Assembly (NCBI GenBank): GCA_964508345.1
Contig: CAZDTK010000002.1
Location: 7,389 to 71,388 of the forward strand
Length of the DNA stretch: 64,000 nt
Source of the DNA: an uncultured Actinomycetes bacterium
GTDB lineage: Bacteria; Chloroflexota; Dormibacteria; Aeolococcales; Aeolococcaceae
Direction: 5' to 3'
Shown: in pieces, positions 1 through 64,000 of the stretch
How the letters are laid out: the number at the start of each line of letters is the position of its first letter
Position numbering within the stretch: the stretch's first letter is position 1
Translations under genes and position numbers: made by a program
Notes under the pieces: generated by a model
Told to the model about the DNA's origin: nothing
The model's database searches: none
Seen by the model: the letters and a program-made list of their open reading frames with translations, nothing else

Positions 1-127
1 CTGACCCGGCGCGAGAGTCGCGTAGGCGCGGCGCACCCGCCCCAGGGCACTGTCGCCGCAGTCGTCCTCCGCGGAGGTGAGATCGAGGTGCCCGGGCTCC
101 ATGTCGGTTCGGAGTCTACGTCCGCGG

Positions 128-1030
128 TCAGGCCGGAACCGGTTGAGGCACCTCCGCCTTCTCCACCGGCACTCCCACCGCGTTGCCCCACTCACTCCAC
201 GAGCCGTCGTAGTTGGCAACCCGCGGGTAGCCGAGCAGGTAGGTGAGGACGAACCACGTGTGCGAGGAGCGCTCGCCGATCCGGCAGTAGGTGACCACGC
301 TCTTGTCCGGGGTCACCCCGTTGGGCTCGTAGAGCTCGCGAAGCTGCTCCACGGGCTTGAAGGTGTCGTCGTCCTGGATCGTCTGGGCCCAGGGGATGTT
401 GGCCGCGCCGGGGATGTGACCGCTGCGCTGGGCGCCCTCGTTCTGGTACTCGGGCGGGGCCGAGATGGCGCCGGAGTACTCCGCGGGGGAGCGGACGTCC
501 ACCAGGGCGTGATCCGAGCGGCCGAGGATCTCGCGAACCCCGGGGAGGAACTGGCGGAGCCCGGCGGTGGGCCGGGCGGCGGTGTAGGTGGTGGCGGCCC
601 GCCGGGGAATGGCCTCGGTCACCGGCCGCCCCTCCTCGAACCACTTGCGTCGGCCGCCGTTGAGGAGCCGCACGTCGCCGTGCCCATAGATCTTGAACGT
701 CCAGAAGGCGAACGCCGCGAACCAGTTGCGCATGTCGCCGTAGAGGACCAGCGTGGTGTCGGGCTTCACCCCAAGCCGGCCGAGGAGGCTCGCGAACTGC
801 TCCTGAGACAGGATGTCGCGGCGGACCGTGTCGTTGATGTCCCGCTTCCAATCGACCAGCGCAGCTCCCGGGACGTGGCCGAGCTCATACGCGGATGCGG
901 GGTCCCAGTCCACCTCCAGGACCACGACGGCGGGGTCCTCCAGGTGCTCGGCCAGCCACTCCGTGCTGACAAGAACCTCGGGATGGGCGTAATCGGTCAC
1001 CGTGGCTCTCCTCTCATCAGTGATCGTCAC
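128..1030 (-). CDS. Thiosulfate sulfurtransferase (tandem rhodanese domains, SseA/CysA-like)
   Basis: 300 aa. Two rhodanese-like halves with the active-site region CRIGERSSH. Close to mycobacterial SseA/CysA-type sulfurtransferases. Confidence 0.85.
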   Translation of the reverse strand: MTITDERRATVTDYAHPEVLVSTEWLAEHLEDPAVVVLEVDWDPASAYELGHVPGAALVDWKRDINDTVRRDILSQEQFASLLGRLGVKPDTTLVLYGDMRNWFAAFAFWTFKIYGHGDVRLLNGGRRKWFEEGRPVTEAIPRRAATTYTAARPTAGLRQFLPGVREILGRSDHALVDVRSPAEYSGAISAPPEYQNEGAQRSGHIPGAANIPWAQTIQDDDTFKPVEQLRELYEPNGVTPDKSVVTYCRIGERSSHTWFVLTYLLGYPRVANYDGSWSEWGNAVGVPVEKAEVPQPVPA

Positions 1031-1084
1031 CGAAACCCGACCAGTCTAATCGACTTTCCCGGCGGGCGAGGCGCCGGGTCCCCA

Positions 1085-1300
1085 CGCCGCCTGCGGCGTT
1101 CCATTGGCGGGGTGAGATGAGCCCGACTGGGCCGGGCCGCCGAGGGGCGGCGAGCCCCTGTGAGAAAGGCGGGCCCCCACGCCGCCTGCGGCGTTCCATT
1201 GGCGGGGTGAGATGAGCCCGGCTGGGCCGGGCCACCGAGGGGCGGCGAGCCCCTGTGGGAAGGAGGGGCCCCACGCGGCCTGCCGCGTGGGGAGAGTAGG
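1085..1300. repeat. Intergenic tandem repeat: about 96-bp unit present twice, plus a degenerate third partial copy
   Basis: Unit 1 is roughly 1088-1183 and unit 2 roughly 1184-1279, near identical with 4-5 substitutions. Each unit carries the hairpins ACGCCGC-CT-GCGGCGT and GGGGC-GGCGA-GCCCC. A third truncated copy (CCCCACGCGGCCTGCCGCGTGGGG, a perfect 10-bp-stem hairpin) follows at about 1268-1293. Confidence 0.8.
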
Positions 1301-1335
1301 ATTGCGCGGCCCGCAGCGCTTGGGGAGAAGATCGA

Positions 1336-1583
1336 TGGAGACAACGTCCGCAGCGACCAGCGAGCCGCTCGACGAGACAGAGGTCCATGGCACGGTGGAG
1401 CTGGTCACCGAGCGGCCGATCGTGCTCCCGCGCCAGGACGGTCCCCGCGCCCGGCTCGAGGAGTTCCTCGGCGTGCGGCCGTGGCTCGTGCCGGCGGTGC
1501 TGCTCGGGGTCATCGCCGTCCTCCTCCTTCGCCAGGGACCGCGCATCGTCGTGGTCCGGCATCCGGGGCAGAGGGAGCAGTAG
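1336..1583 (+). CDS. Small hypothetical membrane protein (82 aa, one C-terminal TM helix)
   Basis: ATG start with a GGAGA upstream. Hydrophobic stretch WLVPAVLLGVIAVLLL. No recognisable family. Confidence 0.35.
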
Positions 1584-1627
1584 CAGCGGTCGGCCTCGGT
1601 ACCCCCGGCGGGGCCCGGGGCGGCCGA

Positions 1628-2671
1628 TCAGTCCCCGATGCCGAGGGCGGTGAGCAGTTCGCCGTTCTGCGCCGGGGTCCCGACGGTGATCCGGAGCCGG
1701 TCGGCGTGCTCGCCCTCCGGAAAGCGCCGGACCAGGATCCGCTGGTGGCGTAGCTCGGCGGCGATTCCCGCCGCGTCCCCCCCGGCTGGGCGGGCGAGCA
1801 CGAAGTTGGCCTGCGAGGAGATCACGTCCCAACCGGCGCCGCGCAGGGCCTCGGTCACCCGCTCGCGCTCCGCGACGACCATGTCGACGATGCGCCGGTG
1901 GTGCTCCCGGTCCGCCAGGGCGGCGGTGGCGCCGGCGATCGCCAGCCGGTCCACCGGGTAGGACTCGAGCACGGCGGCAAGGTCGGCGATCAGGTCGGGG
2001 TGTCCCAGCGCATAGCCGACGCGCAGCCCGGCCAGGGCATGGCTCTTGGCGAAGGTGCGGACCACCAGCCAGTTGTCCTGAGCGGCGAGGAGCGGCACGC
2101 ACGACTCCGGGGCGAAGTCACAGTACGCCTCGTCGATGACCACCACGGAGCGCACCGCACCCAGGCGGCGGGCGACCTCCGCGGGCGGCACCCAGGTGCC
2201 GGTCGGTGAGTTGGGGTTGCAGAGCACGCGCAGCACCCCGGGGGTGGTGGCCAGCGCCACGGGAAGACGCTCCCCCCTCCCCACCCCCACGTACTCGACG
2301 CGCGCGCCGGCGAGCCGGGCCAGCACGGCGAGCAGCGTGTAGGTGGGGCGGGTCAGGACCACGCCGTCGCCGGGATCGACGAATGCCTGGAAGCAGCACT
2401 CGAGGATCTGGTCCGCCCCATTGCCGAGCACCACCTGTTCCGGTCGCACCCCGTGGTGGAGGGCGAGAGCGGTGCGGAGGGGCTCCCCCCGGGGGTCGGG
2501 ATAGAGGCGCAGCGAGCTCGCCGCCTCGCCCACAGCGGTGGCCACCGCGGGTGAGGGCGGGAGCGGCGACTCGTTGGTGTTGAGCTTGATCCACCCCGCG
2601 GCGTCGGGCGGCTGCTCACCGGGCGTGTAGCCGAAATCGGAGCCCAGGGACTTGCGCCGGTGACCGGACAT
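1628..2671 (-). CDS. hisC: Histidinol-phosphate / aromatic aminotransferase (class II PLP aminotransferase, HisC-like)
   Basis: 347 aa. NTNESP motif near the N-terminus. PLP-lysine context TFAKSHALAGLRVGY. Conserved PNSPTG. Confidence 0.8.
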   Translation of the reverse strand: MSGHRRKSLGSDFGYTPGEQPPDAAGWIKLNTNESPLPPSPAVATAVGEAASSLRLYPDPRGEPLRTALALHHGVRPEQVVLGNGADQILECCFQAFVDPGDGVVLTRPTYTLLAVLARLAGARVEYVGVGRGERLPVALATTPGVLRVLCNPNSPTGTWVPPAEVARRLGAVRSVVVIDEAYCDFAPESCVPLLAAQDNWLVVRTFAKSHALAGLRVGYALGHPDLIADLAAVLESYPVDRLAIAGATAALADREHHRRIVDMVVAERERVTEALRGAGWDVISSQANFVLARPAGGDAAGIAAELRHQRILVRRFPEGEHADRLRITVGTPAQNGELLTALGIGD

Positions 2672-2746
2672 GACCCGGGAGTATGCGGGAGCCGGCAGCG
2701 ACGCCGGTCCAGCGGGGCGCTGAGGTACCCCTGCGGGCGCCCCGGA

Positions 2747-5194
2747 CTAGGCGACGACCGCCTCGACCTCGACGGTGGCCCCCGGGGCGGCAACGGGAAG
2801 GAGGTTGCCCTCCAAGGGGGCGCCGTCCACCGTCAGACGCTGGACGCGCCCGGTCGTCCCCGCCGGCTTGCGGACCGTGATCCGGTAGGTGGCGCCACGA
2901 AAACGCCGGGTGGCGCTGAAGCCCGGCCAGGAAGAGGGGATCACGGGATCGATGCGCAGCCCCTCGTGCTCCGGCCGGATGCCCAGGATCCACTGGGTGA
3001 TGGCCACGAAGTTCCAGGCCGCCGCCCCGGTCAGCCACGAGTTCTTGGCCTCGCCATGGCTGGGGGCGTCGGGTCCGGCGATCATCTGCGCGTACACATA
3101 CGGCTCGCAGCGGTGCAGATCGCTGATCGCCTCGCGCACGGAGGGATTGGTCCGCCGATAGCAGTCGAAGGCGCCATCGCCATCACCGGTCATCGCCTCG
3201 GCGATCATGATCCATGGGTTGGTGTGGCAGAAGATGCCGGCGTTCTCCTTGTACCCCGGCGGGTAGGAGGAGATCTCGCCCAGCTCGATGTGGTAACGGC
3301 TGTAAGCCGGTTGCAGCAGCACCACCCCGTGCTCGGTGAGCAGCCGTGCGCGAACGCTGTCGAGCGCCTGGCGGGCCCGGCCGTCATCGAGCCCGACCCC
3401 GGCCATGACGCACATACCCTGGGGCTCGATGAAGATCTGGCCCTCCTCGCAGGTGGCCGAGCCCACCGGGTTGCCGAAGAAGTCGTAGGCACGCCGGAAC
3501 CAGGCCCCGTCCCAGCCGTGCGCGGTGATGGCCGATGCCATCTCGGTCGCGCCGGCGCACAGCCGGGACGCCTCGTCGGTGTGGCCGCGCCGGCTGAGGA
3601 TTCCGGTCAGCTCCTTGGCGGCGAGCACGAACTGGCCGGCGATGAACACCGACTCGGCGACACCACCACTGCGGTTCTCGGTGGTCTGGAACGTCTCACC
3701 CGGAGTCTCGGAGAAGCAGTTGAGGTTGAGGCAGTCGTTCCAGTCGGCCCGGCCGATCAGGGGAAGCCGGTGAGGTCCGAGCCGGTCCAGCGTGTAGGCG
3801 ACGCTGCGCCGCAGATGATCGAGGAGCGGAGCCTCGGAACCCACGGCATTGTCGTACGCCACCGGCTCGTCGAGGATCGTCTGGTCGCCGGTCTCGCGCA
3901 GGTAGGCGGCGACCCCCAGCACCAGCCACAGCGGGTCATCGTTGAAGCCCGAGCCGATGTCGTTGTTTCCGCGTTTGGTGAGGGGCTGATACTGGTGGTA
4001 GGCGCCACCGCTCGCGAGCTGGGTGGCGGCGATGTCGAGGATTCGCTGGCGGGCGCGCTCCGGAATCATGTGGACGAAACCGAGCAGGTCCTGGTTGGAG
4101 TCGCGGAACCCCATTCCACGCCCAATGCCCGACTCGTAGAAGGAGGCCGACCGGCTGAGGTTGAAGGTGACCAGGCACTGGTACGCGGTCCAGGTGTTGA
4201 CCATCCGGTTGGCGTGCTCGTCGGGGGTGGTGATCTGAGCGTTGCCGAGCAGCTCGTCCCAGCGCTCGCGCAGGCCGCGCATGCCCTCCTCGACCGCCTC
4301 GGGATGGAGCCAGCGCTCGATCACCGGCGTGACGGTGCGCTTGTTGATCACCTGGCTGCCCGGCGGGTCGAACTTCTCGGCGACCGGATTCTCCCAGTAG
4401 CCGAGGCAGAAGACGATCTCGCGCTCCTCGTGCGGCCTCAGCTCGAGTCGCACGTGATGGGAGCCGTGGGGGGCCCATCCGTGAGCGATCGAGTTGCCGG
4501 CACTTCCGCGCTCGACCGCCAGCGGATGGTCGAAGCCACGCTGGGGGCCGAGGAAGGTCTCCCGCACCGTGTCGAACCCGTCCAGGGGCTCGGAGCAGGC
4601 GAAGTACGCGAAGTGGTTGCGACGCTCCCGGTACTCTGTCTTGTGGTAGATCACGCTCCCCTCCACCTCGACCTCGCCGGTGGAGAAGTTGCGCTGGAAG
4701 TTGGTGGCGTCGTCCTGCGCGTCCCATAGACAGAACTCCACCGAGGAGAACACCGAGAGAGGCTTTGAATCGGCGGTGAGGTTGCTGAGCCGCAACCGCC
4801 ACACCTCCAGGTTCTGGCCCAGGGGGACGCAGTAGAGGGTCTCGGCGCGGATGCCACCGTGGCTCGAGGCGATGGTCGTGTAGGAGAGGCCGTGACGGCA
4901 CTCGTAGTCGTCGAGCGCAGTTGGGGTGGGCTGCCAGGAGGGCGACCAGTAGTCACCGCTCGCGTCGTCGCGAAGGTAGAGATACCGTCCGCCCACGTCG
5001 AACGGGGCGTTGTTGTAGCGGTAGCGGCTCACTCGGCGCAGACGTGCGTCGCGATAGAACGAGTACCCGCCGGCGGTGTTCGAGATGATCCCGAAGTACT
5101 CCTCCATGCCCAGGTAGTTGATCCAGGGCAGGGGGGTGTCGGGCCGGGAGATCACGTACTCGCGGCGGTCGTCGTCAAAGTGTCCGAATCTCAC
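2747..5194 (-). CDS. GH94 glycoside phosphorylase (cellobiose/cellodextrin phosphorylase)
   Basis: 815 aa, the typical length. N-terminal [25 protein letters not shown] and many GH94 blocks ([24 protein letters not shown]). The length matches cellobiose phosphorylases. Confidence 0.9.
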
Positions 5195-5283
5195 TACCAG
5201 CTCCTGTGGATGCGAGTGATTTGGCCGCAGGCGAACTGAGCGCTACCGCCGGCCGCCGGAGATGCCTCCCACGCGGGATACGG

Positions 5284-5300
5284 GTGTGGAACGGGTTGTG
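5284..5300. promoter_or_regulatory. Putative LacI-family operator upstream of the GH94 gene (GTGTGGAACGGGTTGTG)
   Basis: Shares the GTGTGGAA(C/A)NG core with the sites at 12980-13001 and 15586-15607. About 90 nt upstream of the GH94 start. Confidence 0.4.
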
Positions 5301-5508
5301 CAGGAGTGGCGACCCCTCACCGAGCCGGAGCCGCCCTGGGTGACATACAGACGACCCCGTGGCTCACCGGAACCGCGGGGCCGTCACGTCGTCGGGTCGG
5401 TGACCCGGCCGGCACACTGCCGGCCGGGCCCCGGCCCGCCCACCTCAGGAGGTGGGACCTATTCAGTTGTCGGTGCCGACCAGCGGGTCAGCAGGCTCAG
5501 ATGATCCC

Positions 5509-7314
5509 TTAGGACGCGACCGGAACCAGGTGCATGAGGATGTACGGGAGTTGCGGGTCGTCCGGGGACGGGTCCATGTACGGGTTGGCCGCGCTCGGCC
5601 AGCCGGTGTAGGAAGCGCTGCTGTAGACGTTCCAGTCAGCACCGTAGAGCACCGGAGCGTACGGAACCTCGGTCGCCATGATCCCCTCAAGGGTGGAGAT
5701 GGCGGAGGCGATGGTCGACTGCCCGGCCGAGGTGGTCGGGTCGGCACCCTCGTACTGCGTGAGAGCAGCCTGGGCTGCCGAGGAGTTGAACTCAGCGTAG
5801 TCACCGGCCGCGCAGTTCAGAGCGGCGGTGCAGTTGATGCTGTAGTCCAGCCAGTTGTCGAGCTGAACGAACGGGATGTTCCCACCGTTGCCCCAGTGGA
5901 GCGCGGTCTGGTACTGGCCCACGTTGATGGCGTTCTGCCACTGGGTGTAGCCGCCCGACGCGTTGTCGGTGGTCACGTCCATGCCCTCAGCCTGGAGGGT
6001 GCCCGAGATCTCGGTTGCGTCCGCCCAGTAGTCCGAGAAGGCCTCGGGGTCCCAGATGGAGAACGAGATGATCTGGCCGCCCTTGGTCCAGCAGTTGGCG
6101 ATGGTGGCGGTCCCGGTGCAGTTGCCCTCAGTGGAGGTGCCCCAGCCACTCGGCGCAGTCCAGCCGTCCGCTTCGAGGACGCTCTGGACGGTCGCGCCGG
6201 TCCACCCCGCGGGGGCGGTGGACGGAGTCGCTGCCGAGTCGGCCGGCAGGTCGTTGGTGTACGTGGCGTCCGGGTATGCGGTCAGCTGGCCGGGCATGAG
6301 CCCACCCGCCGACAGGTCCGCCGCCTCGTAACCCGACTCTCCGATGGAGGAGAGCAGGCCGCGGTCGATGCCCAGGCTGACTGCCTGGCGAACCGCCGAG
6401 TCACCGATGCCGGTGGCTCCACCGTTGCCGGAGGCAAGGTTGAAGTCGAGGGTAACCGTGTTGCCCGCGGCGAACCAGACGTGGTTCGTGTTCGGGTTCA
6501 GGTTGATGAAGTTGGCGACCACGGACGGGATGTCGTTGCCGGCCCAGTCCAGGGTCCCGTTAACCAGGGCCTCGGTCGCCGCGTTGTTGGTCGCCTCGTT
6601 GGGGACGATGACCTCCGACTCCGGAGGAGTGCCGCCCCAGTAGTGCGGGTTGGGCGCGAACTTGATCGCCTGGGTGCTGAAGCTGCTGAATTCGAACGGT
6701 CCGGTGCCCACCGGGTTCGCGACCGTGACCTTGGAGGGGTCGGTCCCGATCGGGAAGGCGCTGGCCGGCACGATGTACGTGCTGCCCAGGATCGACCAGA
6801 GGTTGGTGTACTGCGGCGTCGCGAACGTCAGGGTGACGACCTGACCGCTGACCGACGGGGCAGCGCTCTGGGTCGGAACACCGCTGTAGTCAGCGTCCGC
6901 GAACGTCTTGATGAGATCGAACGTGTTGGCCACGTCATTCGCGGTCAACGTGGTGCCGTTGCTGAACTTGACGTTCGACTTCACCGTGATGGCCAACTCC
7001 GAGCCACCGTTCTCGAAAGCGAACGAGCTCGCCAGCCACGGGTGCATCCCCGAGGAGGCTGGGTTGAGCGCGTCCATCTCATAGAGCGGCTCGTAGACCA
7101 GCGAGAGCAGGTTCAGCCCAGTTCCCGTCGAGCCGCTGTCGAACGGGTTGAAGTCCTGGGTGAACGTCGCCCCGGTGGTCGCTTCCTCGTACAGAGCCGG
7201 TCCCGTCTTGGGGGCCGCGCTGGACGAGGTTGTCGTTGAGGAGCTGCCGCAGGCCGCCGCCAACACGAGGAGGGCGGCGGATCCGACAACTACCGCAAGC
7301 TTTCCTGGCTTCAT
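5509..7314 (-). CDS. ABC transporter substrate-binding lipoprotein, family 5 (oligosaccharide/peptide type), likely cellobiose/cellodextrin binding
   Basis: 601 aa. Lipoprotein signal MKPGKLAVVVGSAALLVLAAAC-G. Ser/Thr-rich linker and an SBP_bac_5-like body. Operon context with GH94. Confidence 0.8.
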   Translation of the reverse strand: MKPGKLAVVVGSAALLVLAAACGSSSTTTSSSAAPKTGPALYEEATTGATFTQDFNPFDSGSTGTGLNLLSLVYEPLYEMDALNPASSGMHPWLASSFAFENGGSELAITVKSNVKFSNGTTLTANDVANTFDLIKTFADADYSGVPTQSAAPSVSGQVVTLTFATPQYTNLWSILGSTYIVPASAFPIGTDPSKVTVANPVGTGPFEFSSFSTQAIKFAPNPHYWGGTPPESEVIVPNEATNNAATEALVNGTLDWAGNDIPSVVANFINLNPNTNHVWFAAGNTVTLDFNLASGNGGATGIGDSAVRQAVSLGIDRGLLSSIGESGYEAADLSAGGLMPGQLTAYPDATYTNDLPADSAATPSTAPAGWTGATVQSVLEADGWTAPSGWGTSTEGNCTGTATIANCWTKGGQIISFSIWDPEAFSDYWADATEISGTLQAEGMDVTTDNASGGYTQWQNAINVGQYQTALHWGNGGNIPFVQLDNWLDYSINCTAALNCAAGDYAEFNSSAAQAALTQYEGADPTTSAGQSTIASAISTLEGIMATEVPYAPVLYGADWNVYSSASYTGWPSAANPYMDPSPDDPQLPYILMHLVPVAS

Positions 7315-7513
7315 CTAGCTACACGATCTCCATGAGGCCCGGCCGGTTGCGACCGGGCACTGCGGATGAGATACGCCGACGGATCGGGCGCCACGGAGAC
7401 CGCTGGGAGCGGCACCATCCCCTTCGGGAGGGGCCGACCCTGCCTCCGCTCGCCCCTCGGGGCCGGCGAGGCCCGAGAAGCTATCCCATGCTCCGTTCCT
7501 CCTCAGTCCTCCT

Positions 7514-8614
7514 CTAGGTGGTGCTTATCGGTTGACGCGGCCGCGGGCCGCCGGTGGGTGCATCGGTGTTTGCCAGCGGCTCCGCGCCGTCCTCGACGCG
7601 CCGCTGGGCGGGGTCCACGTGGAGCCAGCAGCTGGCGGCGTGGCCGGCCGCGACGCTCACGCTCGGGGGAGCCTTGGCACTGCAGATCGCCATGGCGTGG
7701 GGGCAACGGGGGTGGAAGCGGCAGCCGCTCGGCGGGGCGATGAGGCTGGGCGGGGCGCCGCTGCCGGCCAGGCTCGGCGGCTCGAGCCGATCCGGGTCGG
7801 GGGCGGCGGAGAGGAGCAGCTGCGTGTAGGGGTGCGCCGGGTTGTCGGTCAAGCGGGCGCTCGGCGCCACCTCCACCACCTGGCCCGCATACATCACGCA
7901 GATGGTGTCGGCGAGGTAGCGCGCCGAGGCGATGTCGTGGGTGACGTAGAGGATGGCCAGGTGCTCACGGTCGCGCAGGTCGGCGAGCAGGTTGAGCAGG
8001 CCGAGGCGGATCGAGACGTCGAGCATCGAGACCGGCTCGTCGGCGAGCAGCACCCGGGGCTGGGCCGCCAGGGCGCGGGCGATGGCGACGCGCTGGCGCT
8101 GACCGCCGGAGAGCTCGTGCGGGAACTTCGGGCTGTACTGCTCGGCCGGGTCGAGGTGGACGCGGTGGAGCAGCTCGGCGATGGCGGTGTCCGGATCCTC
8201 GCCGTGCAGGCCGTGGATCTTGAGCGGCCGGATGAGGGTGTAGCGGACCCGGTGGATGGGGTTGAGCGAGGCGAACGGGTCCTGGAAGACCATCTGGACC
8301 TGGCGCGCGTAGCTGCGCGGCCGCCCCTTCGGCGCCGGCTCGCCGTCGAGCAGGACCTCGCCCTTGTCCGGGTTGATAATCTTGGCAAGCATGCGGGCGA
8401 CCGTGGTCTTGCCAGAGCCGCTCTCCCCGACCAGGGCGGTCACGGTCCCGGCGGCCAGGGCGACGGACACCCTGTCCACGGCGAAAAGGCGTGCCTCCCC
8501 CGAGAACAGGCCCCTGCCGCGGCGGACCGAGAAGTACTTGGTGATCTCGCGCCCCTCGAGCACGGGGCGCACGGCCGCGGGATCGGTCGGGGTCTGCAGC
8601 GCGCCGGCGCTCAT
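7514..8614 (-). CDS. ABC transporter ATP-binding protein (OppF/DppF-like)
   Basis: Walker [10 protein letters not shown], signature [15 protein letters not shown], Walker B LLADEP. C-terminal oligopeptide-type extension with a Cys cluster. Confidence 0.9.
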
Positions 8615-9768
8615 TTGGAGATCCTCCGGCCCGAGGACGGCAGGGCGCCCAGTCGCAGCGCCCCGGCGCCCGGATCGGGAAGGGCCAGCTCGGCCGGAAC
8701 GGTGGCGTCGCCGGAGTGCAGCCAGCAGGCCGCCTCCCGGCCGGAGCCGTCGAGGCGGGTGAGCAGAGGAACCTCCTTGCGGCAGCGCTCCATCGCCCAG
8801 GGGCAGCGGGGGTGGAAGGCGCAGCCGGACGGCAGCGCCCGGAGGTCGGGCGGCGACCCGGGGATCCCCTCCATCGGCAGGCGTTCCCCGTGCATCGGCG
8901 GGAAGCAGTGGAGCAGGCCGTGGGTGTAGGGAACCCGGGGAGCCCGGAAGAGCGAGGTCGCCGGCGCGCGCTCCATCAGCCGGCCGGCGTACATGACCAC
9001 GATCTCGTCGGCGAGCTCGACCAGCAGGGAGAGGTCGTGGGTGATGAAGAGGGCGGCGAATCCGAGCCGGTCGCGCAGCCCCATCAGCTCCTCGAGGATC
9101 TCCCGCTGGGTCACCACGTCGAGGGCCGTTGTCGGCTCGTCCAGGATCATGACCTGGGGCTCCAGGGCGAGAGCCATGGCGATCATCGCCCGCTGGCGCA
9201 TACCCCCGGAGAGCTCGTGGGAGTAGCTGCGCAGACGGTCCGCGGTCATCCCGACCATCTCCAGGAGCTGGCCCGCCTTCTCCCAGCGCTCCGCCGATGA
9301 GAGCTGGGGACGGTGGACCTTCAGCATGTCGTCGAACTGGGCACCGATCGAGATGACGGGGTTGAGGGCGTTGAGCGCGCTCTGGAAGACGACCGAGATC
9401 TCCGACCAGCGCACCTTGCGCAGCTCCGCCTCATCCGCCCGCAGCAGGTCCACGGTCTCCCGCGCGCCACTGCCGCTCGTAGGCTTGGAGTGGAAGAGCA
9501 CCTCTCCTGACGTGATCACACCGGGGGCACGGAGCAGCCGGATCGCGGCCATCGCCAGGGTGGACTTGCCGCTGCCGCTCTCTCCGGCGAGCCCCAGAAC
9601 CTGGCCCCTGTGGAGCACCAGGTCACAGTCCACCACCGCATGCACGGCCTCGGTACCGAAGCCGTAGTCGACGCTCAGGTCGTGGATCTCCAGCACAGGT
9701 TCGGCCTGGCTGATCGACCGCGTCTCGGAGACGAGCGGAGGCGAGGCTGGGCGCGGGCTCAGGGTCAT
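8611..9768 (-). CDS. ABC transporter ATP-binding protein (OppD/DppD-like)
   Basis: Walker [35 protein letters not shown]. The real start is MTLSPRP, which overlaps the upstream permease stop (ATGA). The listed ORF is N-terminally over-extended. Confidence 0.85.
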
Positions 9769-10934
9769 CGAACTGGCCCTCCCGCGCCGTCGCGGGCGGC
9801 GAGCGCCGAGGCGGAGCGCGCGCGCGCATTCTTGGTGCCCATCACCGGGGTGAAGCCGAGCGTCGGCCGGAAGCTGATCCCCGCCTTGCGAGCGGACTTG
9901 CGGCTGAGCCCGGCGGCCCGCAGCCGCGGGTTGATGAACTCGTCCATCCCGAAGTTGAGCAGGGCCAGGGCGGTGCCGACCAGGGCGATGCAGATTCCCG
10001 GAGGCACCCACCACCACCAGTAGCCACTGGTGACGGCGCCGTTGTCGAAGACCTGCTCCAGCATGATGCCCCAGTTCCAGGGACCCGGCGGCGAGGAGGT
10101 GGGAACACCTGCCAACCCGAGGAAGGCCAGCGAGATGTAGGCGCCGATCGCGTAGAGGGTGGTGAAGAGGAAAGAGGAGGCGATGATCGGCAACAGGTTC
10201 GGCATCACCTCGGCGAGGATGATCCGCAACCGGCTCTCCCCCGAGACCCGCGCGGCCTCCACGAAGTCGCGGTTGCGCAGCGAGAGGGTCTGCGCCCTCA
10301 GCACGCGGGAGCCGTACGCCCAGCCGGTGAGGGCGACGATCAAACCGATGACGATGACGCTGGTGTCCGCCCCCGGCACGTAGGTGGCGAGCACGATGAG
10401 CAGCGGCAGCCCGGGGATGGCCAGGAAGACGTTGGAGAGGAGCGAGAGGCCCTCGTCGGCGTTGCCGCCCAGGTATCCGGCGCTGACCCCGACCAGTATT
10501 GATAGCGCGGTCGCCACCAGACCGGCGAGGAAGGCGACCACGAGCGTGGGCCGGGTCGAGGCGAGCAGCTGGGACCAGACGTCACCGCCCAGCAGCGTGG
10601 TGCCCAACGGGTGGCTGGCCGAGGGTCCGAAGGGGACCTCGAGAGCGAGGTTGGTCCCAGACACGTGCGTGATGGGATTGGGCGTGCTGATGCAGGCGTA
10701 GGGGCCCTGCTGGCAGACGATCTTCAGCCAACTCAGGTGGATGGCATTGGGGCTGTACGGCTCGATGATCGGGCCGATGATGGCGACGATGGCGAAGACG
10801 ATGAGGATGACCAGCCCGATGATGACCTTGGGGGAGCGCGGTATCCGGAGCACCCGGGAGGGGCGGCCCTCGGGCGGGGGCTCCGAGGCGGGGGCGACCC
10901 CGGCGTTGGCCAGGGAGGTGAGACCGGTGCTCAT
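9765..10934 (-). CDS. ABC transporter permease (OppC/DppC-like)
   Basis: N-terminal extension followed by 6 TM helices. BPD_transp_1 core with the EAA-like ARVSGESRLRIILAEVMPN loop. Confidence 0.85.
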   Translation of the reverse strand: MSTGLTSLANAGVAPASEPPPEGRPSRVLRIPRSPKVIIGLVILIVFAIVAIIGPIIEPYSPNAIHLSWLKIVCQQGPYACISTPNPITHVSGTNLALEVPFGPSASHPLGTTLLGGDVWSQLLASTRPTLVVAFLAGLVATALSILVGVSAGYLGGNADEGLSLLSNVFLAIPGLPLLIVLATYVPGADTSVIVIGLIVALTGWAYGSRVLRAQTLSLRNRDFVEAARVSGESRLRIILAEVMPNLLPIIASSFLFTTLYAIGAYISLAFLGLAGVPTSSPPGPWNWGIMLEQVFDNGAVTSGYWWWWVPPGICIALVGTALALLNFGMDEFINPRLRAAGLSRKSARKAGISFRPTLGFTPVMGTKNARARSASALAARDGAGGPVR

Positions 10935-10938
10935 CGGA

Positions 10939-11919
10939 TCAGGCCTCCTGCCGGGCGCGCGGATCGATGAAGGCGTAGACGACGTCGGCGATCAGGTTGG
11001 CCATCAGGACGACCAGGACGATGACCACGAACACCCCCTGGACCAGCGGGTAGTCGTGGTTGATGACCGCCTGGAAGAGGAGGTGGCCGACCCCGGGGTA
11101 GTCGAAGACGACCTCGACCAGGAGCTGCCCGGCGACCACCAGGCTGATGGCGAGCGAGAAGTTGGAGATGCTGGGCAGGATGGCGTTGCGGGCCGCGTAC
11201 CACACCACCCGGCGCGAGGGCAGGCCCTTGGCCCGCGCCACCAGGACGAAGTCCTCGTCCATGGTGGTGAGCATCTGGTTGCGCATCCCCAGGAGGAAGC
11301 CGGCCATGGAGGCGAGCACGACCGTCGCACCGGGAAGCAGACCGTGGCCGATGATGCTCGAGATGTAGGGCCAGTTCATCCCCGGGGTGGTCGTGATGTC
11401 GTAGCCGTACTCGGGTGGAAACCACTTGAGGATGCTGGCGAAGAGCTCGATCAGGACCATGGCCAGGAAGAAGTAGGGGATGGCCTGGAAGAAGGTGGAT
11501 GCGGGCACGAACCAGTCCAGCCGGGAGCCGCGCAGCCAGCCCAGCACGATGCCGATCGTGGTGCCGAGCACGAAGCTGATCACGGTCGCGACCCCGAGCA
11601 GTCCGACGGTCCAGGGGAGGTACTCGCCGATCAGGGTGCTCACCGGCTGGCTGCCCTGGAAGTAGGAGACGCCGAGGTTGCCCTGGAACAGGCCGCCCAG
11701 GTACCCGAGGTACTGGAGGATGAGGGGGGTGTGGCTGCCGACACCGAACTCCGCGATCAGGGACCTGACGCAGTAGGGGTCGCAGCCGTGCTGGGAGGCG
11801 TTGGCGATGATGCCCGCGACCGGGTTGCCCGGGACCATGCGGGGCAGGAAGAAGCTGACGGTGACCGCCACCCAGGCGGCGATGATGTAGAAGCCGATGC
11901 GCCGCAGGATGAAACGCAC
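10939..11919 (-). CDS. ABC transporter permease (OppB/DppB-like)
   Basis: GTG start giving VRFILRRIGFYII, preceded by GGGGAGG. EAA loop ARAKGLPSRRVVWYAARNA. The listed 418-aa ORF is over-extended. Confidence 0.85.
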   Translation of the reverse strand: MRFILRRIGFYIIAAWVAVTVSFFLPRMVPGNPVAGIIANASQHGCDPYCVRSLIAEFGVGSHTPLILQYLGYLGGLFQGNLGVSYFQGSQPVSTLIGEYLPWTVGLLGVATVISFVLGTTIGIVLGWLRGSRLDWFVPASTFFQAIPYFFLAMVLIELFASILKWFPPEYGYDITTTPGMNWPYISSIIGHGLLPGATVVLASMAGFLLGMRNQMLTTMDEDFVLVARAKGLPSRRVVWYAARNAILPSISNFSLAISLVVAGQLLVEVVFDYPGVGHLLFQAVINHDYPLVQGVFVVIVLVVLMANLIADVVYAFIDPRARQEA

Positions 11920-11920
11920 G

Positions 11921-12979
11921 TCAGCCGGCCTCCCCGGCCAGCCTGGGAGCGATGGGGGCGGAGGAGAGACGGACCTCCAGCCGGGTGGTGAGAAGCACCT
12001 TGCGGGGCGGCCGGTCCGGGGCGTGGATCGCGTCCATGAGCAGACGGGCCATCTCCCTGCCCATCTCCTCGATGGGCTGGCGGACGCTGGTGAGGGGCGG
12101 CTGGAGGCCGGCCGCCATCGGGTCGTCGTCGTAGCCCACCACGGCAACGTCCTCGGGGACGCGACGGCCCGCCTCGGCGAGCGCGGCGAGCACACCCACG
12201 GCCATCAGGTCCGAGGCCACGAAGACGGCGTCGAGTCGCGGCCGCTTGATCAGAAGGAAGCGCATCGCCCGAGCACCCCCGTCGCGGGTGAAGTCGCCGG
12301 CCTCGATCAGGGCGTCGTCGGCGGGCACGCCGGCGGCCTTCAGACCCTCCTGATAGCCGCGCAGGCGGTCCTGCCCGGCGGGAACGTCCTTGCGCCCGGT
12401 GACCGTGGCGATGGTGCGCCGTCCGCCGGAGACGAGATGGGCGATCGCGTGGGCGGCACCGGAGACGTTGTCGACATCCACGTGGTTGAACTTGTCCGCC
12501 TCGGTGGGGCGGCCGCCGATCACGAGCGGGATGCCCCGGGCGGCGAGCCGCGCGGGCAGGGGGTGCGAGCTCGGCAGCGAGACCAGCAGCGCGCCGTCGA
12601 CGTGGGCGGCGGCGACGTAGCGCTCCACCCGGTCGGCCTCAGGGGCGGACTGGGGGGCGAGCAGGACCAGCTGCATGTCGCGTGAGGTGAGGACGTCGCC
12701 CAGCCCGCGGATGAGGCGGGGAAAGAACGGGTCACCGAACAGCAGGCTGGTCGGCTCGAACACGACCAGGGCCACCGCATCGCTGCGCCCGGTGGCCAGG
12801 GCCCGCCCCGCCTGGTTGGGCACGTAGCCCAGCTTGCTGGCTGCGCGCTCGACGGCACGGCGCGCGTCCGGGCTCACGCGGGGATCGGAGGTGAGGACTC
12901 GCGACGCGGTCGCACGGGAGACGCCCGCCGCCTGCGCCACTTCTTCAAGGGTCACTTTCGGGCTGTGAATTTCCTTCAT
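11921..12979 (-). CDS. LacI-family transcriptional regulator
   Basis: N-terminal HTH VTLEEVAQAAGVSRATASRVL and a periplasmic-binding-fold effector domain. Divergently placed at the head of the transporter operon. Confidence 0.85.
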   Translation of the reverse strand: MKEIHSPKVTLEEVAQAAGVSRATASRVLTSDPRVSPDARRAVERAASKLGYVPNQAGRALATGRSDAVALVVFEPTSLLFGDPFFPRLIRGLGDVLTSRDMQLVLLAPQSAPEADRVERYVAAAHVDGALLVSLPSSHPLPARLAARGIPLVIGGRPTEADKFNHVDVDNVSGAAHAIAHLVSGGRRTIATVTGRKDVPAGQDRLRGYQEGLKAAGVPADDALIEAGDFTRDGGARAMRFLLIKRPRLDAVFVASDLMAVGVLAALAEAGRRVPEDVAVVGYDDDPMAAGLQPPLTSVRQPIEEMGREMARLLMDAIHAPDRPPRKVLLTTRLEVRLSSAPIAPRLAGEAG

Positions 12980-13001
12980 TGGAAGCGGTTCCACACTCTA
13001 G
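12980..13001. promoter_or_regulatory. Palindromic LacI-type operator TGGAAGCGGTTCCA, plus an overlapping -10-like TAGAGT on the minus strand, directly upstream of and overlapping the lacI start
   Basis: 14-bp near-perfect palindrome (12 of 14). The LacI ATG lies about 5 nt downstream on the minus strand. A -10-like TAGAGT sits about 22 nt upstream of the ATG. Confidence 0.55.
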
Positions 13002-13025
13002 GGAGGGCCCTGATGGGGTGTCAAT

Positions 13026-13075
13026 CACCCCAACGGGTGATTGGCGGTGGCACTCACCCCGTTGGGTGATGCCGC
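13026..13075. terminator. Two tandem hairpins (ATCACCC-CAAC-GGGTGAT and TCACCC-CGTT-GGGTGA) downstream of the MCP gene
   Basis: Perfect 7-bp and 6-bp stems. They lie between the MCP 3' end (13176) and the lacI promoter. No U-tract, so intrinsic-terminator function is uncertain. Confidence 0.35.
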
Positions 13076-13175
13076 GGCCAGAGCCGCCTCACGCAGCCGG
13101 GACAAGCTGATCCCGAACGCGGGAGCACCGAACCCGGGGGCGGCCTGAGGCCGGGCGCCGGCGCGCTCCCACCCG

Positions 13176-15269
13176 TCAGTTGTGGTCCGAACGGGCGTTC
13201 CTCGGTGGCGCCATCCCGACCTTGGTGGGCTCGGGGCGCCGCGACCCGGCGGCCGGAGCGCTGCGCGGGGCCAGTGGCTCGGCGTGGCCGTCAGCCCCCC
13301 GAACCCGACTCCCTCCGTCCGCGACCACCCGGTCCGCCCCCGGGCGGTGCCCGTTGCCGCTCGGGACCGTGGTCTCGACGGCGGAGACCTGCTTGAGGTC
13401 GCCGGCCATCGCCGCCTGGCTCCCCGAGGCGAGGGCCAGCTCCTGGGCGGTGGTCGAGACCTGCTGGCTGGCGACGCGCACCTGCTCCATGGCCTCCACG
13501 ACCTGCTCGGTCGCCGACTGCTGCTGCTGGGTGGCCAGCCGGATGCCCGAGCTCGCCTCGGCCACGCGCTCCATGAGAACGAGGCCGTCCCTCAGCTGCT
13601 CGGCCCCCTTGTCCATCGCCAGCACGGTGGCGCTGGCCTCACCCTGGACGTTCTGGGTGATGTTGGCGATGTCGGCGGCCAGCGTCTTGGAACGGTCCGC
13701 GAGACGGCGCACCTCGTCGGCGACGACCGCGAAGCCGCGCCCCGCCTCGCCGGCGCGGGCGGCCTCGATGGCCGCGTTGAGGGCGAGGAGGTTGGTCTGG
13801 TCGGCGAGGTCATTGATCATGGAGAGGATCCGGGCGATGTCGCGAACACGGTCGGTGAGGCTCAGGGTCCGCTCGCTCGAGGCGAGGATGTCCTCGCGGG
13901 CCCGCTCCAGCCGGTCCCGGGTCTCGGCCGCCTGGGCGGCGACCCGGTCCACGGTCTCGGCGATCTGGCCCGAGGTGCGCGCCAGCTCCTCCATGCTCGC
14001 GGATGTCTCGGTGGCGCTCGAGCTCTGCCGGGCCGTGGTCGCGGCCAGCTGGTTGGAGGCCGCCGCCAGCCGGATCGCCGAATCGGAGAGGTCGATGCTG
14101 GTGCCCTGCACCCGGCCGATCAGCGACTCGAGGCGTGCGACCATCAGGTTGAACGCCTCCCCCAGGCTCGCGATCTCCTCCGCGCCTGCCGGGGAGACGC
14201 GCGCGGTGAGGTCACCTCCGGAGACCCGGCGGGCGGCCCGGGAGAGGGCATCGATGGGACGCACCTCCAGCTGGGCCATCACGAAGGAGAACAGCGCGGC
14301 GAGCACCAGTCCGAGGCCCAGGAGGATGAATCCCCAGTTGCGCAGGCTGTCGACGCCCGCCAGTGCCTGCCCGGCGGGCTCGCTGACCAGGACTGCCCAC
14401 GAGACAGAGGGGACCTCCGCGTACCCGGTCATGGTGTCGGTGCCGTCGATGGTGATGCGGGCCGAGCCGGAGCCACCCTTGAGGGCGTCGACAACGGCGG
14501 CATTGCTGATCCGGGTGCGCAGCGCGCCCAGGGCCAGCATCCGCGCCGAGGTGAGCGTGGCCGGGCTGCCCATCGAAGTCCTGTAGATGAGGCTCTTCGA
14601 GCTGTCGACGGCGGTGACCGAGGTCGTGACACCGCCCGACCCGGTGACCCCGGAGAAGAGGCCGGCGAGCTGGTTGCTGCCGCCACCGGGCCCCGTCCAG
14701 GGCTCCAGGCCGACGGCGCCCACCAGCAGGCCGTAGAAGGCGTTGTTGTTGGTGCTGGCCGGCACCGCGAACAGCCACTGGAGATCGTCGCCGGTCGCGT
14801 TCAGGGTGAGGTCGCCGACGTACGGCTGATCGCTCTCGGCGATCCCCGTCACCCATGGCTGGCCGGCCAGGGAAACGGCGCCGGCGGCGCCGGTGGAGGC
14901 GGCGGTGTTGCCGTTGGCATCGACCAGCTCGATCTCGTCGAAGGGGTCGTTGGTCGTGGCGCGGGCCAGCAGTTCGATGCCCGTCTGGGCCGAGTTGGCA
15001 CCGGAGGTCGAGATGAGGTTGGCCAGCTGGGTCAGCTCGCGCTCCCGATCCTGCACCCAGGACTCGACCTTGCTGGACACCTCCTGGGCCACGCTCTGCA
15101 CACCGTTGGAGGTCGAGGTGGTGAGACTCCCCTCGGCGATGTTGGCCAGGACGAGGACCATCGAGCCCGACACCAGCACGCAGATGGCGAGGACACCCGC
15201 GAGGTAGCGGACGACGTAACGGCCGCGGAGGCTGTCGAAGCTGGCCACCGCGCTCCTCAGAATGTCCAC
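13176..15269 (-). CDS. Methyl-accepting chemotaxis protein with a large periplasmic sensor domain, HAMP and MCP signalling domain
   Basis: N-terminal TM, a roughly 250-aa periplasmic domain, a second TM, HAMP, and a highly conserved signalling region [36 protein letters not shown] start. Confidence 0.85.
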
Positions 15270-15585
15270 GTCGGCTTACCCGCACCTCGACTGCAGTCAG
15301 GCCCGGCTCCCTGCGGCCAAGCCCTGACGGCCGCATCATCCCGCGGGCCCTGTGACAGCGCCGATGCACCATGCCGAAGCTGGGTGACGGCGATTGACGA
15401 TGGTTGCCGGTTCGTCACGGGTCGGTTGCCCGCCGCGACCCGCCCGTGGGCACGCGGTTGAGCTGCCGTCACGGTCTGGTTTCCCGCCGGCGGGAGGGCT
15501 TCGCGACGAGGGCTGGTCTGTCGCTCAGCCCTCCCCGGCTGGGAATCGTCTCCGTTCTCATCCGGCGACGACGAGGCCACCTCGG

Positions 15586-15607
15586 TGAGAGCGTTTCCAC
15601 ACTCTAG
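15586..15607. promoter_or_regulatory. Second copy of the GCGtTTCCACACTCTAG motif (LacI half-site-like plus a -10-like TAGAGT on the minus strand), about 320 nt upstream of the MCP start
   Basis: 19 of 20 nt identical to the sequence at 12983-13001. It lies in the 440-bp intergenic region between the MCP start and the holB end. Confidence 0.4.
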
Positions 15608-15712
15608 ACGCCGCGAACGGAACTGTCAACCGGCCGGCCCACGGGCACGGGCGGCAGGCGCCGCGAGCGGTCCCATCGCTCCGCATCCCCGGGGGGGCGC
15701 CTCCCCGCCAAT

Positions 15713-16714
15713 TCAGGAGGTCGTCGAGGGAGCGGAGAACCCGCCGAACGCGTCGAGGAAGAGGGCGTCGAGAAGCAGCAGCGGCTGGGCGTACGCAGCC
15801 ACCTCCACGCTCGCCCGGAGCAGGCTGTCCAGGATCCGCCCGGGCCTTCCCGGTGGAAGCGCTCTCGCCCAGGCTTCCGCCTCGCGGCTCCGGCTGCGCA
15901 GCCGGGCCAGCTCGGGGGCGCCGGCTGCCCGGACCGCCACGTCGCGGACGAACGAGGCCCAGATGGAGAGGTCGAGGAGGAGGCGCTCCCGGCCCTCGCC
16001 TCCGGACCCGGGGGCCAGCTCAGCCGCAGCCGCCAGGGCGGCCGGGGCTCCGCCCCCGGCGACGGCGAGGAAGCGATCGAGCACAGCGAGCTCGCCGCTC
16101 AACGCAGCGGGATCCCCCGTGAGCCGGAGCGCGCGGCCGGGGCGACCCGCTCCCAGCTCGGCGGCCAGCTCCGCGGTGGCCGCGTCCACGCGGTGACGCT
16201 CGCGCAGCCAGGCCTCGATCGCCGCGCCCTCCACCAGACCCAGGTGGAGCTGGACGCAGCGCGAGACGATGGTGGCGGGGAGTCGCTCGGGGCTGTGCGC
16301 GGTGAGCAGGAGATGGGTGCGCGGAGGCGGTTCCTCGACGGTCTTGAGCAGGGAGTTGGCAGCCTCCTCGGTGAGCCTGTCGGCGCGGGCGAGGATCGCG
16401 ACCCTCGCACCGCCGGCATAGGGCCGCAGGCTGAGGAACTCCTGGAGGCTCCCCGGGTCCCCCCCCGCCCGCATCCGGCGGATCGAGATCCGCTCCTCTG
16501 TCGAGTCCTCCATCCAGAGGTCGGGGTGGCTGGAGAGATCGCCGGGCCAGGATCCACGCGGCAGCAGCTCGGCGGCGAGGCCGCGCAGCAGAGTGGTCTT
16601 GCCCACCTGGTCCGGCCCGGTGACGAGCAGCGCATGGCCGAGCTCGCCGGTGTCCAGGGCGCGTCGGAGTCCCGCCACGGCTCCGGGGTTGCCGAGGAAG
16701 TCGGCGAGCTCCAC
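15713..16714 (-). CDS. holB: DNA polymerase III delta' subunit
   Basis: 333 aa. AAA+ N-domain with GPDQVGKTT (Walker A-like). Typical HolB layout. Confidence 0.8.
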   Translation of the reverse strand: MELADFLGNPGAVAGLRRALDTGELGHALLVTGPDQVGKTTLLRGLAAELLPRGSWPGDLSSHPDLWMEDSTEERISIRRMRAGGDPGSLQEFLSLRPYAGGARVAILARADRLTEEAANSLLKTVEEPPPRTHLLLTAHSPERLPATIVSRCVQLHLGLVEGAAIEAWLRERHRVDAATAELAAELGAGRPGRALRLTGDPAALSGELAVLDRFLAVAGGGAPAALAAAAELAPGSGGEGRERLLLDLSIWASFVRDVAVRAAGAPELARLRSRSREAEAWARALPPGRPGRILDSLLRASVEVAAYAQPLLLLDALFLDAFGGFSAPSTTS

Positions 16715-16788
16715 CCGGGCAGTGTAGCCGCGGCGGAGAGGGCACCCGGATCGCGGGCCCCACCGCCTCTCCGCGCCACAATGCTGCG

Positions 16789-17556
16789 ATGCCCGAGGGA
16801 TCGACGGAGCCGCGCGCCACCCCTCCGCCGTCCCCGCTGGCTCGGCGAAGCCGGTCCGGCTGGACGGTGCCCTGGGACTGGACCGATGTGGCGCTCTTCT
16901 GTGCCCTCTTCCTGACCGCGCTGGTGATCGTCGACAGCATCCTCGAGGACCCCCAGGTGTCGGATTTCGGCAGCCGCCTGCTCCGTGGAGCGAGCGCGGC
17001 GGAGAAGACCGCCGTCGGCAGCCTGGTGCTCGAGGTCGCCTTCTACCTGGTGGGGATCGCGGTGATCCTCGGACTGGTGGTGATCCGCCGGCGGGCGCCG
17101 CTCTCCGAGCTCGGCTGGCGGATCCCGCACCTGGGCTGGATCGCCCTGGCCATCCCCGTCGCCGGCGCCGCCTACCTGATCATCACCGGGATCGGCGACC
17201 TCACCCAGGCCCTCTTCCCGGCCGCCCAGAACGGTCAGGTGCCCGAGGTGCAGGGCGAGTACGGGCACTACGTCGGCCTCGCCATCCCCGCCGTCTCGGT
17301 GGTGGCCCCGATCGTCGAGGAGACCTTCTTCCGGGGATTCATCTACGGCTGGATGCGCCGCCGCCTCAACGTGCCGGTGGCGGCGATCCTCTCCGGCTGC
17401 TTCTTTGCCCTGGTGCACTTCCAGCCGGTCATCTTCTTGCCCCTGGCGGTCCTGGGGGCCGGCCTGGCACTCCTCTATGAGTACTCGGGGTCGCTGCTCC
17501 CGGGGATGGTGGTGCACGGCCTCTTCAACCTCATCGAGATCGTGCAGATCCTCTGA
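16789..17556 (+). CDS. CPBP family intramembrane metalloprotease (CAAX protease / Abi domain)
   Basis: Multi-TM protein. Conserved EETFFRGF and FALVHF motifs of the Abi/CPBP family. Confidence 0.8.
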   Translation: MPEGSTEPRATPPPSPLARRSRSGWTVPWDWTDVALFCALFLTALVIVDSILEDPQVSDFGSRLLRGASAAEKTAVGSLVLEVAFYLVGIAVILGLVVIRRRAPLSELGWRIPHLGWIALAIPVAGAAYLIITGIGDLTQALFPAAQNGQVPEVQGEYGHYVGLAIPAVSVVAPIVEETFFRGFIYGWMRRRLNVPVAAILSGCFFALVHFQPVIFLPLAVLGAGLALLYEYSGSLLPGMVVHGLFNLIEIVQIL

Positions 17557-17570
17557 CCGGCTGGGGCGGA

Positions 17571-19271
17571 TCAGTCCGCCGTGTCGGGGGCGACCGCGGC
17601 GGCCACCGCGTCGCGGACCCCGTGGTGGACGTGGTTGGCACCCACCAGGTCGAGGACGCCGTACCTCTGCAGCAGGTCGTGGATGTCCTCGACGTGGGCG
17701 AGGTGCACGCTCACCGAGCGGGTCCGGAGGTCGCGCAGCAGGGTGAGCAGCACCTGGCCGGCCGTGTAGTCGATGTCGGCGACCGGCGAGAGGTCGAGGA
17801 CCACCCAGCTGACCGGGTCCGGCGCGGCGGCGATCAGGGCCAGCAGCCGCTCCCGGAACCGGTCGGCGTTGGCGAAGAAGAGCCTGCCGTCGAAGCGGTA
17901 GGCGATGCCACCCGGAAGGGTCTCGACCCCGGGGCGGGCGGGCTCGGGAACGAGGCCGCCCTCCGCCTCGTTCATCACCATCACGGTATCCCGGGGCCGG
18001 TAGGCGACGCGGACGAAGTCGAGGACCGAGAGCGCCACCGCGAGCGCGATCCCCTGCTCAACACCGATCAGCACGACGACCAGAGCGGTGATGGCCGCGA
18101 CCGCGAACTCGTCACGGCGCAGCCGCCACAGCTCGCGCAGATGGCGGACGTCGACCAGGTGGATGCCGATCACGAACACCACCGCGGCCAGGGTCGCGTC
18201 GGGGAGGAAGTGGAGCAGGGCCGTGGCCGCAGCCAGCACGGCCAGCGCGACCGCTGCCATCACCAGCTGGGCCAGCTGGGTGCGCGCCCCGGCCTGGTCC
18301 ACCACCGCGGTCTTGGTGGGGCTGCCGTTGACGCAGAAGGTGCCGGTCACCCCGGCGGCCAGGTTGGCGACGGCGAGTCCGAGCAGGTCGCGGTCCTCGT
18401 TGAGCGGCTCCTCGTGCTTCTGGGCGAAGCTGCGCGCGGTGGCCGCGCTCTGGGCAAGGACGACCACGAAGATGGAGGCGGCGACGGCGGCCAGTCCCGG
18501 GACCTGACCCCAGGCGAAATGGGGGAGGGCGATCGGGGGGAGCCCCGCCGGGACCGACCCCACGATCGCGACGCCCACGCGGTCGAGGCGGAGGGCGGCG
18601 GTCAGGATGATCGAGGCCGCCACCACCAGCAGGGTGCCGGGGAGCCGCTTGGAGACGCGCTCGAGGAGGAGGAGGACGGCCACCGCGGCGACCGCCAGGA
18701 TCCCCGCCGGGACGACGATGTGGCCGAGCGAGCCCAGCACCTTGCCCGCCTGGCTGATCACGCTGCCGCTGGCGTGGATGCCGAGCATGCCGGGCAGCTG
18801 GGTGAGGGCGACCTGGACGCCGACCCCGGTGAGGAAGCCGACCAGGACGGTGCGGGAGAGGAAGTCGGCGAGAAAGCCGAGCCGGAGCAGTCGGGCGACC
18901 AGCAGGTAGAAGGCGGCGAGCAGGGCGATCACCGAGGCCAGCCCGACGTACTCCGGGCTCGCCGGTTTGGCGATGCCGATCAGCGCCGCGAACATGATGG
19001 CGGCGGTCGCCGAGTCCGCCCCCACCACGAGATGGCGCGACGACCCGATCAGGGCGAAGACGATGACCGGGAGGGCGAGCGTGTAGATGCCGGTGATCAC
19101 CGGCATCCCCGCGATCTTCGTGTAGCCCATCGACTCGGGGATGGCAACGGCGGCGAGGGTTGCCCCCGCGATGACGTCGGCGACGACGGTCGCGCGGGTG
19201 GTGCCGGCCAGGCCCTGGATCAGCGCGAGCGGTCCGGCCCGCTGCGGCGCGGCGTTATCGGTGTCGGTCAC
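17571..19271 (-). CDS. SulP family sulfate/anion permease with a C-terminal STAS domain
   Basis: 566 aa. Sulfate_transp core (AIPESMGYTKIAGMPVITGIYT) and a STAS-like C-terminus. Confidence 0.9.
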   Translation of the reverse strand: MTDTDNAAPQRAGPLALIQGLAGTTRATVVADVIAGATLAAVAIPESMGYTKIAGMPVITGIYTLALPVIVFALIGSSRHLVVGADSATAAIMFAALIGIAKPASPEYVGLASVIALLAAFYLLVARLLRLGFLADFLSRTVLVGFLTGVGVQVALTQLPGMLGIHASGSVISQAGKVLGSLGHIVVPAGILAVAAVAVLLLLERVSKRLPGTLLVVAASIILTAALRLDRVGVAIVGSVPAGLPPIALPHFAWGQVPGLAAVAASIFVVVLAQSAATARSFAQKHEEPLNEDRDLLGLAVANLAAGVTGTFCVNGSPTKTAVVDQAGARTQLAQLVMAAVALAVLAAATALLHFLPDATLAAVVFVIGIHLVDVRHLRELWRLRRDEFAVAAITALVVVLIGVEQGIALAVALSVLDFVRVAYRPRDTVMVMNEAEGGLVPEPARPGVETLPGGIAYRFDGRLFFANADRFRERLLALIAAAPDPVSWVVLDLSPVADIDYTAGQVLLTLLRDLRTRSVSVHLAHVEDIHDLLQRYGVLDLVGANHVHHGVRDAVAAAVAPDTAD

Positions 19272-19355
19272 GGCGCGTGGCAGTCTAACCCGGGTCCGCT
19301 TCCCGAGTCCCCATCGTGCCCGGGTCGCTCCGCTCCTCCTGGACGCGCGCGGCGC

Positions 19356-19957
19356 TCAGGAATCGGTGGGGGCGATGCGGCGGGCGTCCCGCCAGACCAT
19401 CCAGATCCGCTGCAGAGCGGTCACGTTGGTGAGCACGGCGAGCACCCAGAGCGCCGGGATGAGCAGGAGGGGGACGACCAGCCCGGCCACCGTGATCACC
19501 ACCCGCTCGGGGCGGGCGAGCAGGCCGCCGTCGCACTTGAAACCGAGTGACTGCGCCCGGGCACGCACGTAGGACACGAGCAGCGAGCCGCCCAGCGCCA
19601 CCACCACCAGCATCGCCGGCAGCTCGCCCCCACTCCGCGAAACGAAGTGGTAGAGGAGGGCGGCGTAGGTGACGATCTCGGCGTAGCGGTCCGTGGTCGA
19701 GTCGAGGAAGGCGCCGTAGGGGTGCACCCGGTTGGTGGCCCGCGCCACCGCACCGTCCAGGATGTCGAACAAACCGGCGAAGAGCAGCACCAGGCCGCCC
19801 GGGATGAGCAGGCCGAAGCCGATCAGCACGGCGGCGCCGATGGTGACCGCCAGGCCGGTCAGGGTCAGATCGTTGGGGGTGACGCCGCGGAGGTGGATCG
19901 CGGTGACCAGGCGCCGTGCCTGGCGGCGCACCCACTCCTGGAAGCGTTGCGTGAACA
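19356..19957 (-). CDS. pgsA: CDP-alcohol phosphatidyltransferase (phosphatidylinositol-phosphate synthase, PgsA1-like)
   Basis: About 200 aa from MFTQRF. CDP-OH_P_transf motif DILDGAVAR...DSTTDRYAE. Sits directly after pimA, as in actinobacterial PI/PIM clusters. Confidence 0.8.
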
Positions 19958-19971
19958 TCCCGGCTCCGCCC

Positions 19972-21117
19972 TCAGCGCGACGCCGGGGCGAGGCTGGCGC
20001 GGGCGCGCTCCCGGGCCGTCTCGTAGACGTCAAGGATGCCCTCGACCACCACCCGCCAGTCGTAGCGGCGCGCCTTCTCGATGCCGCGGCCGGCCATGCT
20101 CCGGCGCAGCCCGGGATCGTCGATGAGGGACTCCAGGGCACGGGTGAAGCCCTCCGGCTTGCCCGGTGGCACCAGCAGCCCATCGCCGCCCGGATCGACC
20201 ACCTGGCTGAATCCGGGGATCGCCGAGGCCACCACCGGCAGCCCGCTCGCCATCGCCTCCAGCAGCACGATCCCGAAGCTCTCCCGTCCGGTGGCGGGCG
20301 AACAGAAGACGTCGGCGCCCGCATAGATCTGGGGCAGGACCTGGCCCGAGACGTGCCCCAGGAAGGTGACGTCGGGGACCCCATTGGCCTCGCACTGGCG
20401 CTCGTACGCCCAGCGCATCGGGCCGTCGCCGACGATCACCAGACGGCAGCCCGCTCGCCGGCGGCGGAGCTCCGCGTAGGCGGCGAGCAGGATCGGCAGG
20501 CCCTTGCGCTGCTCCATCCGGCCCACGAAGAGGATGGTCGCGACGCCCGGGACACGGAACTCGGGGGGCGGCTCCAGGTCGGGCCGGAAGCGAGCTCCGT
20601 CGATGCCGTTGGGGACGATCGTGTAGTCGCCCTGGAAGTAGCGGCTGACGAAGTCGCGGGCGGGCTGGCTGACGCAGATCAGGCCGTGGAGGCGGTGGAA
20701 GTAGCGGAGCAGGAACGGCCGGCCGTAGTAGTAGCCGAGGTTGCGGCGGGCCATGGCGTGGAAGGTGCCGACGTTGGCGCCGCGGTGGAAGCGGAGCGTC
20801 GTGATGGGCAGCCCGGGAACCAGCGGCTCGTGGTAGTGGACGACGTCGAAGTCCTCGCGGTCGAGCAGGGAGCGGACCCGGCGGACCAGATGGAAGGAGA
20901 GGGCGATCCGAGCGACCGAGCCGTTGCCGCGGAGCGGGACGCTGCCTCCGATGCGGACGAAACCGGGGATGTCCCGCGTGTCCGCCACCCGGTTGGAGGG
21001 GGCGAGGATGGTGACCTGGTGGTCCCGGCGGCGCAGCTCCTCGGCGAGGTGGCGAACGTGCTCGGTCACCCCGCCGGGGTGGGCGAAGTCGTAGGGGGAG
21101 ACCAGGCAGACCTTCAT
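19972..21117 (-). CDS. pimA: GT4 glycosyltransferase (phosphatidylinositol mannosyltransferase PimA-like)
   Basis: 381 aa. N-terminal MKVCLVSPYDFAHPGGVTEHVRHLAEEL, characteristic of PimA. GT4 C-terminal EX7E region. Confidence 0.8.
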   Translation of the reverse strand: MKVCLVSPYDFAHPGGVTEHVRHLAEELRRRDHQVTILAPSNRVADTRDIPGFVRIGGSVPLRGNGSVARIALSFHLVRRVRSLLDREDFDVVHYHEPLVPGLPITTLRFHRGANVGTFHAMARRNLGYYYGRPFLLRYFHRLHGLICVSQPARDFVSRYFQGDYTIVPNGIDGARFRPDLEPPPEFRVPGVATILFVGRMEQRKGLPILLAAYAELRRRRAGCRLVIVGDGPMRWAYERQCEANGVPDVTFLGHVSGQVLPQIYAGADVFCSPATGRESFGIVLLEAMASGLPVVASAIPGFSQVVDPGGDGLLVPPGKPEGFTRALESLIDDPGLRRSMAGRGIEKARRYDWRVVVEGILDVYETARERARASLAPASR

Positions 21118-21184
21118 CCCGCTGCCGCCCGGGCGCGCGTCGCGAGGCCACCGGGTGCGCGGCGGGCCGGGGCCGGCCGGTCGA

Positions 21185-22189
21185 TCATCGGCCCTCGTCC
21201 CAGATGGGGTCCAGGACGTGCCACTGCTCGGGGTGCTCCCGAATCTCCGCCTCGAAGATGGCGAGGATCTCCAGCACCACCCGGCGCAGCTCCTCGTGCC
21301 GGGGAGCGGTGCGGTCGTAGGCGATCTCCGGGTAGACGCGCACCCCGATCCCTCCGGGGATCCGGGGCAGGATCACGGGCATGATCACCGACCCCGCCCG
21401 CATGGCCACGTCGACGACCCCGACCGGGAAGCGCGCCTCGGCCCCGAAGAAGGGGTAGAGCTCGCCGTTGCCGATCAGGTCCCGGTCCATGGCAAGGGCG
21501 ATGGCACCGCCGCTCTTGAGGATGCGGAGCACGTCGCGCATGGCGGAGGCGCCGAGCCGTCTCGCCGTGGCCTCGTCCGCACCCTTGATGGCGGCGATGT
21601 CGATGGGGACGATGCGCACCCCCTGGGCGCGCCGCGAACCCACCACCCGCTCGAAGAGCTGGGGGGGCCGCAGGTACTCGGCGAGCAGGGCCATCGGGTA
21701 GCCGAGGCTGTTGCCGGCGGCGAGCCCCTTCTCCCACGAGCCGAGGTGGAGCGAGATGACTGCGACACCCCGGCCGCTGGCGGCCGCCTCGATGTAGCGC
21801 TCCATGTGGTCGATGACCAGCCCCTTGCTGATGGCGTCGCCCTCGAAGCGCATCGCCATCACGTCGACCCAGGCGCGGGCGACGTCGCGCAGATTGCGCC
21901 GCACCACCCGGTCGAGCTCCCGGGGCGGGAGATCGGGGAGCACATGGGCGAGGTTGGCGCGTAGCCCGCGGACAGCCCCCGGCCGGACGGTGCGGAGGAC
22001 CTCCACGCAGGCGACGGCCACGCGGTAGGCGGCCGGCCGGGGAAGCACGCGGACGATGCTCTCGCCGACCCGATAGGCGTAGTAGGGCAGCATGGAACCA
22101 CCGTCGTCACCAACGGGAGCGACGGCCCCCGCGGGGACCTCGCCGCTGGGGCCGTGCTCGATGTGACGGCCGACGCTGGTCATCGCCAC
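21185..22189 (-). CDS. LpxL/HtrB-family lipid acyltransferase (PIM acyltransferase PatA-like)
   Basis: 334 aa lysophospholipid-acyltransferase-like protein. Lies between ino1 and pimA, matching the Rv2611c-type acyltransferase of PIM clusters. Confidence 0.75.
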   Translation of the reverse strand: MAMTSVGRHIEHGPSGEVPAGAVAPVGDDGGSMLPYYAYRVGESIVRVLPRPAAYRVAVACVEVLRTVRPGAVRGLRANLAHVLPDLPPRELDRVVRRNLRDVARAWVDVMAMRFEGDAISKGLVIDHMERYIEAAASGRGVAVISLHLGSWEKGLAAGNSLGYPMALLAEYLRPPQLFERVVGSRRAQGVRIVPIDIAAIKGADEATARRLGASAMRDVLRILKSGGAIALAMDRDLIGNGELYPFFGAEARFPVGVVDVAMRAGSVIMPVILPRIPGGIGVRVYPEIAYDRTAPRHEELRRVVLEILAIFEAEIREHPEQWHVLDPIWDEGR

Positions 22190-22222
22190 CCCGGTGAGGC
22201 TCCTGCTACGGGGTGCAGGCTA

Positions 22223-23404
22223 TCAGGCGACGGGGGGGTCGGCCACAGGCTGGGCGACCAGGGACTTGGGCGCCACCGGCTTGGCGTGCCCGTTGCCCCC
22301 GGTGGGCGGGGTGCCCCCCGTGGGTGCGGCACCGGTGCCGGCGATGAACGCCTCGGTGAGCTCGCGGGCCCGGTTGTCCGAGTACTGCTTGGGCGGCGAC
22401 TTCATGAAGTAGGACGAGGGCCCCTCCAGGGTCCCCGACAGGCCGCGGTCCAGCCCCAGCTTGCAGCAGCGGACGGCATCGATGACGATCCCTGCGCTGT
22501 TCGGCGAGTCGACGACCTCCAGCTTCAGCTCCACGTTGATGGGGATGTCGCCGAAGGAGCGACCCTCCATCCGGATGTAGCACCACTTGCGGTCGTCGAG
22601 CCAGCGCACGTAGTCGGACGGGCCGATGTGGATGTTGCGGTCGTCCAGCTTCTGGTCGAGCTGGGAGCGGACGCTGTTGGTCTTGCTGATCTTCTTGCTG
22701 ACCAGGCGCTCGCGCTCCAGCATGTTGAGGAAGTCGGTGTTGCCGCCGAAGTTGAGCTGGTAGGTGTTCTCGATGCGCACCCCGCGATCCTGGAAGAGGC
22801 GGGTCAGGACCCGGTGGATGATGGTGGCCCCGACCTGGGACTTGATGTCGTCGCCGATGACCGGGACGCCCGCCTTGCGGAAGCGCTCCTGCCAGTAGTC
22901 CTCACGGGCGATGAACACGGGCATGCAGTTGACCATGGCGCAGCCGGCGGCCAGGATCTGCTCCGTGTACCACTTGGTGGCCTCCTCGCTGCCCACCGGG
23001 AGGTAGTTGATGACCACATCGGTGCCCGTGTCCTTGAGCACCTGGACGATGTCGGCGGTGGAACCCGGGGCCTTGGTGATCACCTCTTTGAGGTACTTGC
23101 CGAGGCCGTCGTGGGTCATGCCCCGGACCACCTTCACGCCCTTGGCGGGGACGTCGGAGAACTTTGGGGTGCAGTTCTGACCGCTGAAGATGGCCTCGGA
23201 GAGATCCTTGCCCACCTTCTCGACGTCGATGTCGACGGCCGCCGAGAACTCGATGTCGGAGATGTGGTAGCCGCCGAGGTCGACGTGCATGAGACCGGGG
23301 ACCTGCTCGCCCGGCTCCGCGTGCTTGTAGTACTCCACGCCCTGCACCAGGGAGGACGCGCAGTTGCCGACGCCGATGATGGCCACCCGGACCTTGTTGC
23401 TCAT
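22223..23404 (-). CDS. ino1: myo-inositol-1-phosphate synthase
   Basis: 393 aa. N-terminal [18 protein letters not shown] and conserved blocks of bacterial/archaeal Ino1. Unusual C-terminal Pro/Thr/Gly-rich tail of about 35 aa. Confidence 0.9.
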
Positions 23405-23799
23405 GTGACTCCCTCGCTGACTGGCGCGCTCGGCGCCTCGGTAGTATGGCTGAGCTCGGGGGCGTTGCTGCGGTCGGCGCCACCTCCGAGGATCTGGACG
23501 AAGCTGTCCAGGTTGCGGTTGATGGCGTCGCGGTCGAGGCGGCAGAGGACCTCGCGCCCCTCGCGGCGGGTGGAGATGATCTGAGCGTGACGGAGGATGC
23601 GGAGGTGCCAGCTCATCCGGGGCTGGCTGGCCTTGCAGAGCGCGGCCAGCTCCGAGACCCGGACCTCGCCCCGCCGGGCCAGGATGTCGACGATGGCGAG
23701 CCGGGTCGGGTTGGCCAGCCCCTCGAAGTGAACGGAGAGGTCGAAGACACCGGAGGCGATCGCCCCCGGGACCGCCCGCCGCGGGCTGTGCGAATGCAT
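23401..23799 (-). CDS. ArsR/SmtB-family transcriptional regulator
   Basis: About 133 aa from MHSHSP. Winged-HTH [48 protein letters not shown]. Its stop overlaps the ino1 start. Confidence 0.75.
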
Positions 23800-23875
23800 A
23801 ACCGAATCTTTCATAAAGATACCTTGAATAAAGAGTACGTTATGAATAGCCGCTTTGCAAGCCCTCCGGCCGTGT
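23800..23875. promoter_or_regulatory. AT-rich promoter region with inverted repeat TTCATAA-N24-TTATGAA upstream of the arsR-ino1 operon
   Basis: Locally AT-rich sequence in a roughly 70% GC genome. Inverted 7-mers at about 23812-23818 and 23843-23849. Confidence 0.35.
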
Positions 23876-24025
23876 GAATCTCCACTGATTAAGTGGACCA
23901 TGCCAGGATGAGCGCGAGCTGCCGACCACCGTCGTCCGGAGCGACCCCGTGGCTGGGCGTCGCGCGACGACCCGAGACCTTGCGCCTCCACAGGCCGTCG
24001 TGGAATGCCGCCGTAGCATGAAGGG

Positions 24026-24904
24026 GTGACAGCCTCGGCGGGAGACGCGCGGGAACCGGTGGCCGCGACCGGCGAGTTCGACCTCCGGGTCGCCGGTGGA
24101 AGGTTCCATGCCCGGCGCTTCGGAGCGCCGGACGACCCGCTCGTGATCTGCCTCCCGGGGCTCTCCGCCAACCTGGCCGGCTTCGACTACGTCGCCGAGC
24201 GGGTCGCCGGCGACGGGCTCCAGTTGGTGGCGGTCGATCTGCGCGGAAGGGGGCGGAGTGAGCTCACTCCTCTGGGTACCTACGGCTGGCCCGCCCACGC
24301 TCGCGACTGCCTCGATCTGGCCAGTGCGCTGGGCGCGGACCGCTTCAGCGTCGTCGGCCAGTCGATGGGGGGAGCGGTGGCGATGGAGGCTGCCGCGCTG
24401 GCGGGGGCTCGGATCCGCCGCCTCGTCCTGATCGACATCTGCGGCGACCCCGATTCCTCCACGGTCCCGCTGATCAGGGCCGCGGTGGAGCGCCTGGGCA
24501 CCGTCCACCCTTCGCTCGAGGGCTACCTGGCCGCGGTGCGGGGCCTGGGAACGATCCGGCCCTGGAGCGAGTACTGGGAACGCTACTTCGAATACGAGCT
24601 GGAGCCGGTGGCGGGCGGCGTGCGCGCGCGCAGCGATCGCGGAGCGGTGCTGGAGGATCTCACCTACGGGGAGGAGCACAGCGCCCACGACCTGTGGCCC
24701 CGGCTGACGATGCCGGTGCTGCTCCTGCGCGCCACCCAGGAGCTGCAGCCGGGCGCGGGGCACATCGTCCCGGTGGCGGAGCGCGATCGCTTCACGGGTG
24801 AGGTGCCCGGGGTGCGCGTGGTGGAGGTCGACGTCAACCACTACGGGATCAACGCCCACCGCCAGAGTGCCGCGGCCATTCGGGAGTTCCTGACCCAGGC
24901 CTGA
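24026..24904 (+). CDS. Alpha/beta-fold hydrolase
   Basis: 292 aa. Nucleophile elbow GQSMGG. Abhydrolase-like layout. Confidence 0.8.
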   Translation: MTASAGDAREPVAATGEFDLRVAGGRFHARRFGAPDDPLVICLPGLSANLAGFDYVAERVAGDGLQLVAVDLRGRGRSELTPLGTYGWPAHARDCLDLASALGADRFSVVGQSMGGAVAMEAAALAGARIRRLVLIDICGDPDSSTVPLIRAAVERLGTVHPSLEGYLAAVRGLGTIRPWSEYWERYFEYELEPVAGGVRARSDRGAVLEDLTYGEEHSAHDLWPRLTMPVLLLRATQELQPGAGHIVPVAERDRFTGEVPGVRVVEVDVNHYGINAHRQSAAAIREFLTQA

Positions 24905-24987
24905 GTCCGGTTTCGGGGAGGGGCGGGAGCGGCCGGCTCCGTGCCCGGGGCCGCGGGCTCCTGGCTTGAGTATCCTTGCCGATCGAT

Positions 24988-25064
24988 CCCAGGGTAGCCA
25001 AGCTGGTCAAGGCAACGGTCTGTAAAACCGTGTATCGCTGGTTCGAGTCCAGCCCCTGGGACCA
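24988..25064 (+). tRNA. tRNA-Tyr (anticodon GUA), archaeal/eukaryal-like class I structure with a C1:G72 first pair and a 5-nt variable loop
   Basis: Hand-folded cloverleaf. Acceptor CCCAGGG/CCCTGGG, D-arm GCC-AAGCTGGTCAA-GGC, anticodon stem ACGGT/ACCGT with loop CTGTAAA (U33, G34 U35 A36, A37), variable GTATC, T-arm GCTGG-TTCGAGT-CCAGC, discriminator A, encoded CCA. Bacterial tRNA-Tyr normally has a long variable arm and G1:C72. Confidence 0.75.
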
Positions 25065-25123
25065 CTCGCCCCCGCGTGCCGCACCGCGGTCCCCCGAGCC
25101 ATGGAGGCATCCCGGCCCCCGCC

Positions 25124-26278
25124 ATGACCCCCTCCCCCACCGCCGCCGAGATCGACCGCCGGGCGGCGCTCATCGAGCGCAACCTCGCCGAGCTGCTCAC
25201 CCATGAGGAGCTCAGCGGACTGCTGGCGGGCGGTGAGCCGCTCCGCCACTACATCGGCTATGAGATCTCGGGGCGCGTGCACCTCGGCGGCGGCCTGGTG
25301 GCCATGGCCAAGGTTCGCGACTTCCAGGCGGCCGGGGTCGACTGCTCCGTGCTGCTCGCCGACTGGCACACCTGGATCAACGACAAGCTCGGCGGCGACC
25401 GCGATCGCATCCGCCGCCTCGCTCTCTCCTACTACGGGGAGGCGATGCGGGCGTCGCTGCTCTGCGTGGACGGTGACCCGGCGGCGCTCCGTCTGGTACT
25501 GGCCTCGGACGTCTACGCGGACCCCGCCCGCGACTACTGGGCCACCGTCATCGAGGTGAGCAAGCACACGTCGGTGGCCCGCATGCAGCGCAGCATCACC
25601 ATCCTCGGCCGCAGGGAGGGTGAGCAGCACGACTTCGCCAAGCTCATCTACCCGGCCATGCAGGCGGCCGACATCTTCGCCCTCGGGGTGCACATCGCCC
25701 ACGCCGGGATGGACCAGCGCAAGGCCCACGTGGTCGCGCGCGACGTCGCCACCAGGATGCGGATCAATCCACTCCGCAACGCCGCCGGCACCCCCGTCAA
25801 GCCCCTGGCGGCCCACCACCCGCTGCTGACCGGCCTGCTCAAGCCGGACCGCTGGCCGGTGCCGCCGGAGGAGCGCGCCGAGGCGCTCGCGGCCATGAAG
25901 ATGAGCAAGTCGAAGCCGCGCTCCGCGGTCTTCATCCACGACTCCCCCGACGAGATCAGGGCCAAGCTGCGCTCCGCCTTCTGCCCTCCCGGGGAGGTGG
26001 AGCTGAACCCGGTGATCGACTGGATCGAGAAGCTCTGCTTCGGTCTCGGGGACAGCGAGCTGAGGGTCGCGCGCAGGCCGGAGAACGGAGGTCCGGTCAC
26101 CTTCTTCTCGATCCAGGAGGTGCGCGACGCCTACGCCTCGGGCGCCCTCCACCCCATGGATGCCAAGAGTGCCCTGGCCGACCGGTTGATCGATCGCTTG
26201 GAGCCGGCCCGTGCGCACTTCGCCGACCCGGAGCGGGCGGCGGCGCTGGCGGAGATGGAGGCGCTCACCGCCGCCTGA
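25124..26278 (+). CDS. tyrS: Tyrosyl-tRNA synthetase, archaeal/eukaryal type (class Ic)
   Basis: 384 aa from the ATG at 25124, with GGAGG 16 nt upstream. Co-linear with M. jannaschii TyrRS: YIGYEISGRVHLGG matches YIGFEPSGKIHLGH; IYPAMQAADIFALGV matches IYPIMQVNDIHYLGV; KMSKSK is intact; DSPDEIRAKLRSAFCPPGEVELNP matches [24 protein letters not shown]; the C-terminal HPMDAKSALADRLIDRLEP matches HPMDLKNAVAEELIKILEP. The Tyr-OH binding residues equivalent to Y32 and D158 are conserved. Confidence 0.85.
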   Translation: MTPSPTAAEIDRRAALIERNLAELLTHEELSGLLAGGEPLRHYIGYEISGRVHLGGGLVAMAKVRDFQAAGVDCSVLLADWHTWINDKLGGDRDRIRRLALSYYGEAMRASLLCVDGDPAALRLVLASDVYADPARDYWATVIEVSKHTSVARMQRSITILGRREGEQHDFAKLIYPAMQAADIFALGVHIAHAGMDQRKAHVVARDVATRMRINPLRNAAGTPVKPLAAHHPLLTGLLKPDRWPVPPEERAEALAAMKMSKSKPRSAVFIHDSPDEIRAKLRSAFCPPGEVELNPVIDWIEKLCFGLGDSELRVARRPENGGPVTFFSIQEVRDAYASGALHPMDAKSALADRLIDRLEPARAHFADPERAAALAEMEALTAA

Positions 26279-26317
26279 GCGGCGCGCGGCTCGGCCGGGG
26301 CACCACGGCCCGACCGC

Positions 26318-26614
26318 TCAGTGGTCGTCCTCGGCGGGGCGGCGCTGGGCGATGCGGTCGCGAAGCGCGTCCTCCATCTCGCCCGAGCTGCCACCCTCGC
26401 GGCGCAGCCAGAAGGGGATCTTCTCGCCCCGCTTCTCGGCCTCGGCGGCCCGCCGCTCCGCCTCCAGGCTGCGCCGCAGGGTGGCGTCCACCGCCGCCTC
26501 CAGCGTGGCCCCTCCGGCGGTCAGCCCCGGGACCAGGTCGGCCGCGATGACCACCGTGTTGGGCGGTGGGGGCGGTGGCGTCGCGGAGCCCAGAAGGCGT
26601 CCAAAGAAGGACAC
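26318..26614 (-). CDS. Hypothetical small protein (98 aa)
   Basis: ORF antisense to the otsA upstream region. GTG start and no clear SD. Composition is moderately protein-like (FWLRREGGSSGEMEDALRDRIAQRR). Weak call. Confidence 0.25.
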   Translation of the reverse strand: MSFFGRLLGSATPPPPPPNTVVIAADLVPGLTAGGATLEAAVDATLRRSLEAERRAAEAEKRGEKIPFWLRREGGSSGEMEDALRDRIAQRRPAEDDH

Positions 26615-26872
26615 GGCTGCGCGAGTCTACCCGGCCGGCGCGGCGGGCCGCCGGACCGACGAATCCCGTGGGGGACACGCCGACCCGAACGCGGAGACCT
26701 CTCCGGAACCGTGTCCCAGGCTGCTAGCGTCGTATCGGCGCTGCGCTGCTGCAAGCTCCGGCAGGCACCCGCGGCGTATGGAGCATTCGGAACCGCCCAG
26801 CAGGGTCGACAGGCCGCAAGGAGACCGAAACTGCCCGCGCTCGAACCCTACACCCGGCGTCTGCTTCGCCAT

Positions 26873-28327
26873 GTGAGCCCGATCGTGGTCGCCAACCGGG
26901 CCCCGCTCGTGCTGGTGCCAGAGGACCCGCTGCTGGGGCGGCCGGAACGGCTGGTCAAGGGGGCGGGCGGACTGGTGACCGCGCTCTCGTCGCTGGCGGC
27001 GGAGACCGGGGCGCTCTGGGTGGCGGCGGCACGCGACCAGCAGGACCGGCAGCTGGCCGGGCGCGGCGATCCGGCCCACCTCCGCACCGACGACGGCACC
27101 GAATACCGGGTGGCCTTCATCCAGCCCGACGCTGCCGCCTACGACCTCTACTACAACGTCATCGCCAACCCGCTGCTCTGGTTCATCCAGCACTACCTCT
27201 GGGACCTTGCCCGGGAACCGGTGGTCGATGCGTCCACCCGCCACGCCTGGCGCGAGGGCTACGTGGCCGTCAACCGGATGTTCGCTGACCGGGTCGTCGA
27301 GGAGGCGGCCGGGAGCGACCGCCCTCCACTTGTGCTGATCCAGGACTACCAGCTCTATCTGGTCGCCCGAATGGTGCGCGAGCGCCTCCCCGAGGTGCGG
27401 CTGCAGCACTTCGTGCACATCCCCTGGCCGACTCCGCAGTACTGGAAGATCCTGCCCAAACCGATCCGCGACGAGATCGTCCACGGGCTCCTCGGCAACG
27501 ACATCATCGGCTTCCAGACCAGCCGTGACGTGCGCAACTTCCTGCTCACGTGCGAGGAGAACCTGGGGCTCGGGGTCGACCTCCGGGAGCGCACCGTCTA
27601 CTACCAGGGGAGGGCGGTGTGGGTCCGCCACTACCCGATCAGCATCGACATCCCCAGCTTCGCTGAACAGGTCGTCGATCCGCTCGTCCTGGACGAGGAG
27701 CGGCGGATCGAGGGGTGGCGACCCGAGAAGCTGATCCTGCGGGTGGACCGAACCGACCTCAGCAAGAACATCGTCCGCGGCTTTCTCGCCTACGAGCGGA
27801 TGCTGGAGATGCACATCGATCTGCACCGCCGGGTCCAGTTCTGGGCGTTCCTGCAGCCGAGCCGGCAGGACATCGGCGACTACCGCTCCTACCTCGGCAG
27901 CGTGCTCTCAGTGGCGGCGCGGATCAACCGGCGCTTCTCCGGCGGCGGCTGGACGCCGATACGGGTCGAGGTCGAGGAGAACATGCATAAGGCGATCGCC
28001 GCCTACAAGTGCTTCGACGTGCTGCTGGTCAATCCCATCTACGACGGGATGAACCTGGTCGCCAAGGAGGGTCCGCTCTGCAACACCCGCAACGGGGTCC
28101 TCGTCCTCAGTGAGAACGCGGGGGCCCACGAGGAGATCGGGGACTTCGCCCTCACGGTCAACCCCTTCGACATCGACGAGACGGCGGAGGCGCTCCTGAT
28201 GGGGCTGATCATGGAGGAGCCGGAGCGGGCGGCCCGGGCGGAGAGGATGCGCGACACGATACGGAGCAACGACCTCTCCCGCTGGATCGGGAACCAGCTG
28301 CAGGACCTGCGCGAACTGATCGGCTAG
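26873..28327 (+). CDS. otsA: Alpha,alpha-trehalose-phosphate synthase (GT20, OtsA-like)
   Basis: GT20 blocks (IVVANRAP, LIQDYQLYLVA, HIPWP, GFQT, NPIYDGMNLVAKE). The start is uncertain: no in-frame ATG, so a GTG at 26873 is proposed. Confidence 0.75.
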   Translation: MSPIVVANRAPLVLVPEDPLLGRPERLVKGAGGLVTALSSLAAETGALWVAAARDQQDRQLAGRGDPAHLRTDDGTEYRVAFIQPDAAAYDLYYNVIANPLLWFIQHYLWDLAREPVVDASTRHAWREGYVAVNRMFADRVVEEAAGSDRPPLVLIQDYQLYLVARMVRERLPEVRLQHFVHIPWPTPQYWKILPKPIRDEIVHGLLGNDIIGFQTSRDVRNFLLTCEENLGLGVDLRERTVYYQGRAVWVRHYPISIDIPSFAEQVVDPLVLDEERRIEGWRPEKLILRVDRTDLSKNIVRGFLAYERMLEMHIDLHRRVQFWAFLQPSRQDIGDYRSYLGSVLSVAARINRRFSGGGWTPIRVEVEENMHKAIAAYKCFDVLLVNPIYDGMNLVAKEGPLCNTRNGVLVLSENAGAHEEIGDFALTVNPFDIDETAEALLMGLIMEEPERAARAERMRDTIRSNDLSRWIGNQLQDLRELIG

Positions 28328-28464
28328 CTCGCGCCGCTCATTTCCGTCCAGCTCGGCGTCGGCTCCGCTGCTCGGGCGGTCACCCACGCCGGTGCGCTCC
28401 CACCCTGTGCTGCTCGCCTCCTTGATCTGAACGGCCTGAGCGGCGCGTTCGGATGTGAGCGGCG

Positions 28465-28656
28465 CTAGTGGCCCAGGCCGGCGAAGCCGGCGACAAAGAG
28501 CCAGAAGACCACCGCGGCAATCGCCACCCAGAGGGCGATCAGCCCGGAACGCCGCGCCGCGAAGTCCCGGGCACGGCGCCGCTTGAGCCAGCGCTCCCGA
28601 ACCGCCAGGTCGTCAAGGCCGCTGGGGACGGAGGGTCGTGGCGTGTCAGCCATCAC
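28465..28656 (-). CDS. Small hypothetical membrane protein (63 aa)
   Basis: Basic N-terminus followed by one TM helix LIALWVAIAAVVFWLFVAGFAGL. Divergent from the MerR-like gene. Confidence 0.35.
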   Translation of the reverse strand: MMADTPRPSVPSGLDDLAVRERWLKRRRARDFAARRSGLIALWVAIAAVVFWLFVAGFAGLGH

Positions 28657-28954
28657 ACAACTCCAACGGGGCGGGGACCGGGGCGGTTACGCGGACGGGA
28701 TGCCACTCCACCGCGGGGGCCCGGGGCGGGGCCGGCGTGGCGACGGGCGGGGGAGGGGGGCATCGGCGGTAATGGTGCCACGACGGAGGGTCCTTCCACC
28801 GAACCGGCGGGGGGGGGACCCGGGCGGGGACCCGTCGCCCGATGGGCGGCCCTCGCTTGCGGCTGCGGACCAGCGGCTACCATGCGAGGAGCGGGAAAAC
28901 GCCGGAGGCCCAGGTCACGACCGCCGGCGGCTCCCGGCACTGAGGTGACCACGG
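28657..28954 (+). other. G-tract-rich divergent intergenic region (multiple G4-G9 runs on the + strand)
   Basis: GGGGCGGGGACCGGGGCGG, GGGCGGGGGAGGGGGG and GGCGGGGGGGGGACCCGGGCGGGG. Also an inverted repeat GGTCAC-N27-GTGACC just upstream of the 28955 start. Confidence 0.5.
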
Positions 28955-29302
28955 ATGGCCTCTGCGCCCCACCCCGAAGGCTCACCGCCGAGCCGGCTCG
29001 GCCTCGACAAGCCCATCTACACGATCAGCGTGGCGGCCGAGATCCTGGCCGTCCACCCCCGAACGCTGATGATGTACGAGCATCTGGGACTGGTGGCGCC
29101 CCACCGGACCCCGACCAATCGGCGCCGCTACAGCCAGCGCGACCTGATCACCCTCCAGGCGGTCCAGCGGCTCACCCGGGGGCACGGCCTCAACCTGAAC
29201 GCAGCCCGCCACGTCATCCGGCTCCTGCAGACCCTGGATGCCCACCGGGTCCCGCGACCTGACTTCGTCGCCGACGTGGACATCGCCCACGTCCGCATCT
29301 GA
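28955..29302 (+). CDS. MerR-family regulator, HspR-like (copy 1)
   Basis: 115 aa. LDKPIYTISVAAEILAVHPRTLMMYEHLGLVAPHRT...RRYSQRDL closely resembles the HspR N-terminal HTH (VYVISVAAQL..HPQTLRQYDRLGLVSP). Confidence 0.75.
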   Translation: MASAPHPEGSPPSRLGLDKPIYTISVAAEILAVHPRTLMMYEHLGLVAPHRTPTNRRRYSQRDLITLQAVQRLTRGHGLNLNAARHVIRLLQTLDAHRVPRPDFVADVDIAHVRI

Positions 29303-29471
29303 CTCGGGTCGCCGCCGACTGCGGCCACCGGGACATTCACCACAGCTATCGGATTGGGAGCGCATGGATCGGACGACTGCGCCCGGAGGGGTCCACGCAG
29401 CCCGGCTATACTGCCGGGGGCTTCCGGCGTGAGCGGAGGCGACCCCACCCGGAGGAGGGAAGGCGAAGGCG

Positions 29472-29858
29472 ATGGCGGACGAGGACGCGGTCATCGACGT
29501 CCTCCTCATCGAGGACGATCGGGACACCCTGGAGATGTACCGGACCAAGCTGGAACTGGACGGGTACAGGGTCCAGGTCGCCCTGGACGGGGTGGAGGGC
29601 CTGGAGCTGGCCAAGCGGCTGCTGCCGGACATCATCTTCCTGGACGTCCGTCTCCCCAAGAAGGACGGCTTCGAGGTCCTCCAGGAGCTCCGGCGCCACG
29701 GCCCCACCGCCGAGACCCCGGTGATCATCCTCAGCAACTTCGGGGAGAAGGACCTGGTCGACCGCGGTCTCAAGCTGGGAGCCCTGGAGTTTCTGGTCAA
29801 GGCCCAGACGTCGCCCCTGGCCCTCTCCGAAGGAATCAACGAGTGGCTGAAGGAGTAG
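29472..29858 (+). CDS. Single-domain response regulator (CheY-like receiver only)
   Basis: 128 aa. Acidic pocket IEDD, phospho-acceptor FLDVRLP (Asp), conserved T/S and K (LSNFGEKDLVDRGLKLGALEFLVKA). No output domain. Confidence 0.85.
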   Translation: MADEDAVIDVLLIEDDRDTLEMYRTKLELDGYRVQVALDGVEGLELAKRLLPDIIFLDVRLPKKDGFEVLQELRRHGPTAETPVIILSNFGEKDLVDRGLKLGALEFLVKAQTSPLALSEGINEWLKE

Positions 29859-30202
29859 CCGGGGGCAGACCCGGGAGTGGTCCGCTGCCCGGCTCGCCGG
29901 GCCTTGACAAGCCCATCTACACCATCAGCGTCGCCGCCGAGATCCTGGAGACGCACCCCCGCACCCTGATGATGTACGAGAACGTTGGCCTGGTCGTGCC
30001 TCAGCGCACATCGACCAATCGCCGGCGGTTCTCGCAGCGGGACATCTACAAGCTCCAGACCATCCAGACCCTCACCCGCGAGCACGGGGTCAACCTCACC
30101 GGCGTCCGCTACGTGCTGGCCCTGCTCAAGACGCTCCACGACCACGGCATCCCCCCTCCCGACAGCCTCAAGGACATCGATGTCGCGGCCCTGAAGATAT
30201 GA
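29843..30202 (+). CDS. MerR-family regulator, HspR-like (copy 2)
   Basis: Paralogue of 28955..29302 (LDKPIYTISVAAEILETHPRTLMMYENVGLVVPQRT...). No in-frame ATG. Proposed GTG at 29843 overlaps the REC gene 3' end by 16 nt. Confidence 0.65.
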   Translation: MAEGVAGGRPGSGPLPGSPGLDKPIYTISVAAEILETHPRTLMMYENVGLVVPQRTSTNRRRFSQRDIYKLQTIQTLTREHGVNLTGVRYVLALLKTLHDHGIPPPDSLKDIDVAALKI

Positions 30203-30248
30203 GCCCGCGCAGATGCGACGCTTGCCGGCCCCGGTCTGAGAAGCTCTG

Positions 30249-30686
30249 ATGATGGCCTCCCGGGACCCCTCCGCCTCCGCGGCCCCTTCGTCGCCGCCAC
30301 TCGTCGACCTGCTGCGGGCCATCCTGGACGATGCGCTGCGGGTCGCCCGGGCTGAGCTGAAGCTGGTCAAGGTGGAGGGCATCGCCACCGGCAAGCGCGG
30401 CGCCATCGGCGTGGGGCTGCTGGCCGCAGCCGCCGTTTCCGCCTTCCTCGTGGTCGTCTTTCTGCTGGGAGCCGCCGCCGAGGCGATCGGCGGGCTGCTC
30501 GGCCACCGCTGGCTGGGCTGGCTGATCATCGCCGGGCTGTGCGTGCTGATCGCGGTCGCCCTGGGCTGGCTCGGCTACCGCACGGTGAAGAGGGCAATCG
30601 CCGAAGGCCGCAGGGTCGGTGCCACCGTCATGGAGGACCTGGAGTGGGTCAGGGAGTTGCCGAAGCAGAGCGCGAACGGGAGCTGA
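30249..30686 (+). CDS. Putative actinobacterial Holin-X family (holin superfamily III-like) membrane protein
   Basis: 145 aa. Two TM helices flanking the LRVARAELKLVKVEGIATGKRGAIG pattern typical of this family. In actinobacteria it is usually a stress-membrane protein rather than a phage holin. Confidence 0.6.
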   Translation: MMASRDPSASAAPSSPPLVDLLRAILDDALRVARAELKLVKVEGIATGKRGAIGVGLLAAAAVSAFLVVVFLLGAAAEAIGGLLGHRWLGWLIIAGLCVLIAVALGWLGYRTVKRAIAEGRRVGATVMEDLEWVRELPKQSANGS

Positions 30687-31087
30687 GCAAGCAGGCGCTT
30701 GCCGCTCACGTGACGGCTCTGGACGCCCGGGTTCGGGCAGAGCTCGACTGGAGGGCACGGCTCCGGCGCGACGGGCTGCGCTACGCCATCATCGGCGTCG
30801 CGGCGCTGGCCGTCACCGTGTCGGTGGTGGTGCTCCGGTCACGGCGCCGTCGCCCAGAGCCGGCGCCGCTCACGGTGACGTCGCTCGACGACATCGCGGC
30901 CCAGCTCGAGGAGATCAGGGACGAGCTGGCCCGCCGCCGCAAGCAGAGCGAGCCCCTCTGGCAGAGGCTGGCGGTGCGAGCCGCCACCACCGCCGCAGCA
31001 GCCGGCGGGAACGCCGTCGCCCGCAGGGTGATGGAATCCTTCGGCGCCGGCGTCCCGGGCCCCGGCGAGGAGTCGGGCGGCGGCTGA
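30644..31087 (+). CDS. Hypothetical membrane-anchored coiled-coil protein (DUF3618-like)
   Basis: GTG start with GGAGGA 7 nt upstream. Overlaps the previous gene by about 40 nt. Coiled-coil, one TM, then a second coiled-coil. Confidence 0.45.
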   Translation: MGQGVAEAERERELSKQALAAHVTALDARVRAELDWRARLRRDGLRYAIIGVAALAVTVSVVVLRSRRRRPEPAPLTVTSLDDIAAQLEEIRDELARRRKQSEPLWQRLAVRAATTAAAAGGNAVARRVMESFGAGVPGPGEESGGG

Positions 31088-31142
31088 GCAGCGCACGCCT
31101 GGCTGACCGGGAGCCCACCGCGGGGCGGGGACGCGGCAGTGG

Positions 31143-31304
31143 TCAGTCGGCGGCGATGGCCCCCGGGCAGCGGGGGAAGTCGGGGCACATCCAGACCGTG
31201 GAGCCGCGCCGCTCCATCGGCTTCTCGCAGATCGGGCAGACGGGCCGGAGAGCGGCTGCGGGACGCGGCTTGGGCCGCTTGCCGCCGAGGGGCAGGAGGC
31301 GCAT
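31143..31304 (-). CDS. Small C4 zinc-finger protein (topoisomerase-type zinc ribbon)
   Basis: About 53 aa from MRLLPLGGK. Motif CPICEKPM...VWMCPDFPRCPG. Confidence 0.45.
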   Translation of the reverse strand: MRLLPLGGKRPKPRPAAALRPVCPICEKPMERRGSTVWMCPDFPRCPGAIAAD

Positions 31305-31590
31305 CAGGCGTCCTTCATACACCCGCCGGAGGGCGGTGTGGGCCCGACGGCGGGCCGGCGACCCGGCCGGAACCCCGGCTCGCCCGCCAGTTCGGGAGAG
31401 CCGCCCCGGGACGGGATTGCGACGGGGAGGAGGATGATGGCCGGCGCCATGCGATGACGCTAGGCGCCCGGACCTTGCCGGCGGGTGACCGATTCTCACC
31501 GCCGGGCCTCAGGCTGAAGAAGGTAACGCTCTTGTAAGGTTCGGCTGGTCAGCATCCTACCGATCTAGTCAGGGCCGACTGGGAGATTTC

Positions 31591-32700
31591 TTGTCCGCGA
31601 AGTCCGCGGCCGAAGTGGTCTGGCGCGGGCGCGAGGGTGCGCCTGCCGATGACCGGCCGGCCCACCCCGCCATCACGACATCGTCCGCCCAGGCGCAGCG
31701 GGGGGCGCGGCATCAGTGGTTGACGCGAAGGCGCGTCCTCCTGGCCGGTCTCCAGCTGGTGGTCCTTCTGATCTGCGCCGCGGTGATCTACGGCCTGGTC
31801 CGCAAGGTGGATCCGGCGTCGGTCATCAGCCAGGCGGGTCATGTCTCCTGGCCCCTGGTGGGGGTGGCGATCGCCCTCAACCTCCCCACCACGCTGCTGC
31901 GCGCCCGCCGCTCCCAGATCCTCCTCACCCGCCTCGGTCACCACGTCCCCTTCGTGCGCATGAACTGGGTGGATCTGGCCGGACAGACGCTCAGCTGGCT
32001 CACCCCGGCCGCCAGCGGGGACCTCTCCCGCCCCTATCTCTGGCGGAACAATGACCGGGTCCCGGTCAGCGCCGGGGTGGCGACGGTCGTCTACGAGCGT
32101 CTGGTGACGCTGGTCCAGATGTCGGTGATCGGCGGGGTTCTCGCTGCCGCCCTCTTCCTCCCGCCCCTGGCGGCCGCCGGACTGGCGGTCGCCGGCCTCC
32201 TGGTCCTTGCCCTGCCCTGGTGGGCGAGCGTGCTCACCCGCGGGACCCGCCCGGAGACGCTGCCCACGACGCGGGGGCTCCGCGCCGGGGTGGTGCGGGC
32301 CCTCTTCCAGCTCCACGACCTGGGGGCCTCGCCACGGCTCACCGCCGGCTTCGCCGGCTACACGCTGGTGATCTTCGCGGTGAGCGGCTTCCAGATCCTG
32401 CTGCTCGCCTGGGCGCTTGGGGTCGGCGTCGCGCTGACCGTGGCCATCGCGGCCTACTGCCTCTCCCAGGTGGCCGGCAGCCTCTCGACGCTGCCCTTCG
32501 GCATCGGGGCGACGGATCTGGTCACGATCGGACTCCTCACCGCCGGCGGTGTCGGCCATCCCGCCGCCCTGGTCATCACCGTCCTGGTGCGGCTGGTCAT
32601 GACCCTCCCCTTGGGGATCGCAGGCGCGGTCGGCATCCTGCTTCTGGGCCGTCCCCGGATCGCCGAGGAGCAGGCACCCGGGGTGCCGGCACAGCCGTGA
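31591..32700 (+). CDS. Flippase-like membrane protein (lysylphosphatidylglycerol-synthase TM-region / UPF0104 family)
   Basis: 369 aa, about 8 TM helices. First gene of a tightly overlapped four-gene operon. Confidence 0.65.
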   Translation: MSAKSAAEVVWRGREGAPADDRPAHPAITTSSAQAQRGARHQWLTRRRVLLAGLQLVVLLICAAVIYGLVRKVDPASVISQAGHVSWPLVGVAIALNLPTTLLRARRSQILLTRLGHHVPFVRMNWVDLAGQTLSWLTPAASGDLSRPYLWRNNDRVPVSAGVATVVYERLVTLVQMSVIGGVLAAALFLPPLAAAGLAVAGLLVLALPWWASVLTRGTRPETLPTTRGLRAGVVRALFQLHDLGASPRLTAGFAGYTLVIFAVSGFQILLLAWALGVGVALTVAIAAYCLSQVAGSLSTLPFGIGATDLVTIGLLTAGGVGHPAALVITVLVRLVMTLPLGIAGAVGILLLGRPRIAEEQAPGVPAQP

Positions 32701-33722
32701 CCGCTGAGGAGACCGGGCCCGCAGCCACGCGCGGCGGGCCGGGGACGGGGTCCCCACCCTCCCGGGTCGCCGTGGTCGGGGGCGCCGGGTTCATCGGCAG
32801 CCATCTGGTCGAGCTGCTCGCCGCAGATGGGGTCGCGGTCCTCGTCATCGACGACCTCTCCCACCCCTGTGGAGCGCCCCTCCCGGCCTCGGTCGAGCTG
32901 GTCGAGGCCGACGCCGGGGGGGGCGAGGCCGCCGAGGCCCTGGCCGGGTTCCGTCCCCAGGCCTTGGTCCACCTCGCCGCCAAGGGAGGGGTCAACCGCG
33001 CCCTGCGCGACCCCGGTGACCACATCCGCCGCGTCCTGGCCAGTTCGGTGGCCTGTTTCGACGCGGCGGCACGAGCCGGCTGCGAGGCGCTCCTCATCGC
33101 CTCCTCGGGGGGCGCCGTCTACGGTGACCCCGCCCATCTGCCCGCCTCCGAGGAGCTGACCCCAGCGCCCCGGTCCGCCTACGGGGCGGAGAAGCTGTGC
33201 GAGGAGACCTACCTCTGGACCTACCGGCAGCGGGGCGTGCGCACCGTCGCCCTCCGCTACGGGAACGTCTACGGCCCCCGCCAGGACGGCACCGGCGAGG
33301 CCGGGGTGGTCGCCATCTCCTCGACCCGGCTGGCGCAGGGGCTTCGGCCGGTCATCTACGGGGATGGCTCGCAGACCCGTGACTTCGTCTATGTCGCCGA
33401 CGTGGCCGCCGCCACCCGGGCGGCGCTCCGCAGCGACCTGGACGGACCGGTCAACATCGGGACCGGGCGCGAGACGAGCGTCTCGCAGATCGTCGAGGGG
33501 CTGATCGCGGCGGCGGGGGGCGGAATCACCGCCGAGTTCCAGCCGGCTCGCCCCGGGGAGGTGGCCCGCGCCTGCCTCGACGCGCGGCGCGCCGAGCGTT
33601 TGCTCGGTTGGAAGCCGCAAACTTCACTCGCCGAGGGCCTCGCCCTGGCCCACCGGTACTTCAAGAGCCAGATCGCACGGACAGCTGCGGCCGGGGATCG
33701 CCCGGCTCACAAGGGGAGATAG
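32697..33722 (+). CDS. NAD-dependent epimerase/dehydratase (UDP-sugar 4-epimerase-like SDR)
   Basis: Rossmann motif VVGGAGFIGSHL. Catalytic YGAEK (YxxxK). GTGA start/stop overlap with the upstream gene. A later GTG start is possible. Confidence 0.8.
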   Translation: MTAEETGPAATRGGPGTGSPPSRVAVVGGAGFIGSHLVELLAADGVAVLVIDDLSHPCGAPLPASVELVEADAGGGEAAEALAGFRPQALVHLAAKGGVNRALRDPGDHIRRVLASSVACFDAAARAGCEALLIASSGGAVYGDPAHLPASEELTPAPRSAYGAEKLCEETYLWTYRQRGVRTVALRYGNVYGPRQDGTGEAGVVAISSTRLAQGLRPVIYGDGSQTRDFVYVADVAAATRAALRSDLDGPVNIGTGRETSVSQIVEGLIAAAGGGITAEFQPARPGEVARACLDARRAERLLGWKPQTSLAEGLALAHRYFKSQIARTAAAGDRPAHKGR

Positions 33723-33725
33723 CAA

Positions 33726-34939
33726 TGCGCATCGCGGTCCTCGGGGCCGACGGCTACTTGGGATGGCCGACCGCCCTTCACCTCTCCGCCCGCGGCCACG
33801 ACGTCATCGGTGCAGACAGCCTGGTGCGGCGGCGCTGGGACGAAGAATGCGGTACCGACAGCCTGACCCCGATCGCGTCGATCGAGGAGCGGCTGGCCCG
33901 CTGGCAGGCGGTGAGCGGCAGGACTATCGCCTGGCACCAGATCGATCTCTGCGATGCCCGGGCCGTCGAGGACCTGATCCGGGTGAGCCAGCCGGACGCC
34001 GTCGTCCACTTCGCCGAGCAGCGCTCGGCTCCCTACTCGATGATCAGCCCGCGGCACGGCGTGGAGACCCAGATCAACAACGTGGCGGGCACCCTCAACC
34101 TCCTCTTCGCGATCCGCGACCTGGCCCCGAACTGCCACATCATCAAGCTGGGGACGATGGGCGAGTACGGGACGCCCAACATCGACATCGAGGAGGGGTG
34201 GCTCGAGGTCGAGCACAACGGCCGCCACGACCGGATGCTCTACCCCAAGCAGCCGGGATCCATCTATCACCTCTCCAAGGTCCACGACAGCCACAACCTG
34301 GATTTCGGCTGCCGCGTCTGGGATCTGCGGGTCACCGACCTCAACCAGGGCGTGGTCTACGGGACCACCACCGACGAGACGGCTCAGCACCCCCAGCTGA
34401 TCACCCGCTTCGACTACGACGGGATCTGGGGCACGGTGCTCAATCGCTACTGCGTCGAGGCGGCGGTCGGCGAGCCGCTCACCGTCTACGGGAAGGGCGG
34501 CCAGACCCGCGGCTTCCTGGACATCCGCGATACGGTGCGCTGCATCGAGCTGGCCGCTCTCAACCCGGCGGCGCCCGGGGAGTTCCGGGTCTTCAACCAG
34601 TTCACCGAGCAGTTCTCGGTCCTGGAGCTCGCCCGGAAGGTGGAGCACGCCCGCGCCGCGCACGGCCTGCCCACCACCATCCAGCACGTCCCCAACCCGC
34701 GCCGGGAGAAGGAGGATCACTACTACAACGCCAAGCACCAGCACCTCCTCGACCTCGGCCTCGAGCCTCACAACCTCAGCGACACCCTCATCGACACCGT
34801 GGTGGGGACCGTCGAGGCCAACGTCTCCCGGGTCCGGCACGAGACCATCGAGGCGACCATCGACTGGCGCAAGGGCGGTGCCGTCTACTCCACCGGGCAT
34901 GCGCCGGCGCTGACGGCGCTCACCGGCAGCGGTGGCTAG
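33726..34939 (+). CDS. sqdB: UDP-sulfoquinovose synthase
   Basis: 404 aa. Near co-linear with SQD1/SqdB: GADGYLGWPTALHLS, SLTPIASIEERL, HFAEQRSAPYSMI, KLGTMGEYGTPNIDIEEGW, YPKQPGSIYHLSKVHDSHN, TDLNQGVVYG, GKGGQTRGFLDIRDTV, FRVFNQFTEQFSV, HYYNAKH. Confidence 0.9.
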
Positions 34940-35699
34940 TCATCCCCCGCTGAGCAGCCTCACCCTGGTCCTCCCGGTCCACAACGAGGCCGAGAACCTG
35001 AGCTGGCTGCTTCCTCACGCTGCCCAGGTGCTGCCCGGCCTGGCGGTCACGTACGACCTGGTGATCGTCGACGATGGCAGCACCGACGGCAGCGGCAGGC
35101 TGGCCACCAGCCTCGCCGGAGAGCTGGGGATGCGCCTCCAGGTGGTCCGCCACGAGCAGAAGAGCGGCTACGGGATCACGGTGGGGGACGGCCTGCGGGT
35201 CGCTCGCGGCGACTTCGTCGCCTTCACCGACGCCGACGGCCAGTTCGAGATCGCCGACCTCGCCCTGCTTCTGCCCCTCCTGGACCGGGCTGACCTCGCC
35301 GCCGGCTGGCGGGAGAAGCGGCGCGACGCCTGGCCCCGGGAGGTGGTCAGCTGGGTGTTCAACACCCTGGTGGCCGTCCTCTACCGCCTCCCGTACCGGG
35401 ACGTAGACTGCGCGCTCAAGCTGATGCGCCGCGAGGTCCTCGAGTCGATCACCCTGGAGGCTCGAAGCGCCCTGATCAACGCGGAGCTGTATTACAAGGC
35501 CCGCTACGCGGGCTGGCGCATCGCCCAGGTCGCCGTCCCCCACCACCCGCGGGTGGCCGGCCGGCGTTCGGGGGCCCGGCCCCGGGCCATCGCCCGTGCC
35601 ATCAAGGAGCTGATCGTCTTCCGGTTCAAGATCCGGCGGTCGCTGCCGTCCCGGCACGCGGCCGGGGTCGCCCACCCCGAGCCCGCCGACCAGGGCTGA
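34932..35699 (+). CDS. GT2 glycosyltransferase, dolichyl/polyprenyl-phosphate sugar transferase-like (DPM1/GtrB type)
   Basis: 255 aa. LTLVLPVHNEAENL, VIVDDGSTDGS, DADGQF (DXD). Overlaps the sqdB stop by 8 nt. Confidence 0.8.
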   Translation: MASHPPLSSLTLVLPVHNEAENLSWLLPHAAQVLPGLAVTYDLVIVDDGSTDGSGRLATSLAGELGMRLQVVRHEQKSGYGITVGDGLRVARGDFVAFTDADGQFEIADLALLLPLLDRADLAAGWREKRRDAWPREVVSWVFNTLVAVLYRLPYRDVDCALKLMRREVLESITLEARSALINAELYYKARYAGWRIAQVAVPHHPRVAGRRSGARPRAIARAIKELIVFRFKIRRSLPSRHAAGVAHPEPADQG

Positions 35700-35730
35700 C
35701 CGGGGCCCGGAAGGGTATTCGAGCTCCCGG

Positions 35731-36999
35731 TCAGTTCAGGCTGGCACTCAGCAGGGTGGGCTCCGCCCCGTCGGCCTCGGCGGCCTCGTCGAAGGACTCC
35801 TTCGGAGAGTCCCCGTACCAGAGCGTGCCATTGGGCCCCCCCGTCCCGGTCGTGACCCGCTCCCCGGCAGCCGTGGCGACGACCTGCAGGTCTCCCGCCA
35901 TCTCCGCCTGGCCACCGGCGGCGACCGCGATCTGCTGGGCGGTGGCCGAGACCTGACGGCTGGCCACGCTCACCTGCTCCATCGCCTCCACCACCTGTTC
36001 CGAGGCGGAGCGCTGCTGCTGGGTCGCGAGCCGCACGTTCGAGCTGGCCTCGGCCACCTGCTCCATCAGCCCGAGGCCGATCTGGAGCTGGGCGGCGCCC
36101 TCCTCCATGGCGATGACCGTGGCACTCGTCTCGGACTCGGCGTTCTCGGTGATCGTGGAGATGTCGGCCGCCAGCGCCTTGGAGCGGTCGGCGAGGCGCC
36201 GGACCTCGTCGGCCACCACCGCGAAGCCGCGGCCGGCCTCACCGGCGCGGGCGGCCTCGATGGCGGCGTTCAGGGCGAGCAGGTTGGTCTGGTCCGCGAT
36301 GTCGTTGATGAGGTTGAGGATGCGGCCGATATCGCGGACCCGGTCGGTGAGGGCCACGGTGCGCTGCCCGGAGGTGAGGATGCGCTCGTGGGCTCGGTCC
36401 AGGTTGTCCCGGGTCTCGGCGGCCTGGGTGGCCACCCGCTCGACGGTCTCGGCGATGTGGGCCGAGGTCCGGGCCAGCTCCTCCATGCTCGCCGAGGTCT
36501 CCACGGCGGCCGAGGTCTGCTGGGCGGTGGTGGAGACCAGCTGGGTGGAGGCCTCGGAGAGGCGGGCCGCAGAGGCGGCCAGCTCGCCGCTCACGTCCCG
36601 GACGCGCTCGACCATGCCCCCGAGCCGGTCGACCATGAGGTTGGACGCGATCCCCAGCTCGCGCAGCTCGGCGGCACCCCCCGGCGTGACCCGGGCGGTG
36701 ACGTCCCCGGCGGCGACCCGGCGGGCCAGCTGCCCCAGCGCGTTGATGTGCTCGGTCTCGCGGCTGGCGACCAGGGCGGCACCGGCCCCGAGGAGGACCA
36801 CGCCGGCCAGCCCGAGCAGGAGGGCCGCGGTGCGAACCTCGGCGACCGCGCCGGAGGGCAGGCCGCTGCCCGAGGTGACGGCGACCAGCACCACGATGAG
36901 GAGGCCCATCACGACGACGCCCGAGACGACGACCCCCGCGACGACCCGGACGAGGAACCGATCCAGCATCCTTCGCGCGGTAGCTCCAAGGTTGACCAT
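35731..36999 (-). CDS. Methyl-accepting chemotaxis protein (short-sensor paralogue)
   Basis: Two TM helices with a very short periplasmic loop, HAMP, and a signalling domain about 90% identical to the MCP at 13176..15269. ATG start with GGAGG 6 nt upstream. Confidence 0.8.
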
Positions 37000-37216
37000 G
37001 ACGGCCTCCATCCGTGCCACGCCCGGTCGGTGCGGCTTCCGGTTCGGCTCTCAGATGTAGCACCGCGGGGAGGGCCGGGGACGTGAGGTTTGCGTGACGT
37101 CCTGCTCACAGTCCGGCACGGAGAGATCCACCGGCACCGGGTCCGGCCCTCATGCGGCACGCTGGCCGCGGCCGGGTCAGGGCCGGCCAGGGGGGCGAAT
37201 GCCCGGGGAGACGATC

Positions 37217-37549
37217 TCAGCGACGGGCGAGCAGCTCCGTCAACGGCCCGGCATGGCCGGCGAGAATCTCGTGAAGCTCGAGGAGCTCGTCGCCCGAGAT
37301 CGGCGCGGCGGTCGGGGTGCCACCCTCGTCCAGGTCGGCGCGGGCGGGAAGCGTCTCGGAGGCCTCCACCTCGGTCTGGAAGATGATCTGGAGCAGGTTC
37401 TCGTCGTTGCAGGAGCGGCAGGTGACCCGGACCAGGGCCCGGTTGCCCTCCTGGGCGAGCACGTTGATGCCGCACTCCGCCATGCTCTCCCCGCACTGGA
37501 CGCAGCGGTACCGGCGCGCCTGGGAGCGGAGCAGCTGGACGAGATCCAC
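37217..37549 (-). CDS. Hypothetical zinc-ribbon protein
   Basis: 110 aa. CVQCG...C...CRSC arrangement. Located downstream of the GGDEF/EAL gene. Confidence 0.35.
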   Translation of the reverse strand: MDLVQLLRSQARRYRCVQCGESMAECGINVLAQEGNRALVRVTCRSCNDENLLQIIFQTEVEASETLPARADLDEGGTPTAAPISGDELLELHEILAGHAGPLTELLARR

Positions 37550-37624
37550 CGCTCAAGTATAGGCAGCCTGCGACCAAGGCCAAGGCGGGACAACGCCCCA
37601 GATCTCTCGATCGGAGCAGCCCGG

Positions 37625-40030
37625 CTAGGAGACTCGAGCTCCCTCGGGGGTCAGACCGGCCGCGCTGGGGAGCCTGAGGACGACGTCGCGCTCGTCCCGC
37701 GCGTACTCCCGGTGCAGCAGGGCGGCCAGGTCGTCCAGGTCCACCGGCCGTGAGTAGTAGTCGCCCTGCGCAAACCGGCAGCCCATCTCGCGGAGGCGGC
37801 CCACCTGGTGGATGGTCTCCACGCCCTCCGCGATCACCTCCAGGTCGAGGATCCTCGCCATGGCGAGGATGGCGCGGGCGATCGGAGCCGTCTCCCCCGC
37901 TCCCACCATGTCCCTGATGAAGGCGCGGTCCACCTTGAGGATGTCGAAGTCGCACATCGTCAGGTAGGTGAGCGATGAGTACCCGGCCCCGAAGTCGTCG
38001 ATGGCCAGCCGTATCCCCATCTCCTTGAGCATGGTGAGGGTGCGCACGGTGGCCTCGTTGTCCCGGAGCAGCGCCGACTCGGTCACCTCCATGGTGAGCT
38101 GCTCGGGCGGGATGCCGGCGCTGCTCAGCGCCTCGCGAACGTCGTCGACCAGGTCGCGACCACGGATCGAGAAGGGTGAGAGGTTGACGCTCACCGAGAG
38201 CCGGGCCCGCCCGGGGAGCTGGGAGCGGACCCTGCGCAACCCGTCGAGCGCCTCGCGCAGCACCCAGCGCTCCACCTCGCTGATGATCCCGATCTCCTCG
38301 GCGACGGGGATGAAATCCAGGGGTGAGATCAGCCCACGGGTCGGGTGCTGCCAGCGCACCAGCGCCTCGAAGCCCTGCACCCGAGACGTCTCCATGTCGA
38401 CGATGGGCTGGAACTGCACGCGCAGCTCCGAGTCGTCGAGGGAGTGGAGGAGGTCGGACTCGAGCTCCATGCGGGCGAGCGCGGCCGCGTACATCTGCGG
38501 CTCGAAGAGCACGTAACGGTTCTTGCCACCCGCCTTGGCCCGGTACATGGCCACGTCGGCGTTGCGGAGCAGGTCGCTGGCCCCATGGTCGGCGACGCTC
38601 GAGATGGCCACCCCGATGCTGGCGCTCGCCGCGACCCGCTTGCCCTCGAGGAGGAAGGGGTTCTCCAGGGCGGCGAGCAGGCGTCGGGCCAGGCCGATGG
38701 CGTCGGCCGGCCGCCGCGCGTTCTCCATCAGGATCGCGAACTCGTCGCCGCCCAGCCGGCCGGCGAAGTCGCCGCGGCGCAGGCAGGCGCGGATCCTGTC
38801 CCCGATCTGCACCAGCAGCTCGTCGCCCGCAGAATGGCCGAGGCTGTCATTGATGACCTTGAAGCCGTCGACGTCGAAGTAGAGCAGGGCGAAGCGGCAA
38901 CCCTGACGGCGGTTGCGCACCGCGGCCTGCTCCAGCCGCCGAACGAAGAGCGCGCGACTGGCCAGGCCGGTGAGCCCGTCCTGGTAGGCGAGCTCCATCG
39001 CCTCGACGGTGCGCGCGTCGGTCAGGGCAAGGCTTGCGTGCTGGGCAAAGGCCTCGAGCGCCTCGCGCTCCACGGTGCGGTAGCGGCGATCGGGAGTGGC
39101 CGAGCCCACCATCAGCGCTCCGACCGGCCGGCCCTGCTCGTGAACCGGGGCGGCCATGGCGCACACCAACCCCATCTGGGCGAGCCACTCCATCTCCTCG
39201 CTGCCGCCGGTGAAGGAGTCGGCGGCGACGACCTGGTTGCCGCCGATCGCCTGACCGAGGAATCCGCCCGTGGCCGGGAGCCGGTGCACCCGAATACGGA
39301 CTTCCTCGGAGAGCCCCACCGAGGACATGAGGACGGTGGATCGGGGATCACCGGGGTCGATGATGCGCAGGGACGCGACGCTGTCCCCCAGCAGCTCGGC
39401 GGCGCCCGCCGTGATGGCATGCAGCACCTCGGGGAGGGGGGCTCGGTGGGAGATCGAGCGCTGGATGCGGGAGAGCCGCTCGAGGAGCAGCTGCCGCTCC
39501 TGCAGGGAGGCGGCCAGGGCGGCATTCTCGCTGGCCCGGCGCTCGCTCATGGCCCGGGCCCCTCTCTCCGCCTCGAGCAGACGCAGCGTCTCCTGGCTCA
39601 TCCGGAGCGCGCCGGCCATGCCGCGCAGGAGGTTGATCTCCTCGGGCATGAACCGCTGGTCGCCCAGACGGGCCAGCACAACGTAGCTGGAGGCGCGCGC
39701 CGCCAGCGGAACCGAGACTGCGGTGATGCGTCCCAGCCCGGGCAGCTCCACGACCCGGGAGCGGGTCTTCCCGGCCACGGCGATCAGCTCCGGCGGGGCG
39801 GGTCCGTCCAGTCCGATCGCCTGCACGGCCTGTCCGCTCTGGACCAGCAGCGCGATCTCCGCCTCCAGGGTCTCGGCGGCGTTCTCCAATCCGAGCCGCA
39901 CCGCCGTCGCCTCGTCGGGGGAGTGCACGAGCGCCGAGAGGTACTCCACCAGCTGATGGGTGGCCCACCAGTCGGGGCGCACCTCGGTGACTGCGGGATG
40001 CGGGGCGGCTGGGCGTTCCAAGCGATTCAT
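37625..40030 (-). CDS. Cyclic-di-GMP turnover protein: GAF domain(s) + GGDEF + EAL
   Basis: 801 aa. RLGGDEFAIL (GGDEF), EALVRW and the downstream EAL motifs. N-terminal GAF-like regions. Confidence 0.9.
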   Translation of the reverse strand: MNRLERPAAPHPAVTEVRPDWWATHQLVEYLSALVHSPDEATAVRLGLENAAETLEAEIALLVQSGQAVQAIGLDGPAPPELIAVAGKTRSRVVELPGLGRITAVSVPLAARASSYVVLARLGDQRFMPEEINLLRGMAGALRMSQETLRLLEAERGARAMSERRASENAALAASLQERQLLLERLSRIQRSISHRAPLPEVLHAITAGAAELLGDSVASLRIIDPGDPRSTVLMSSVGLSEEVRIRVHRLPATGGFLGQAIGGNQVVAADSFTGGSEEMEWLAQMGLVCAMAAPVHEQGRPVGALMVGSATPDRRYRTVEREALEAFAQHASLALTDARTVEAMELAYQDGLTGLASRALFVRRLEQAAVRNRRQGCRFALLYFDVDGFKVINDSLGHSAGDELLVQIGDRIRACLRRGDFAGRLGGDEFAILMENARRPADAIGLARRLLAALENPFLLEGKRVAASASIGVAISSVADHGASDLLRNADVAMYRAKAGGKNRYVLFEPQMYAAALARMELESDLLHSLDDSELRVQFQPIVDMETSRVQGFEALVRWQHPTRGLISPLDFIPVAEEIGIISEVERWVLREALDGLRRVRSQLPGRARLSVSVNLSPFSIRGRDLVDDVREALSSAGIPPEQLTMEVTESALLRDNEATVRTLTMLKEMGIRLAIDDFGAGYSSLTYLTMCDFDILKVDRAFIRDMVGAGETAPIARAILAMARILDLEVIAEGVETIHQVGRLREMGCRFAQGDYYSRPVDLDDLAALLHREYARDERDVVLRLPSAAGLTPEGARVS

Positions 40031-40042
40031 GCAGGTCGCAGG

Positions 40043-41247
40043 TCAGGAGATCGCCAGCGCGACGAGCGTCTGATTGTGGAATCCGCTGCCGCCACGAACC
40101 CGCGCGATCTCGCCATACCCGTAGAGGCCGGCCAGCGGCGCCCCGCGTGAATGCTGGACCATCCGCTCGACCTCCACCGCGGTTCCCTCGTCGCCGAGCG
40201 CAACCTTGCGGCCCACGCAGTCGAAGGCGAGCAGCCCGATCGGAGGCCGGCCGCCCAGAGCCCTGACGGCATCGGCGCAGGCGTGGCCGGCGGATTCGAG
40301 CACCGACGCTCTGGTGCACTCCATGAACGAGGTCATGGCGCCACTTGGGACCACTGCGTTGCAGGAGATCGCGCGGGTCTCGAAGTCGGCCCGGAACACG
40401 CAGCGCAGCCGGTCACCGCTGCGACGGCTGAGCCCGAGCGGATGGGTGACCGCGAAGCGGGTGAAGGCTGCCTGGTCCCGGTAGCACTCGGCTGGGGCCT
40501 CGAGCCTGCCCAGGTAGACGTCCATCGCCGGCTCGTCGTCGAGGGTGAGGAGCGTGTTCGCATGGGTGCCGGTCACCAGGAGCGGCTCGCCGAACGGTCG
40601 CCAGCCGTGGCGGACGCCGATGCCGAAGGGGGCGTCCGAGCCGAGCGCGGCCGCGACCACCGAGTCGGCCAGGACGTCGCCGCCGCGGAGCTGCCGGGTG
40701 GAGGTCATGCGCAGGTCGTCGGCTGCGGCCCCCCCGACCATGGCGACGGCTGCCCCGGCCACGCCGTAGGCGCCGCGGATGATCTCCAGCTGATCACAGG
40801 CGAGGCCGTCGGTGAAGAGCATCAGGACCCGGTGGGGACGGGCGCCCAGCGCACGGACGCAGGCGGCCGCCTCCGCGCCGGCCTGGCGGAGCCGGGAACC
40901 GATCCCCGTGGCGGCGGCGGTCGCGGCGGAGAAGCCGGAGCCGCCCAGGGCCAAGACCACCACCCCACCGCTGGAGGGCCCGCTCGGAGCGATCTCTCCG
41001 GCGGTGGTCGAACCGACCAGGAGCGCGTCACCGCTCACGGCGCGGACCCCCTCGAGCAGATCGTCCAGATCGTGAACGGGAGAGCAGAGGACGATCAGGA
41101 GCGCGGCGTCGGGATGGAGCATCGCCTTGCGAGCCGCCTCGCGGCCCGCCGCCTTCGACCCCGGGGCGGTGGAGCGACCCACCGCCACCCAGCGATCCTG
41201 TGACGCGGCCGGCGCGCGCGGGACCTCGCCCCACGTGCTCGTGCTCA
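40043..41247 (-). CDS. FIST-domain signal-transduction sensor protein (FIST_N + FIST_C)
   Basis: About 400 aa. GTG start preceded by AGGAGGAGG. Conserved FIST layout. Adjacent to the GGDEF/EAL gene, with a 13-nt gap. Confidence 0.75.
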
Positions 41248-41524
41248 CCCCAGCCTCCTCCTGGCCCCCGGCCCTCGCCGTTCGCGTCGGCGCGCGGGCA
41301 GGGTGAAGGGTGGCACTCCGCGCGCGGGATGGCCGGGGCGCCATGGAGCCGTCAAACTTCCATCACCTGCGCTGGGGCGGATTTGATCCCGCGCGACCCG
41401 GTGTCGATCGGAGGTCGGCGCCGGCCCGTGGAAGGACCCCGGCGACCGTTGCAGGTGGCTCCCTCGCCCGCGGAGACGGAGCAGCCGGGGGAGGGCGCCA
41501 CTGCGGGTAAACTCGCGAACGCCG

Positions 41525-41599
41525 CTGGGGAGTGGCCAAGTGGTAAGGCAGCTGACTCTGGATCAGCCAATCGCAGGTTCGAATCCTGCCTCCCCAGCC
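41525..41599 (+). tRNA. tRNA-Gln (anticodon CUG)
   Basis: TGGGGAG...CTCCCCA acceptor with U1:A72. Anticodon stem CTGA/TCAG, loop CTCTGGA. T-arm GCAGGTTCGAATCCTGC. Encoded CCA. Confidence 0.85.
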
Positions 41600-41675
41600 A
41601 TTTGTGATGTCTCAATGGCGGTTTCATGGGGTGGCCGCCTGTCTGGGGACATCGTGGACTGCAGGCAGGCCGCCG

Positions 41676-42998
41676 TCAGAGGCCGATGGCGGTGCCCGCC
41701 AGGGTGAGCCCCATGACGATCACCGCGGCCGTCACCGCCACCAGTACGAGGCGCTCCCACAGCCGCAGCCGGTACGGCGCGGGCAGCACGGTCCAGGCCA
41801 GCACGATGAGGAGGACGAGCACGATGGGCAGGAGCAGCGAGTTGAGGATCTCGACCCCGATGGCGAGCCCCACCAGCGAGCCGCTGGTCAGCACCAGCGC
41901 CGCCGAGAGCACGACCGCCACGATGAAGACGCCATAGAAGAGGGGCGCCTGGCGGAGCCCGCGGTTGAGGCTCCGGGGTTTCCCGGCCACCTCTGCGAAG
42001 GCCCAGGCGGCGCCCAGTGAGACGACCAGGCCGGCGACCAGAGCCGCGCCGGCCACCCCCATGGCGAAGGCCAGCCGCCCCCCGGTCGCGCCCAGGGAGG
42101 GGGTGAGCGCGGTGGAGATCTGCGCCACGGTGTTGAGCGATCCCGTGTGGTGGTCGAAGAGGGTCGCTCCGGTGGCCACCAGCACGGCCATCATGATCAC
42201 CTGGGTCACCACGGCACCGGCCGCGGTGTCCACCCGCGCCGCCCGAAGGTCGCGGACGGTCATGCCCTTGTCCAGGATCGCCGCCTGCTGGTAGAAGATC
42301 ATCCAGGGCATCACCACCGCTCCCACGTTGGCCGCCACCAGGGCGAGGTAGCCGGAGTTTGCGAGCGGCTGACCCGCGATCAGACTGCCGGCCAGCGCCC
42401 CCGGGTCGGGGTGGGCCCGGACCGCCGCGACCAGGAAGGCCAGCTCGAAGAGCCCGAGGCCGATCCCGATCCGCTCCACGCGACGGTAGGAACCCGAGGC
42501 GACCACCACCACGAGCAGGAGGGCGGCTCCGGGGACGATCAGCTGCTCCGGGACACCGACGATGCTGCCCACGCCCGCGATCCCGGCAAACTCGGTGACC
42601 AGCGCACCCACGCTGGTCACCAGCAGCGTCCCCACCGAGACGGCCGCCCAGCCGCGTCCGAACCTCTCCTTGACGAGCTGCGCATACCCCTTGCCGGTGG
42701 TGAGGCCCAGCCGGACAGTCAGCTCCATGACGAGGTACAGGACCGGGATCAGGAGCACCTCGAGGGGGAGGAGCCGGTAGCCGAAGCGCGCCCCCGACTG
42801 GGCTGCGGTCACCACACTGCCGGCGTCGGTGTCGGCGAGCATCACCATGAGGCCGGGACCGACCGCGGCGGTGAGGAACAGCCAGCGCTGGCGCCGCGAG
42901 AGCGAGGGGACGCCCACCACCACCGGTGCGACCCCGGCCACGGCGGGAACCGGCTCCGCCGCAGCGGTCCGCTGGACGGCCGCCGCCCGCACGTTCAC
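41676..42998 (-). CDS. mntH: NRAMP-family divalent metal (Mn2+/Fe2+) transporter
   Basis: 440 aa. Conserved NRAMP blocks (GPGLMVMLADTDAGS, VAANVGAVVMPWMIFY). Confidence 0.9.
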   Translation of the reverse strand: MNVRAAAVQRTAAAEPVPAVAGVAPVVVGVPSLSRRQRWLFLTAAVGPGLMVMLADTDAGSVVTAAQSGARFGYRLLPLEVLLIPVLYLVMELTVRLGLTTGKGYAQLVKERFGRGWAAVSVGTLLVTSVGALVTEFAGIAGVGSIVGVPEQLIVPGAALLLVVVVASGSYRRVERIGIGLGLFELAFLVAAVRAHPDPGALAGSLIAGQPLANSGYLALVAANVGAVVMPWMIFYQQAAILDKGMTVRDLRAARVDTAAGAVVTQVIMMAVLVATGATLFDHHTGSLNTVAQISTALTPSLGATGGRLAFAMGVAGAALVAGLVVSLGAAWAFAEVAGKPRSLNRGLRQAPLFYGVFIVAVVLSAALVLTSGSLVGLAIGVEILNSLLLPIVLVLLIVLAWTVLPAPYRLRLWERLVLVAVTAAVIVMGLTLAGTAIGL

Positions 42999-43079
42999 CG
43001 GGACGCCGCCCCCGGCGCGGCCTGCTCTGGCGGCGGCAGGGCAGCGGAGCTCTCCAGCAACATCTGCTCCCAGCCTGCC

Positions 43080-43104
43080 CTTTGCCTAGGCAAAGCTCTA
43101 GAGC
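43080..43104. promoter_or_regulatory. Perfect 16-bp palindrome CTTTGCCTAGGCAAAG, abutting the 10-bp palindrome GCTCTAGAGC, about 80 nt upstream of mntH
   Basis: Exact dyad symmetry. Its position in the mntH promoter suggests a metalloregulator (MntR/DtxR-family) operator. Confidence 0.5.
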
Positions 43105-43212
43105 CGGAGGTCACTGACCGGCACGGACATCCGGGCCCTTCCGCGCCCGGTACAGGGTGGGAAGGATCCGACGTCGCCCTCCGTATTCGCTGCGCGTGCG
43201 AAGGGTCCTACG

Positions 43213-44517
43213 TCACCCTCCGTAGATGAAGCCCTCGACGTCGTTGAGGGTGGTCACCTGGCGGGAGTCGATGTCTCCCGGGACCTCGTCGAAGTTCGCC
43301 TCGTCCACGTAGAAGTCGGTGGGACTGACGACGGCCACCACGTAGGCGACGTGGCCGTACTCGCTGTAGCCGTTGTACGGACCCCAGACGACGATGGCCC
43401 CGGGCGCGGGCGTGGATCCGGTCGAGTACCCCTGGGCCTGGGCGTTGCCGAGCCACTCGTCGGCGTTGCCCCACCAGGTCACCTCGACGAGCGATGCCAC
43501 ATACCAGGTGCACTGGCCCCAGGGGAAGGAGTCCGGGATGTCCCCGAATGCGAAGGGGCAGAGCGCGTAGCCGCAGCTCCCACCGCCACCACCGCCTGCC
43601 GCAGCCGCCGCGGCGGCTGCTGCCGCCGCTTCCGCGGCCGCCCGCTCCTCCGCCTGCACGGTGGCGATCTGGCTGAGCAGGGACTGCTGCTGGTCGATGA
43701 TGCCGGTGGCCTGGGCGTCCAGCGACGCGGCCTGAGCCTTGAGCTGGGCCTCCTGCCCCTGAAGCTGGGTCTCGAGGGACTCGAGCTGGGACTCGGCCTG
43801 CGCGGCCTGGGCGAGCTGGGCCTGCTGGGTCTGCTGGAGCGTGGCGAGCCGTTGCTCGTCGGCCTTGACCTCGCCGATGAGCTGCTGGAACTGCTGGCTC
43901 ACCGCGGTGGCCGACTCGAGCTTCTCCATGAGCGCCTCGACGCTCTGGCTGTCCACCAGCCCGGCGACCACGCCCGTCCCGCCCGCCGTGTAGATGACCA
44001 CCATCACCTGGGTGAGCTCCGACTTGTCGGTATTGAGATGGGCCGTGTCCACCTGGATGGCCTGGGCGGTCTGAGCCAGGGCGAGGTTGATCTGGTCGAT
44101 CTGAGCCTGGGTCTGCGCGACCTTGGTCTGGGTGCTGTCGATCTGCTGCTGGACCGCGGCGGCCTGGGCGTCCGCGGCGGCCTCGCTGCCCTGCAGAGTC
44201 TGGAGCTGGCCACCGAGCGAGCTGTACTGCTGCTGGAGCGAGCCGATCTGGTCGGTGTATGAATCGGCGAGGCGGTCTGGCGGCAGGGCCACCCGGTAGG
44301 ACGGCGGGGTGGCAGCGGCGAGCGCTCCGATCGCGAGGACGGAGATGACGAGTCTGCGGGTGAGGCGAGAGGTGGAGCGCACGTCCGTTATCTCTGGACC
44401 GGTGTCGGGGGCGGAGCATACCAGCGCCCCAGCGACCCGCAACGGCGCCTTCAGCGATTCGTCACGCGCTCGTGACGCGTCCTCCAGACCCGCCGGCCCG
44501 CTCGGCGTATGACGCAC
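43213..44517 (-). CDS. Secreted coiled-coil protein with a C-terminal CHAP domain (peptidoglycan amidase/endopeptidase)
   Basis: Signal-peptide-like RRLVISVLAIGALAAA. Long Gln/Ala-rich coiled-coil. Poly-Ala/Gly linker. CHAP Cys/His context (GQCTWYV ... GHVAYV). The start codon is uncertain. Confidence 0.7.
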   Translation of the reverse strand: MRHTPSGPAGLEDASRARDESLKAPLRVAGALVCSAPDTGPEITDVRSTSRLTRRLVISVLAIGALAAATPPSYRVALPPDRLADSYTDQIGSLQQQYSSLGGQLQTLQGSEAAADAQAAAVQQQIDSTQTKVAQTQAQIDQINLALAQTAQAIQVDTAHLNTDKSELTQVMVVIYTAGGTGVVAGLVDSQSVEALMEKLESATAVSQQFQQLIGEVKADEQRLATLQQTQQAQLAQAAQAESQLESLETQLQGQEAQLKAQAASLDAQATGIIDQQQSLLSQIATVQAEERAAAEAAAAAAAAAAAGGGGGGSCGYALCPFAFGDIPDSFPWGQCTWYVASLVEVTWWGNADEWLGNAQAQGYSTGSTPAPGAIVVWGPYNGYSEYGHVAYVVAVVSPTDFYVDEANFDEVPGDIDSRQVTTLNDVEGFIYGG

Positions 44518-44599
44518 CGACGCAGCCGGGCGGTCGTGTCGGCCCTGGTCAATGTGTAGAGTTGGCCGAGATCACGCGGCGGGGCACGCAGATGGAGGG

Positions 44600-45796
44600 A
44601 TGGTCCAGGTGAGCGAGGTGCAGGAGGTCAAGCCCGCCCAGGCGGCGGCACCGGTCCTGGCCCCTCGAGGCCTCGAGGGTGTGGCGGTTGCCGAGACCAA
44701 GATTGGCGACGTCCGCGGAGAGGAGGGCTTCTACCACTACCGCGGTTACGACGCCACCGAGCTGGCTCGGCACTGCTCCTTCGAGCAGGTCTGGCACCTG
44801 CTCCTGGTCGGGGAGCTGCCCGGCCCACGCGAGCTCCGCTGGCTCCAGGACCAGGCGGTCGCCGGCCGGGCCCTTCCCAGCGGCATCGCTCCCATCCTGG
44901 ACGAGATCGCCCGCCTGCCCGGCTACACGCCGCTGGGAGCGCTGCGCACCGCGGTGTCCCTCTCCTCCGCCGCGCTCAACCTCCAACCCACGCTCGACCT
45001 CAGCCCTGACCAGGTGCACAGCGACGCGCTCCGGATGGTGGCGCTCACCCCGGTGCTGCTGATGCGTCTCCAGCGCGTGCATCAGGGACTGCCGCCGGTC
45101 GACCCCGACCCGGATCTCGGCTACGCCGCCGCCTACCTCCAGATGCTCACCGGCACCCGCCCCGACCCGGTGGCCGCGCATGCCCTGGAGAAGTACCTCA
45201 TCACGACCATGGACCACGGCTTCAACTCGAGCACCTTCACCGCCCGGGTCATCACCTCCACCGGCAGTGACATGGGCTCGGCCCTGACCGGGGCCATCGG
45301 CGCGCTCGCGGGCCCGCTCCACGGGGGGGCGCCCTCGCGAGCGCTGGACATGCTCGACGCCATCGGCACCCCGGAGCGTGCCGAGGAGCTGCTCCGCGCC
45401 GAGGTCCAGTCCGGCGGACGCCTGATGGGCTTCGGTCACCGTGTCTACAAGACCGACGACCCCCGCTCCGTCCTCCTCCACGAGGTGGCCCGGGAGCTGG
45501 GCGGCCCGCAGGTGGAGTTCGCCGAGCACGTCGAGGCGACAGCGCTCCAGGTCCTCAGCGAGCTCAAGCCCGGCCGGCGTCTGTACACCAACGTCGAGTT
45601 CTACTCAGGTGTGGTCATGAACACCGTGGGCGTGCCCCGGGAGATGTTCACGCCGACCTTCGCCTGCAGCCGAACCGTGGGCTGGACCTCGGCGATCGCC
45701 GAGCAGGCGGCCAACAACCGGCTGATCCGCCCCTCGGCGATCTACGTCGGCCCCACGGCCCCCCGGCCGCTCCCCGACGGCTACGCCTACGCCTGA
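44600..45796 (+). CDS. Citrate synthase (short, type-II-like citrate/2-methylcitrate synthase)
   Basis: About 398 aa. GFGHRVYKTDDPR and the downstream catalytic His/Asp context. GGAGGG SD. Confidence 0.85.
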   Translation: MVQVSEVQEVKPAQAAAPVLAPRGLEGVAVAETKIGDVRGEEGFYHYRGYDATELARHCSFEQVWHLLLVGELPGPRELRWLQDQAVAGRALPSGIAPILDEIARLPGYTPLGALRTAVSLSSAALNLQPTLDLSPDQVHSDALRMVALTPVLLMRLQRVHQGLPPVDPDPDLGYAAAYLQMLTGTRPDPVAAHALEKYLITTMDHGFNSSTFTARVITSTGSDMGSALTGAIGALAGPLHGGAPSRALDMLDAIGTPERAEELLRAEVQSGGRLMGFGHRVYKTDDPRSVLLHEVARELGGPQVEFAEHVEATALQVLSELKPGRRLYTNVEFYSGVVMNTVGVPREMFTPTFACSRTVGWTSAIAEQAANNRLIRPSAIYVGPTAPRPLPDGYAYA

Positions 45797-45873
45797 CCGC
45801 TGATCAGAGCTGGCGCCGGCAGGGACGGCGGGGGAGAATGGGTTCCACGCATCCGGATGAGGAGGAAGGCACG

Positions 45874-46413
45874 ATGCCAACACTCGTGCGTGCGCTGGCC
45901 CCCGACCCCTACGACCTGCTGCCCACGGTCCCCGGGTTCCAGCTGGTCAGTGACGACATCGCCGACGGGCGGACCCTCGGCATCCTCCACGCCCATCACA
46001 GCGCGGATGGCGGGAACCAGAGCCCCCACCTGCGCTGGAGCGGCTTTCCCAGCGCGACCCGCGGTTTCGTGGTGACCTGCCTGGACCCCGACGCCCCCAC
46101 CGGCAGCGGCTTCTGGCACTGGGCCCTGGTCGGTGTGCCGGTCGGCGTGACCGAGCTCGGCCGCGGGGCGGGAGCGTCAGACGCCCCCCTGCCCCCCGGG
46201 GCCTTCCACGTCCGCAACGACTTCGGCACGCTCGACTACGGGGGAGCGGCGCCGCCTCCCGGCGACCGCCCCCACCGCTACATCTTCGCCGTCCACGCCG
46301 TGGACACCGACAGCCTGGGCGTGAGCCGAACCGACTCCCCGGCGGTGGTCGGTTTCAACCTGACGTTCCACACCCTCGCCCGGGGGACGCTGCGCGCGAC
46401 CTATCAGCGCTGA
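45874..46413 (+). CDS. YbhB/YbcL-family PEBP (Raf-kinase-inhibitor-like) protein
   Basis: PEBP signature DPDAP..G...HW and RYIFAVHAVD. Strong SD GAGGAGGAAGG. Confidence 0.8.
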   Translation: MPTLVRALAPDPYDLLPTVPGFQLVSDDIADGRTLGILHAHHSADGGNQSPHLRWSGFPSATRGFVVTCLDPDAPTGSGFWHWALVGVPVGVTELGRGAGASDAPLPPGAFHVRNDFGTLDYGGAAPPPGDRPHRYIFAVHAVDTDSLGVSRTDSPAVVGFNLTFHTLARGTLRATYQR

Positions 46414-46455
46414 GCTGAGCCCGGAGCCGGTCGAAGACGCGCCGCCGCGAGTCGG

Positions 46456-47481
46456 TCAGCTCTCGCTCGAGGCTGCCCAGAGGTTGATCCCGCTGTCGGT
46501 GGCCAGCCGGTCGATCTCCTCCAGCTCGGCGGCGGAGAACTCAATCTGCTCGAGCGCGGCGAGGTTCTCGTCGAGTTGGGCGGCGCTGCTCACCCCGATC
46601 AGGGCCGACGTGACCCTGGGGTCGCGAAGCACCCAGGCCAGGGCCATCTGGGCCAGCGACTGGCCGCGCCGGGAGGCCACCTCGTTGAGCCCGCGGATCT
46701 TGGCCAGCGTCTCTGCGCTCAGCATGTCCGGCGAGAGCGAGCCCCGCTGCTGGGCCCGCGAGCCCTCCGGGATCCCCTGCAGGTAGCGGCCGCTGAGCAT
46801 CCCCTGCGCCAGCGGGGAGAAGGCGATGCAGCCGATGCCCTCGGCCTCCAGCACATCCAGCAGCCCCCCCTCGATCCAGCGGTTGAGCATCGAGTAGGAC
46901 GGTTGGTGGATCAGGATGGGGGTGCCCAGCCCGGCCATGATCTCCACCGCCGCCTCGGTGTGCGCCGGCGAGTACGAGGAGATGCCCGCATACAGGGCCT
47001 TGCCCTGGCGCACCGCGGTGTCGAGGGCGCCCATGGTCTCCTCGAGCGGGGTCTCGGGGTCGTGGCGGTGGGAGTAGAAGATGTCGACGTGGTCGACACC
47101 CATCCGCTTCAGGCTCTGGTCAAGGCTGGCCAGAAGGTACTTGCGCGAGCCCCATTCCCCGTACGGGCCCGGCCACATCTCATAACCGGCCTTGGTGGAG
47201 ATGACCAGCTCGTCGCGGTAGGGGTGGAGGTCGCTGGACAGCACCCGGCCGAACGTCTCCTCGGCCGAGCCAAAGGGCGGCCCGTAGTTGTTGGCCAGGT
47301 CGAAATGGGTGATGCCGCGATCGAAGGCGTGGAGCAGGATTTCGCGGCTCTGGCTGAGCGGCCGCTCGCCGCCGAAGTTCTGCCAGAGCCCGAGGGTGAT
47401 GAGCGGCAGGCGGAGCCCGCTCCGCCCGGAGCGTCGGTATGTCATCGACTGGTAGCGATCGGGGGCGGCGACGTAGGTCAT
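46456..47481 (-). CDS. Aldo/keto reductase (YghZ/L-glyceraldehyde-3-phosphate reductase-like)
   Basis: AKR family blocks (GITHFDLANNYG, ISTKAG, LDQSLKRMGVDHVDIFYSHRHD). Start at MTYVAAPD with GGAGGGA SD. Confidence 0.85.
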   Translation of the reverse strand: MTYVAAPDRYQSMTYRRSGRSGLRLPLITLGLWQNFGGERPLSQSREILLHAFDRGITHFDLANNYGPPFGSAEETFGRVLSSDLHPYRDELVISTKAGYEMWPGPYGEWGSRKYLLASLDQSLKRMGVDHVDIFYSHRHDPETPLEETMGALDTAVRQGKALYAGISSYSPAHTEAAVEIMAGLGTPILIHQPSYSMLNRWIEGGLLDVLEAEGIGCIAFSPLAQGMLSGRYLQGIPEGSRAQQRGSLSPDMLSAETLAKIRGLNEVASRRGQSLAQMALAWVLRDPRVTSALIGVSSAAQLDENLAALEQIEFSAAELEEIDRLATDSGINLWAASSES

Positions 47482-47591
47482 CGGATGGTCCCTCCGTGCG
47501 GTGTGGGGGCGCCCGCCCGGGCGGCTTTCCGGGCGGCGCGTACGCATGTTTGACCGCCGCCGAATTAGTGTCGCTATGATAACCAAGTGCA

Positions 47592-47635
47592 CATGTGTTC
47601 GTGGAACGACGGAATGCTCATGTGCTCAGCGAACG
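47592..47635. promoter_or_regulatory. Direct repeat CATGTG(T/C)TC(G/A)NNGAACG x2 in the akr/korAB divergent promoter
   Basis: Two 17-nt copies at 47592-47608 and 47619-47635. Each contains a palindromic CACATG/CATGTG core. Locally AT-richer region. Confidence 0.35.
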
Positions 47636-47651
47636 AAACCCCGGAGAGCCC

Positions 47652-49505
47652 ATGACCGGTGACGTCGTCAACGACTTCTGTGTCCAGGCCGCGACCGTGA
47701 ACGGGTCCGGCTCACAGTCCTCCAACCTGGTCATCACCAAGGCGCTCTTCCACATGGGCATCCCGGTGGCGGCCAAGAACGTCTTTCCCTCGAACATCGA
47801 GGGACAGCCGACCTGGTACGACATCCGGGTCAGCCCGCAGGGCTACCAGGCGCGCAAGCGGACCGTCGACATCCTGATCGCACTCAACCCGGCCACCTGG
47901 GAGCAGGATGCGGCCAACGTCGTTCCCGGCGGCGCCGTGATCCATGAGGCGACCTTCCCCAAGGTAGGGCTGGCGGCACGCGAGGACGTGTCCTGGTACC
48001 CGGTGCCATTCGCCCGCCTGGCCCGGGAGCGGCTGGACGCCAAGCCCGATCTGCGCAAGTACCTCCAGAACATGATCTACGTGGGTGTGCTGGCCGAGCT
48101 GATCGGGCTCGACCCGGCAGCGGTCGAGCGGGGCGTGCGCGATCAGTTCAGGACCAAGCCGAAGGCTGCCGACCTCAACCTCCTGGCCATCCAGATCGGC
48201 GTGGAGTACACCCGCGAGAACCTGGTCAAGAGCGACCCCTTCCGGGTGACACCGATGGACGCCACGCGGGGGACCGTGCTCCTGGACGGCAACCGGGCCG
48301 CCGCCCTGGGCGGGATCATGGCCGGGTGCACGGTGCTCGCCTGGTATCCGATCACCCCGTCATCCTCACTGTGCGAGGCGTTCATCGACTACGCCGCGCG
48401 CTTCCGCGCCGACCCCGACAGCGGTGAGAAGCGCTACGTCGCAGTGCAGGCCGAGGATGAGCTGGCCGCCATCGGGATAGCCCTGGGCGCCGGGTGGGCC
48501 GGTGCCCGGGCCATGACCGCGACCTCGGGACCGGGCATCTCGCTGATGGCCGAGCTCACCGGCCTCGGCTACTACGCGGAGATCCCCGCGGTCATCTTCG
48601 ACATCCAGCGGGTCGGACCCTCGACCGGGCTGCCCACCCGCACGATGCAGGGTGACCTCGGCTTCGTCCACACGCTCTCACACGGCGACACGGCCCACCC
48701 GGTGCTGCTGCCGGGCACGGTCGTCGAGGTGTTCGAGGACGCGCAGCGGGCCTTCGACGTCGCCGAACGTCTGCAGACCCCGGTCTTTGTCCTCAGTGAC
48801 CTCGACCTCGGCATGAACACCTGGATGACCCCGCCGCTGCCCTACACGGAGGGGGGCGTCGACCGTGGCAAGGTACTCGACGCCGAGGGGCTGAAGAAGG
48901 TCGCAGACTGGGCGCGCTACCGCGACGTGGACGGGGACGGAATCCCCTACCGCACCCTGCCCGGCACCCCCGACCCCCGCGCCGCCTACTTCACGCGGGG
49001 CTCGGGTCACGACGAGCACGCGCTCTACACCGAGAGCCCTGACGTCTACCAGGCCAACATGGACCGGCTCCGCCGCAAGATCGAGGGAGTGCGGACGCTG
49101 ATGCCGGCGCCGCTCGTCGAGGAGACGGGCAACCCGGTCGCGATCCTCGCCTATGGCACCACTCACCACGCCGTGGTCGAGGCCCGCCACCTGCTGGCCG
49201 CCCACGGCCTCGACGTGGACTACATCCGCGTCCGCGCCCTGCCCCTGCACCCGGCGGTCGCCGCGTTCATCGGACGTCACGAGCGCGTCTACGTGGCCGA
49301 GCAGAACCGGGACGGCCAGATGGAGGCGATCCTCCGCCAGGAGCTGTCCGGGGAGCTGGCCGACCGGCTGCGCGGGGTCCGCCACTTCAACGGCGTCCCC
49401 ATCGACGCCGAGGCCATCAGCGAACCGATGCTCGCCGGCGAGCGGGCGGGGCAGGAGAGCGCCGAGCCCCATCCCGTCGAGAACGGCCGCGTCCCGGTGG
49501 CCTGA
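47652..49505 (+). CDS. korA: 2-oxoglutarate:ferredoxin oxidoreductase alpha subunit (KorA)
   Basis: 617 aa. POR_N and POR domains. Matches the actinobacterial KorA architecture (Mtb Rv2455c-like). Confidence 0.85.
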   Translation: MTGDVVNDFCVQAATVNGSGSQSSNLVITKALFHMGIPVAAKNVFPSNIEGQPTWYDIRVSPQGYQARKRTVDILIALNPATWEQDAANVVPGGAVIHEATFPKVGLAAREDVSWYPVPFARLARERLDAKPDLRKYLQNMIYVGVLAELIGLDPAAVERGVRDQFRTKPKAADLNLLAIQIGVEYTRENLVKSDPFRVTPMDATRGTVLLDGNRAAALGGIMAGCTVLAWYPITPSSSLCEAFIDYAARFRADPDSGEKRYVAVQAEDELAAIGIALGAGWAGARAMTATSGPGISLMAELTGLGYYAEIPAVIFDIQRVGPSTGLPTRTMQGDLGFVHTLSHGDTAHPVLLPGTVVEVFEDAQRAFDVAERLQTPVFVLSDLDLGMNTWMTPPLPYTEGGVDRGKVLDAEGLKKVADWARYRDVDGDGIPYRTLPGTPDPRAAYFTRGSGHDEHALYTESPDVYQANMDRLRRKIEGVRTLMPAPLVEETGNPVAILAYGTTHHAVVEARHLLAAHGLDVDYIRVRALPLHPAVAAFIGRHERVYVAEQNRDGQMEAILRQELSGELADRLRGVRHFNGVPIDAEAISEPMLAGERAGQESAEPHPVENGRVPVA

Positions 49506-49518
49506 GGGAGACTGAGCA

Positions 49519-50550
49519 ATGTCCGTCGCCATCGAGAAGCTGAACCGTCTGGGGCTGAGCCGCGACGACTACAAGGGCGCCCACACCACGCTCTGCGCCG
49601 GCTGCGGCCACAACTCCATCACCAACCACATCATCAAGGCGCTCTACGACAGTGGCGTCGAACCCCACCTGCTCACCAAGATGAGCGGGATCGGCTGCTC
49701 CTCGAAAGCCGCCGCCTACTTCGTCGATCACGCCCATGGTTTCAACGGCGCGCACGGCCGGATGCCGTCGCTCGCCACCGGAGCCAAGCTCGCCAACCGC
49801 GATCTCGTGGTCTTCGGCATCAGTGGCGACGGTGATACCGCATCCATCGGTCTCGGCCAGTACTGCCACATGATCCGGCGCAACCTCGACATGACCTACA
49901 TCATCGAGGACAACGGCGTCTACGGTCTCACCAAGGGCCAGTTCTCGGCGACCGCCGACCTGGGGTCCCGGCCCAAGCGGGGACCTGCCAACCGCTACGA
50001 GCAGATCGACGTCTGCGCCCTGGGCATCGAGCTGGGCGCGAGCTTCGTGGCGCGCAGCTTCAGTGGCGACGGCAAGCAGCTCGTCCCGCTCATCCAGGCC
50101 GGCCTCGCCCATCGCGGAACGGCGGTGCTCGACGTGATCAGCCCCTGCGTCACCTTCAACGACCACGAGGGCAGCACCAAGAGCTACGCCTACGTCAAGG
50201 ACCACGACGCCCCGGTCAACACTCCCGACTACATCGCCCCTCTGGAGGAGATCACGGTCGACTACGAGCCGGGGACGGCCCAGGACGTGGAGCTGCACGA
50301 CGGATCTCACATCATCCTGCGCAAGATCAGCCCGGACCACGATGCCCGGGATCCCATCGCGGCCATGCGCCTGCTCTTCGAGGCCCGGCACTCCGGCGAG
50401 ATCGTCACCGGCCTCCTCTACGTCAATCCCGACGCTGACGACCTCTGCACCCGCGAGGGGCTGCCCTCCCGCCCGCTGGCGGCGCTCCGGATCGAGGATC
50501 TGCGGCCCTCCCGCGAGCAGTGGGATGCGCTGATGGCGGGGCTGGCGTAG
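49519..50550 (+). CDS. korB: 2-oxoglutarate:ferredoxin oxidoreductase beta subunit (KorB, TPP-binding)
   Basis: 343 aa. TPP-binding GDG...N motif region (GISGDGDTASIG). Confidence 0.85.
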   Translation: MSVAIEKLNRLGLSRDDYKGAHTTLCAGCGHNSITNHIIKALYDSGVEPHLLTKMSGIGCSSKAAAYFVDHAHGFNGAHGRMPSLATGAKLANRDLVVFGISGDGDTASIGLGQYCHMIRRNLDMTYIIEDNGVYGLTKGQFSATADLGSRPKRGPANRYEQIDVCALGIELGASFVARSFSGDGKQLVPLIQAGLAHRGTAVLDVISPCVTFNDHEGSTKSYAYVKDHDAPVNTPDYIAPLEEITVDYEPGTAQDVELHDGSHIILRKISPDHDARDPIAAMRLLFEARHSGEIVTGLLYVNPDADDLCTREGLPSRPLAALRIEDLRPSREQWDALMAGLA

Positions 50551-50710
50551 GGATCTCCCCCGGCGCGGGCGGGTTCGGCAGGCCCCCTTCAGGAGGCCAT
50601 GGACGCTGCGGCGACGCTGTGGAATGCCGCCGCCGGCGCCCATGTTCGCGGCACCACGGGTATCCTCGGAGAGGTGCACAGCGGACAGCGACAGGCGTGC
50701 AGGGCCGGCG

Positions 50711-51220
50711 ATGCTCAGTAGGGACACGCGCACGGCCACCTGGTGGAGATCGGTGGACAAGCCCCCCGCCGCCGGCTGGCAGGCGCCGGCCGCCCCGCCG
50801 CGGAAGCGCGAGAGGCGGCGCCGGGCCGGCCTGCAGCCGCTGGTGGCCGCAGGCGCAGCTCCGGTCACCGGCGCGCTCGCCAAACCTCGTCGCGACCCGG
50901 TGCGGGTCGCCTGGGGGCTGCTCTGGCGCTATGCGACCGTGGGCGCGGTGGCGTTCGCCGTCGTCGCCGGCCTCCACCTCCCCGACGTTTCGCTGGTGGT
51001 CGTCGGGGCGGGCGGGCTCCTCCTCGGCCTCTGGTTCCGGCGCGGCTGGGTCCCCGCCCTCTGGCGGGCCGCCGTGCTCGGCTGGCTGGCCGCCGCGACG
51101 GCGGGGTCGTGGTTCTTCCCGGTGGTCCTGGTCGCCGCGCTCCTGGTGGTGAGCATCGAGCCCTGGCTCGCAGCCCGGCGCCCGCCGCGGTCCCGCGACC
51201 ACGGCTCAGGCGGGGGCTGA
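50711..51220 (+). CDS. Hypothetical membrane protein
   Basis: Several TM helices and a Trp-rich segment. No recognisable family. Start uncertain (50624 or 50711). Confidence 0.35.
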   Translation: MLSRDTRTATWWRSVDKPPAAGWQAPAAPPRKRERRRRAGLQPLVAAGAAPVTGALAKPRRDPVRVAWGLLWRYATVGAVAFAVVAGLHLPDVSLVVVGAGGLLLGLWFRRGWVPALWRAAVLGWLAAATAGSWFFPVVLVAALLVVSIEPWLAARRPPRSRDHGSGGG

Positions 51221-52696
51221 GCCCCTCCGCCGGCCGGCGCCGAGGGCGCCCGCGGCATCGCGAACCCAGGCCAGGACCAGGCTGGGGGCCCCGCGCAGCG
51301 TCTGCTCGACCGCGGGCAGCACCCGGGTGCCCCGGATGCGGGTGACCACCAGGAGCTGGAGGATGAAGCCGGCGACGGTCACCCACATGTACACGGGTGC
51401 CAGCAGGTCGAAGAGGGGGGCGGCGTGCGACGCCGTGGTGATCCCCGGGTCGAAGAGGTACTCGGCGAACTCGGCGGGCCCGGCCAGCAGCACCCACCCC
51501 AGCGCCCCGGCGAGCGCCGCCCGGCGCACGAAGCGGTCGGTCACGCCCTCCTCCCGCACCCAGCAGAAGAGGCCGATCAGGGGGACGAGCAGGAAGAGGA
51601 AGTAGGGGCGCTCGGTGATCGGGCTCACCAGCATGATGGCCTCGACCGCGAGGCCGACCTCGAGGAGCGAGAGGCTGTCGCGGCGGAGCGGGCGGGCCGA
51701 GGAGACCGCGACGGTCAGCCCGAGGACGACCACCACCACCACGATCCAGAGGAGCGTCACCGCCCCGGGTGCGACGGTGAGCGGCCGCCCCGCCGGGTTG
51801 ATGGTGAAGAGGCGGGCGAGCACCCCCTTGGGGGACTCGTTGTGGATGAAGGCGACGTACTGATTGGCCCAGAAGCCCCAGGCGGTCCAGAAGTCGGACC
51901 ACGCCCGCTGGCCGAAGAGGAGGAAGGGCGCCAGGCCGAGCACGAGCGCGGATCCCACCGTGGTCAGTGCGAATCGGAAGTCGCGCCGCCAGAGCAGCAG
52001 AGCGGCGAGCAGGAGCAGCTCGGGCTTGATCGCGCAGGCGGCGCCGAGGAGGACCCCCGCCAGGCCGGCGCGGGCCGCCGAGCGGGCCCAGAGCGCGGTG
52101 CAGAGCAGGGCCATCAGCAGCACGTCGGTCTGGCCCAGGTCCCATTCCCGGTGGACGGGCAGGGTGACGGCCGCGGCGGCGGCCAGAAGGAGCGTCATCC
52201 CCCATCCGGGACGCAGCCCGGTGCAGCAGAGCGCCGCGTACACGGCGACCACGAGGAACACGACGTTGAGCACATCCCAGGTGGTGAGCGCGCCATAGGG
52301 GGAGAGGAATGTCAGCGGCACCATCAGCAGGGCGAAGAAGGGGGCGTAGACGAACGCCACCGTCGTCCAGTAGGTGCCATTGCCCGCCGGGATGTAGGCG
52401 TGGATGAAGTTGATCGCCGGGATGTAGGGGTCGGTGCCCGACCGGATGTCGAGGCCCGCCTGGTAGAAGCTGCGGAAGTCGATGGTTCCGAAGCGGGAGG
52501 AGCCGTAGCGCATGTTGTAGGCGGCGGCCACGGCCAGCACCGCGATGCCGATCGGCACGGCGAAACGCCGGAATGGCGCGACCATCGCGGGCAGGCGGGG
52601 GTCCACCGTGGCCAGGTCGAATCGGGGACGCTCCGCCCCGGGGACGGCCTCAGCTCCGGCCGTGTCCGCCGGTACGGCCTCGCCCTCGCTGCTCAC
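51206..52696 (-). CDS. GT-C membrane glycosyltransferase of the DUF2029/GT87 type (PimE/alpha-1,2-mannosyltransferase-like)
   Basis: 496 aa polytopic protein. Conserved AIKPELLLL-type motif and loop pattern of DUF2029 mannosyltransferases. Confidence 0.65.
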   Translation of the reverse strand: MSSEGEAVPADTAGAEAVPGAERPRFDLATVDPRLPAMVAPFRRFAVPIGIAVLAVAAAYNMRYGSSRFGTIDFRSFYQAGLDIRSGTDPYIPAINFIHAYIPAGNGTYWTTVAFVYAPFFALLMVPLTFLSPYGALTTWDVLNVVFLVVAVYAALCCTGLRPGWGMTLLLAAAAAVTLPVHREWDLGQTDVLLMALLCTALWARSAARAGLAGVLLGAACAIKPELLLLAALLLWRRDFRFALTTVGSALVLGLAPFLLFGQRAWSDFWTAWGFWANQYVAFIHNESPKGVLARLFTINPAGRPLTVAPGAVTLLWIVVVVVVLGLTVAVSSARPLRRDSLSLLEVGLAVEAIMLVSPITERPYFLFLLVPLIGLFCWVREEGVTDRFVRRAALAGALGWVLLAGPAEFAEYLFDPGITTASHAAPLFDLLAPVYMWVTVAGFILQLLVVTRIRGTRVLPAVEQTLRGAPSLVLAWVRDAAGALGAGRRRGSAPA

Positions 52697-52776
52697 CGGG
52701 CGGATGATGGCACGCCGGGCAGGTCAGGCATGGGCCGATCGCGGGTGATCGAGACGGCGCCCGGGGACCGCGCCGC

Positions 52777-54489
52777 CTAGCCGAGGCCGGTCGCCCCGAC
52801 CACCGCGGCGACCAGATCGTCGCGCACCCAGAGGATCTCGGAGCCGGACTGCTCCACCGCCTGGTAGCCGGATGCGAGCACGGGGTTGATGTCCGGGTAC
52901 GCCTGGCGGGCCGAACCCTCGGTGATGATCAGCTGGGGCTGGAGCTCGCCGACCTTCTGGGCCACCTGCCCGTCGAAGCCGAGCAGCACCTCGTCGTTGT
53001 AGATCGGAGGCGTCGGCAGCACCAGCTGGAGCTGGTTGTCGTCGTAGAGCCAGGCGTCCGACGACCAGACGACCGCCGAGCTGCCGTCGAGGCTGTGGGT
53101 GCTGATCCAGGCGGAGATCTGGCTGTCCTCGGGGAAGCGATAGTCGAACTGGTCCTGGTAGGCGGCCAGCGACTGGCCGCGCATCAGCGTGGTGACGGCG
53201 CCGCCGTAGTAGAAGCCGAGACTGTGGCCGTACTGGGCGTAGATCGGGGGCCAGTCCATGCCGACCACCGAGGCGCCCACCGCGGTGGCGGCCGTCGCGG
53301 CGATGAGCCCAGCCCCGGCCAGGCGGCGCGAGAGCGTGGCGCCCGCCGGCCAGCGAAGGCGCAGGCTGCTGACCGCCAGGGCAGCGGGCGCGATGGAGGG
53401 CACGAGGTAGTGGGGGTACTCCTGGCGGGCGAGGGCCGGGATCATGAGAGCCGCCGCCGCCCAGACCCAGAACGCCCAGATCGGGCTGCGGTCGCGGCGA
53501 TGGAACCAGGCCGCGATCAGGATGACGGCGAGCACCGTGGCGCCGACCGCCAAGCGGAGCAGGAGCCCGCCCTGGGTGGTGGTCTGACCGGGGGCGGTCT
53601 GAGCCCCCGAGGCGTACTGCAGCCAGAAGCCGACCAGGGCGTAGCCGACCCTGCCGGCGCCGGCCGTGATCATGGCGGGCACCAGCCACACGGCGGTGGC
53701 GCCGGCCACGGTCGCCGCGTACACGGCGACCCGCCGCCAGCTCGCCCGCCCCGCCAGCGCCAGGATCAGGCCGAAGGCGCAGGTCTCGGCGAGGGCGGTC
53801 TGCTGGTAGGCGACCGCCACCGCCGCCAGCAGCCCCACCGCGGCCGGCCAGAGCGGCCAGCGGCGGGAGTCGGGGGCGGCGACCCGGGTGATCAGGAGGG
53901 CCCCCGCCCAGGTGAGCGGGGCGATGAGCAGGCCCTCGGGGAGGAGCAGCTCGGCGTCGAAGATCGGCAGCCCGAGCAGGATCGCGGTGAGCAGCAGGGC
54001 GGCCACGGTCCGGCGCCGCCCCAGCAGCCGGCTGCCGGCATAGGCGACCGCCAGCAGGGTCGTGAAGCCGGCGAGGAGCGGGAGGACGTGGAGGGCGGCC
54101 TCGCTGGTCCCCAGCGTCTGGATCACGAGCGCCACCGTCCAGATGTGGAGGGGCGGCTTGTTGGTCCAGATCTGGGAGTAGAGGACCTGGCCCCGGAGCA
54201 ATGACCGCGCGGTGGCAACATAGCCGGCCTCGTCGGTGTACCAGTGCGGCTCCAGGAACGCCGGGACACGGAGCAGGGCGAAGAGGGCGAGCGGTCCGCC
54301 CAGCCAGAGGCCCCGGCGGAGGCGGTAGACGCGAGCGGAGGACGCCGCCCCGCCGGGCAGCCCCCCCACCGCCGCCGCCATCCGCATCCTCCTCACCGGG
54401 GCCGCTGCGGCCTCGCGCACCCCGGGTCCGCCGGGTGAAAGCCCCAATCTAGCGTCGCGTAGCTTCCCCCGGCAACCTTGCGCGGGCAT
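52777..54489 (-). CDS. GT-C membrane glycosyltransferase (PMT_2 / ArnT-like, GT39/GT83 family)
   Basis: About 11 TM helices plus a C-terminal periplasmic domain. N-terminal loop with the HWYTDEAGY (DE-containing) motif. Start uncertain. Confidence 0.55.
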   Translation of the reverse strand: MPAQGCRGKLRDARLGLSPGGPGVREAAAAPVRRMRMAAAVGGLPGGAASSARVYRLRRGLWLGGPLALFALLRVPAFLEPHWYTDEAGYVATARSLLRGQVLYSQIWTNKPPLHIWTVALVIQTLGTSEAALHVLPLLAGFTTLLAVAYAGSRLLGRRRTVAALLLTAILLGLPIFDAELLLPEGLLIAPLTWAGALLITRVAAPDSRRWPLWPAAVGLLAAVAVAYQQTALAETCAFGLILALAGRASWRRVAVYAATVAGATAVWLVPAMITAGAGRVGYALVGFWLQYASGAQTAPGQTTTQGGLLLRLAVGATVLAVILIAAWFHRRDRSPIWAFWVWAAAALMIPALARQEYPHYLVPSIAPAALAVSSLRLRWPAGATLSRRLAGAGLIAATAATAVGASVVGMDWPPIYAQYGHSLGFYYGGAVTTLMRGQSLAAYQDQFDYRFPEDSQISAWISTHSLDGSSAVVWSSDAWLYDDNQLQLVLPTPPIYNDEVLLGFDGQVAQKVGELQPQLIITEGSARQAYPDINPVLASGYQAVEQSGSEILWVRDDLVAAVVGATGLG

Positions 54490-54504
54490 TAACCGGCCGC
54501 CGAT

Positions 54505-56040
54505 GTGTCATCGTCCCACCCCGTGGTCGTCGCGCCGGAGATCGATCCGCCCCCCGCCACCCCTCGGAAGGTCCCCTGGCCGCCCCGCTTCACCCTCGGC
54601 GGGGTGGTGCTGGGCGCGGCCCTCACGGTGATCCTGGTCGTCCTCTGCCGCCGGGTCGGCGACCCCGACTTCTGGTGGCACATAGAGACGGGGAGCTGGA
54701 TCATCAACCACGGCGCCCTTCCCAGCCACGAGCTGTTCACCTACACGGCCTCCAACCGGGCCTGGGCCGACCAGGAGTGGGGCAGCGAGGTGCTCGGTGA
54801 CCTGATCTTCCGGGCCGGCGGCTTCCTGGCCTTCAGCCTCGCCTACACGGCGGTCACCTGGATCGGCTTCTGGTTCATCTGGCGCCGCATCGCCATCGAG
54901 CGGGTGCCCGCCCTGATCGCCGGTGCATGCCTGGTCCTGGCCGCGGCGGCCGGGGTCGAGGTCTGGGGCCCGCGCTCGCAGATGATCAGCTTCGCGTTCA
55001 CCTGCCTCACCCTCTACTGGGTCGAGACCTACCTCCGGGACCGCAGCCGCGCCGTCTACCTCATGCCGCTCGTCATGGTGGTGTGGGCGAATCTCCACGG
55101 CGGCTTCGTCTACGGGCTCGCCGTGCTCGGGCTCGCCGCGTTCGCTGAGACCGTGCTCTGGGTCACCTCACCCGAGGACCCGGCTCACCGACGCCGCTCG
55201 CTCCGCCTCTGGGCGGTGCTCGTCGCCTCCGGGATCGCGGGGCTGATCAACCCGCTCACCATCCGCGCCTACCTGGCCGCCATCGAGACCCAGACCAGCG
55301 GCGTCCAGCAGAGCTTCATCGCCGAGTGGCACTCCCCGAGCTTCCACTCGCTGGGCGAGCTCTTCCTTGAGCTCATGCTCCTGGCGGTCGTCTTCGCGAT
55401 GGCCTGGCGGCGGCCCCGGCTCTGGGATGCGCTGCTCACCGTGGTCGGCATCTATGCCGCGCTCTCGGCGGTGCGCAACGCCCCCCTGGCCGCCGCGGCG
55501 CTCACGCCCATGCTGGCCTGGGCTTTCGCGGGCTTCTGGGAGCGGCACCAATGGCAGGAGCGGGTCAGCGCGTGGATCCAGCGCCGGCGCTCCGACCTCA
55601 TGGTCCTGGCGACGCTGGGCGCGTTCCTGGTCGCGGTGGGGACGGCCGGCTTCGCCGCCAACACCCTGAGCAGCCAGACCGCGAGCACCGATGCCAACTT
55701 CCCGGTGGGGGCCGCCAACTGGCTGGCGTCGCATCCGACCGTGGGGACGCGGATGTTCAACGCCTACGACTGGGGCGGCTACCTCATCTACCGCTTCTAT
55801 CCGGACCCCAGTCGCGCCGTCTTCATCTACGGAGAGGCGACCGAGCTGGGCAACCAGCTGCTCCAAGACGTCAGCGACGTCGAGAACTCCGAAACCGACT
55901 GGCAGCACATCCTCGACGAGTACGGCGTCAACTACGTCGTCGAGCGCACCGACTCCGCGCTCAGCATGGCGCTCTCCGTCGACCCCCAGTGGAAGCAGGT
56001 CTACCGGGACTCGTTCGCGGTGATCTTCGTCAAGCAGTAG
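54505..56040 (+). CDS. Polytopic membrane protein, probable GT-C-fold glycosyl/arabinosyl-type transferase
   Basis: 511 aa. First periplasmic loop carries DPDFWWH. Long C-terminal soluble domain. No definitive family assignment. Confidence 0.45.
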   Translation: MSSSHPVVVAPEIDPPPATPRKVPWPPRFTLGGVVLGAALTVILVVLCRRVGDPDFWWHIETGSWIINHGALPSHELFTYTASNRAWADQEWGSEVLGDLIFRAGGFLAFSLAYTAVTWIGFWFIWRRIAIERVPALIAGACLVLAAAAGVEVWGPRSQMISFAFTCLTLYWVETYLRDRSRAVYLMPLVMVVWANLHGGFVYGLAVLGLAAFAETVLWVTSPEDPAHRRRSLRLWAVLVASGIAGLINPLTIRAYLAAIETQTSGVQQSFIAEWHSPSFHSLGELFLELMLLAVVFAMAWRRPRLWDALLTVVGIYAALSAVRNAPLAAAALTPMLAWAFAGFWERHQWQERVSAWIQRRRSDLMVLATLGAFLVAVGTAGFAANTLSSQTASTDANFPVGAANWLASHPTVGTRMFNAYDWGGYLIYRFYPDPSRAVFIYGEATELGNQLLQDVSDVENSETDWQHILDEYGVNYVVERTDSALSMALSVDPQWKQVYRDSFAVIFVKQ

Positions 56041-57793
56041 GCGCCGCGGGGGGCGTCGCCGGCGCCGCCTCGGGGCGGGCCTCGGGCGGCACGCCCCTCC
56101 CCTCCTCCTCGCGCCGGCGCTTCTCCCGGCGGCTGAAGTAGAGGCGCAGGGCGGCGGTGCCGCCGCCGAAGAGCACGAAGAGCAGCACCGCGGTGACCAC
56201 CGGCGCGCCGCCCGGATGGGCGGCGGTGGACTGGGGGCGCAGCTCGACCTCGATGAGGCCGAAGACGGCGACCGCGAAGGTCGCCGCCCAGGCCGCCCGG
56301 CTCCACTGCAACAGGGTGCCGCCGGGGAGGAACGCGAGCGGCATCAGCGAGATCACCTGGCCGACCAGGCCACCGACGAAGACGGCCGCCAGGAGGTCGG
56401 CGAGCAGGACGATGCCGAAGGGGGCGCCGGGCACCCGGGCGGACTGCCCGACCGGAATCCAGATCAGCCAGGCGGCGACCGCCACCAGGAGGCCGGCGAT
56501 GGCCCCGAGCGCGACGGTGTGACCCTGCTCTCGCTTGGCGAGCGTCCCCTGGAAGGCCAGCCCGGCGATCACCCCGTAGAGGTAGCCCGGCGCGAAGGAG
56601 CTGAGCCGGGAGACCAGCACGCACGCGGCCGCGACGGCGAGGCCGGCGGGGAGGGCATGGAGGCGCGGCTCGACATGCTGGTGGCGCAGCCGCCGGTAGA
56701 CGGCGCCCACCATCCCGCCGACGAGGACGCCGGCGAGGATGGCCAGCACCACCGCCAGGTAGGTGGCGGCGGAGCGAAGGTTGAGGCCGAAGTCGGGATC
56801 GTTGAGGCTGCCGAGGAGCGCCCCCACCAGGACCACGGCGGCGAAGGCGCCGAAGCGCAGCAGCCCCCCCGCCTCGCGCTCTGCCTCGCGGCGGAAGCGT
56901 CGCAGCCAGCGCAGACGGCGCAGCGTCATGTCGCGGATGTCGTCGTAGTTGTCCTCGAAGGTGCGGTTGAAGAGCTGGGCCGGGAAGGTGATGAAGAGGA
57001 TCACCCCCAGGGTGATGGCGGCCCCGATCAGGGTGTGGAGAGGGGACCCGAAGGCCTGGGCGGGGGTGGCGAGGCCCGAGGAGAACGACGACACGTCGGG
57101 GTTGCCGGGTGCGGCCGTGACCGCCGGTGCGGCGCAGGCCAGGTTGGTCGAGGCCGGGAAGCTGGCACCCACCGGCACCGCGAGCAGGGTGAGGTTCTCC
57201 GCGCCCGTGTTGACGCCGACACTGCCGTCACACGCCCAACCGTCGGGCAGCGACTCCGTTCCCGCCACCACGATGGCGTGCCAGTCCCCGGCCGAACCCT
57301 CGGTCGCCTCCAGCACGGTCAGAGTGAGGGTGTCACGACCCAGGTTCGGCGGAGGATGGCACGACGGCAGGTCGGGCCCGCCATAGCCGCCCGAGACGGT
57401 GGTGCCGGAGAAGGAGCTCCCAGCGTGCACCATCACGGTCGAGGTGTCCCAGTACCAGTCCACGGTGTTGTCGACGAGTTGGAAGGATGCACCCGGCGAC
57501 GGGGATGTCATCGCCGCGGTGCAAACGCCGGCCGCGCTGCACGTCGAGGAGAGCAGCACCGTCTCGAGCGCGGTGGTGCCGACCGGGACGCTGCTCCGGA
57601 ATGTGTAGCCTGCGGTGACGGTCGAGGGCGCGACCGTGATCCGCAAGTGCCACTCACCGCTCAGAGTGGCGGCCTGGACGTCGCCGCAGTCGGCCAGGGC
57701 GGTCACCGCAGTCGCCAGCGCGACCGCGCCGAGGGCGGCGGCGGCGATCGGCACGCGCAGGCGATGGACCAGGGATCTCGGCGGGCTCTTCAC
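56030..57793 (-). CDS. Hypothetical protein: secreted N-terminal domain + C-terminal polytopic membrane domain
   Basis: 587 aa. Signal peptide. Cys-containing Ser/Thr-rich extracellular half. About 6-8 TM helices in the C-terminal half. Confidence 0.45.
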   Translation of the reverse strand: MKSPPRSLVHRLRVPIAAAALGAVALATAVTALADCGDVQAATLSGEWHLRITVAPSTVTAGYTFRSSVPVGTTALETVLLSSTCSAAGVCTAAMTSPSPGASFQLVDNTVDWYWDTSTVMVHAGSSFSGTTVSGGYGGPDLPSCHPPPNLGRDTLTLTVLEATEGSAGDWHAIVVAGTESLPDGWACDGSVGVNTGAENLTLLAVPVGASFPASTNLACAAPAVTAAPGNPDVSSFSSGLATPAQAFGSPLHTLIGAAITLGVILFITFPAQLFNRTFEDNYDDIRDMTLRRLRWLRRFRREAEREAGGLLRFGAFAAVVLVGALLGSLNDPDFGLNLRSAATYLAVVLAILAGVLVGGMVGAVYRRLRHQHVEPRLHALPAGLAVAAACVLVSRLSSFAPGYLYGVIAGLAFQGTLAKREQGHTVALGAIAGLLVAVAAWLIWIPVGQSARVPGAPFGIVLLADLLAAVFVGGLVGQVISLMPLAFLPGGTLLQWSRAAWAATFAVAVFGLIEVELRPQSTAAHPGGAPVVTAVLLFVLFGGGTAALRLYFSRREKRRREEEGRGVPPEARPEAAPATPPAAPTA

Positions 57794-57965
57794 GCTCTCC
57801 CCCCGTCAGACGCGACCGCCGGAGCGGTTGGGGACGAGTATGCCACGGGCTCCGGCCAGCAACCACCGGCGGCGGCGTAACCTCTGCAGCGGCGCGGCCG
57901 CTGCCGGGCCGGATGCCCGTCACGGCCGGAGCGGGCATCGCCGAGGTCCGGCCGGAGGAAAGCGA

Positions 57966-58485
57966 CGTGTCCACCGCCTGGCCCCCGCCCCCTGCGGACG
58001 GCGATCCCGCGACGCCGGGATACACCTGGCCGGCGCCCGGGCAGCCGCCGCCCTCACCCTACCCGTTCTCCGGGCAGTCCCCCTACCCGTACCCGCCACC
58101 CCCCGGCTACCCGTACGCGGCGCCGCCCGGGTACCCGGTGCAGCCGGGCCAGCCCCCTTGGGGAGGCCCCTATCCCCCGCCCTACGCGCAGCCCTACCCG
58201 GGATACGCGGCGCCCACGTCCACCAACGGGTTCGCCATCGCCTCCCTGGTTCTCGGCATCCTCTGGCTCTACTGGGTGGGGTCCATCCTCGCCGTCATCT
58301 TCGGCCACATCGCGCTGGCGCAGACGAGCGACCGGCGGCAGGGGGGCAGGGGTCTGGCGATCGCCGGCCTGGTGCTGGGCTACATCGGGGTGGGCGTGCT
58401 GGTCCTGGTGATCGTCCTGGCGCTCATCGTCGGCACCGCCAACGTCCACTCCAGCGTCACCGTGACGCCGGTGACCGGCATCTAG
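57966..58485 (+). CDS. DUF4190-domain membrane protein with a Pro/Tyr-rich N-terminus
   Basis: GTG start with GGAGGAAAG upstream. PPPGYPY repeats. C-terminal two-TM DUF4190-like segment (GFAIASLVLGIL...). Confidence 0.55.
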
Positions 58486-59414
58486 TGCGACCCCGCTACG
58501 GCTACCTCGGGCCGGAGGGCACGTTCGCCGAGGTTGCGCTGCGCAGCCTCCCCGAGAGCAGGGACGCGGACCTGATCCCGGTGGAGACGGTCGCCGACGC
58601 CTTCGCCGCCCTCCGCGACGGGTCGGTTGCCGGTGCCGTGGTCCCCTTCGAGAACTCCGTCGAGGGCTCGGTGAGCGGGACCCTCGACGAGTTCGTGAGC
58701 GGGAGCCCGCTGCACATCGCGCGCGAGATGCTGGTCCCGGTCCGCCTCTCGCTGCTCGCCCGCCCGGGGACCGCGCTCGGCTCGGTCCGGGTGGTCGCCT
58801 CGCATCCCCACGCCATCGCCCAGTGCCGGCACTGGCTGCGGACCCACCTGCCCCAGGCCAGGGTCCAGGCGGCTCCCTCGACGGCGGAGGCCGCCCAGGC
58901 GGTGGCCGAGGGGTCGGACGGTGTCGACGCCGCCATCGCCTCCCCCGCCGCCGCCGAACGCTACGGTCTGACCGAGCTGGTCGCCGACATCGGCGACCAT
59001 GGCCACGCGGTCACCCGCTTCGTGCTGGCGGTCACGCCGCGAGCGCTGCCACGGCCCACCGGGGCCGATCGGACCACGGTGGTCACGCTGATCGCCGACG
59101 ACCATCCGGGTGCCCTGCTGGAGCTGCTCACCGAGTTCGCCGTCCGGGGGGTGAACCTCACCCGGATCGAGTCCCGCCCCACCGGACACGGCCTGGGCCG
59201 CTACTGCTTCTCGATCGACTGCGAGGGCCACGTCGACGAAGCACGCGTGGGCGACGCCCTGGCGGCGCTCCACCGATTCTGCGCGGAGGTCCGCTTCTGC
59301 GGCTCGTACCCGCGGGCCGACGGTGAGAGCCCGCGGCTCCGCCCGGGGACCGCGGACGCCGACTTCCAGGCGGCCGCGGCCTGGCTGGACCGGGCCCGGC
59401 GAGGAGCCGGCTGA
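58485..59414 (+). CDS. pheA: Prephenate dehydratase
   Basis: PDT domain (YLGPEGTFAE..., TRF) plus a C-terminal ACT domain (ESRP). The GTG start overlaps the previous stop by 1 nt. Confidence 0.85.
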   Translation: MRPRYGYLGPEGTFAEVALRSLPESRDADLIPVETVADAFAALRDGSVAGAVVPFENSVEGSVSGTLDEFVSGSPLHIAREMLVPVRLSLLARPGTALGSVRVVASHPHAIAQCRHWLRTHLPQARVQAAPSTAEAAQAVAEGSDGVDAAIASPAAAERYGLTELVADIGDHGHAVTRFVLAVTPRALPRPTGADRTTVVTLIADDHPGALLELLTEFAVRGVNLTRIESRPTGHGLGRYCFSIDCEGHVDEARVGDALAALHRFCAEVRFCGSYPRADGESPRLRPGTADADFQAAAAWLDRARRGAG

Positions 59415-59592
59415 GCCCAGTCAGGGCCCCCCGCGCGCGGCCTGGAGCAGCTCGCGGTTTGCGTCGTCGCGATCCGCTGTTACGGGGCTGTGGCCAAACC
59501 TCCTGGGTTCCCGTGAAACCGGCCCCGTTAGGCTCGGAGCAACGTCTAGTGCATTTGAACTACCCGGTCGGTAGGACGAGAAAGGGAAGATC

Positions 59593-60231
59593 ATGGAACG
59601 GCGCGGGGGGAGGCCCAGGCGCACCCATCTGGCCCGGGTCTCCCTGGTCTTCGCTGCCACGGTGGCCGCCACCGCCCTGATCGGCTTCGGAGGCATGGCC
59701 GCCTGGCAGGCGTACTCGGAGAACGCCGGCAACAGCGTGGCCGCGGGCAGCCTGGGCCACAGCAACACGGTGGCCACCCAGAGCTGCACCTCGGTCACCT
59801 CGACCTCCCTGCTCAACCAGGCGGGCAACACCTGCGCCGTGATCATCGGCGTGAGCGGCGTCTCCCCCTCCTCACCGGCCACGCTGACCTCGGGCGCGGT
59901 CGTGATCACCTCGACCGGCACCCTCCAGAGCACGCTCAGCATGCAGATGCCGTCCGCTGCGACCGGCAACCTCTGCGCCGACCTGGAGCTGACGGTGACC
60001 GACTCCAGCAGCGTCACCGACTACGCGGCCGCCGCCCTGAGCACCCAGATGGGGGCCACCAGCCTCAAGGACAGCGCGGGTGCCACCACCTGGCCGGGGA
60101 CCTCGCCAGGCCCCGCGGGCACCGACACCTACGCCTTCACGATCACCAAGGGGACCAACTTCAACACCGACTATCAGGACGCTGGGCAGAGCTGCACCTT
60201 CTCCATCCTCTTCACCCAGCAGGCCGACTAG
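59593..60231 (+). CDS. Secreted hypothetical protein (Ser/Thr-rich, predicted beta-rich)
   Basis: Signal peptide/TM followed by AWQAYSENAGNS, reminiscent of SipW-cognate/TasA-camelysin-type N-termini. No firm family. Confidence 0.4.
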   Translation: MERRGGRPRRTHLARVSLVFAATVAATALIGFGGMAAWQAYSENAGNSVAAGSLGHSNTVATQSCTSVTSTSLLNQAGNTCAVIIGVSGVSPSSPATLTSGAVVITSTGTLQSTLSMQMPSAATGNLCADLELTVTDSSSVTDYAAAALSTQMGATSLKDSAGATTWPGTSPGPAGTDTYAFTITKGTNFNTDYQDAGQSCTFSILFTQQAD

Positions 60232-60271
60232 CGGAGGGCTGAAGAGACCCCGGCGGTCCGCCTTGCCGGGC

Positions 60272-61048
60272 TCAGCCGAGGGGGGCGTCCTCCGGGCTGC
60301 GCAAGAGCACCGCGACGATGACGAGCGCGATCCCGAGCAGCTCGAGCGGCTGTGGGACCTGGCGCAGGAGCAGCAGCCCCATCACGGTGGCGGTCGCCGG
60401 CAGCAGGCTGAGCAGGGTCGCGAAGGCGCCCCGGGAGAGGCGCCGCAGCAGCACCTGGTCGAGGGCGTAGGGGATGACGCTGGAGAGCAGTCCGGCGCCC
60501 ACCGCGAGCAGCAGGACGGCACCGTGTCCCGCGCTCTCCACCGCCGGGGCGGCCGCGAACGGGGCGATCGCGAACGTGCCGGCCACCATGGCGGCCGCCA
60601 GGCCGGTCGTGCCCAGCCCGCGGCGGGCGACCCGGTGGGCCAGGACGATGTAGACGGCCCAGAGGAGGCCGGCGGCGAGAGCGAGCCCCACTCCCAGCCC
60701 GCTGCCCGACAGGCTGATCCGGCTGAGCGTGGCCACGCCCGCCACGGCCACCAGCAGCGCGGCCAGGTTGCGGAGCCCGCGCACGGCGACCGCGGCCACC
60801 AGGACGGGGCCGATGAACTCGATGGCGACCGTGGTGCCCAGTGGGAGCCGCTGGATGGCCAGGTAGAAGGTGAGGTTCATGGCGGCCAGCGCGATCCCGA
60901 AGACAGCGACCAGGAGCAGGGCGTCCCAGCGCTCATGGCGGAGCGCCCGCCACGGTCTTCGCCAGGCACAGAGGACGACCGCGCCGGTCAGCACCCGGAT
61001 CCAGGCCACCCCCGCAGCCGGCATCGCGGCGAAGGCATGGACGGCCAA
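60272..61048 (-). CDS. EamA/DMT-family transporter
   Basis: 10-TM-like duplicated EamA pattern. The N-terminus may extend further upstream. Confidence 0.65.
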   Translation of the reverse strand: MAVHAFAAMPAAGVAWIRVLTGAVVLCAWRRPWRALRHERWDALLLVAVFGIALAAMNLTFYLAIQRLPLGTTVAIEFIGPVLVAAVAVRGLRNLAALLVAVAGVATLSRISLSGSGLGVGLALAAGLLWAVYIVLAHRVARRGLGTTGLAAAMVAGTFAIAPFAAAPAVESAGHGAVLLLAVGAGLLSSVIPYALDQVLLRRLSRGAFATLLSLLPATATVMGLLLLRQVPQPLELLGIALVIVAVLLRSPEDAPLG

Positions 61049-61163
61049 TGACGCGCCCGCGTACTGGGAGATCGCGTTGACGACGAAGAGGGCGACCAGA
61101 TGGGGCGCCGGACGTCCCGCCGGCGCTGCCGGGGCCGGCGCTGGACGCGCGAGCGTGAGGCTG

Positions 61164-61608
61164 TCAGCTTTCGAGCGACGCCCTCAGCCGGATCTCGACG
61201 CCCATCAGCGCCTTGGAGACCGGGCAACCCGACCTCGCCGCCTCGGCGGCGGCCTGAAAGGCGGCGGCCTCGATGCCCGGCACCCGGGCGGTGGCCACGA
61301 GATCGATCCCGGTGATCGTGGCGCCGTCAGGACGGCCGGTCTCGAAGGCGACGCTGGCGCTGACATCGACCCGCTCCGGCGCATGGCCCAGCTTGGCCAG
61401 CTCGTTGGAGAAGGCCATGGAGAAGCAGGCCGCGTGAGCGGTGGCGATCAGCTCCTCGGGGCTCGTCGCCCCCGGCTCGCGCTGGGTGCGGCGGCCCCAC
61501 GAGATGGGCAGCTCGGGGAATGCGCCACTCCCCGGGCGGACGGTCCCACCGCCGGCGGTGAGGTCCCCTGACCAGGTCGCCGCGGCGGTGCTGTGTGCAA
61601 TCGGCATG
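61164..61608 (-). CDS. OsmC/Ohr-family peroxiredoxin-like protein
   Basis: OsmC-like fold with conserved Cys pair context (AHAACF ... SGCPVSKAL). ATG start with GGGAGG SD. Confidence 0.8.
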
Positions 61609-61770
61609 GGTGAGCCTCCCAACCAACCCCCCGGTGATGCAGGGGCACTGTGATGCTAGTGTCCTGGCTCGGAACTTCGTCGAGCAGAGCGTGGCCGGCC
61701 CATGCGAGCCGATCGGGAGCCCGAGCCATCCGCTCCGCCCGGTCACGGTCGCCGACCAGGACGTCGCTCT

Positions 61771-62592
61771 ATGATGATAGCGACGATGGCGGATGTTACT
61801 GTGCCTGACACTCAGCTTTCTCAACCTGCGCCGCGGGGAAAGCGCGCTGCTCCGACGAACTCAGAGCGCCCACCGGGCGGAGGAACGACCCGCGCCGGCG
61901 CCTCTGCGCATGCGGGTTCGGAGGCACTGCTCCTCGACATCGCCGTCCACGAGCTGCGCTCCCCGCTCACCGTCATCCAGGGCTACGCGTCACTGCTGGA
62001 GGGCGGCGACCTGGGAGGGCTGGAGGCCCCCGCACAGAAGGCGGTCCGGGTCATCGCGACCAAGGCGCGCGAGGCTCAGGAGATCGCCACCTCGCTGCTC
62101 ACCGTGGCCCGATTGGAGAGCAACGAGCTGAACATCGAGAGCACGACGACTCCGCTCTGCCCGCTCCTGGAGACCGCCCTCGAGAGGGTCAGGCCGCGCC
62201 TCGAGCTGGCCGGCGCCGCCCTCGACGTGGAGTGCCCCGCCGGCTTGGAGGCGCTCGCCGACGCCGACCTGGTGACGCGAATCCTGGACAACCTTGTCAA
62301 CAACGCTCTTATCTACTCCGACCCCCCGGCCGCGGTATCGCTGGTGGCCCGTCCGGGCGCCACCTGGGTCGAGATCCGCGTCAGCGACCGTGGACCGGGG
62401 GTTGCCGAGGCGGACCGGGAGCGGATCTTCGAGCGCTTCGTCCGGGGGGCGGGGGCCGAGCGTGCCGCCGGGACCGGGCTGGGCCTCTACATCAGCCGCG
62501 AATGCGCCCGCCGCATGGGCGGCGACCTCACCCTGGAGGAGAGCGGCCCCGGCCGGGGCAGCACCTTCCTGCTCTGCCTGCCGGCGGTCTGA
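61771..62592 (+). CDS. Cytoplasmic sensor histidine kinase (HisKA + HATPase_c, no TM)
   Basis: H-box HELRSPLTVIQGY. N, G1 and G2 boxes (NLVNNALIYS, DRGPGV, GTGLGL). Confidence 0.75.
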   Translation: MMIATMADVTVPDTQLSQPAPRGKRAAPTNSERPPGGGTTRAGASAHAGSEALLLDIAVHELRSPLTVIQGYASLLEGGDLGGLEAPAQKAVRVIATKAREAQEIATSLLTVARLESNELNIESTTTPLCPLLETALERVRPRLELAGAALDVECPAGLEALADADLVTRILDNLVNNALIYSDPPAAVSLVARPGATWVEIRVSDRGPGVAEADRERIFERFVRGAGAERAAGTGLGLYISRECARRMGGDLTLEESGPGRGSTFLLCLPAV

Positions 62593-62631
62593 CCTCCCAG
62601 CGGCGGCCTGACCTCCACGCCGGATGCGGGG

Positions 62632-63594
62632 CTAGGAGAGCCTCACGCGTGGATCGATGGCTGCGTAGAGGACGTCGACGATGATGTTGGCGGTGACGAT
62701 GAAGGCTGCCGCCACCAGCACGATCCCCTGGATCACGGGCAGGTCCTCTCTGCCGATGGCGCTGACCACGTTCTGGCCAAGCCCGGGGAGGCCGAAGATG
62801 GTCTCGGTGATGATGGCCCCGCCCAGCACCGTGGCCAGGTCGATGCCGAACTGGGTGACGATGGGGGTGATCGCCGCACGCAGGGCGTGGCGGTAGACGA
62901 CACGCCGTTCGGAGAGCCCCTTGGCCCGGGCGGTGCGGATGTAGTCCTCGCCCAGCACCTCCAGCAACGAGCTGCGTGAGAGCCGGGCGTAGGTCGCCGC
63001 GGTGATCAGGGCAAGCGTCAGCCAGGGGAGGAGCAGGTCACGGGCCCACCCCGCCGGATTGGTGAGGAACGGCGTGAAGTTGCCGGCGCTCGGGAAGATG
63101 GAGATCCCGTGGGTGGTGAGGATGTAGAAGAAGACGAAGAGGAGCAGCAGACCGAGGATGAAGGTGGGGGTGGAGAGCCCGATCAGCACGAAGACGGTGG
63201 CGCTGCGGTCCCAGACGCTGCGCGGACGGCGGGCGGCGAGGATGCCGACGCTCAGGCCCATGGCGAGCCAGATGATGCCGGCGCCCACGGCGAGGGAGAT
63301 GTCGACCTGCACCCACTGGCCGAGCAGCGCGGTCACCGGCTCGTGCAGCTTGTAGGACTCGCCGAGGTTGCCGTGGAGCAGCCGCCCCAGGAATCCCAGG
63401 TACTGCTGCCACACCGGCTTGTTGAGGCCCAGCGCCGCTCTGATGGTCGCCACCTGCGACAGCGTCGCCGACTTGCCGGCGAGCAGTCGCGCCGGATCGG
63501 GGTTGGAGAGGAAGAAGAGGACGAAGACCAGGCTCACGATCACCCAGAGGGTGACGGCCCCCTGGATCACACGCCGGATGATGAAGCGGGTCAT
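62632..63594 (-). CDS. ABC transporter permease (DppB/OppB-like)
   Basis: MTRFIIRRV N-terminus. EAA loop ARAKGLSERRVVYRHALRAA. Confidence 0.85.
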   Translation of the reverse strand: MTRFIIRRVIQGAVTLWVIVSLVFVLFFLSNPDPARLLAGKSATLSQVATIRAALGLNKPVWQQYLGFLGRLLHGNLGESYKLHEPVTALLGQWVQVDISLAVGAGIIWLAMGLSVGILAARRPRSVWDRSATVFVLIGLSTPTFILGLLLLFVFFYILTTHGISIFPSAGNFTPFLTNPAGWARDLLLPWLTLALITAATYARLSRSSLLEVLGEDYIRTARAKGLSERRVVYRHALRAAITPIVTQFGIDLATVLGGAIITETIFGLPGLGQNVVSAIGREDLPVIQGIVLVAAAFIVTANIIVDVLYAAIDPRVRLS

Positions 63595-64000
63595 GGCCGC
63601 TCCACCGCGTTGTCCAGGCCGCCCGCACCCGCCGAAGCGTCCAGGTCCGCGACTGCGGGCACCTTACGGCGGGTGGCGAAGATGCGCTCGGTCCGCGGGT
63701 CGAGGGCGTCCCGCACCGAGTCTCCCAGCAGGTTGAATCCGAGGGTTGTGATCAGCAGGGCGATGGAGGGGAAGACCCAGAACCACCAGGCGCCGAAGCC
63801 GGCCGAGCCCTGGTCGTCGGCGAGCATGTTGCCCCAGGTCGGCGTCGGCGGCCCCACCCCGACGCCGAGGTAGTCCAGGGTGGCCTCGAAGACGATGGCC
63901 ACCGGGACCAGGAGCGTGCCCAGCACCAGCACCGGTGCCACCAGGTTGGGGAGGATGTCGACGAACATGATCCGGAAGCTTCCCGCTCCGATGGAGCGGG
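63591..64000 (-). CDS. ABC transporter permease (DppC/OppC-like), C-terminal part only. The gene continues beyond the window end.
   Basis: C-terminal permease blocks (LVPVAIVFEATLDYLGVG ... FPSIALLITTLGFNLLGD). The 4-nt overlap with the next permease is typical. Confidence 0.7.
   Translation of the reverse strand, partial: RSIGAGSFRIMFVDILPNLVAPVLVLGTLLVPVAIVFEATLDYLGVGVGPPTPTWGNMLADDQGSAGFGAWWFWVFPSIALLITTLGFNLLGDSVRDALDPRTERIFATRRKVPAVADLDASAGAGGLDNAVERP

Follow-up and report, generated by a model that had tools for sequence, protein, structure and literature searches.

A class I tRNA-Tyr(GUA) and an archaeal-type tyrosyl-tRNA synthetase (TyrRS) lie side by side in a window of 64,000 nucleotides (the whole stretch of DNA that was analyzed), and the pair is probably the housekeeping tyrosine system of a soil bacterium of Candidatus Dormibacterota, in whose ancestry an archaeal-type TyrRS would have displaced the bacterial TyrRS and its class II tRNA-Tyr. 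A sequence-only reading of this DNA had proposed that a cognate archaeal-type tRNA-Tyr and TyrRS are encoded together in a bacterial genome, and both parts of that proposal were confirmed. The features of the locus are as follows.

24971-24976, + strand: putative -10 hexamer, TATCCT (from conservation only)
24988-25064, + strand: tRNA-Tyr(GUA), class I (ARAGORN, Rfam, and a covariation-supported cloverleaf)
25065-25123, + strand: spacer of 59 nt between the tRNA and TyrRS genes (sequence and alignment)
25124-26278, + strand: archaeal-type TyrRS, 384 amino acids (NF006330, PF00579, and structural relatives)

ARAGORN called a tRNA-Tyr(gta) at 24988 to 25064 on the + strand, and the same interval matched the Rfam tRNA model over its full length at 67.3 bits (gathering score, 29; E = 1.7e-12). 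Read directly, the sequence is CCCAGGG-UA-GCCA-AGCUGGUCA-AGGC-A-ACGGU-CUGUAAA-ACCGU-GUAUC-GCUGG-UUCGAGU-CCAGC-CCCUGGG-A-CCA. Its first pair is C1:G72, followed at the other end by A73 and an encoded CCA (25062 to 25064); the variable loop is GUAUC (5 nt), with no long variable arm; the D stem has 3 bp, with A13.A22; and the anticodon loop, CUGUAAA, holds GUA leading into an A36-A37-A38 run. Across 12 related sequences, 95.6% of the cells in the cloverleaf were paired and 12 pairs had compensatory double changes, while none of 500 shuffles did as well and support collapsed when the pairing partners were slid. The gene is predicted to form a functional cloverleaf and not to be a pseudogene. The isotype, anticodon, C1:G72 pair, A73, and 5-nt variable loop given for this interval in the sequence-only reading were recovered in the same form by ARAGORN, Rfam, direct reading, and covariation, none of which indicated another isotype, another anticodon, or a pseudogene. 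GUA was the anticodon in every tRNA-Tyr copy examined, and GUA, C1:G72, A73, and the short variable loop were invariant across 11 distinct bacterial class I copies. Signals of the origin of the tRNA were mixed: the 3-bp D stem, A37, and encoded CCA are bacterial-like, and the T arm and variable loop are like those of Methanocaldococcus jannaschii. At the gathering threshold, Rfam reported two tRNAs in the whole window and nothing else.

The hexamer ahead of the tRNA sits in a conserved block, cTTGAG-TATCCT-tgCCGATCGAT (24966 to 24987), that ends at tRNA position +1. In the alignment, this block is fixed about 11 nt ahead of the tRNA 5' end in homologous loci L001 to L008, L010, and L013, and the hexamer takes the form TATTCT in L063 and TATGCT or TATACT in L009, L011, and L012. 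Judged from this conservation, TATCCT may be a promoter -10 element; a simple sigma-70 consensus scan found no promoter at the locus, and a consensus scan found no terminator-like site there. The spacer sequence is conserved among close relatives and contains GGAGG at 25103 to 25107, 16 nt ahead of the ATG. A hairpin or attenuator in the spacer was considered and rejected (consensus-fold covariation term unfavorable at +1.06; fold z-score, 0.06), as was a T-box or other leader ahead of tyrS, with none found at the Rfam gathering threshold in the window.

The TyrRS open reading frame runs from an ATG at 25124 to a stop at 26278, starting 59 nt past the tRNA 3' end, and public data hold an identical 384-amino-acid gene call. 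The protein scored 384.7 bits (cutoff, 220) against NCBIfam NF006330 (PRK08560, tyrosine--tRNA ligase), which we take to be the archaeal-type TyrRS model, with residues 10 to 375 aligned to model positions 3 to 337 of 342. The bacterial tyrS model TIGR00234 gave 99 bits, under its cutoff of 113.8, and covered residues 12 to 209 only. The sole Pfam match was PF00579 (residues 38 to 359 of 384), and the protein lacks the bacterial S4-like C-terminal domain. Its best solved relatives were Pyrococcus horikoshii 2cyc (E = 6e-119), 7fg6, and Aeropyrum pernix 2cya, with weaker matches to M. jannaschii 1j1u (4e-45) and bacterial Thermus thermophilus 1h3e (4e-6). Identity was 53% to the P. horikoshii TyrRS (355 aligned residues) and 39% to that of M. 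jannaschii. The peptide quoted from the letters alone for an alignment to the M. jannaschii enzyme, DSPDEIRAKLRSAFCPPGEVELNP, is present in the protein, and the best matches are to archaeal-type TyrRS and not to bacterial TrpRS or TyrRS.

The enzyme has a HIGH-like motif, H53-L-G-G, and KMSKS at residues 259 to 263. The fourth position of the HIGH-like motif varies; no variation was seen, across the 67 bacterial and the 11 DPANN homologues, in the rest of this motif, in KMSKS, or in the tyrosine pocket residues Y43, Y176, Q180, D183, and Q198 (M. jannaschii Tyr32, Tyr151, Gln155, Asp158, and Gln173). Retention of KMSKS and of the tyrosine-binding Tyr and Asp, also part of the sequence-only reading, extends unchanged through the 67 bacterial homologues. 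Since the pocket residues are identical to those of canonical TyrRS and do not vary, the tyrosine pocket is canonical and has not been re-specified. A code-expanding or re-specified orthogonal pair, of the PylRS/tRNA-Pyl kind, was considered and rejected, the anticodon being GUA in every copy and the tyrosine-contact residues being canonical.

Residues that contact the tRNA are likewise conserved. M. jannaschii His283 and Asp286, presumably the readers of anticodon base G34, correspond to H343 (66 of 67 bacterial homologues) and D346 (67 of 67). M. jannaschii Phe261, which we assume stacks on G34, is replaced by Asn321 in the window TyrRS; Asn occupies the equivalent position in 43 of 47 sequences from Dormibacterota and in 11 of the 16 from Chloroflexota, in contrast to Phe in P. 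horikoshii and all of the DPANN sequences. The window tRNA, with A37 in A36-A37-A38, a 3-bp D stem, and an encoded CCA, also differs from M. jannaschii tRNA-Tyr, which we take to have G37 and a 4-bp D stem. Together, Asn321 and these tRNA features suggest that the pair has adapted to the way in which bacteria process and modify their tRNAs. The M. jannaschii residues that read C1:G72, Arg174, Lys175, and Arg132 (PMC1934993), correspond to R199, K200, and R156, which were invariant in 67 of 67 bacterial homologues.

The host had been described from sequence as actinobacterial-like, which was not upheld: the closest homologues are labeled Dormibacterota and include Ca. Changshengia (Aeolococcales), to which the host, a member of Candidatus Dormibacterota, is closest. 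Genes elsewhere in the window are typically bacterial (GGDEF/EAL, methyl-accepting chemotaxis proteins, LacI, CHAP, and an LpxL-like acyltransferase). The GC content of the locus (0.71) and the GC3 of tyrS (0.91) are both like those of their neighbors, composition is uniform across the edges of the pair, and the gene order LpxL-like, Ino1, ArsR, tRNA-Tyr, TyrRS, small open reading frame, OtsA is kept in loci L001 to L011. Independent assemblies from JGI and ENA include 12 contigs, the longest of 432 kb, on which an identical TyrRS has the same neighbors. Archaeal DNA joined to a bacterial contig by misassembly or misbinning, or a window that is itself archaeal, might be suspected, given that cross-contamination between bins of DPANN and CPR is known (PMC5370408) and that some metagenome-assembled genome (MAG) labels among the homologues are plainly inconsistent (Binatia, Saccharimonadales, Actinomycetes). 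However, recurrence on those 12 contigs, on long-read contigs, and on complete Chloroflexota chromosomes, together with uniform composition across the junctions and the bacterial character of the surrounding genes, makes such an artifact scarcely conceivable.

Recent horizontal acquisition, or mobile cargo specific to one genome, is effectively refuted. Genes for tRNAs are common integration sites, the window has an alpha/beta-hydrolase gene between those for ArsR and the tRNA that close relatives lack at this place, and relatives have extra genes between tyrS and the small open reading frame. Against this, no integrase, transposase, or phage gene was found near the pair; a viral collection held no relatives of the TyrRS; and a plasmid collection gave distant matches only, to TyrRS genes of haloarchaeal megaplasmids (31 to 33% identity). 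The pair is syntenic in relatives at 77 to 91% identity and present phylum-wide at 56 to 68%. Given its neighbor-like GC3, its synteny in related MAGs, and the failure to find an integrase or any close relative in viruses or plasmids, the pair belongs to the native chromosome. Neither of the traces of transfer raised in the sequence-only reading was seen: GC and GC3 are host-like, and the locus does not sit on a mobile element.

The homologue set comprised the best 80 of 509 TyrRS relatives in GTDB species genomes. The Dormibacterota clade accounted for about 50 of these 80, at 56 to 91% identity, and 47 entered the tree; Chloroflexota accounted for 17, of which 16 entered the tree and 4 lie on complete chromosomes; and there were two CPR-type loci, from WWE3 (L071) and Peribacteria (L077). 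Identity was 77 to 91% in the related species that share synteny and 56 to 68% across the Dormibacterota phylum as a whole. Homologues lay on long-read contigs as large as 2.7 Mb and on complete Chloroflexota chromosomes measuring 4.2 to 4.4 Mb. Carriers of the pair include PLAK01 (Ca. Changshengia bog_854), CAWCZS01 (the 2.7-Mb contig), CAWGML01, JGI 3300041809 contig Ga0455670_0000039, and the Chloroflexota chromosomes OZ244848, OZ250185, OZ243944, and OZ241866. A near-identical tRNA-Tyr gene precedes that of the TyrRS homologue at 19 Dormibacterota-clade loci (some otherwise labeled), at 2 loci from Chloroflexota, and at 1 from Peribacteria. Roughly half of the Dormibacterota loci (L016, L018 to L036, and others) had no tRNA-Tyr in the 3 kb on either side of tyrS. 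Many further Dormibacterota have their archaeal-type tyrS convergent with an ordinary bacterial-type trpS, a housekeeping neighborhood. This second class Ic synthetase was considered as a bacterial TyrRS and rejected, its length and motifs (GIQP..LHLGNY and KMSKS) being those of a bacterial-type TrpRS. An essential gene passed on vertically would be expected to be distributed in this way.

Such a distribution bears on whether the pair might be a second, naturally orthogonal one, kept beside a normal bacterial TyrRS and class II tRNA-Tyr as a stress, antibiotic-resistance, or regulatory back-up, a reading that we regard as quite unlikely. Coexistence is biochemically possible, since there is no cross-reaction between Tyr pairs of the archaeal and bacterial kinds (PMC1934993), and in CPR archaeal-type TrpRS-A operons coexist with a bacterial TrpRS (PMC5370408), a back-up role having been proposed for the duplicated TrpRS-A. 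Unlike in the TrpRS-A case, a bacterial tyrS was linked in 0 of 80 loci, the only class Ic neighbor being trpS. A second pair would also be purely redundant, because the anticodon GUA is ordinary and the amino acid pocket is canonical; redundant essential genes are seldom kept phylum-wide, yet this pair is kept. Public TyrRS entries labeled Dormibacteria were all archaeal-type, among entries retrieved with an archaeal-type query that would not reach bacterial-type enzymes, and no second TyrRS or tRNA-Tyr was found in the 64-kb window or in the homologue flanks (up to 3 kb to the left and to the right, for a total of about 7 kb at each locus). The evidence strongly favors replacement of the bacterial system over a second orthogonal pair, in view of the phylum-wide occurrence, the syntenic housekeeping context, the host-like composition, the unchanged pocket, and the ordinary GUA anticodon. 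Invariant residues, an ordinary anticodon, native DNA, and phylum-wide presence likewise speak for an old, vertically kept replacement and not for a pair that expands the code.

A neighbor-joining tree of TyrRS sequences, with moderate support, placed the Dormibacterota sequences in one clade (bootstrap, 69, or 85 without L046), and a clade of Dormibacterota plus Chloroflexota had a bootstrap of 77, with the Chloroflexota sequences in three separate clades. The nearest archaeal TyrRS sequences were those of DPANN (48 to 54% identity) and P. horikoshii (53%). The bacterial TyrRS clade lay beside the DPANN clade, with 20 to 43% support at deep nodes. WWE3 L071 was placed beside the Dormibacterota and Chloroflexota clade (43% bootstrap), and other CPR or unlabeled bacterial sequences (L077, L057, and L079) grouped with or outside the DPANN sequences.

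It is conceivable that the pair is the sole Tyr system of all Dormibacterota and several Chloroflexota lineages and that, with CPR, it records a single ancient replacement in a superclade, later reverted in many members, but we consider this broader claim doubtful. An alternative of descent, which is unlikely, holds that the archaeal-type Tyr system is old in a superclade of CPR, Chloroflexota, and Dormibacterota, or is a pre-bacterial relic, and was later overwritten in most Chloroflexota and CPR. Most cultured Chloroflexota use a bacterial TyrRS, which counts against descent, as do the separation of the Chloroflexota sequences into three clades and the placement of L077, L057, and L079. The position of WWE3 L071 next to the Dormibacterota and Chloroflexota clade would fit descent, although its bootstrap is 43%. 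Rooted bacterial phylogenies make sister lineages of exactly these three carrier groups (Coleman et al., 10.1101/2020.07.15.205187; PMC12329446), but several independent transfers into CPR have been inferred (PMC5370408). This alternative concerns the origin of the pair; its function would be the same as under replacement.

Under the replacement that we prefer, ancestral Dormibacterota would have gained an archaeal-type TyrRS of the long Pyrococcus/DPANN-like form, either jointly with some Chloroflexota or by exchange with them. The bacterial TyrRS and its class II G1:C72 tRNA-Tyr would have been displaced, leaving UAY codons to be decoded by a class I tRNA-Tyr(GUA) with the archaeal identity set C1:G72 and A73, and presumably no bacterial-type Tyr pair would remain elsewhere in the genome. 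The tRNA and tyrS, which point in the same direction, are probably cotranscribed from a promoter just ahead of the tRNA, which would then be freed by RNase P and by 3' trimming to the encoded CCA. The enzyme, predicted to be a dimeric class Ic synthetase, would bind tyrosine through Tyr43, Tyr176, Gln180, Asp183, and Gln198, read C1:G72 through Arg199, Lys200, and Arg156 and G34 through His343 and Asp346, and charge the tRNA-Tyr encoded beside it; it would do so without the S4-like domain that holds the long variable arm in bacterial TyrRS. This scheme builds on the observed identity and integrity of both genes and on their linkage, conservation, and distribution. In E. coli, the endogenous Tyr pair is reported to be functionally replaceable by an archaeal one (PMC2887954; also cited in PMC5370408).

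In bacteria, an archaeal-type Tyr swap has been published for CPR only (PMC5370408); our literature search found no paper on Dormibacterota or Chloroflexota with an archaeal-type TyrRS, and a 2023 survey of tRNA identity did not discuss bacterial exceptions. CPR bacteria have an archaeal/eukaryal-type TyrRS with a C1-G72 tRNA-Tyr (Mukai, Reynolds, Crnkovic, and Söll 2017, Life 7:8, PMC5370408), and the window locus is similar in its bacterial host, archaeal-type DPANN-related TyrRS, and cognate C1:G72 tRNA-Tyr. The CPR list, however, covers Parcubacteria, Microgenomates, Dojkabacteria, and Katanobacteria only, with no mention of Chloroflexi or AD3/Dormibacterota (PMC5370408). Many CPR tRNA-Tyr genes retain the bacterial variable arm (PMC5370408; L071 and L079 here), whereas the window tRNA is fully class I, and the CPR trait occurs in scattered lineages, whereas here it is phylum-wide and in a free-living, high-GC, large-genome bacterium.

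Among archaeal systems, the P. horikoshii enzyme (2cyc) shares with the window TyrRS its fold family, length class, and catalytic and tRNA-reading residues, while differing in its Phe at the position of Asn321. The M. jannaschii TyrRS-tRNA-Tyr pair (1j1u), the standard orthogonal pair for code expansion, has the same tRNA identity set. Canonical bacterial TyrRS (TyrS/TyrZ, TIGR00234) shares the reaction, the Rossmann-fold class Ic core, and the GUA anticodon, but the window TyrRS scores under the TIGR00234 cutoff and is without the S4-like domain, and it is partnered by a C1:G72 tRNA that has no long variable arm. In engineered E. coli (Iraha et al. 2010, PMC2887954), Tyr codons are reported to be translated by an archaeal-type pair and the arrangement to be viable; that case is synthetic and recent, whereas the Dormibacterota case would be natural, ancient, and coevolved with its host.

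The TyrRS/tRNA-Tyr pair is the textbook identity rule dividing Bacteria from Archaea and Eukarya, and this division is the basis of the M. jannaschii orthogonal-pair technology. An archaeal-type Tyr pair implies no change in the genetic code. If the whole phylum and parts of Chloroflexota use the archaeal rule, the exception would widen from reduced symbionts to ordinary soil bacteria. Archaeal-type pairs already coevolved with bacterial RNase P, EF-Tu, ribosomes, and modification enzymes would then exist, so that Dormibacterota-type pairs may be better orthogonal pairs for E. coli, and in hosts of the Dormibacterota type it would be the bacterial Tyr pairs that are orthogonal. Should a single ancient replacement prove true, it would be a rare genomic change supporting a deep grouping of CPR, Chloroflexota, and Dormibacterota and would represent a natural experiment, run over a very long time, in exchanging one tRNA identity set for another.

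Two tRNAs were called in the window by ARAGORN, and one of them, a tRNA-Tyr, stands 59 nt ahead of an open reading frame (ORF) for a tyrosyl-tRNA synthetase (TyrRS). The features at this locus are as follows.

24026-24904, + strand, alpha/beta-hydrolase gene, between ArsR and tRNA-Tyr
24966-24987, conserved block cTTGAG-TATCCT-tgCCGATCGAT, ending at tRNA position +1
24988-25064, + strand, tRNA-Tyr(gta), ARAGORN
25124-26278, + strand, TyrRS, ATG to stop, 384 aa, ORF reading
26318-26614, - strand, small ORF, 98 aa as listed and 78 aa in public data, convergent with tyrS

The tRNA-Tyr matches the Rfam tRNA model end to end (67.3 bits; gathering score, 29). Direct reading gives an acceptor stem of CCCAGGG/CCCUGGG, and hence C1:G72, together with discriminator A73, anticodon loop CUGUAAA, a 5-nt variable loop (GUAUC), and an encoded CCA. 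From these features, it is a class I tRNA-Tyr (short variable loop) carrying the archaeal/eukaryal identity set; bacterial tRNA-Tyr is usually class II, with G1:C72 and a long V-arm (PMC5370408). The cloverleaf was tested for covariation on 12 distinct class I sequences: pairing was 95.6%, compensatory double changes occurred at 12 pairs, no shuffle out of 500 did as well, and the signal collapsed when pairing partners were slid; C1:G72, C2:G71, and A73 were constant throughout. Compared with M. jannaschii tRNA-Tyr, the A36-A37-A38 loop, 3-bp D stem, and encoded CCA are more bacterial, which suggests adaptation to bacterial processing and modification. The sequence-only reading had described a class I tRNA-Tyr(GUA) with C1:G72, A73, and a 5-nt loop, followed by an archaeal-type TyrRS, and both parts of that description hold.

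The TyrRS, an identical copy of which is found among public gene calls, scores 384.7 bits (cutoff, 220) on NCBIfam NF006330 (PRK08560), which we take to be the archaeal-type tyrosine--tRNA ligase model, while the bacterial tyrS model TIGR00234 reaches 99 bits, under its cutoff of 113.8, and covers residues 12-209 only. Its sole Pfam domain is tRNA-synt_1b (residues 38-359), and the Pfam scan found no S4-like C-terminal domain. The top solved-structure matches were P. horikoshii TyrRS 2cyc (E 6e-119), 7fg6, and A. pernix 2cya, with weaker matches to M. jannaschii 1j1u (4e-45) and bacterial T. thermophilus TyrRS (4e-6, N-terminal half only). A MAFFT alignment put identity with P. horikoshii TyrRS at 53% and with M. 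jannaschii TyrRS at 39%, and the M. jannaschii sequence reproduced the classical numbering. In M. jannaschii numbering, the tyrosine pocket (Tyr32, Tyr151, Gln155, Asp158, and Gln173), KMSKS, and the equivalents of Asp286 and of the C1:G72 recognition residues Arg174, Lys175, and Arg132 (PMC1934993) are constant in 67 bacterial homologues and 11 DPANN sequences, and the His283 equivalent is kept in 66 of the 67 bacterial ones. Given the constant pocket, KMSKS, and C1:G72-reading residues, the enzyme appears to be a tyrosine-specific TyrRS of archaeal type, fully competent and with a tRNA-reading surface suited to the adjacent tRNA. The equivalent of Phe261 is Asn321 (codon at window 26084-26086). 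This column holds Phe in 11 of 11 DPANN sequences and in P. horikoshii, whereas Asn occupies it in 43 of 47 Dormibacterota and 11 of 16 Chloroflexota TyrRSs (His in five Chloroflexota). Phe261 stacks on anticodon base G34, and Asn in its place may reflect adaptation to a bacterial host in which G34 carries the queuosine modification.

Protein similarity places the host in the Dormibacterota, formerly called AD3. MAGs labelled Candidatus Dormibacteria or Dormiibacterota, among them Ca. Changshengia (order Aeolococcales), supply the closest homologues (77 to 91% identity). Independent JGI and ENA assemblies contain 12 contigs, the longest 432 kb, in which the identical TyrRS has the same neighbors. 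The host had been taken from the sequence alone to be "actinobacterial-like", which is therefore wrong. Several MAGs with a Dormibacterota-type TyrRS and tRNA-Tyr (loci L013, L024, L035, L011, and L007/L008/L010) are recorded as Binatia, Saccharimonadales, Actinomycetes, or Chloroflexia and are probably mislabelled or misbinned Dormibacterota.

A search of one genome per GTDB species gave 509 relatives. The best 80 comprise ~50 Dormibacterota-clade loci (56 to 91% identity; 47 in the tree), 17 Chloroflexota loci (16 in the tree) that include Anaerolineae, Aggregatilineales, and Dehalococcoidia and four complete chromosomes of 4.2 to 4.4 Mb, a few CPR loci (WWE3 and Peribacteria), and 11 DPANN archaea (48 to 54% identity). 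Within these 80, a class I C1:G72 tRNA lies upstream of the TyrRS homologue at 19 Dormibacterota-clade loci, several of them otherwise labelled, at two Chloroflexota loci (L067 and L075), and at one Peribacteria locus (L077). The tRNAs of L071 (WWE3) and L079 have C1:G72 and retain a V-arm, the pattern that Mukai et al. give for CPR; unlike such V-arm tRNAs with a flipped first pair, the window tRNA is fully class I. No relatives were found in a viral collection, and a plasmid collection yielded only distant haloarchaeal TyrRS genes. In a neighbor-joining tree (100 bootstraps), Dormibacterota formed one clade at 69%, or 85% without L046, a Dormibacterota plus Chloroflexota clade had 77% and a DPANN clade 80%, and support was low at deeper nodes. 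CPR, Chloroflexota, and Dormibacterota, the three bacterial groups now known to carry the trait, may share one ancient acquisition or may have gained it by repeated transfers. Rooted bacterial phylogenies unite these groups, but in this tree no supported node joined the CPR sequences to the clade of Dormibacterota and Chloroflexota, and for CPR more than one independent transfer was inferred by Mukai et al. (PMC5370408).

The order LpxL-like, Ino1, ArsR, tRNA-Tyr, TyrRS, small ORF, OtsA is retained in homologous loci L001 to L011. The small deviations concern ordinary genes, namely the window's alpha/beta hydrolase and, among relatives, genes for a TrkA-type K+ channel and a SIMPL protein. The hydrolase is missing there in L001 and L004 to L009, where the tRNA directly follows ArsR, and the difference resembles a local rearrangement rather than a mobile element. 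A similar hydrolase adjoins trpS in L018. The small ORF at 26318-26614 has 61 to 82% identity in related Dormibacterota and ~43% in L015 and L046 and has no Pfam match. The tRNA-to-tyrS spacer (25065-25123) keeps its sequence in close relatives, GTGCTACGGT...GAGGCACC (L001 2925-2997 and equivalent regions), in which no supported secondary structure was found; the window spacer is short by ~15 nt, including the proximal GAGG, and the remaining GGAGG is 16 nt from the ATG. Ahead of the tRNA, the TATCCT hexamer becomes TATGCT or TATACT in more distant relatives at an unchanged distance and is probably a -10 element giving a very short tRNA leader, even though a simple scan for promoter consensus sequences came up empty. 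In many Dormibacterota, a bacterial-type TrpRS gene (~338 aa; GIQP..LHLGNY, KMSKS) lies directly downstream of and convergent with the archaeal-type tyrS (L018 4117-5133, - strand; L039 4692-5894, - strand; same place in L019-L036, L044, and L049-L051), which fits a housekeeping role. Many Dormibacterota genomes thus hold an archaeal-type TyrRS and a bacterial-type TrpRS side by side.

On base composition, a comparison proposed in the sequence-only reading, the TyrRS ORF has a GC3 of 0.91, inside its neighbors' range of 0.83 to 0.95, in a window of 71% GC. Those neighbors are ordinary bacterial chromosomal genes: close by, a SulP transporter, GT4, LpxL-like acyltransferase, inositol-1-phosphate synthase, ArsR-type regulator, alpha/beta hydrolase, trehalose-6-phosphate synthase, MerR, and a response regulator; farther off, ABC transporters, LacI, MCPs, GGDEF/EAL, citrate synthase, and 2-oxoacid:ferredoxin oxidoreductase. 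The window's genes include no integrase, transposase, or phage module. A recent transfer, mobile-element cargo, or an assembly artifact is effectively excluded by host-like composition, by synteny, by recovery in several independent assemblies, and by occurrence on complete chromosomes. Elsewhere in the window are a Holin-X-like protein (PF07332; 30240-30686, + strand) and a CHAP-domain protein (43213-44571, - strand), with no other phage genes seen around them. Three large adjacent ORFs (576, 515, and 591 aa; window 52777-57805) beside a GT87 glycosyltransferase have no Pfam match at E<1e-5 and are likely real genes because their GC3 is very high (0.93 to 0.95). Between an SBP_bac_5 gene and ABC permeases, ~2.2 kb (window 7315-9510) holds only short high-GC3 ORFs of 98 to 150 aa; the one at 8313-8762 is without a Pfam match, and the whole stretch is possibly degraded or otherwise unusual.

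Archaea/eukarya-type TyrRSs with C1-G72 tRNA-Tyr were described in Parcubacteria, Microgenomates, Dojkabacteria, and Katanobacteria by Mukai et al. in 2017 (PMC5370408), who stated that no such genes had been shown in bacteria before. Chloroflexi, AD3, and Dormibacterota are absent from that study, our search of later literature found nothing linking Dormibacterota or Chloroflexota to an archaeal-type Tyr system, and exceptions among bacteria are not taken up in a 2023 review of tRNA identity. The phenomenon is therefore the known one, here in new phyla of free-living bacteria with large genomes, and the lineages and phylum-wide extent appear to be unreported. Two details mark it out: the fully class I tRNA and the prevalent Asn in the Phe261 column.

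In this lineage, tRNA-Tyr and TyrRS are both intact, matched, tightly linked, host-like in composition, and conserved across the phylum, and the pocket and anticodon are canonical. Two alternatives had been raised from the sequence alone, replacement of the bacterial Tyr system or a second, orthogonal pair beside it, and composition, phylum-wide conservation, and the canonical pocket and anticodon favor the former. A co-existing second pair is improbable: with an ordinary anticodon and an ordinary pocket it would be functionally redundant, a redundant essential pair is unlikely to be kept throughout a phylum, and none of the 80 loci, read with flanks of up to 3 kb on each side, has a bacterial tyrS linked to the pair. 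Replacement by an archaeal pair is viable in engineered E. coli (PMC2887954). We consider it likely that the bacterial Tyr system was replaced long ago and that the archaeal-type pair has since been inherited vertically. The tRNA and tyrS would be co-transcribed from a promoter in the conserved block immediately 5' of the tRNA, the tRNA would be freed by RNase P and 3' trimming to its encoded CCA, and TyrRS would charge it with tyrosine in a genome from which the bacterial-type pair would be gone.

What the first reader, a model, noticed from the sequence alone, without database searches (positions are those of the whole stretch)
28955..30202. Two paralogous HspR-like MerR regulators flanking a stand-alone CheY-like receiver (MerR-REC-MerR)
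Both small regulators (115 and about 120 aa) share the HspR-type N-terminal HTH (LDKPIYTISVAAEIL..HPRTLMMYE.LGLV.P). The 128-aa gene between them is a receiver domain with no output domain. The second MerR appears to start inside the 3' end of the receiver gene, which implies translational coupling. A phospho-receiver co-encoded with duplicated heat-shock-repressor-like DNA binders is an unusual regulatory arrangement. The receiver might modulate one or both MerR proteins, for example by a partner-switch.
Basis: partly seen in the sequence, partly recalled or inferred. Interest (0 to 1): 0.6.

Follow-up and report, generated by a model that had tools for sequence, protein, structure and literature searches.

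The report
Receiver gene coupled to HspR-like regulators
An uncultured soil bacterium (class Dormibacteria) carries a small, class-wide conserved operon in which a stand-alone phospho-receiver gene overlaps the start of a short HspR-like DNA-binding protein gene, with a second paralogue just upstream; this looks like a two-component output split into separate proteins, but contact between the proteins is inferred, not shown.

Summary
MerR1 (28955-29302), a 128-aa receiver with all phospho-acceptor residues (29472-29858) and MerR2 (29843-30202, GTG start 16 nt inside the receiver gene) are real genes. The two MerR proteins are 61% identical.

The duplication is old and the genes are maintained:
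- 72 of 77 informative species-level Dormibacteria loci keep the triad.
- All 81 receiver-MerR2 pairs keep an ATG/GTG/TTG start at the same -16 position.
- All three genes are under purifying selection.
- One clade has a second receiver-MerR pair.

The MerR proteins are a narrow HspR-related subfamily. They score below NCBI's HspR cut-off, lack HspR's long C-terminal helix, and have GlnR/TnrA as their closest solved relatives. I found no HAIR operator and no chaperone genes nearby. The operon continues into two membrane-protein genes and sits next to trehalose-phosphate synthase, which points to envelope, osmotic or desiccation stress rather than classical heat shock.

Best reading (about 0.4): a split response regulator, in which the phosphorylated receiver controls MerR2, and perhaps MerR1, by protein contact. 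This rests on gene context only. Verdict: an uncharacterised new variant of known parts, of moderate interest.

The parts
26873..28327 (+). otsA-like trehalose-6-phosphate synthase (GT20), the conserved upstream neighbour
   Evidence: Pfam Glyco_transf_20 E=3.6e-109. It lies upstream of the triad in most clade-1 loci, followed by otsB in L003. The GTG start at 26873 was chosen by homology.
28465..28656 (-). Conserved 63-aa single-pass membrane protein, transcribed divergently from merR1
   Evidence: The ORF is. It is 45-92% identical across clade-1 loci. It has no Pfam family.
28664..28690 (-). ECF-sigma-like promoter motif GTAACC-N16-CGTTG, directly upstream of the 63-aa gene
   Evidence: This block is conserved in the alignment; coordinates are. 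The assignment to an ECF sigma rests on my own knowledge of the GGAAC-N16/17-CGTT consensus and is an inference.
28772..28781 (.). Conserved block ATGGTGSCAC. Its reverse complement shares the core ACCAT with the block at 28876 (function unknown; possibly a divergent -10 box or a binding site)
   Evidence: Invariant in the closest clade. The pairing between the two blocks shows no covariation, so an RNA stem is not supported.
28876..28883 (+). Conserved GCTACCAT, putative -10 box (TACCAT) of merR1, about 75 nt upstream of its ATG
   Evidence: Conserved; coordinates. Its function is inferred.
28955..29302 (+). MerR1: 115-aa HspR-related MerR-type regulator (upstream paralogue)
   Evidence: Forms its own orthologous group. 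Median dN/dS 0.35.
29348..29374 (+). Direct repeat ATCGGAT-N13-ATCGGAC, about 35-60 nt upstream of the -10 box; a weak operator candidate
   Evidence: It is the only exact match in 64 kb. The distal copy, ATC(G/C)GAT, is kept in the nearest relatives but not across the class.
29407..29412 (+). TATACT -10 box (context CTATACTGC) of the REC-merR2 operon promoter
   Evidence: It is the only intergenic element conserved across the whole class. It is retained even in the lineage that lost REC and MerR1.
29472..29858 (+). Stand-alone CheY-like receiver (REC), 128 aa, with intact phospho-acceptor site
   Evidence: Pfam PF00072 E=9e-24 and no other domain. Orthologues are all 125-160 aa and receiver-only. 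Median dN/dS 0.22.
29843..30202 (+). MerR2: 119-aa HspR-related MerR-type regulator. Its GTG start overlaps REC by 16 nt (29843-29858)
   Evidence: The start position is conserved in 81 of 81 pairs. Median dN/dS 0.22.
30249..30686 (+). Membrane protein of the 'actinobacterial Holin-X' family (PF07332), downstream in the same operon
   Evidence: Pfam E=2.3e-18. It follows MerR2 in clade-1 loci, with a 4-nt overlap in L001.
30644..31087 (+). Conserved 147-aa coiled-coil/transmembrane protein of unknown family, overlapping the Holin-X gene's end
   Evidence: GTG start with a GGAGGA Shine-Dalgarno sequence.

Best explanation
The unit is a stress-response operon of Dormibacteria. merR1 has its own promoter. 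A second promoter (-10 box TATACT at 29407) then drives REC, merR2, a Holin-X-family membrane protein and a further membrane protein.

Its core is the REC-MerR2 pair, which I read as a response regulator split into two polypeptides. An unlinked histidine kinase phosphorylates REC at D58. REC and MerR2 are made in fixed proportion, because MerR2's ribosome-binding site and start codon lie inside the end of the REC gene. Phosphorylated REC binds MerR2, and probably MerR1, through their paralogue-specific C-terminal half and conserved tail. This changes their dimerisation or DNA binding, much as glutamine synthetase controls the related tail-bearing regulators GlnR and TnrA.

Both paralogues carry the same DNA-reading surface, so they should compete for, or share, the same operators. 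Likely targets are their own promoters and genes for envelope, osmotic or desiccation stress, not the classical HspR chaperone regulon.

Shown: gene identities, intact phospho-site, conservation, coupling, operon context.
Inferred: the kinase, the REC-MerR contact, the effect on DNA binding, the targets.
For: Conservation:
- The triad is kept in 72 of 77 informative species-level loci.
- The REC-MerR2 overlap has an NTG start at -16 in 81 of 81 pairs. Clade 2 uses GAT-TGG (TTG start) and never GAC-TGG, despite more than 90% GC at third codon positions.
- A second REC-MerR pair, with the MerR start 3-5 nt after the REC stop, exists in clade 2, so the pair behaves as a module.
- In the lineage that lost REC, a 26-codon remnant reading frame still ends on MerR2's start (GTGA) behind the same promoter.
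- All three genes are under purifying selection.

Protein features:
- The closest solved relatives are GlnR and TnrA (E=1e-10 and 5e-5). Their DNA binding is controlled by a partner protein acting on the C-terminal tail (PMC4335299, PMC9249791).
- No long C-terminal helix is predicted.
- The DNA-reading half is identical in the two paralogues. The six fixed differences all lie after residue 46.

Precedent:
- A response regulator that binds and recruits HspR: M. tuberculosis PhoP (PMC7464140, citing Sevalkar 2019).
Against: - There is no direct evidence of contact.
- The mirror-tree partial correlation for REC-MerR2 is 0.22, no higher than for the other pairs in the operon.
- No REC-MerR fusion protein appears among the 150 best representative clusters.
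- No operator conserved across the class was found. The dyads near the promoter vary in sequence although the DNA-binding residues are invariant.
- MerR2 persists without REC in three lineages.
- No kinase lies nearby.
- The AlphaFold model of MerR2 has low confidence (pLDDT 68).
Confidence: 0.4

Rival explanations
1. The genes are co-expressed but act independently. MerR1 and MerR2 work like ordinary HspR-type repressors, whose activity is set by heat or by titration of a chaperone. The receiver is a separate signalling branch: a phosphate sink, or a regulator of another target such as the downstream membrane proteins. The gene overlap only secures co-expression.
For: - HspR is the best family match for both MerR proteins.
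- The mirror-tree test shows no specific REC-MerR2 co-evolution.
- MerR2 occurs without REC in L040, L055 and L080, and in the more distant relative P0137.
- No REC-MerR fusions were found.
Against: - The overlap and start codon are kept in 81 of 81 pairs, and the pair is duplicated as a unit. That is more than co-expression would require.
- No HAIR and no chaperone genes were found.
- Both proteins lack the C-terminal helix of HspR.
Confidence: 0.3
2. Partner switch between the paralogues. MerR1 and MerR2 form homo- and heterodimers on the same operators. Phosphorylated REC sequesters one of them and so shifts the balance between repressing and activating dimers.
For: - The DNA-reading surfaces are identical, and the paralogue-specific residues lie only in the C-terminal half.
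- Tandem-fused HspR-like proteins exist, which shows that two such domains can work together.
- MerR1 and REC were both lost in the L040/L055 lineage by separate deletions, since the promoter between them survives.
- The MerR1-MerR2 partial correlation is 0.37, the second highest in the operon (weak evidence).
Against: - MerR1 is absent while REC-MerR2 is kept in L017 and L046, so REC-MerR2 works without MerR1.
- In clade 2 the upstream copy is MerR2-like rather than MerR1-like.
- There are no interaction data.
Confidence: 0.15
3. A recent local duplication with one decaying copy, or a chance juxtaposition of unrelated small genes.
For: None found.
Against: - The upstream and downstream copies form separate orthologous groups across about 50 species.
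- Both copies are intact, with dN/dS of 0.22-0.35.
- The arrangement is present in 72 of 77 species loci.
Confidence: 0.01

Closest known systems
HspR, heat-shock repressor of Streptomyces, Mycobacterium, Helicobacter and Campylobacter (NCBIfam NF047375)
   Same: MerR-type winged helix-turn-helix. HspR is the best family match for both proteins (E=1e-24 and 4e-27), with roughly half the residues identical to a Streptomyces-type HspR over the DNA-binding domain (my reading of P0133).
   Different: - Scores are below the curated cut-off.
- The profile match ends at position 77 of 92, and no long C-terminal helix is predicted.
- The genes are not in or near a dnaK, clpB or groE operon.
- No HAIR was found.
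- There are two paralogues, and they are coupled to a receiver gene.
GlnR and TnrA of Bacillus (PDB 4r4e, 4r22, 4r24, 7tea; PMC4335299, PMC9249791)
   Same: Closest solved structures by sequence. They are also small MerR-like proteins without the coiled coil, with a C-terminal tail through which a partner protein (glutamine synthetase) switches DNA binding.
   Different: - The score is far below the TnrA family cut-off (27.8 against 140 bits).
- The tail sequences are unrelated.
- There is no glutamine synthetase gene nearby.
- The putative partner here is a receiver domain.
M. tuberculosis PhoP acting on HspR and HrcA (Sevalkar et al. 2019, as cited in PMC7464140)
   Same: A response regulator that physically interacts with an HspR-type repressor and so links phosphorelay to its regulon.
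   Different: PhoP is a full OmpR-type regulator with its own DNA-binding domain and is encoded elsewhere. Here the receiver has no output domain and its gene overlaps the MerR gene.
Single-domain response regulators that act by protein contact (CheY-FliM, Spo0F, DivK, CpdR, SdrG; from my own knowledge)
   Same: A stand-alone receiver with an intact phospho-site and no output domain.
   Different: To my knowledge none of these is paired with a MerR-type DNA-binding protein. A text search for 'single-domain response regulator' together with 'MerR' returned only four papers, none apparently relevant by title and abstract opening; I did not read them.
BldC of Streptomyces (PMC5859096)
   Same: A MerR-like DNA binder without a coiled coil. 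It binds direct repeats as head-to-tail multimers, and a direct repeat lies upstream of the REC promoter here.
   Different: BldC has 68 residues and no tail. The score is below the BldC cut-off (18.6 against 77 bits).
HspR, fused homodimer type (NCBIfam NF047377)
   Same: Two HspR-like domains working together. MerR2 aligns best to the first half of this profile and MerR1 to the second half. Examples are P0129 and P0133.
   Different: Those are single polypeptides with long helices after each domain. Here there are two separate short proteins with a receiver gene between them.

Membership tests
HspR (NF047375 equivalog) | N-terminal MerR-type winged HTH of HspR sequence type | tested here: met
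   Pfam MerR_1/MerR hits. HspR is the top NCBIfam hit for both proteins.
HspR (NF047375 equivalog) | Whole-protein score at or above the curated cut-off of 105 bits | tested here: not met
   MerR1 scores 85.9 bits and MerR2 94.0 bits.
HspR (NF047375 equivalog) | Extended C-terminal helix after the DNA-binding domain | tested here: not met
   The profile match stops at position 76-77 of 92. In the AlphaFold model the last helix spans residues 85-100 and is followed by a proline-rich tail (this part of the model has pLDDT 79-92). Bona fide and fused HspR proteins show long helices.
HspR (NF047375 equivalog) | HAIR operator (CTTGAGT-N7-ACTCAAG) in target promoters | tested here: inconclusive
   There are no matches with up to 3 mismatches in the window. 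In 0.85 Mb of related loci the matches (up to 3 mismatches) lie almost all inside the REC coding sequence, none at a recognised promoter. Chaperone-gene promoters of these genomes were not available for testing.
HspR (NF047375 equivalog) | Encoded in or next to a chaperone operon (dnaK-grpE-dnaJ-hspR, clpB) | tested here: not met
   The neighbours are otsA, a 63-aa membrane protein, Holin-X, a penicillin-binding protein and sugar-modifying enzymes. No chaperone gene was found among the window genes scanned.
HspR (NF047375 equivalog) | DnaK acts as co-repressor | not testable with these tools
   This needs biochemistry.
TnrA/GlnR | Small MerR-like winged HTH without a coiled coil, plus a C-terminal regulatory tail | tested here: met
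   The best PDB sequence matches are GlnR 4r4e (E=1e-10) and TnrA (5e-5). The final helix is short and is followed by a conserved tail.
TnrA/GlnR | Family score cut-off (NF053740, 140 bits) | tested here: not met
   22.9 and 27.8 bits.
TnrA/GlnR | Regulated by glutamine synthetase; linked to nitrogen genes | tested here: not met
   No glnA or other nitrogen genes occur in the operon or its flanks. The interaction itself is not testable here.
CheY-like receiver (PF00072), single-domain response regulator | Receiver fold above Pfam's gathering score, with no other domain | tested here: met
   84.2 bits against a cut-off of 30.2; 128 aa. All 120 listed orthologues are receiver-only.
CheY-like receiver (PF00072), single-domain response regulator | Acidic pair, phospho-acceptor Asp, Ser/Thr, aromatic switch residue and Lys | tested here: met
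   D15/D16, D58, S87, F106 and K109, read from the translation. D15, D16, D58, S88-column and K110-column are invariant in alignment A4.
CheY-like receiver (PF00072), single-domain response regulator | Cognate histidine kinase encoded next to it | tested here: not met
   No kinase lies within about 5-8 kb in the window or the related loci. The nearest kinase in the window is at 61702-62592.
Classical MerR-type activator | Dyad operator inside a 19-20 bp spacer between the -35 and -10 boxes | tested here: inconclusive
   The -10 box TATACT is conserved, but there is no recognisable -35 box. Dyads just upstream of the -10 box exist in most lineages but differ in sequence.
Classical MerR-type activator | Long dimerisation helix plus a C-terminal effector-binding region | tested here: not met
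   The proteins are 115-119 aa, and the last helix is about 16 residues long.
BldC | Family score cut-off (NF033787, 77 bits) | tested here: not met
   18.6 bits for MerR1.

The most novel reading that the evidence does not exclude
REC and MerR2 form a previously undescribed kind of two-component output. In this reading a stand-alone receiver, made in fixed proportion from an overlapping gene, switches a coiled-coil-less HspR-type DNA binder on or off by binding its conserved C-terminal tail, as glutamine synthetase does with GlnR/TnrA. MerR1 acts as a second, competing reader of the same operators. The system would be the class-wide stress switch of Dormibacteria, linking a phosphorelay to trehalose and envelope-stress genes.
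Probability: 0.3. Interest if true: 0.65.

Novelty: new variant of a known kind. Interest (0 to 1): 0.45.

Why it matters
Response regulators almost always carry their DNA-binding domain on the same chain. MerR-type outputs are rare (this is from my own knowledge; I could not verify it in the library). A receiver and a MerR-type protein kept as two overlapping genes across a whole bacterial class would be a clean natural case of a split regulator. It would also extend the GlnR/TnrA principle, in which a partner protein controls a tail-bearing MerR-like binder, to phosphorelay signalling.

The system would further give a first handle on stress regulation in Dormibacteria. This is an abundant, uncultured group of soil and desert bacteria whose survival is thought to depend on dormancy and on compatible solutes such as trehalose. 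All the parts are small, soluble proteins, so binding and gel-shift experiments with synthetic genes are feasible without culturing the organism.

Tried and rejected
- HAIR search. No match in the window. In the related loci, almost all matches with up to 3 mismatches lie inside the REC coding sequence for LEMY.LKLE. I treat these as a coding coincidence.
- Structured RNA upstream of merR1. Rfam finds nothing. The invariant ATGGT...ACCAT pairing has no covariation and a variable interior, so I rejected an RNA stem.
- Leader of the REC operon as an RNA thermometer. There is no consensus structure.
- Operator discovery by footprinting and inverted-repeat counting. Only the -10 box is conserved across the class. 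The dyads next to it change sequence between lineages while the DNA-binding residues do not, so they are unlikely to be the operator.
- The inverted repeats at the 3' ends of the MerR genes follow from Asp-Val/His-Val codons (GACGTC is its own reverse complement). I rejected them as signals.
- AlphaFold model of MerR2. Mean pLDDT is 68, the HTH region is poorly modelled, and the Foldseek matches are meaningless.
- REC-linker-MerR2 paired alignment for a pseudo-complex prediction.
- Rosetta-stone search for REC-MerR fusions. None of the longer proteins I scanned among the 150 best representative clusters has a receiver domain. I found tandem MerR-MerR and MerR-BON fusions instead.
- Context of more distant subfamily members. 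The contigs were too short or lacked a receiver gene.
- Mirror-tree co-evolution test. No specific REC-MerR2 signal.
- Literature search. I found no paper describing this arrangement.
Full report
**Observation.** The window is very GC-rich (third codon positions about 90% G+C). At the given coordinates there are three real genes on the + strand.
- MerR1 is 28955-29302 (115 aa).
- A receiver-only protein, REC, is 29472-29858 (128 aa).
- MerR2 is 29843-30202 (119 aa).

Pfam assigns MerR_1/MerR to both small regulators, and Response_reg and nothing else to the middle protein. The receiver has the acidic pair D15/D16, the phospho-acceptor D58, S87, F106 and K109, so it looks functional. MerR1 and MerR2 are 61% identical (E=9e-49). 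The only start codon available to MerR2 is the GTG at 29843. It lies 16 nt inside the end of REC, behind a GAAGGA Shine-Dalgarno sequence that is itself part of the REC coding sequence.

**Origin and conservation.** The closest proteins and loci come almost entirely from metagenome-assembled genomes labelled Candidatus Dormibacteria or Dormibacterota; some carry other, probably loose, labels. A scan of one genome per species found 353 matching stretches, and I examined the best 80 loci.
- Of 77 loci not cut by a contig end, 72 carry MerR-REC-MerR in this order.
- Two loci (L017, L046) carry REC-MerR2 without the upstream MerR.
- Three loci (L040, L055, L080) carry MerR2 alone.

In all 81 REC-MerR2 pairs the MerR2 start sits at exactly -16 from the end of REC. 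The codon is GTG, ATG or TTG. In the second clade the REC codon is always GAT (giving TTG) and never the synonymous GAC (giving CTG), despite the strong GC bias at third positions. This is good evidence that the overlapping start is used and is under selection.

Further points on conservation:
- Median dN/dS against the window is 0.35 for MerR1, 0.22 for REC and 0.22 for MerR2, compared with 0.31 for the neighbouring otsA.
- In a neighbour-joining tree the upstream and downstream copies form separate orthologous groups across about 50 species. The duplication is therefore old and neither copy is decaying.
- In the second clade (L054-L085) the upstream copy is MerR2-like, and a further REC-MerR pair lies about 5 kb away on the other strand. 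Its MerR starts 3-5 nt after the REC stop. The receiver-MerR pair thus behaves as a module.

**A natural deletion.** The L040/L055 lineage has neither MerR1 nor REC. It still has the REC promoter box and leader, followed by a 26-codon remnant reading frame whose stop overlaps MerR2's GTG (GTGA). The promoter that lies between the two lost genes survives, so they were lost by separate deletions. Coupling of MerR2 translation to an upstream reading frame was kept.

**What kind of MerR proteins are these?** HspR is the best NCBIfam match for both proteins. However, they score 85.9 and 94.0 bits against a cut-off of 105, and the match covers only profile positions 1-77 of 92.

Against 1.84 billion representative proteins, only 12 clusters reach E<=1e-30, so the full-length type is a narrow subfamily. 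The closest solved structures by sequence are Bacillus GlnR (4r4e, E=1e-10) and TnrA. These are small MerR-like proteins that lack the family's long dimerisation helix. Their DNA binding is switched by glutamine synthetase acting on a C-terminal tail (PMC4335299, PMC9249791).

An AlphaFold model of MerR2 has modest confidence overall (pLDDT 68) but is confident for residues 70-119. It shows a last helix of only about 16 residues, followed by the conserved proline-rich tail ..HG.PPP..L.DIDV..L...

The DNA-reading half (residues 22-66) is essentially identical in the two paralogues. The six positions that are fixed but different between them all lie after residue 46. The paralogues should therefore read the same DNA and differ in whom they bind. 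Tandem-fused HspR-like proteins exist (NF047377; P0129, P0133), which shows that two such domains can act together.

**Context.** MerR2 is followed by a membrane protein of the 'actinobacterial Holin-X' family (30249-30686) and by a conserved 147-aa protein with a transmembrane segment (30644-31087). Upstream lie a divergently transcribed conserved 63-aa membrane protein and trehalose-6-phosphate synthase, with the phosphatase as well in some relatives. Further neighbours are a class A penicillin-binding protein and sugar-nucleotide and glycosyltransferase genes.

I found no chaperone gene among the window genes I scanned. No HAIR operator occurs in the window or in a promoter within 0.85 Mb of related loci. 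The setting points to envelope, osmotic or desiccation stress rather than the classical HspR regulon. This is an inference from neighbours, not a demonstrated regulon.

**Promoters and operators.** The one intergenic element conserved across the whole class is a -10 box, CTATACTGC (29407-29412 in the window), about 60 nt upstream of REC. merR1 therefore has its own promoter (probably the conserved GCTACCAT at 28876), and REC-merR2 and the downstream genes have another.

I could not find an operator conserved across the class. Dyads next to the -10 box occur in most lineages, but their sequences differ while the DNA-binding residues stay invariant. This argues against them being the binding site. 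In the window, an exact direct repeat ATCGGAY-N13-ATCGGAY lies at 29348-29374. It is a candidate operator, but it is conserved only among the closest relatives.

**Mechanism.** The best-supported reading (about 0.4) is a split response regulator, as follows.
- An unlinked kinase phosphorylates REC.
- REC and MerR2 are produced together.
- Phosphorylated REC binds the C-terminal half or tail of MerR2, and perhaps of MerR1.
- This binding changes dimerisation or DNA binding.

The support is the invariant coupling, the module-like duplication, the GlnR/TnrA analogy, and the precedent of M. tuberculosis PhoP binding and recruiting HspR (PMC7464140, citing Sevalkar et al. 2019).

The evidence against it is real:
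- A mirror-tree test gave a REC-MerR2 partial correlation of 0.22, no higher than other pairs in the operon. The highest value, 0.50, is for the two membrane proteins.
- No REC-MerR fusion appeared among the best 150 representative clusters.
- MerR2 can exist without REC.
- The decisive complex prediction could not be run.

The main rival (about 0.3) is that the MerR proteins act like ordinary HspR-type repressors and the receiver is an independent branch that is merely co-expressed. It is weakened by the lineages that keep REC-MerR2 without MerR1.

**Novelty.** Every part belongs to a known family. I found no description of this arrangement in the searchable literature. It is best filed as a new variant of a known kind: an uncharacterised, class-wide conserved pairing of a single-domain receiver with a coiled-coil-less HspR-related regulator. 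Interest is moderate (0.45). The conservation and coupling are striking and the system is easy to test in vitro, but the central mechanistic claim is still only gene-context inference.

Noticed in passing
L056:5400-5560 (the same element occurs in L054-L085; it is not in the window): In the second Dormibacteria clade the spacer between the upstream MerR and REC holds a nearly invariant insert. It has a consensus promoter TGTTGACA-N17-TATAAT, then a C/U-rich stretch (CUUGCCCCCCUCUUC), then a GC hairpin GGCCCUCC/GGAGGGCC with a U-run. This looks like a roughly 55-60 nt small RNA with an anti-Shine-Dalgarno-like sequence. Rfam has no match.
   Followed up: partly
window 28664-28690 (- strand): A conserved GTAACC-N16-CGTTG motif lies directly upstream of the 63-aa membrane-protein gene. 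It resembles ECF-sigma promoters (GGAAC-N16/17-CGTT) and leaves almost no leader before the GTG start.
   Followed up: partly
L040:4860-5010 and L055:2020-2170: In the lineage without REC and MerR1, the REC promoter and leader survive, with a 26-codon remnant of REC (N-terminal and C-terminal fragments). Its stop overlaps the MerR2 start (GTGA).
   Followed up: yes
L056:1-547, L059:1-546 and others (- strand): There is a second receiver-MerR pair (REC2, about 62% identical to REC, and MerR3 with the motif YEDLGLIEPYRT). It lies about 5 kb from the triad, with a class A penicillin-binding protein gene in between. The loci end inside MerR3.
   Followed up: partly
window 61702-62592 (+): A small (296 aa) histidine kinase (HisKA + HATPase_c). 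No response-regulator gene is recognisable next to it. It is a candidate orphan kinase, 32 kb from the receiver.
   Followed up: partly
window 35731-41344 (- strand): A signalling cluster: a methyl-accepting chemotaxis protein (HAMP + MCPsignal), a 110-aa protein without a family, a GAF-GGDEF-EAL protein and a FIST-domain protein. A second MCP with a dCache domain lies at 13176-15269.
   Followed up: no
window 19972-23404 (- strand): Myo-inositol-1-phosphate synthase, a lipid A-type acyltransferase and a GT4 glycosyltransferase lie in a row. This resembles the actinobacterial phosphatidylinositol-mannoside pathway and is notable for a Chloroflexota-related lineage.
   Followed up: no
window 29401-29418: In the window the -10 box is flanked by a perfect inverted repeat, CCCGGC-TATACT-GCCGGG. 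Relatives keep it only partly, so it may be chance in GC-rich DNA.
   Followed up: partly
L029:4687-4707, L085:4693-4713 and other loci (inside REC): A HAIR-like sequence, CTCGAGATGTACnnnCTCAAG (2-3 mismatches to the HspR operator), sits inside the REC coding region for LEMY.LKLE in many relatives. The window version has 5 mismatches. This is probably a coding coincidence.
   Followed up: partly
window 24988-25061 and 41526-41597: Two tRNA genes. They are the only Rfam matches in the window at gathering threshold.
   Followed up: no

Follow-up and report, generated by a model that had tools for sequence, protein, structure and literature searches.

In the Arn pathway (ArnC, ArnE-ArnF and ArnT, acting through Und-P-L-Ara4FN) and in O-antigen glucosylation (GtrA, GtrB and GtrC), a modified sugar is first attached to polyprenyl phosphate by a cytoplasmic GT2 enzyme, a small membrane protein flips the product, and a GT-C enzyme transfers the sugar outside. 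In the mycobacterial system PpgS (Rv3631)/Rv3632/Rv3779, which uses polyprenyl-P-GalNAc for the GalN modification of arabinogalactan, PpgS is a short PP-type GT2, soluble and devoid of TM helices, whose companions are a membrane protein and a GT-C. In archaea, the Dol-P/polyprenyl-P hexose GT2 AglD is paired with a PF03706 (UPF0104) membrane domain, which forms its C-terminal part, and with a GT-C; neighbourhoods of UPF0104, AglD-like GT2 and PMT/STT3-like enzymes have been described (Makarova et al. 2015, PMC5898192). Sulfoquinovose itself is used in classical SQDG synthesis (SqdB with SqdX/SQD2, or SqdBDC with SqdA). In Sulfolobus acidocaldarius, the membrane GT Agl1 is assumed to transfer it from UDP-SQ to a lipid-linked glycan (PMC4388408), and Thermoplasma acidophilum, which has an SQ synthase homologue, carries 6-C-sulfofucose, a naturally occurring 4-epimer of sulfoquinovose, in its N-glycan (PMC11407970, PMC4388408). 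A UPF0104 flippase-like protein is encoded with a sugar transferase and a tailoring enzyme in the small operons GpgSDF of P. aeruginosa (GlcN-PG) and HexSDF of C. difficile (HNHDRG), GpgF and HexF being predicted flippases only (PMC12713373, PMC10128005).

The window analyzed here (the whole 64-kb stretch of a metagenome contig) belongs to a lineage of the uncultured phylum Dormibacterota, not to an actinobacterium. This soil bacterium has an operon that most likely serves to make sulfoquinovose, attach it to a lipid carrier in the membrane and flip the product outward for the envelope. The four co-directional genes (Table 1) lay where the earlier note had placed them, with profile scores agreeing with the families it had named, and gene calling carried out independently on the source contig gave the same four products. 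The overlaps it had described at all junctions were found between G1 and G2 (4 nt, GTGA) and between G3 and G4 (8 nt), whereas G2 and G3 are separated by a 2-nt gap with the Shine-Dalgarno sequence AAGGGGAG, and sqdB starts one position before the 33726 that had been given. The upstream neighbours (MerR, response regulator, holin-X) and the downstream neighbours on the opposite strand (MCP, GGDEF-EAL, FIST) were unrelated. At least 11 Dormibacterota loci keep G1 to G4 as a unit, with G1 identity down to 43%; because the four genes are conserved jointly while the flanks differ, their grouping is beyond chance. The conserved element upstream of G1 was identical or nearly identical in six loci (L001-L006), in which the surrounding intergenic DNA was not alignable. 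It occurred once in the window (0 matches expected by chance), a related motif precedes sqdB in Dormibacterota clade 2, and it is possibly a promoter or operator of the operon.

Table 1. Coordinates of the operon genes and associated features in the window.
Feature	Position	Strand	Description
Conserved element GGTAACGCTCTTGTAAGGTT ... CAGCATCC	31522..31554	+	upstream of G1
G1	31591-32700	+	369 aa, TTG start
G2	32697-33722	+	341 aa
G3 (sqdB)	33725-34939	+	404 aa
G4	34932-35699	+	255 aa
Candidate partner GT-C glycosyltransferase	52777-54489	-	PMT_2-like, 9 TM, HWYTDEAGY loop motif

Judged by its sequence, G3 is a bona fide SQD1/SqdB, as the earlier note had called it without reserve. It matched A. 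thaliana SQD1 (1QRR) over the full length (58% identity, E 2e-155) and scored 477 bits against the UDP-sulfoquinovose synthase model NF041015. The catalytic residues, whose loss would have spoken against this assignment, were intact (H95, R100, T144, M145, Y181, H182 and K185; roles of SQD1-type residues from PMC4388408). G2 scored 167 bits against the SDR Epimerase profile and 143 bits against TIGR01179 (under the cut-off of 262). Its best solved relatives were short GalE enzymes (4zrm, 7ys8 and 2p5u, E 1e-58 to 1e-54), and the GxxGxxG, Ser and YxxxK motifs were present, whereas the dehydratase Asp-Glu was absent. On these matches, G2 is an extended SDR of the GalE-type UDP-hexose 4-epimerase kind.

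The family proposed for G1 was borne out by its PF03706 score (109 bits, cut-off 33). About seven to eight TM helices were counted, and a search of the PDB with the AF2 model (pLDDT 84) returned six MprF structures as the sole significant matches (E 3e-5 to 2e-4); G1 is thus a predicted stand-alone MprF-type flippase-like membrane protein. PF03706 proteins studied by experiment are linked to glycerolipids (MprF), not to polyprenyl carriers (PMC12713373, PMC10128005). G4 matched the GT2 profile PF00535 (76 bits) and contained a DADGQ motif; a TM segment was looked for in it and none was found. The "DPM1/GtrB-like" label given to it earlier agrees with its nearest relatives, which were exclusively polyprenyl-phosphate GTs, both among the seven best PDB sequence matches (ArnC, DPMS and GtrB) and among the top 25 Foldseek matches of its AF2 model (pLDDT 85; all ArnC, GtrB or DPMS, E 4e-15 to 1e-10). 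Its scores were below every NCBIfam equivalog cut-off, including only 39 bits against the PpgS model. Among 10 fused close GT2 relatives, the fusion partner was a PMT_2 GT-C domain in four, joined by GtrA_DPMS_TM and YkcB_C in one of these, and a VTT/DedA domain in a fifth. Non-GT-C fusion partners (amine oxidase, GH5) also occur among the close relatives, which implies differing acceptors across this GT2 subfamily. We predict G4 to be a GT2 of polyprenyl-phosphate glycosyltransferase type that is soluble or peripherally attached.

The comparison of gene neighbourhoods that had been suggested covered the 80 nearest SqdB loci. A PP-type GT2 lay within 5 kb of sqdB in 61 of them, across two phyla, and was accompanied by an SDR in 55 of these 61; a recognizable GT-C was present in 38 loci. 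Many culturable actinomycetes carry related sets of genes. The order in Kribbella and Amycolatopsis is SDR, a GT-C::GT2 fusion and SqdB; the N-terminal domains of these fusions matched PMT_2 (18/18), and their GT2 parts best matched Dol-P hexose transferase, AglJ and PpgS. Against the PpgS model, actinobacterial sqdB-linked GT2s reached approximately 90-96 bits. Between the Dormibacterota and the actinobacterial cassettes, the SDRs were not orthologous, and the cassette-linked SqdBs formed two separate clades, so an SDR may have been recruited twice. Five rearranged Dormibacterota versions retained the parts of the set and had in addition a polytopic membrane protein adjoining the GT2, either a GT-C (families F8, PMT, and F16, PMT_2) or a DUF2079 protein (L088).

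The operon of the window has no GT-C of its own. The candidate, 17 kb away, scored 24.8 bits against PMT_2 (slightly under the cut-off), was 45% identical over the full length to F16, which directly follows the GT2 in the sqdB clusters of clade 2, and was 41-43% identical to the PMT_2 gene adjoining a G4-like GT2 in L086 and L089; comparing the GT-C families profile against profile gave a weak result. We infer a partnership with the operon from the 41-45% identity to these cluster-linked homologues. Points against a polyprenyl reading are the operon without a GT-C, the glycerolipid precedents of PF03706, and the position of G4 under the equivalog cut-offs and without a TM hairpin.

Probably, a sulfonated sugar is used here in lipid-carrier glycosylation by a three-component system, of which the operon encodes the half that acts in the cytoplasm and in translocation. 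UDP-sulfoquinovose would either be used as such or, with about an even chance, be 4-epimerized by G2 to UDP-6-deoxy-6-sulfo-galactose ("sulfofucose"); alternatively, G2 may merely balance the UDP-Glc/UDP-Gal supply. As suggested by its family, fold and gene linkage, G4 would load the sulfosugar onto polyprenyl phosphate at the inner membrane face, G1 would carry polyprenyl-P-sulfosugar to the outer leaflet, and a GT-C encoded outside the operon, possibly the candidate in Table 1, would transfer the sugar to an extracytoplasmic acceptor in the envelope (protein, wall polysaccharide or lipoglycan). The earlier note had likewise proposed a lipid-linked sulfoquinovose or 4-epimer flipped for the envelope rather than SQDG, which the relatives of G4, the GT-C linkage, the MprF fold and the lack of a linked GT4 support.

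G4 could instead put sulfoquinovose from UDP-SQ directly onto a glycerolipid (diacylglycerol, glycolipid or PG) and G1 flip the finished anionic, phosphorus-free lipid outward, in the manner put forward for GpgSDF and HexSDF. We consider such a functional counterpart of SQDG, produced by a non-canonical inverting transferase, unlikely. Phospholipid substitution is plausible in nutrient-poor soils, the habitat of Dormibacterota, and the operon lacks a GT-C. MprF, whose fold G1 shares, flips aminoacyl-PG, and characterized synthase-flippase operons with a UPF0104 protein yield glycerolipid glycolipids (PMC12713373, PMC10128005). However, the GpgSDF and HexSDF synthases are GT-B enzymes (GT4, MGDG-synthase type) acting on glycerolipids beside a deacetylase as tailoring enzyme, not DPM1-like GT-As; the nearest sequence and fold relatives of G4 point to polyprenyl phosphate, and GT-C enzymes, whose donors must be polyprenyl-linked, adjoin orthologous or equivalent GT2s or form fusions with them.

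It is still less probable that SqdB feeds an SqdX/SqdD-type transferase encoded elsewhere, in a genome inspected over 64 kb only, with flippase, SDR and GT2 forming a separate polyprenyl-P-hexose (e.g., galactose) module. Classical SQDG synthesis shares its first enzyme with the operon, and a flippase-SDR-GT2-PMT_2 cassette without sqdB, with a GT2 65-67% identical to G4, was found in L086 and L089, so the module can stand alone as a gene cluster. Yet the assembly with L089 (SMAG_U9993, DASRDZ010000019) retains an orphan sqdB (L010) on another contig (DASRDZ010000042). Moreover, sqdB sits between the SDR and the GT2 in the operon with translationally coupled junctions, and its linkage to the GT2 persists through rearrangement. 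As claimed earlier, no SqdX-like GT4 (nor a GT8 lipid transferase) is linked to the operon, where the partner is a predicted inverting polyprenyl-P-type GT-A. A lipid-type GT4 followed sqdB in only five of the 80 loci, none with a PP-type GT2, and the GT4-linked SqdBs fell in clades apart from those linked to PP-type GT2s; the only GT4 in the window was generic, paired with a Lip_A_acyltrans gene and unlike these lipid-type GT4s. The transfer of sulfoquinovose by G4 to an isoprenoid end product (carotenoid, hopanoid or menaquinone-like lipid), with G1 flipping the sulfonated glycoside, is highly improbable: an amine-oxidase/phytoene-desaturase-like domain is fused to one close GT2 relative and SDR, GT2 and UPF0104 (HpnL) trios occur in hopanoid clusters, but the HpnA and HpnB matches were far under cut-off, neither the window nor any related locus examined had isoprenoid-pathway genes close to the cluster, and the GT-C linkage would be left unexplained.

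The proposed carrier-linked pathway follows the order of steps of the Arn and Gtr systems, whose ArnC and GtrB are the best sequence and fold matches of G4, and the operon has its own sugar-nucleotide tailoring enzymes upstream, like the Arn pathway. It differs from both in its sugar, a C6-sulfonate made by SqdB, in a putative flippase of MprF type (PF03706) rather than ArnE/F or GtrA, in the lack of the TM hairpin carried by ArnC, GtrB and DPMS, and in a GT-C that is unlinked in the window. The PpgS system resembles the operon in its components, but uses another sugar and has no SqdB. G1 and G4 look like a split AglD, although the operon is bacterial, its genes are separate, its sugar would be sulfoquinovose, and there is no evidence of AglB-type N-glycosylation. 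The likeness to archaeal Agl3 drawn in the earlier note holds insofar as the SQ synthase would serve a glycoconjugate rather than SQDG, but the analogy is loose: the Agl1 route assumed for Sulfolobus has no polyprenyl-P-monosaccharide and GT-C step, and instead of an epimerase, flippase and PP-type GT2, the Agl3 and T. acidophilum clusters contain a pyrophosphorylase and a kinase. ArnC/ArnT, GtrABC, PpgS/Rv3779 and archaeal AglD would be closer mechanistic analogues. Envelope decoration with carrier-linked sulfoquinovose has not yet been described in bacteria; if the proposed pathway is true, the envelope would gain a fixed negative charge on a C-S bond.

The four genes read in the earlier note as a sulfoquinovose (SQ) operon were found at the place claimed, both as open reading frames and in independent gene calls, with small corrections only. 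Genes were called by GC3-based gene finding and ORF listing in a window of approximately 71% GC, and the independent calls (public contig ENA ERZ27250145, k141_1765151, 373,847 bp) gave the same four products: the flippase-like protein G1, the SDR G2, the SqdB G3 and the GT2 G4. The claim that all junctions overlap stood for G1/G2 (4-nt overlap, GTGA) and G3/G4 (8-nt overlap) and failed for G2/G3, where a 2-nt gap is preceded by AAGGGGAG; the sqdB start, placed earlier at 33726, was one base off. The 5′ neighbours (MerR, response regulator and holin-X, the holin domain being of the 'actinobacterial' type) and those on the 3′ side (MCP, GGDEF-EAL protein and FIST protein, all on the opposite strand) have signalling or housekeeping functions and are unrelated to the operon. 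G1-G4 are a discrete unit.

Features of the operon and other genes of the window
Feature	Position	Strand or orientation	Description
Tandem rhodanese	128-1045	-	Window start
SulP/STAS sulfate permease	17571-19355	-	12 kb upstream of operon
GT4	19972-21372	-	Only GT4 of window; best match MSMEG_0565 family
GT4 with overlapping Lip_A_acyltrans (PatA/HtrB-like) gene	19972-22219	-	
GT20 trehalose-6-phosphate synthase	26321-28327		Longest ORF 668 aa
Conserved element GGTAACGCTCTTGTAAGGTT...CAGCATCC	31522-31554		Directly upstream of operon
G1	31591-32700	Codirectional with G2-G4	369 aa, TTG start
G2	32697-33722	Codirectional	341 aa
G3	33725-34939	Codirectional	404 aa
G4	34932-35699	Codirectional	255 aa
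Island of polytopic membrane proteins	51206-57793		
GT87 GT-C	51206-52696	-	Island neighbour of candidate GT-C
Candidate GT-C, F16 homologue, PMT_2-like	52777-54489	-	9 TM, loop motif HWYTDEAGY
8-TM ORF, no family	54505-56040	+	Same island
FGLLP-motif membrane protein NF041501	56030-57793	-	Same island

Within positions 30600-37200, the promoter scan gave no sigma-70 promoters and the terminator scan a single terminator-like hairpin, which is at chance level. Rfam, searched over the whole window, gave no riboswitch or leader 5′ of G1, its sole matches being two tRNAs, and no match to the conserved element upstream of the operon. This element occurs once in the window and is also present in the related loci L001-L006, approximately 70 nt 5′ of the flippase gene, where the remaining intergenic DNA around it does not align. 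A related motif with small palindromes, ATAACCCnTTCGAAAGGTC...GAAGGTC, precedes sqdB in a second group of Dormibacterota clusters (clade 2); its position in L014-L024 is ~4900-4960 upstream of sqdB. The element could be a promoter, an operator or a short leader.

The reading of G3 as SQD1/SqdB was borne out by an end-to-end match to Arabidopsis SQD1 (1QRR; residues 2-386 against 3-387, E 2e-155, 58% identity). G3 keeps H95, R100, T144, M145, Y181, H182 and K185, the YHxxK motif being Y181(H182)xxK185, and in the alignment these residues match the catalytic triad of SQD1 (T145, Y182 and K186) and the residues essential in Agl3 (His95, Arg101 and Met145; PMC4388408). The match to the NCBIfam equivalog NF041015 was full length (1-381 against 1-383) and scored 477 bits, less than the cut-off of 575. 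Many accepted members of the family are more distant from plant SQD1 than G3 is, so it was filed as SqdB despite this score, and on sequence grounds we accept it as a UDP-sulfoquinovose synthase. Its nearest relatives (85-87% identity) were from Candidatus Dormibacterota MAGs of peat and permafrost soils; in L001-L006 the flanking genes were also syntenic with the window. On these grounds the window is almost certainly of Dormibacterota origin and not actinobacterial, its high GC and its holin domain notwithstanding.

G4 has no TM segment. Its best seven PDB sequence matches were ArnC, P. furiosus DPMS and GtrB, and the same enzymes made up all of the top 25 Foldseek matches of its AlphaFold model (23 homologues; pLDDT 85, pTM 0.85), with E from 4e-15 to 1e-10 and TM ~0.7; other GT-A enzymes ranked below. 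Its nearest sequence and fold relatives are thus all polyprenyl-phosphate glycosyltransferases (PP-GTs), as expected of the DPM1/GtrB-like GT2 that had been proposed. G4 has the GT-A fold, and its DxD (DAD-x-Q) metal and nucleotide motif, D100-A-D102-G-Q104 (DADGQ), was invariant in the 23 homologues and aligned with DADLQ of ArnC. The C-terminal TM anchor of ArnC, GtrB and PfDPMS was absent from G4; PpgS and human DPM1 are also without C-terminal TM helices, and not every family member has such an anchor. When 1.8 billion cluster representatives were searched exhaustively, 584 relatives of G4 were found (E<1e-30), and ten multidomain relatives were scanned for domains. Four were GT2+PMT_2 fusions (one also with GtrA_DPMS_TM and YkcB_C) and three were double GT2s; VTT/DedA+GT2, an amine oxidase domain and a GH5 domain were found in one each.

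The flippase-like character of G1 was likewise confirmed: it scored 109 bits against PF03706 (UPF0104, COG0392; gathering threshold 33.4), has approximately 7-8 TM helices and resembles the N-terminal domain of MprF in fold. This likeness came from the fold search with the predicted model (pLDDT 84), in which six MprF structures were the only matches at E<=0.001 (E 3e-5 to 2e-4; next match, E 0.08); a PDB sequence search with G1 gave no match. UPF0104 proteins are predicted flippases in archaeal glycosylation, with predicted flipping of polyprenyl-P-sugar, a fusion in AglD and neighbourhoods that include PMT/STT3-like enzymes (Makarova et al., PMC5898192). Glycosyltransferase fusions of the UPF0104 domain are listed in the PplT preprint.

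The comparison of neighbourhoods across relatives that the earlier note had suggested was made on the 80 nearest SqdB loci: neighbours were clustered, representatives were annotated with Pfam and NCBIfam, and HMMs were built, with which six-frame translations were then scanned. It agreed with the proposed linkage, a PP-type GT2 lying within 5 kb of sqdB in 61 of the 80 loci. An extended SDR stood beside this GT2 in 55 of the 61, a recognisable GT-C was adjacent or fused in 38 of the 61, and 23 census loci had a PF03706 gene. A lipid-type GT4 followed sqdB in five of the 80 loci (L032, L053, L065, L069 and L073) and never co-occurred with a PP-type GT2; the best NCBIfam matches of these GT4s were GlcNAc-PG synthase and monoglucosyl-DAG synthase, the profile expected of an SqdX-like enzyme. 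None of these partner genes was found within 5 kb of sqdB in seven of the 80 loci, and six deltaproteobacterial/Binatus loci had a different GT2 type. In the latter (L026, L028, L034, L036, L043 and L054), sqdB stands among three to four non-PP-type GT2 genes, a gene of family F19, which has no annotation, and a gene resembling a sigma-54-type activator; this is another non-SQDG context, possibly that of an SQ-containing exopolysaccharide. Three loci are probably from mis-binned or contaminated assemblies: L015, labelled Saccharimonadales, was syntenic with Dormibacterota clade 2; L055, labelled Melainabacteria, had the actinobacterial GT-C::GT2 fusion arrangement; and L069, labelled Aerococcus, had a high-identity sqdB-GT4 pair, unexpected there.

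The order in Kribbella, Amycolatopsis, Saccharomonospora and relatives was SDR, 740-aa protein, SqdB. The first 470 aa of the middle protein are a GT-C (PMT_2 in 18 of 18 members, best E 4e-8; PMT also in seven of the 18), and the closest matches of its C-terminal GT2 were dolichyl-phosphate hexose transferase, AglJ and PpgS. Haloechinothrix encodes the two halves separately, with one gene on either side of sqdB. Dormibacterota showed five rearranged versions of one parts list. The window and L001-L006 have flippase-SDR-SqdB-GT2; L007, L008, L011 and L012 differ from this in having an inverted GT2 that runs in the same direction as a PMT-type GT-C (family F8), and in L013 the inverted GT2 was present and F8 was not matched. 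The inverted GT2 of L088 adjoins a DUF2079 membrane protein (13851-15356 of that locus). The clusters of L086 and L089 lack sqdB and consist of flippase-SDR, an inverted GT2, a PMT_2 GT-C and the gene of a 706-aa protein, and clade 2 has an inverted flippase gene, SqdB-GT2-GT-C(F16)-GT-C(F8) and an inverted SDR. L089 (contig DASRDZ010000019) and the 'orphan' sqdB locus L010 (DASRDZ010000042) belong to the same assembly, so the sqdB-less cassette and sqdB co-occur in one MAG. Large proteins without annotation were seen next to the cassette more than once: the 706-aa protein after the PMT_2 gene of L086 and L089 (12363-14483 and 14487-16607) and a 560-650-aa protein (F56) directly after sqdB in L010 and L031. 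These, like the DUF2079 protein, may be additional transferases or be related to the acceptor.

The GT-C assignments rest on Pfam PMT_2/PMT matches (18 of 18 N-terminal domains of F3, the fusion family; F8; F16); hhalign of the shallow alignments of F3N, F16 and F8 was mostly insignificant, with only F68 serving as a bridge (72-83% probability). Upstream families F35, F47, F81 and F69 of Streptosporangiaceae and Solirubrobacterales were considered as GT-Cs and rejected as AAA/VWA, SLT, unannotated or siroheme-type proteins. The donors of GT-C enzymes are polyprenyl-linked. The recurrent fusion to, or adjacency with, GT-Cs is the strongest available argument that the GT2 subfamily of G4 charges polyprenyl phosphate.

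The SDR before sqdB had been called an epimerase, and the structural relatives and motifs of G2 agree with a GalE-type enzyme. G2 is an extended SDR whose closest structures were the short GalE-type 4-epimerases 4ZRM, 7YS8 and 2P5U (E 1e-58 to 1e-54), with UDP-GlcA 4-epimerases lower among its solved relatives. It has GxxGxxG, Ser and YxxxK, is without the dehydratase Asp-Glu, is 38% identical to TmGalE 4ZRM, with SSGGAVYG and YGAEK present, and scored 143 bits against TIGR01179 (cut-off, 262). Its substrate may be either UDP-Glc/Gal or UDP-SQ. The SDRs of the Dormibacterota and actinobacterial cassettes were of different subgroups and 29-34% identical, less than G2 and the Thermotoga GalE, and orthology between them was rejected. 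The linked SqdBs formed two separate clades in a neighbor-joining tree made without bootstrap. Together, the nonorthologous SDRs and the separate SqdB clades suggest that an SDR was recruited twice, and Dormibacterota and Actinomycetota appear to have assembled the cassette independently of each other. A dedicated role of G2 is favoured by the retention of an SDR in 55 of the 61 cassettes, by the different SDR subgroups of the two phyla and by the separate SqdB clades. The sqdB-less cassette keeps its SDR, so that the SDR may belong to a generic module, which counts against a dedicated role. A 4-epimer of SQ has a precedent in the 6-C-sulfofucose of Thermoplasma acidophilum, which has an SQ synthase homologue (PMC11407970, PMC4388408).

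We moderately favour a carrier-lipid model, drawn from homology and predicted structures. SqdB (G3) would make UDP-SQ from UDP-Glc and sulfite, the only step strongly supported by homology, and G2 may epimerise UDP-SQ at C4. G4 would then move the sulfosugar onto polyprenyl phosphate, G1 would flip the carrier-linked sulfosugar to the outer leaflet and a GT-C would pass it to an envelope acceptor; family, fold and gene linkage point to these three steps. The lipid-linked sulfoquinovose for envelope use proposed in the earlier note is supported in silico. The main rival is direct synthesis of a sulfoglycolipid as in GpgSDF and HexSDF, and the experimentally studied UPF0104 systems do concern glycerolipids (PMC12713373, PMC10128005). 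However, those systems combine a GT-B transferase with a deacetylase and UPF0104, whereas the window operon shares only UPF0104 with them, has a GT-A transferase of the PP-GT type and has no deacetylase; direct synthesis also leaves the GT-C linkage unexplained. A carotenoid or hopanoid acceptor, raised by one fusion among the G4 relatives, is a minor possibility. An SqdX hidden elsewhere in the genome may serve sqdB, but the tight gene coupling in the operon, the linkage conserved across phyla and the lack of any SqdX-like GT4 near sqdBs linked to a PP-type GT2 argue against it. No GT4 (SqdX/SQD2) or GT8 (SqdD) lipid transferase is linked to sqdB in the window operon and the one GT4 of the window is generic, in keeping with the claim that the partners of sqdB are not SqdX or SqdD.

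For the last step of the carrier-lipid model, the window operon itself contains no GT-C, and the candidate lies 17 kb away. Its protein is 45% identical over the full length to F16, the GT-C of the clade 2 clusters, and 41-43% identical to the PMT_2 gene product beside the G4-like GT2 in L086 and L089, a divergence similar to that of the GT2s and SDRs between those lineages. From these comparisons we infer that it may be the partner of the operon. The island in which it lies suggests that the organism has several envelope glycosylations dependent on polyprenyl-P-sugars.

Other genes of the window were also noted. The GT4 was rejected as a hidden SqdX given its generic GT4 profile and its Lip_A_acyltrans neighbour; the pair, although in a Dormibacterota genome, resembles the phosphatidylinositol-mannoside synthesis genes of actinobacteria. 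The SulP/STAS permease and the rhodanese are possible sulfur-supply genes. The start codon of the GT20 gene is uncertain, as the independent call was 480 aa and the N-terminal 187 aa are without a domain match.

Sulfoquinovose is regarded as a product of phototrophs (SQDG), archaeal N-glycans excepted, and the sulfoglycolysis field assumes so (PMC13436972, PMC12890257). The actinobacterial homologue SACE_5690 was placed in the tree of the Agl3 paper with no comment on its function (PMC4388408). In the literature covered, which was incomplete, we found no description of a polyprenyl-linked sulfoquinovose in bacteria, nor of this sugar in the envelopes of Dormibacterota or actinomycetes. We classify the proposed system as a three-component carrier-lipid glycosylation in which the sugar is new and the flippase is of an unusual type. 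The broader proposal, to which we give even weight for and against, is that nonphototrophic soil Dormibacterota and many Actinomycetota, including the culturable Kribbella, Amycolatopsis, Nonomuraea and Saccharomonospora, make polyprenyl-P-SQ (or 6-sulfo-fucose), with which GT-Cs sulfoquinovosylate envelope proteins or polysaccharides. Kribbella and Amycolatopsis, both culturable, carry an equivalent cassette, and the proposal is thus open to direct test; possible carriers for this are Kribbella sp. NBC_00889 (CP108783, cluster near 7.78 Mb) and Amycolatopsis circi. If true, this envelope modification would be new in bacteria, and soils would have a nonphotosynthetic source of SQ that has gone unrecognised and that feeds the organosulfur cycle. 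Such a carrier-lipid route, in soil heterotrophs that are abundant, would add a new class of bacterial surface glycoconjugates with a permanently charged C-S sugar. It would also give a first sugar, and a first function, to the combination of a DPM1-like GT2 with a UPF0104 'flippase', which is widespread but unproven. The cassette is widespread and occurs in culturable genera, and it would alter what is assumed about where sulfoquinovose comes from and how it is used.
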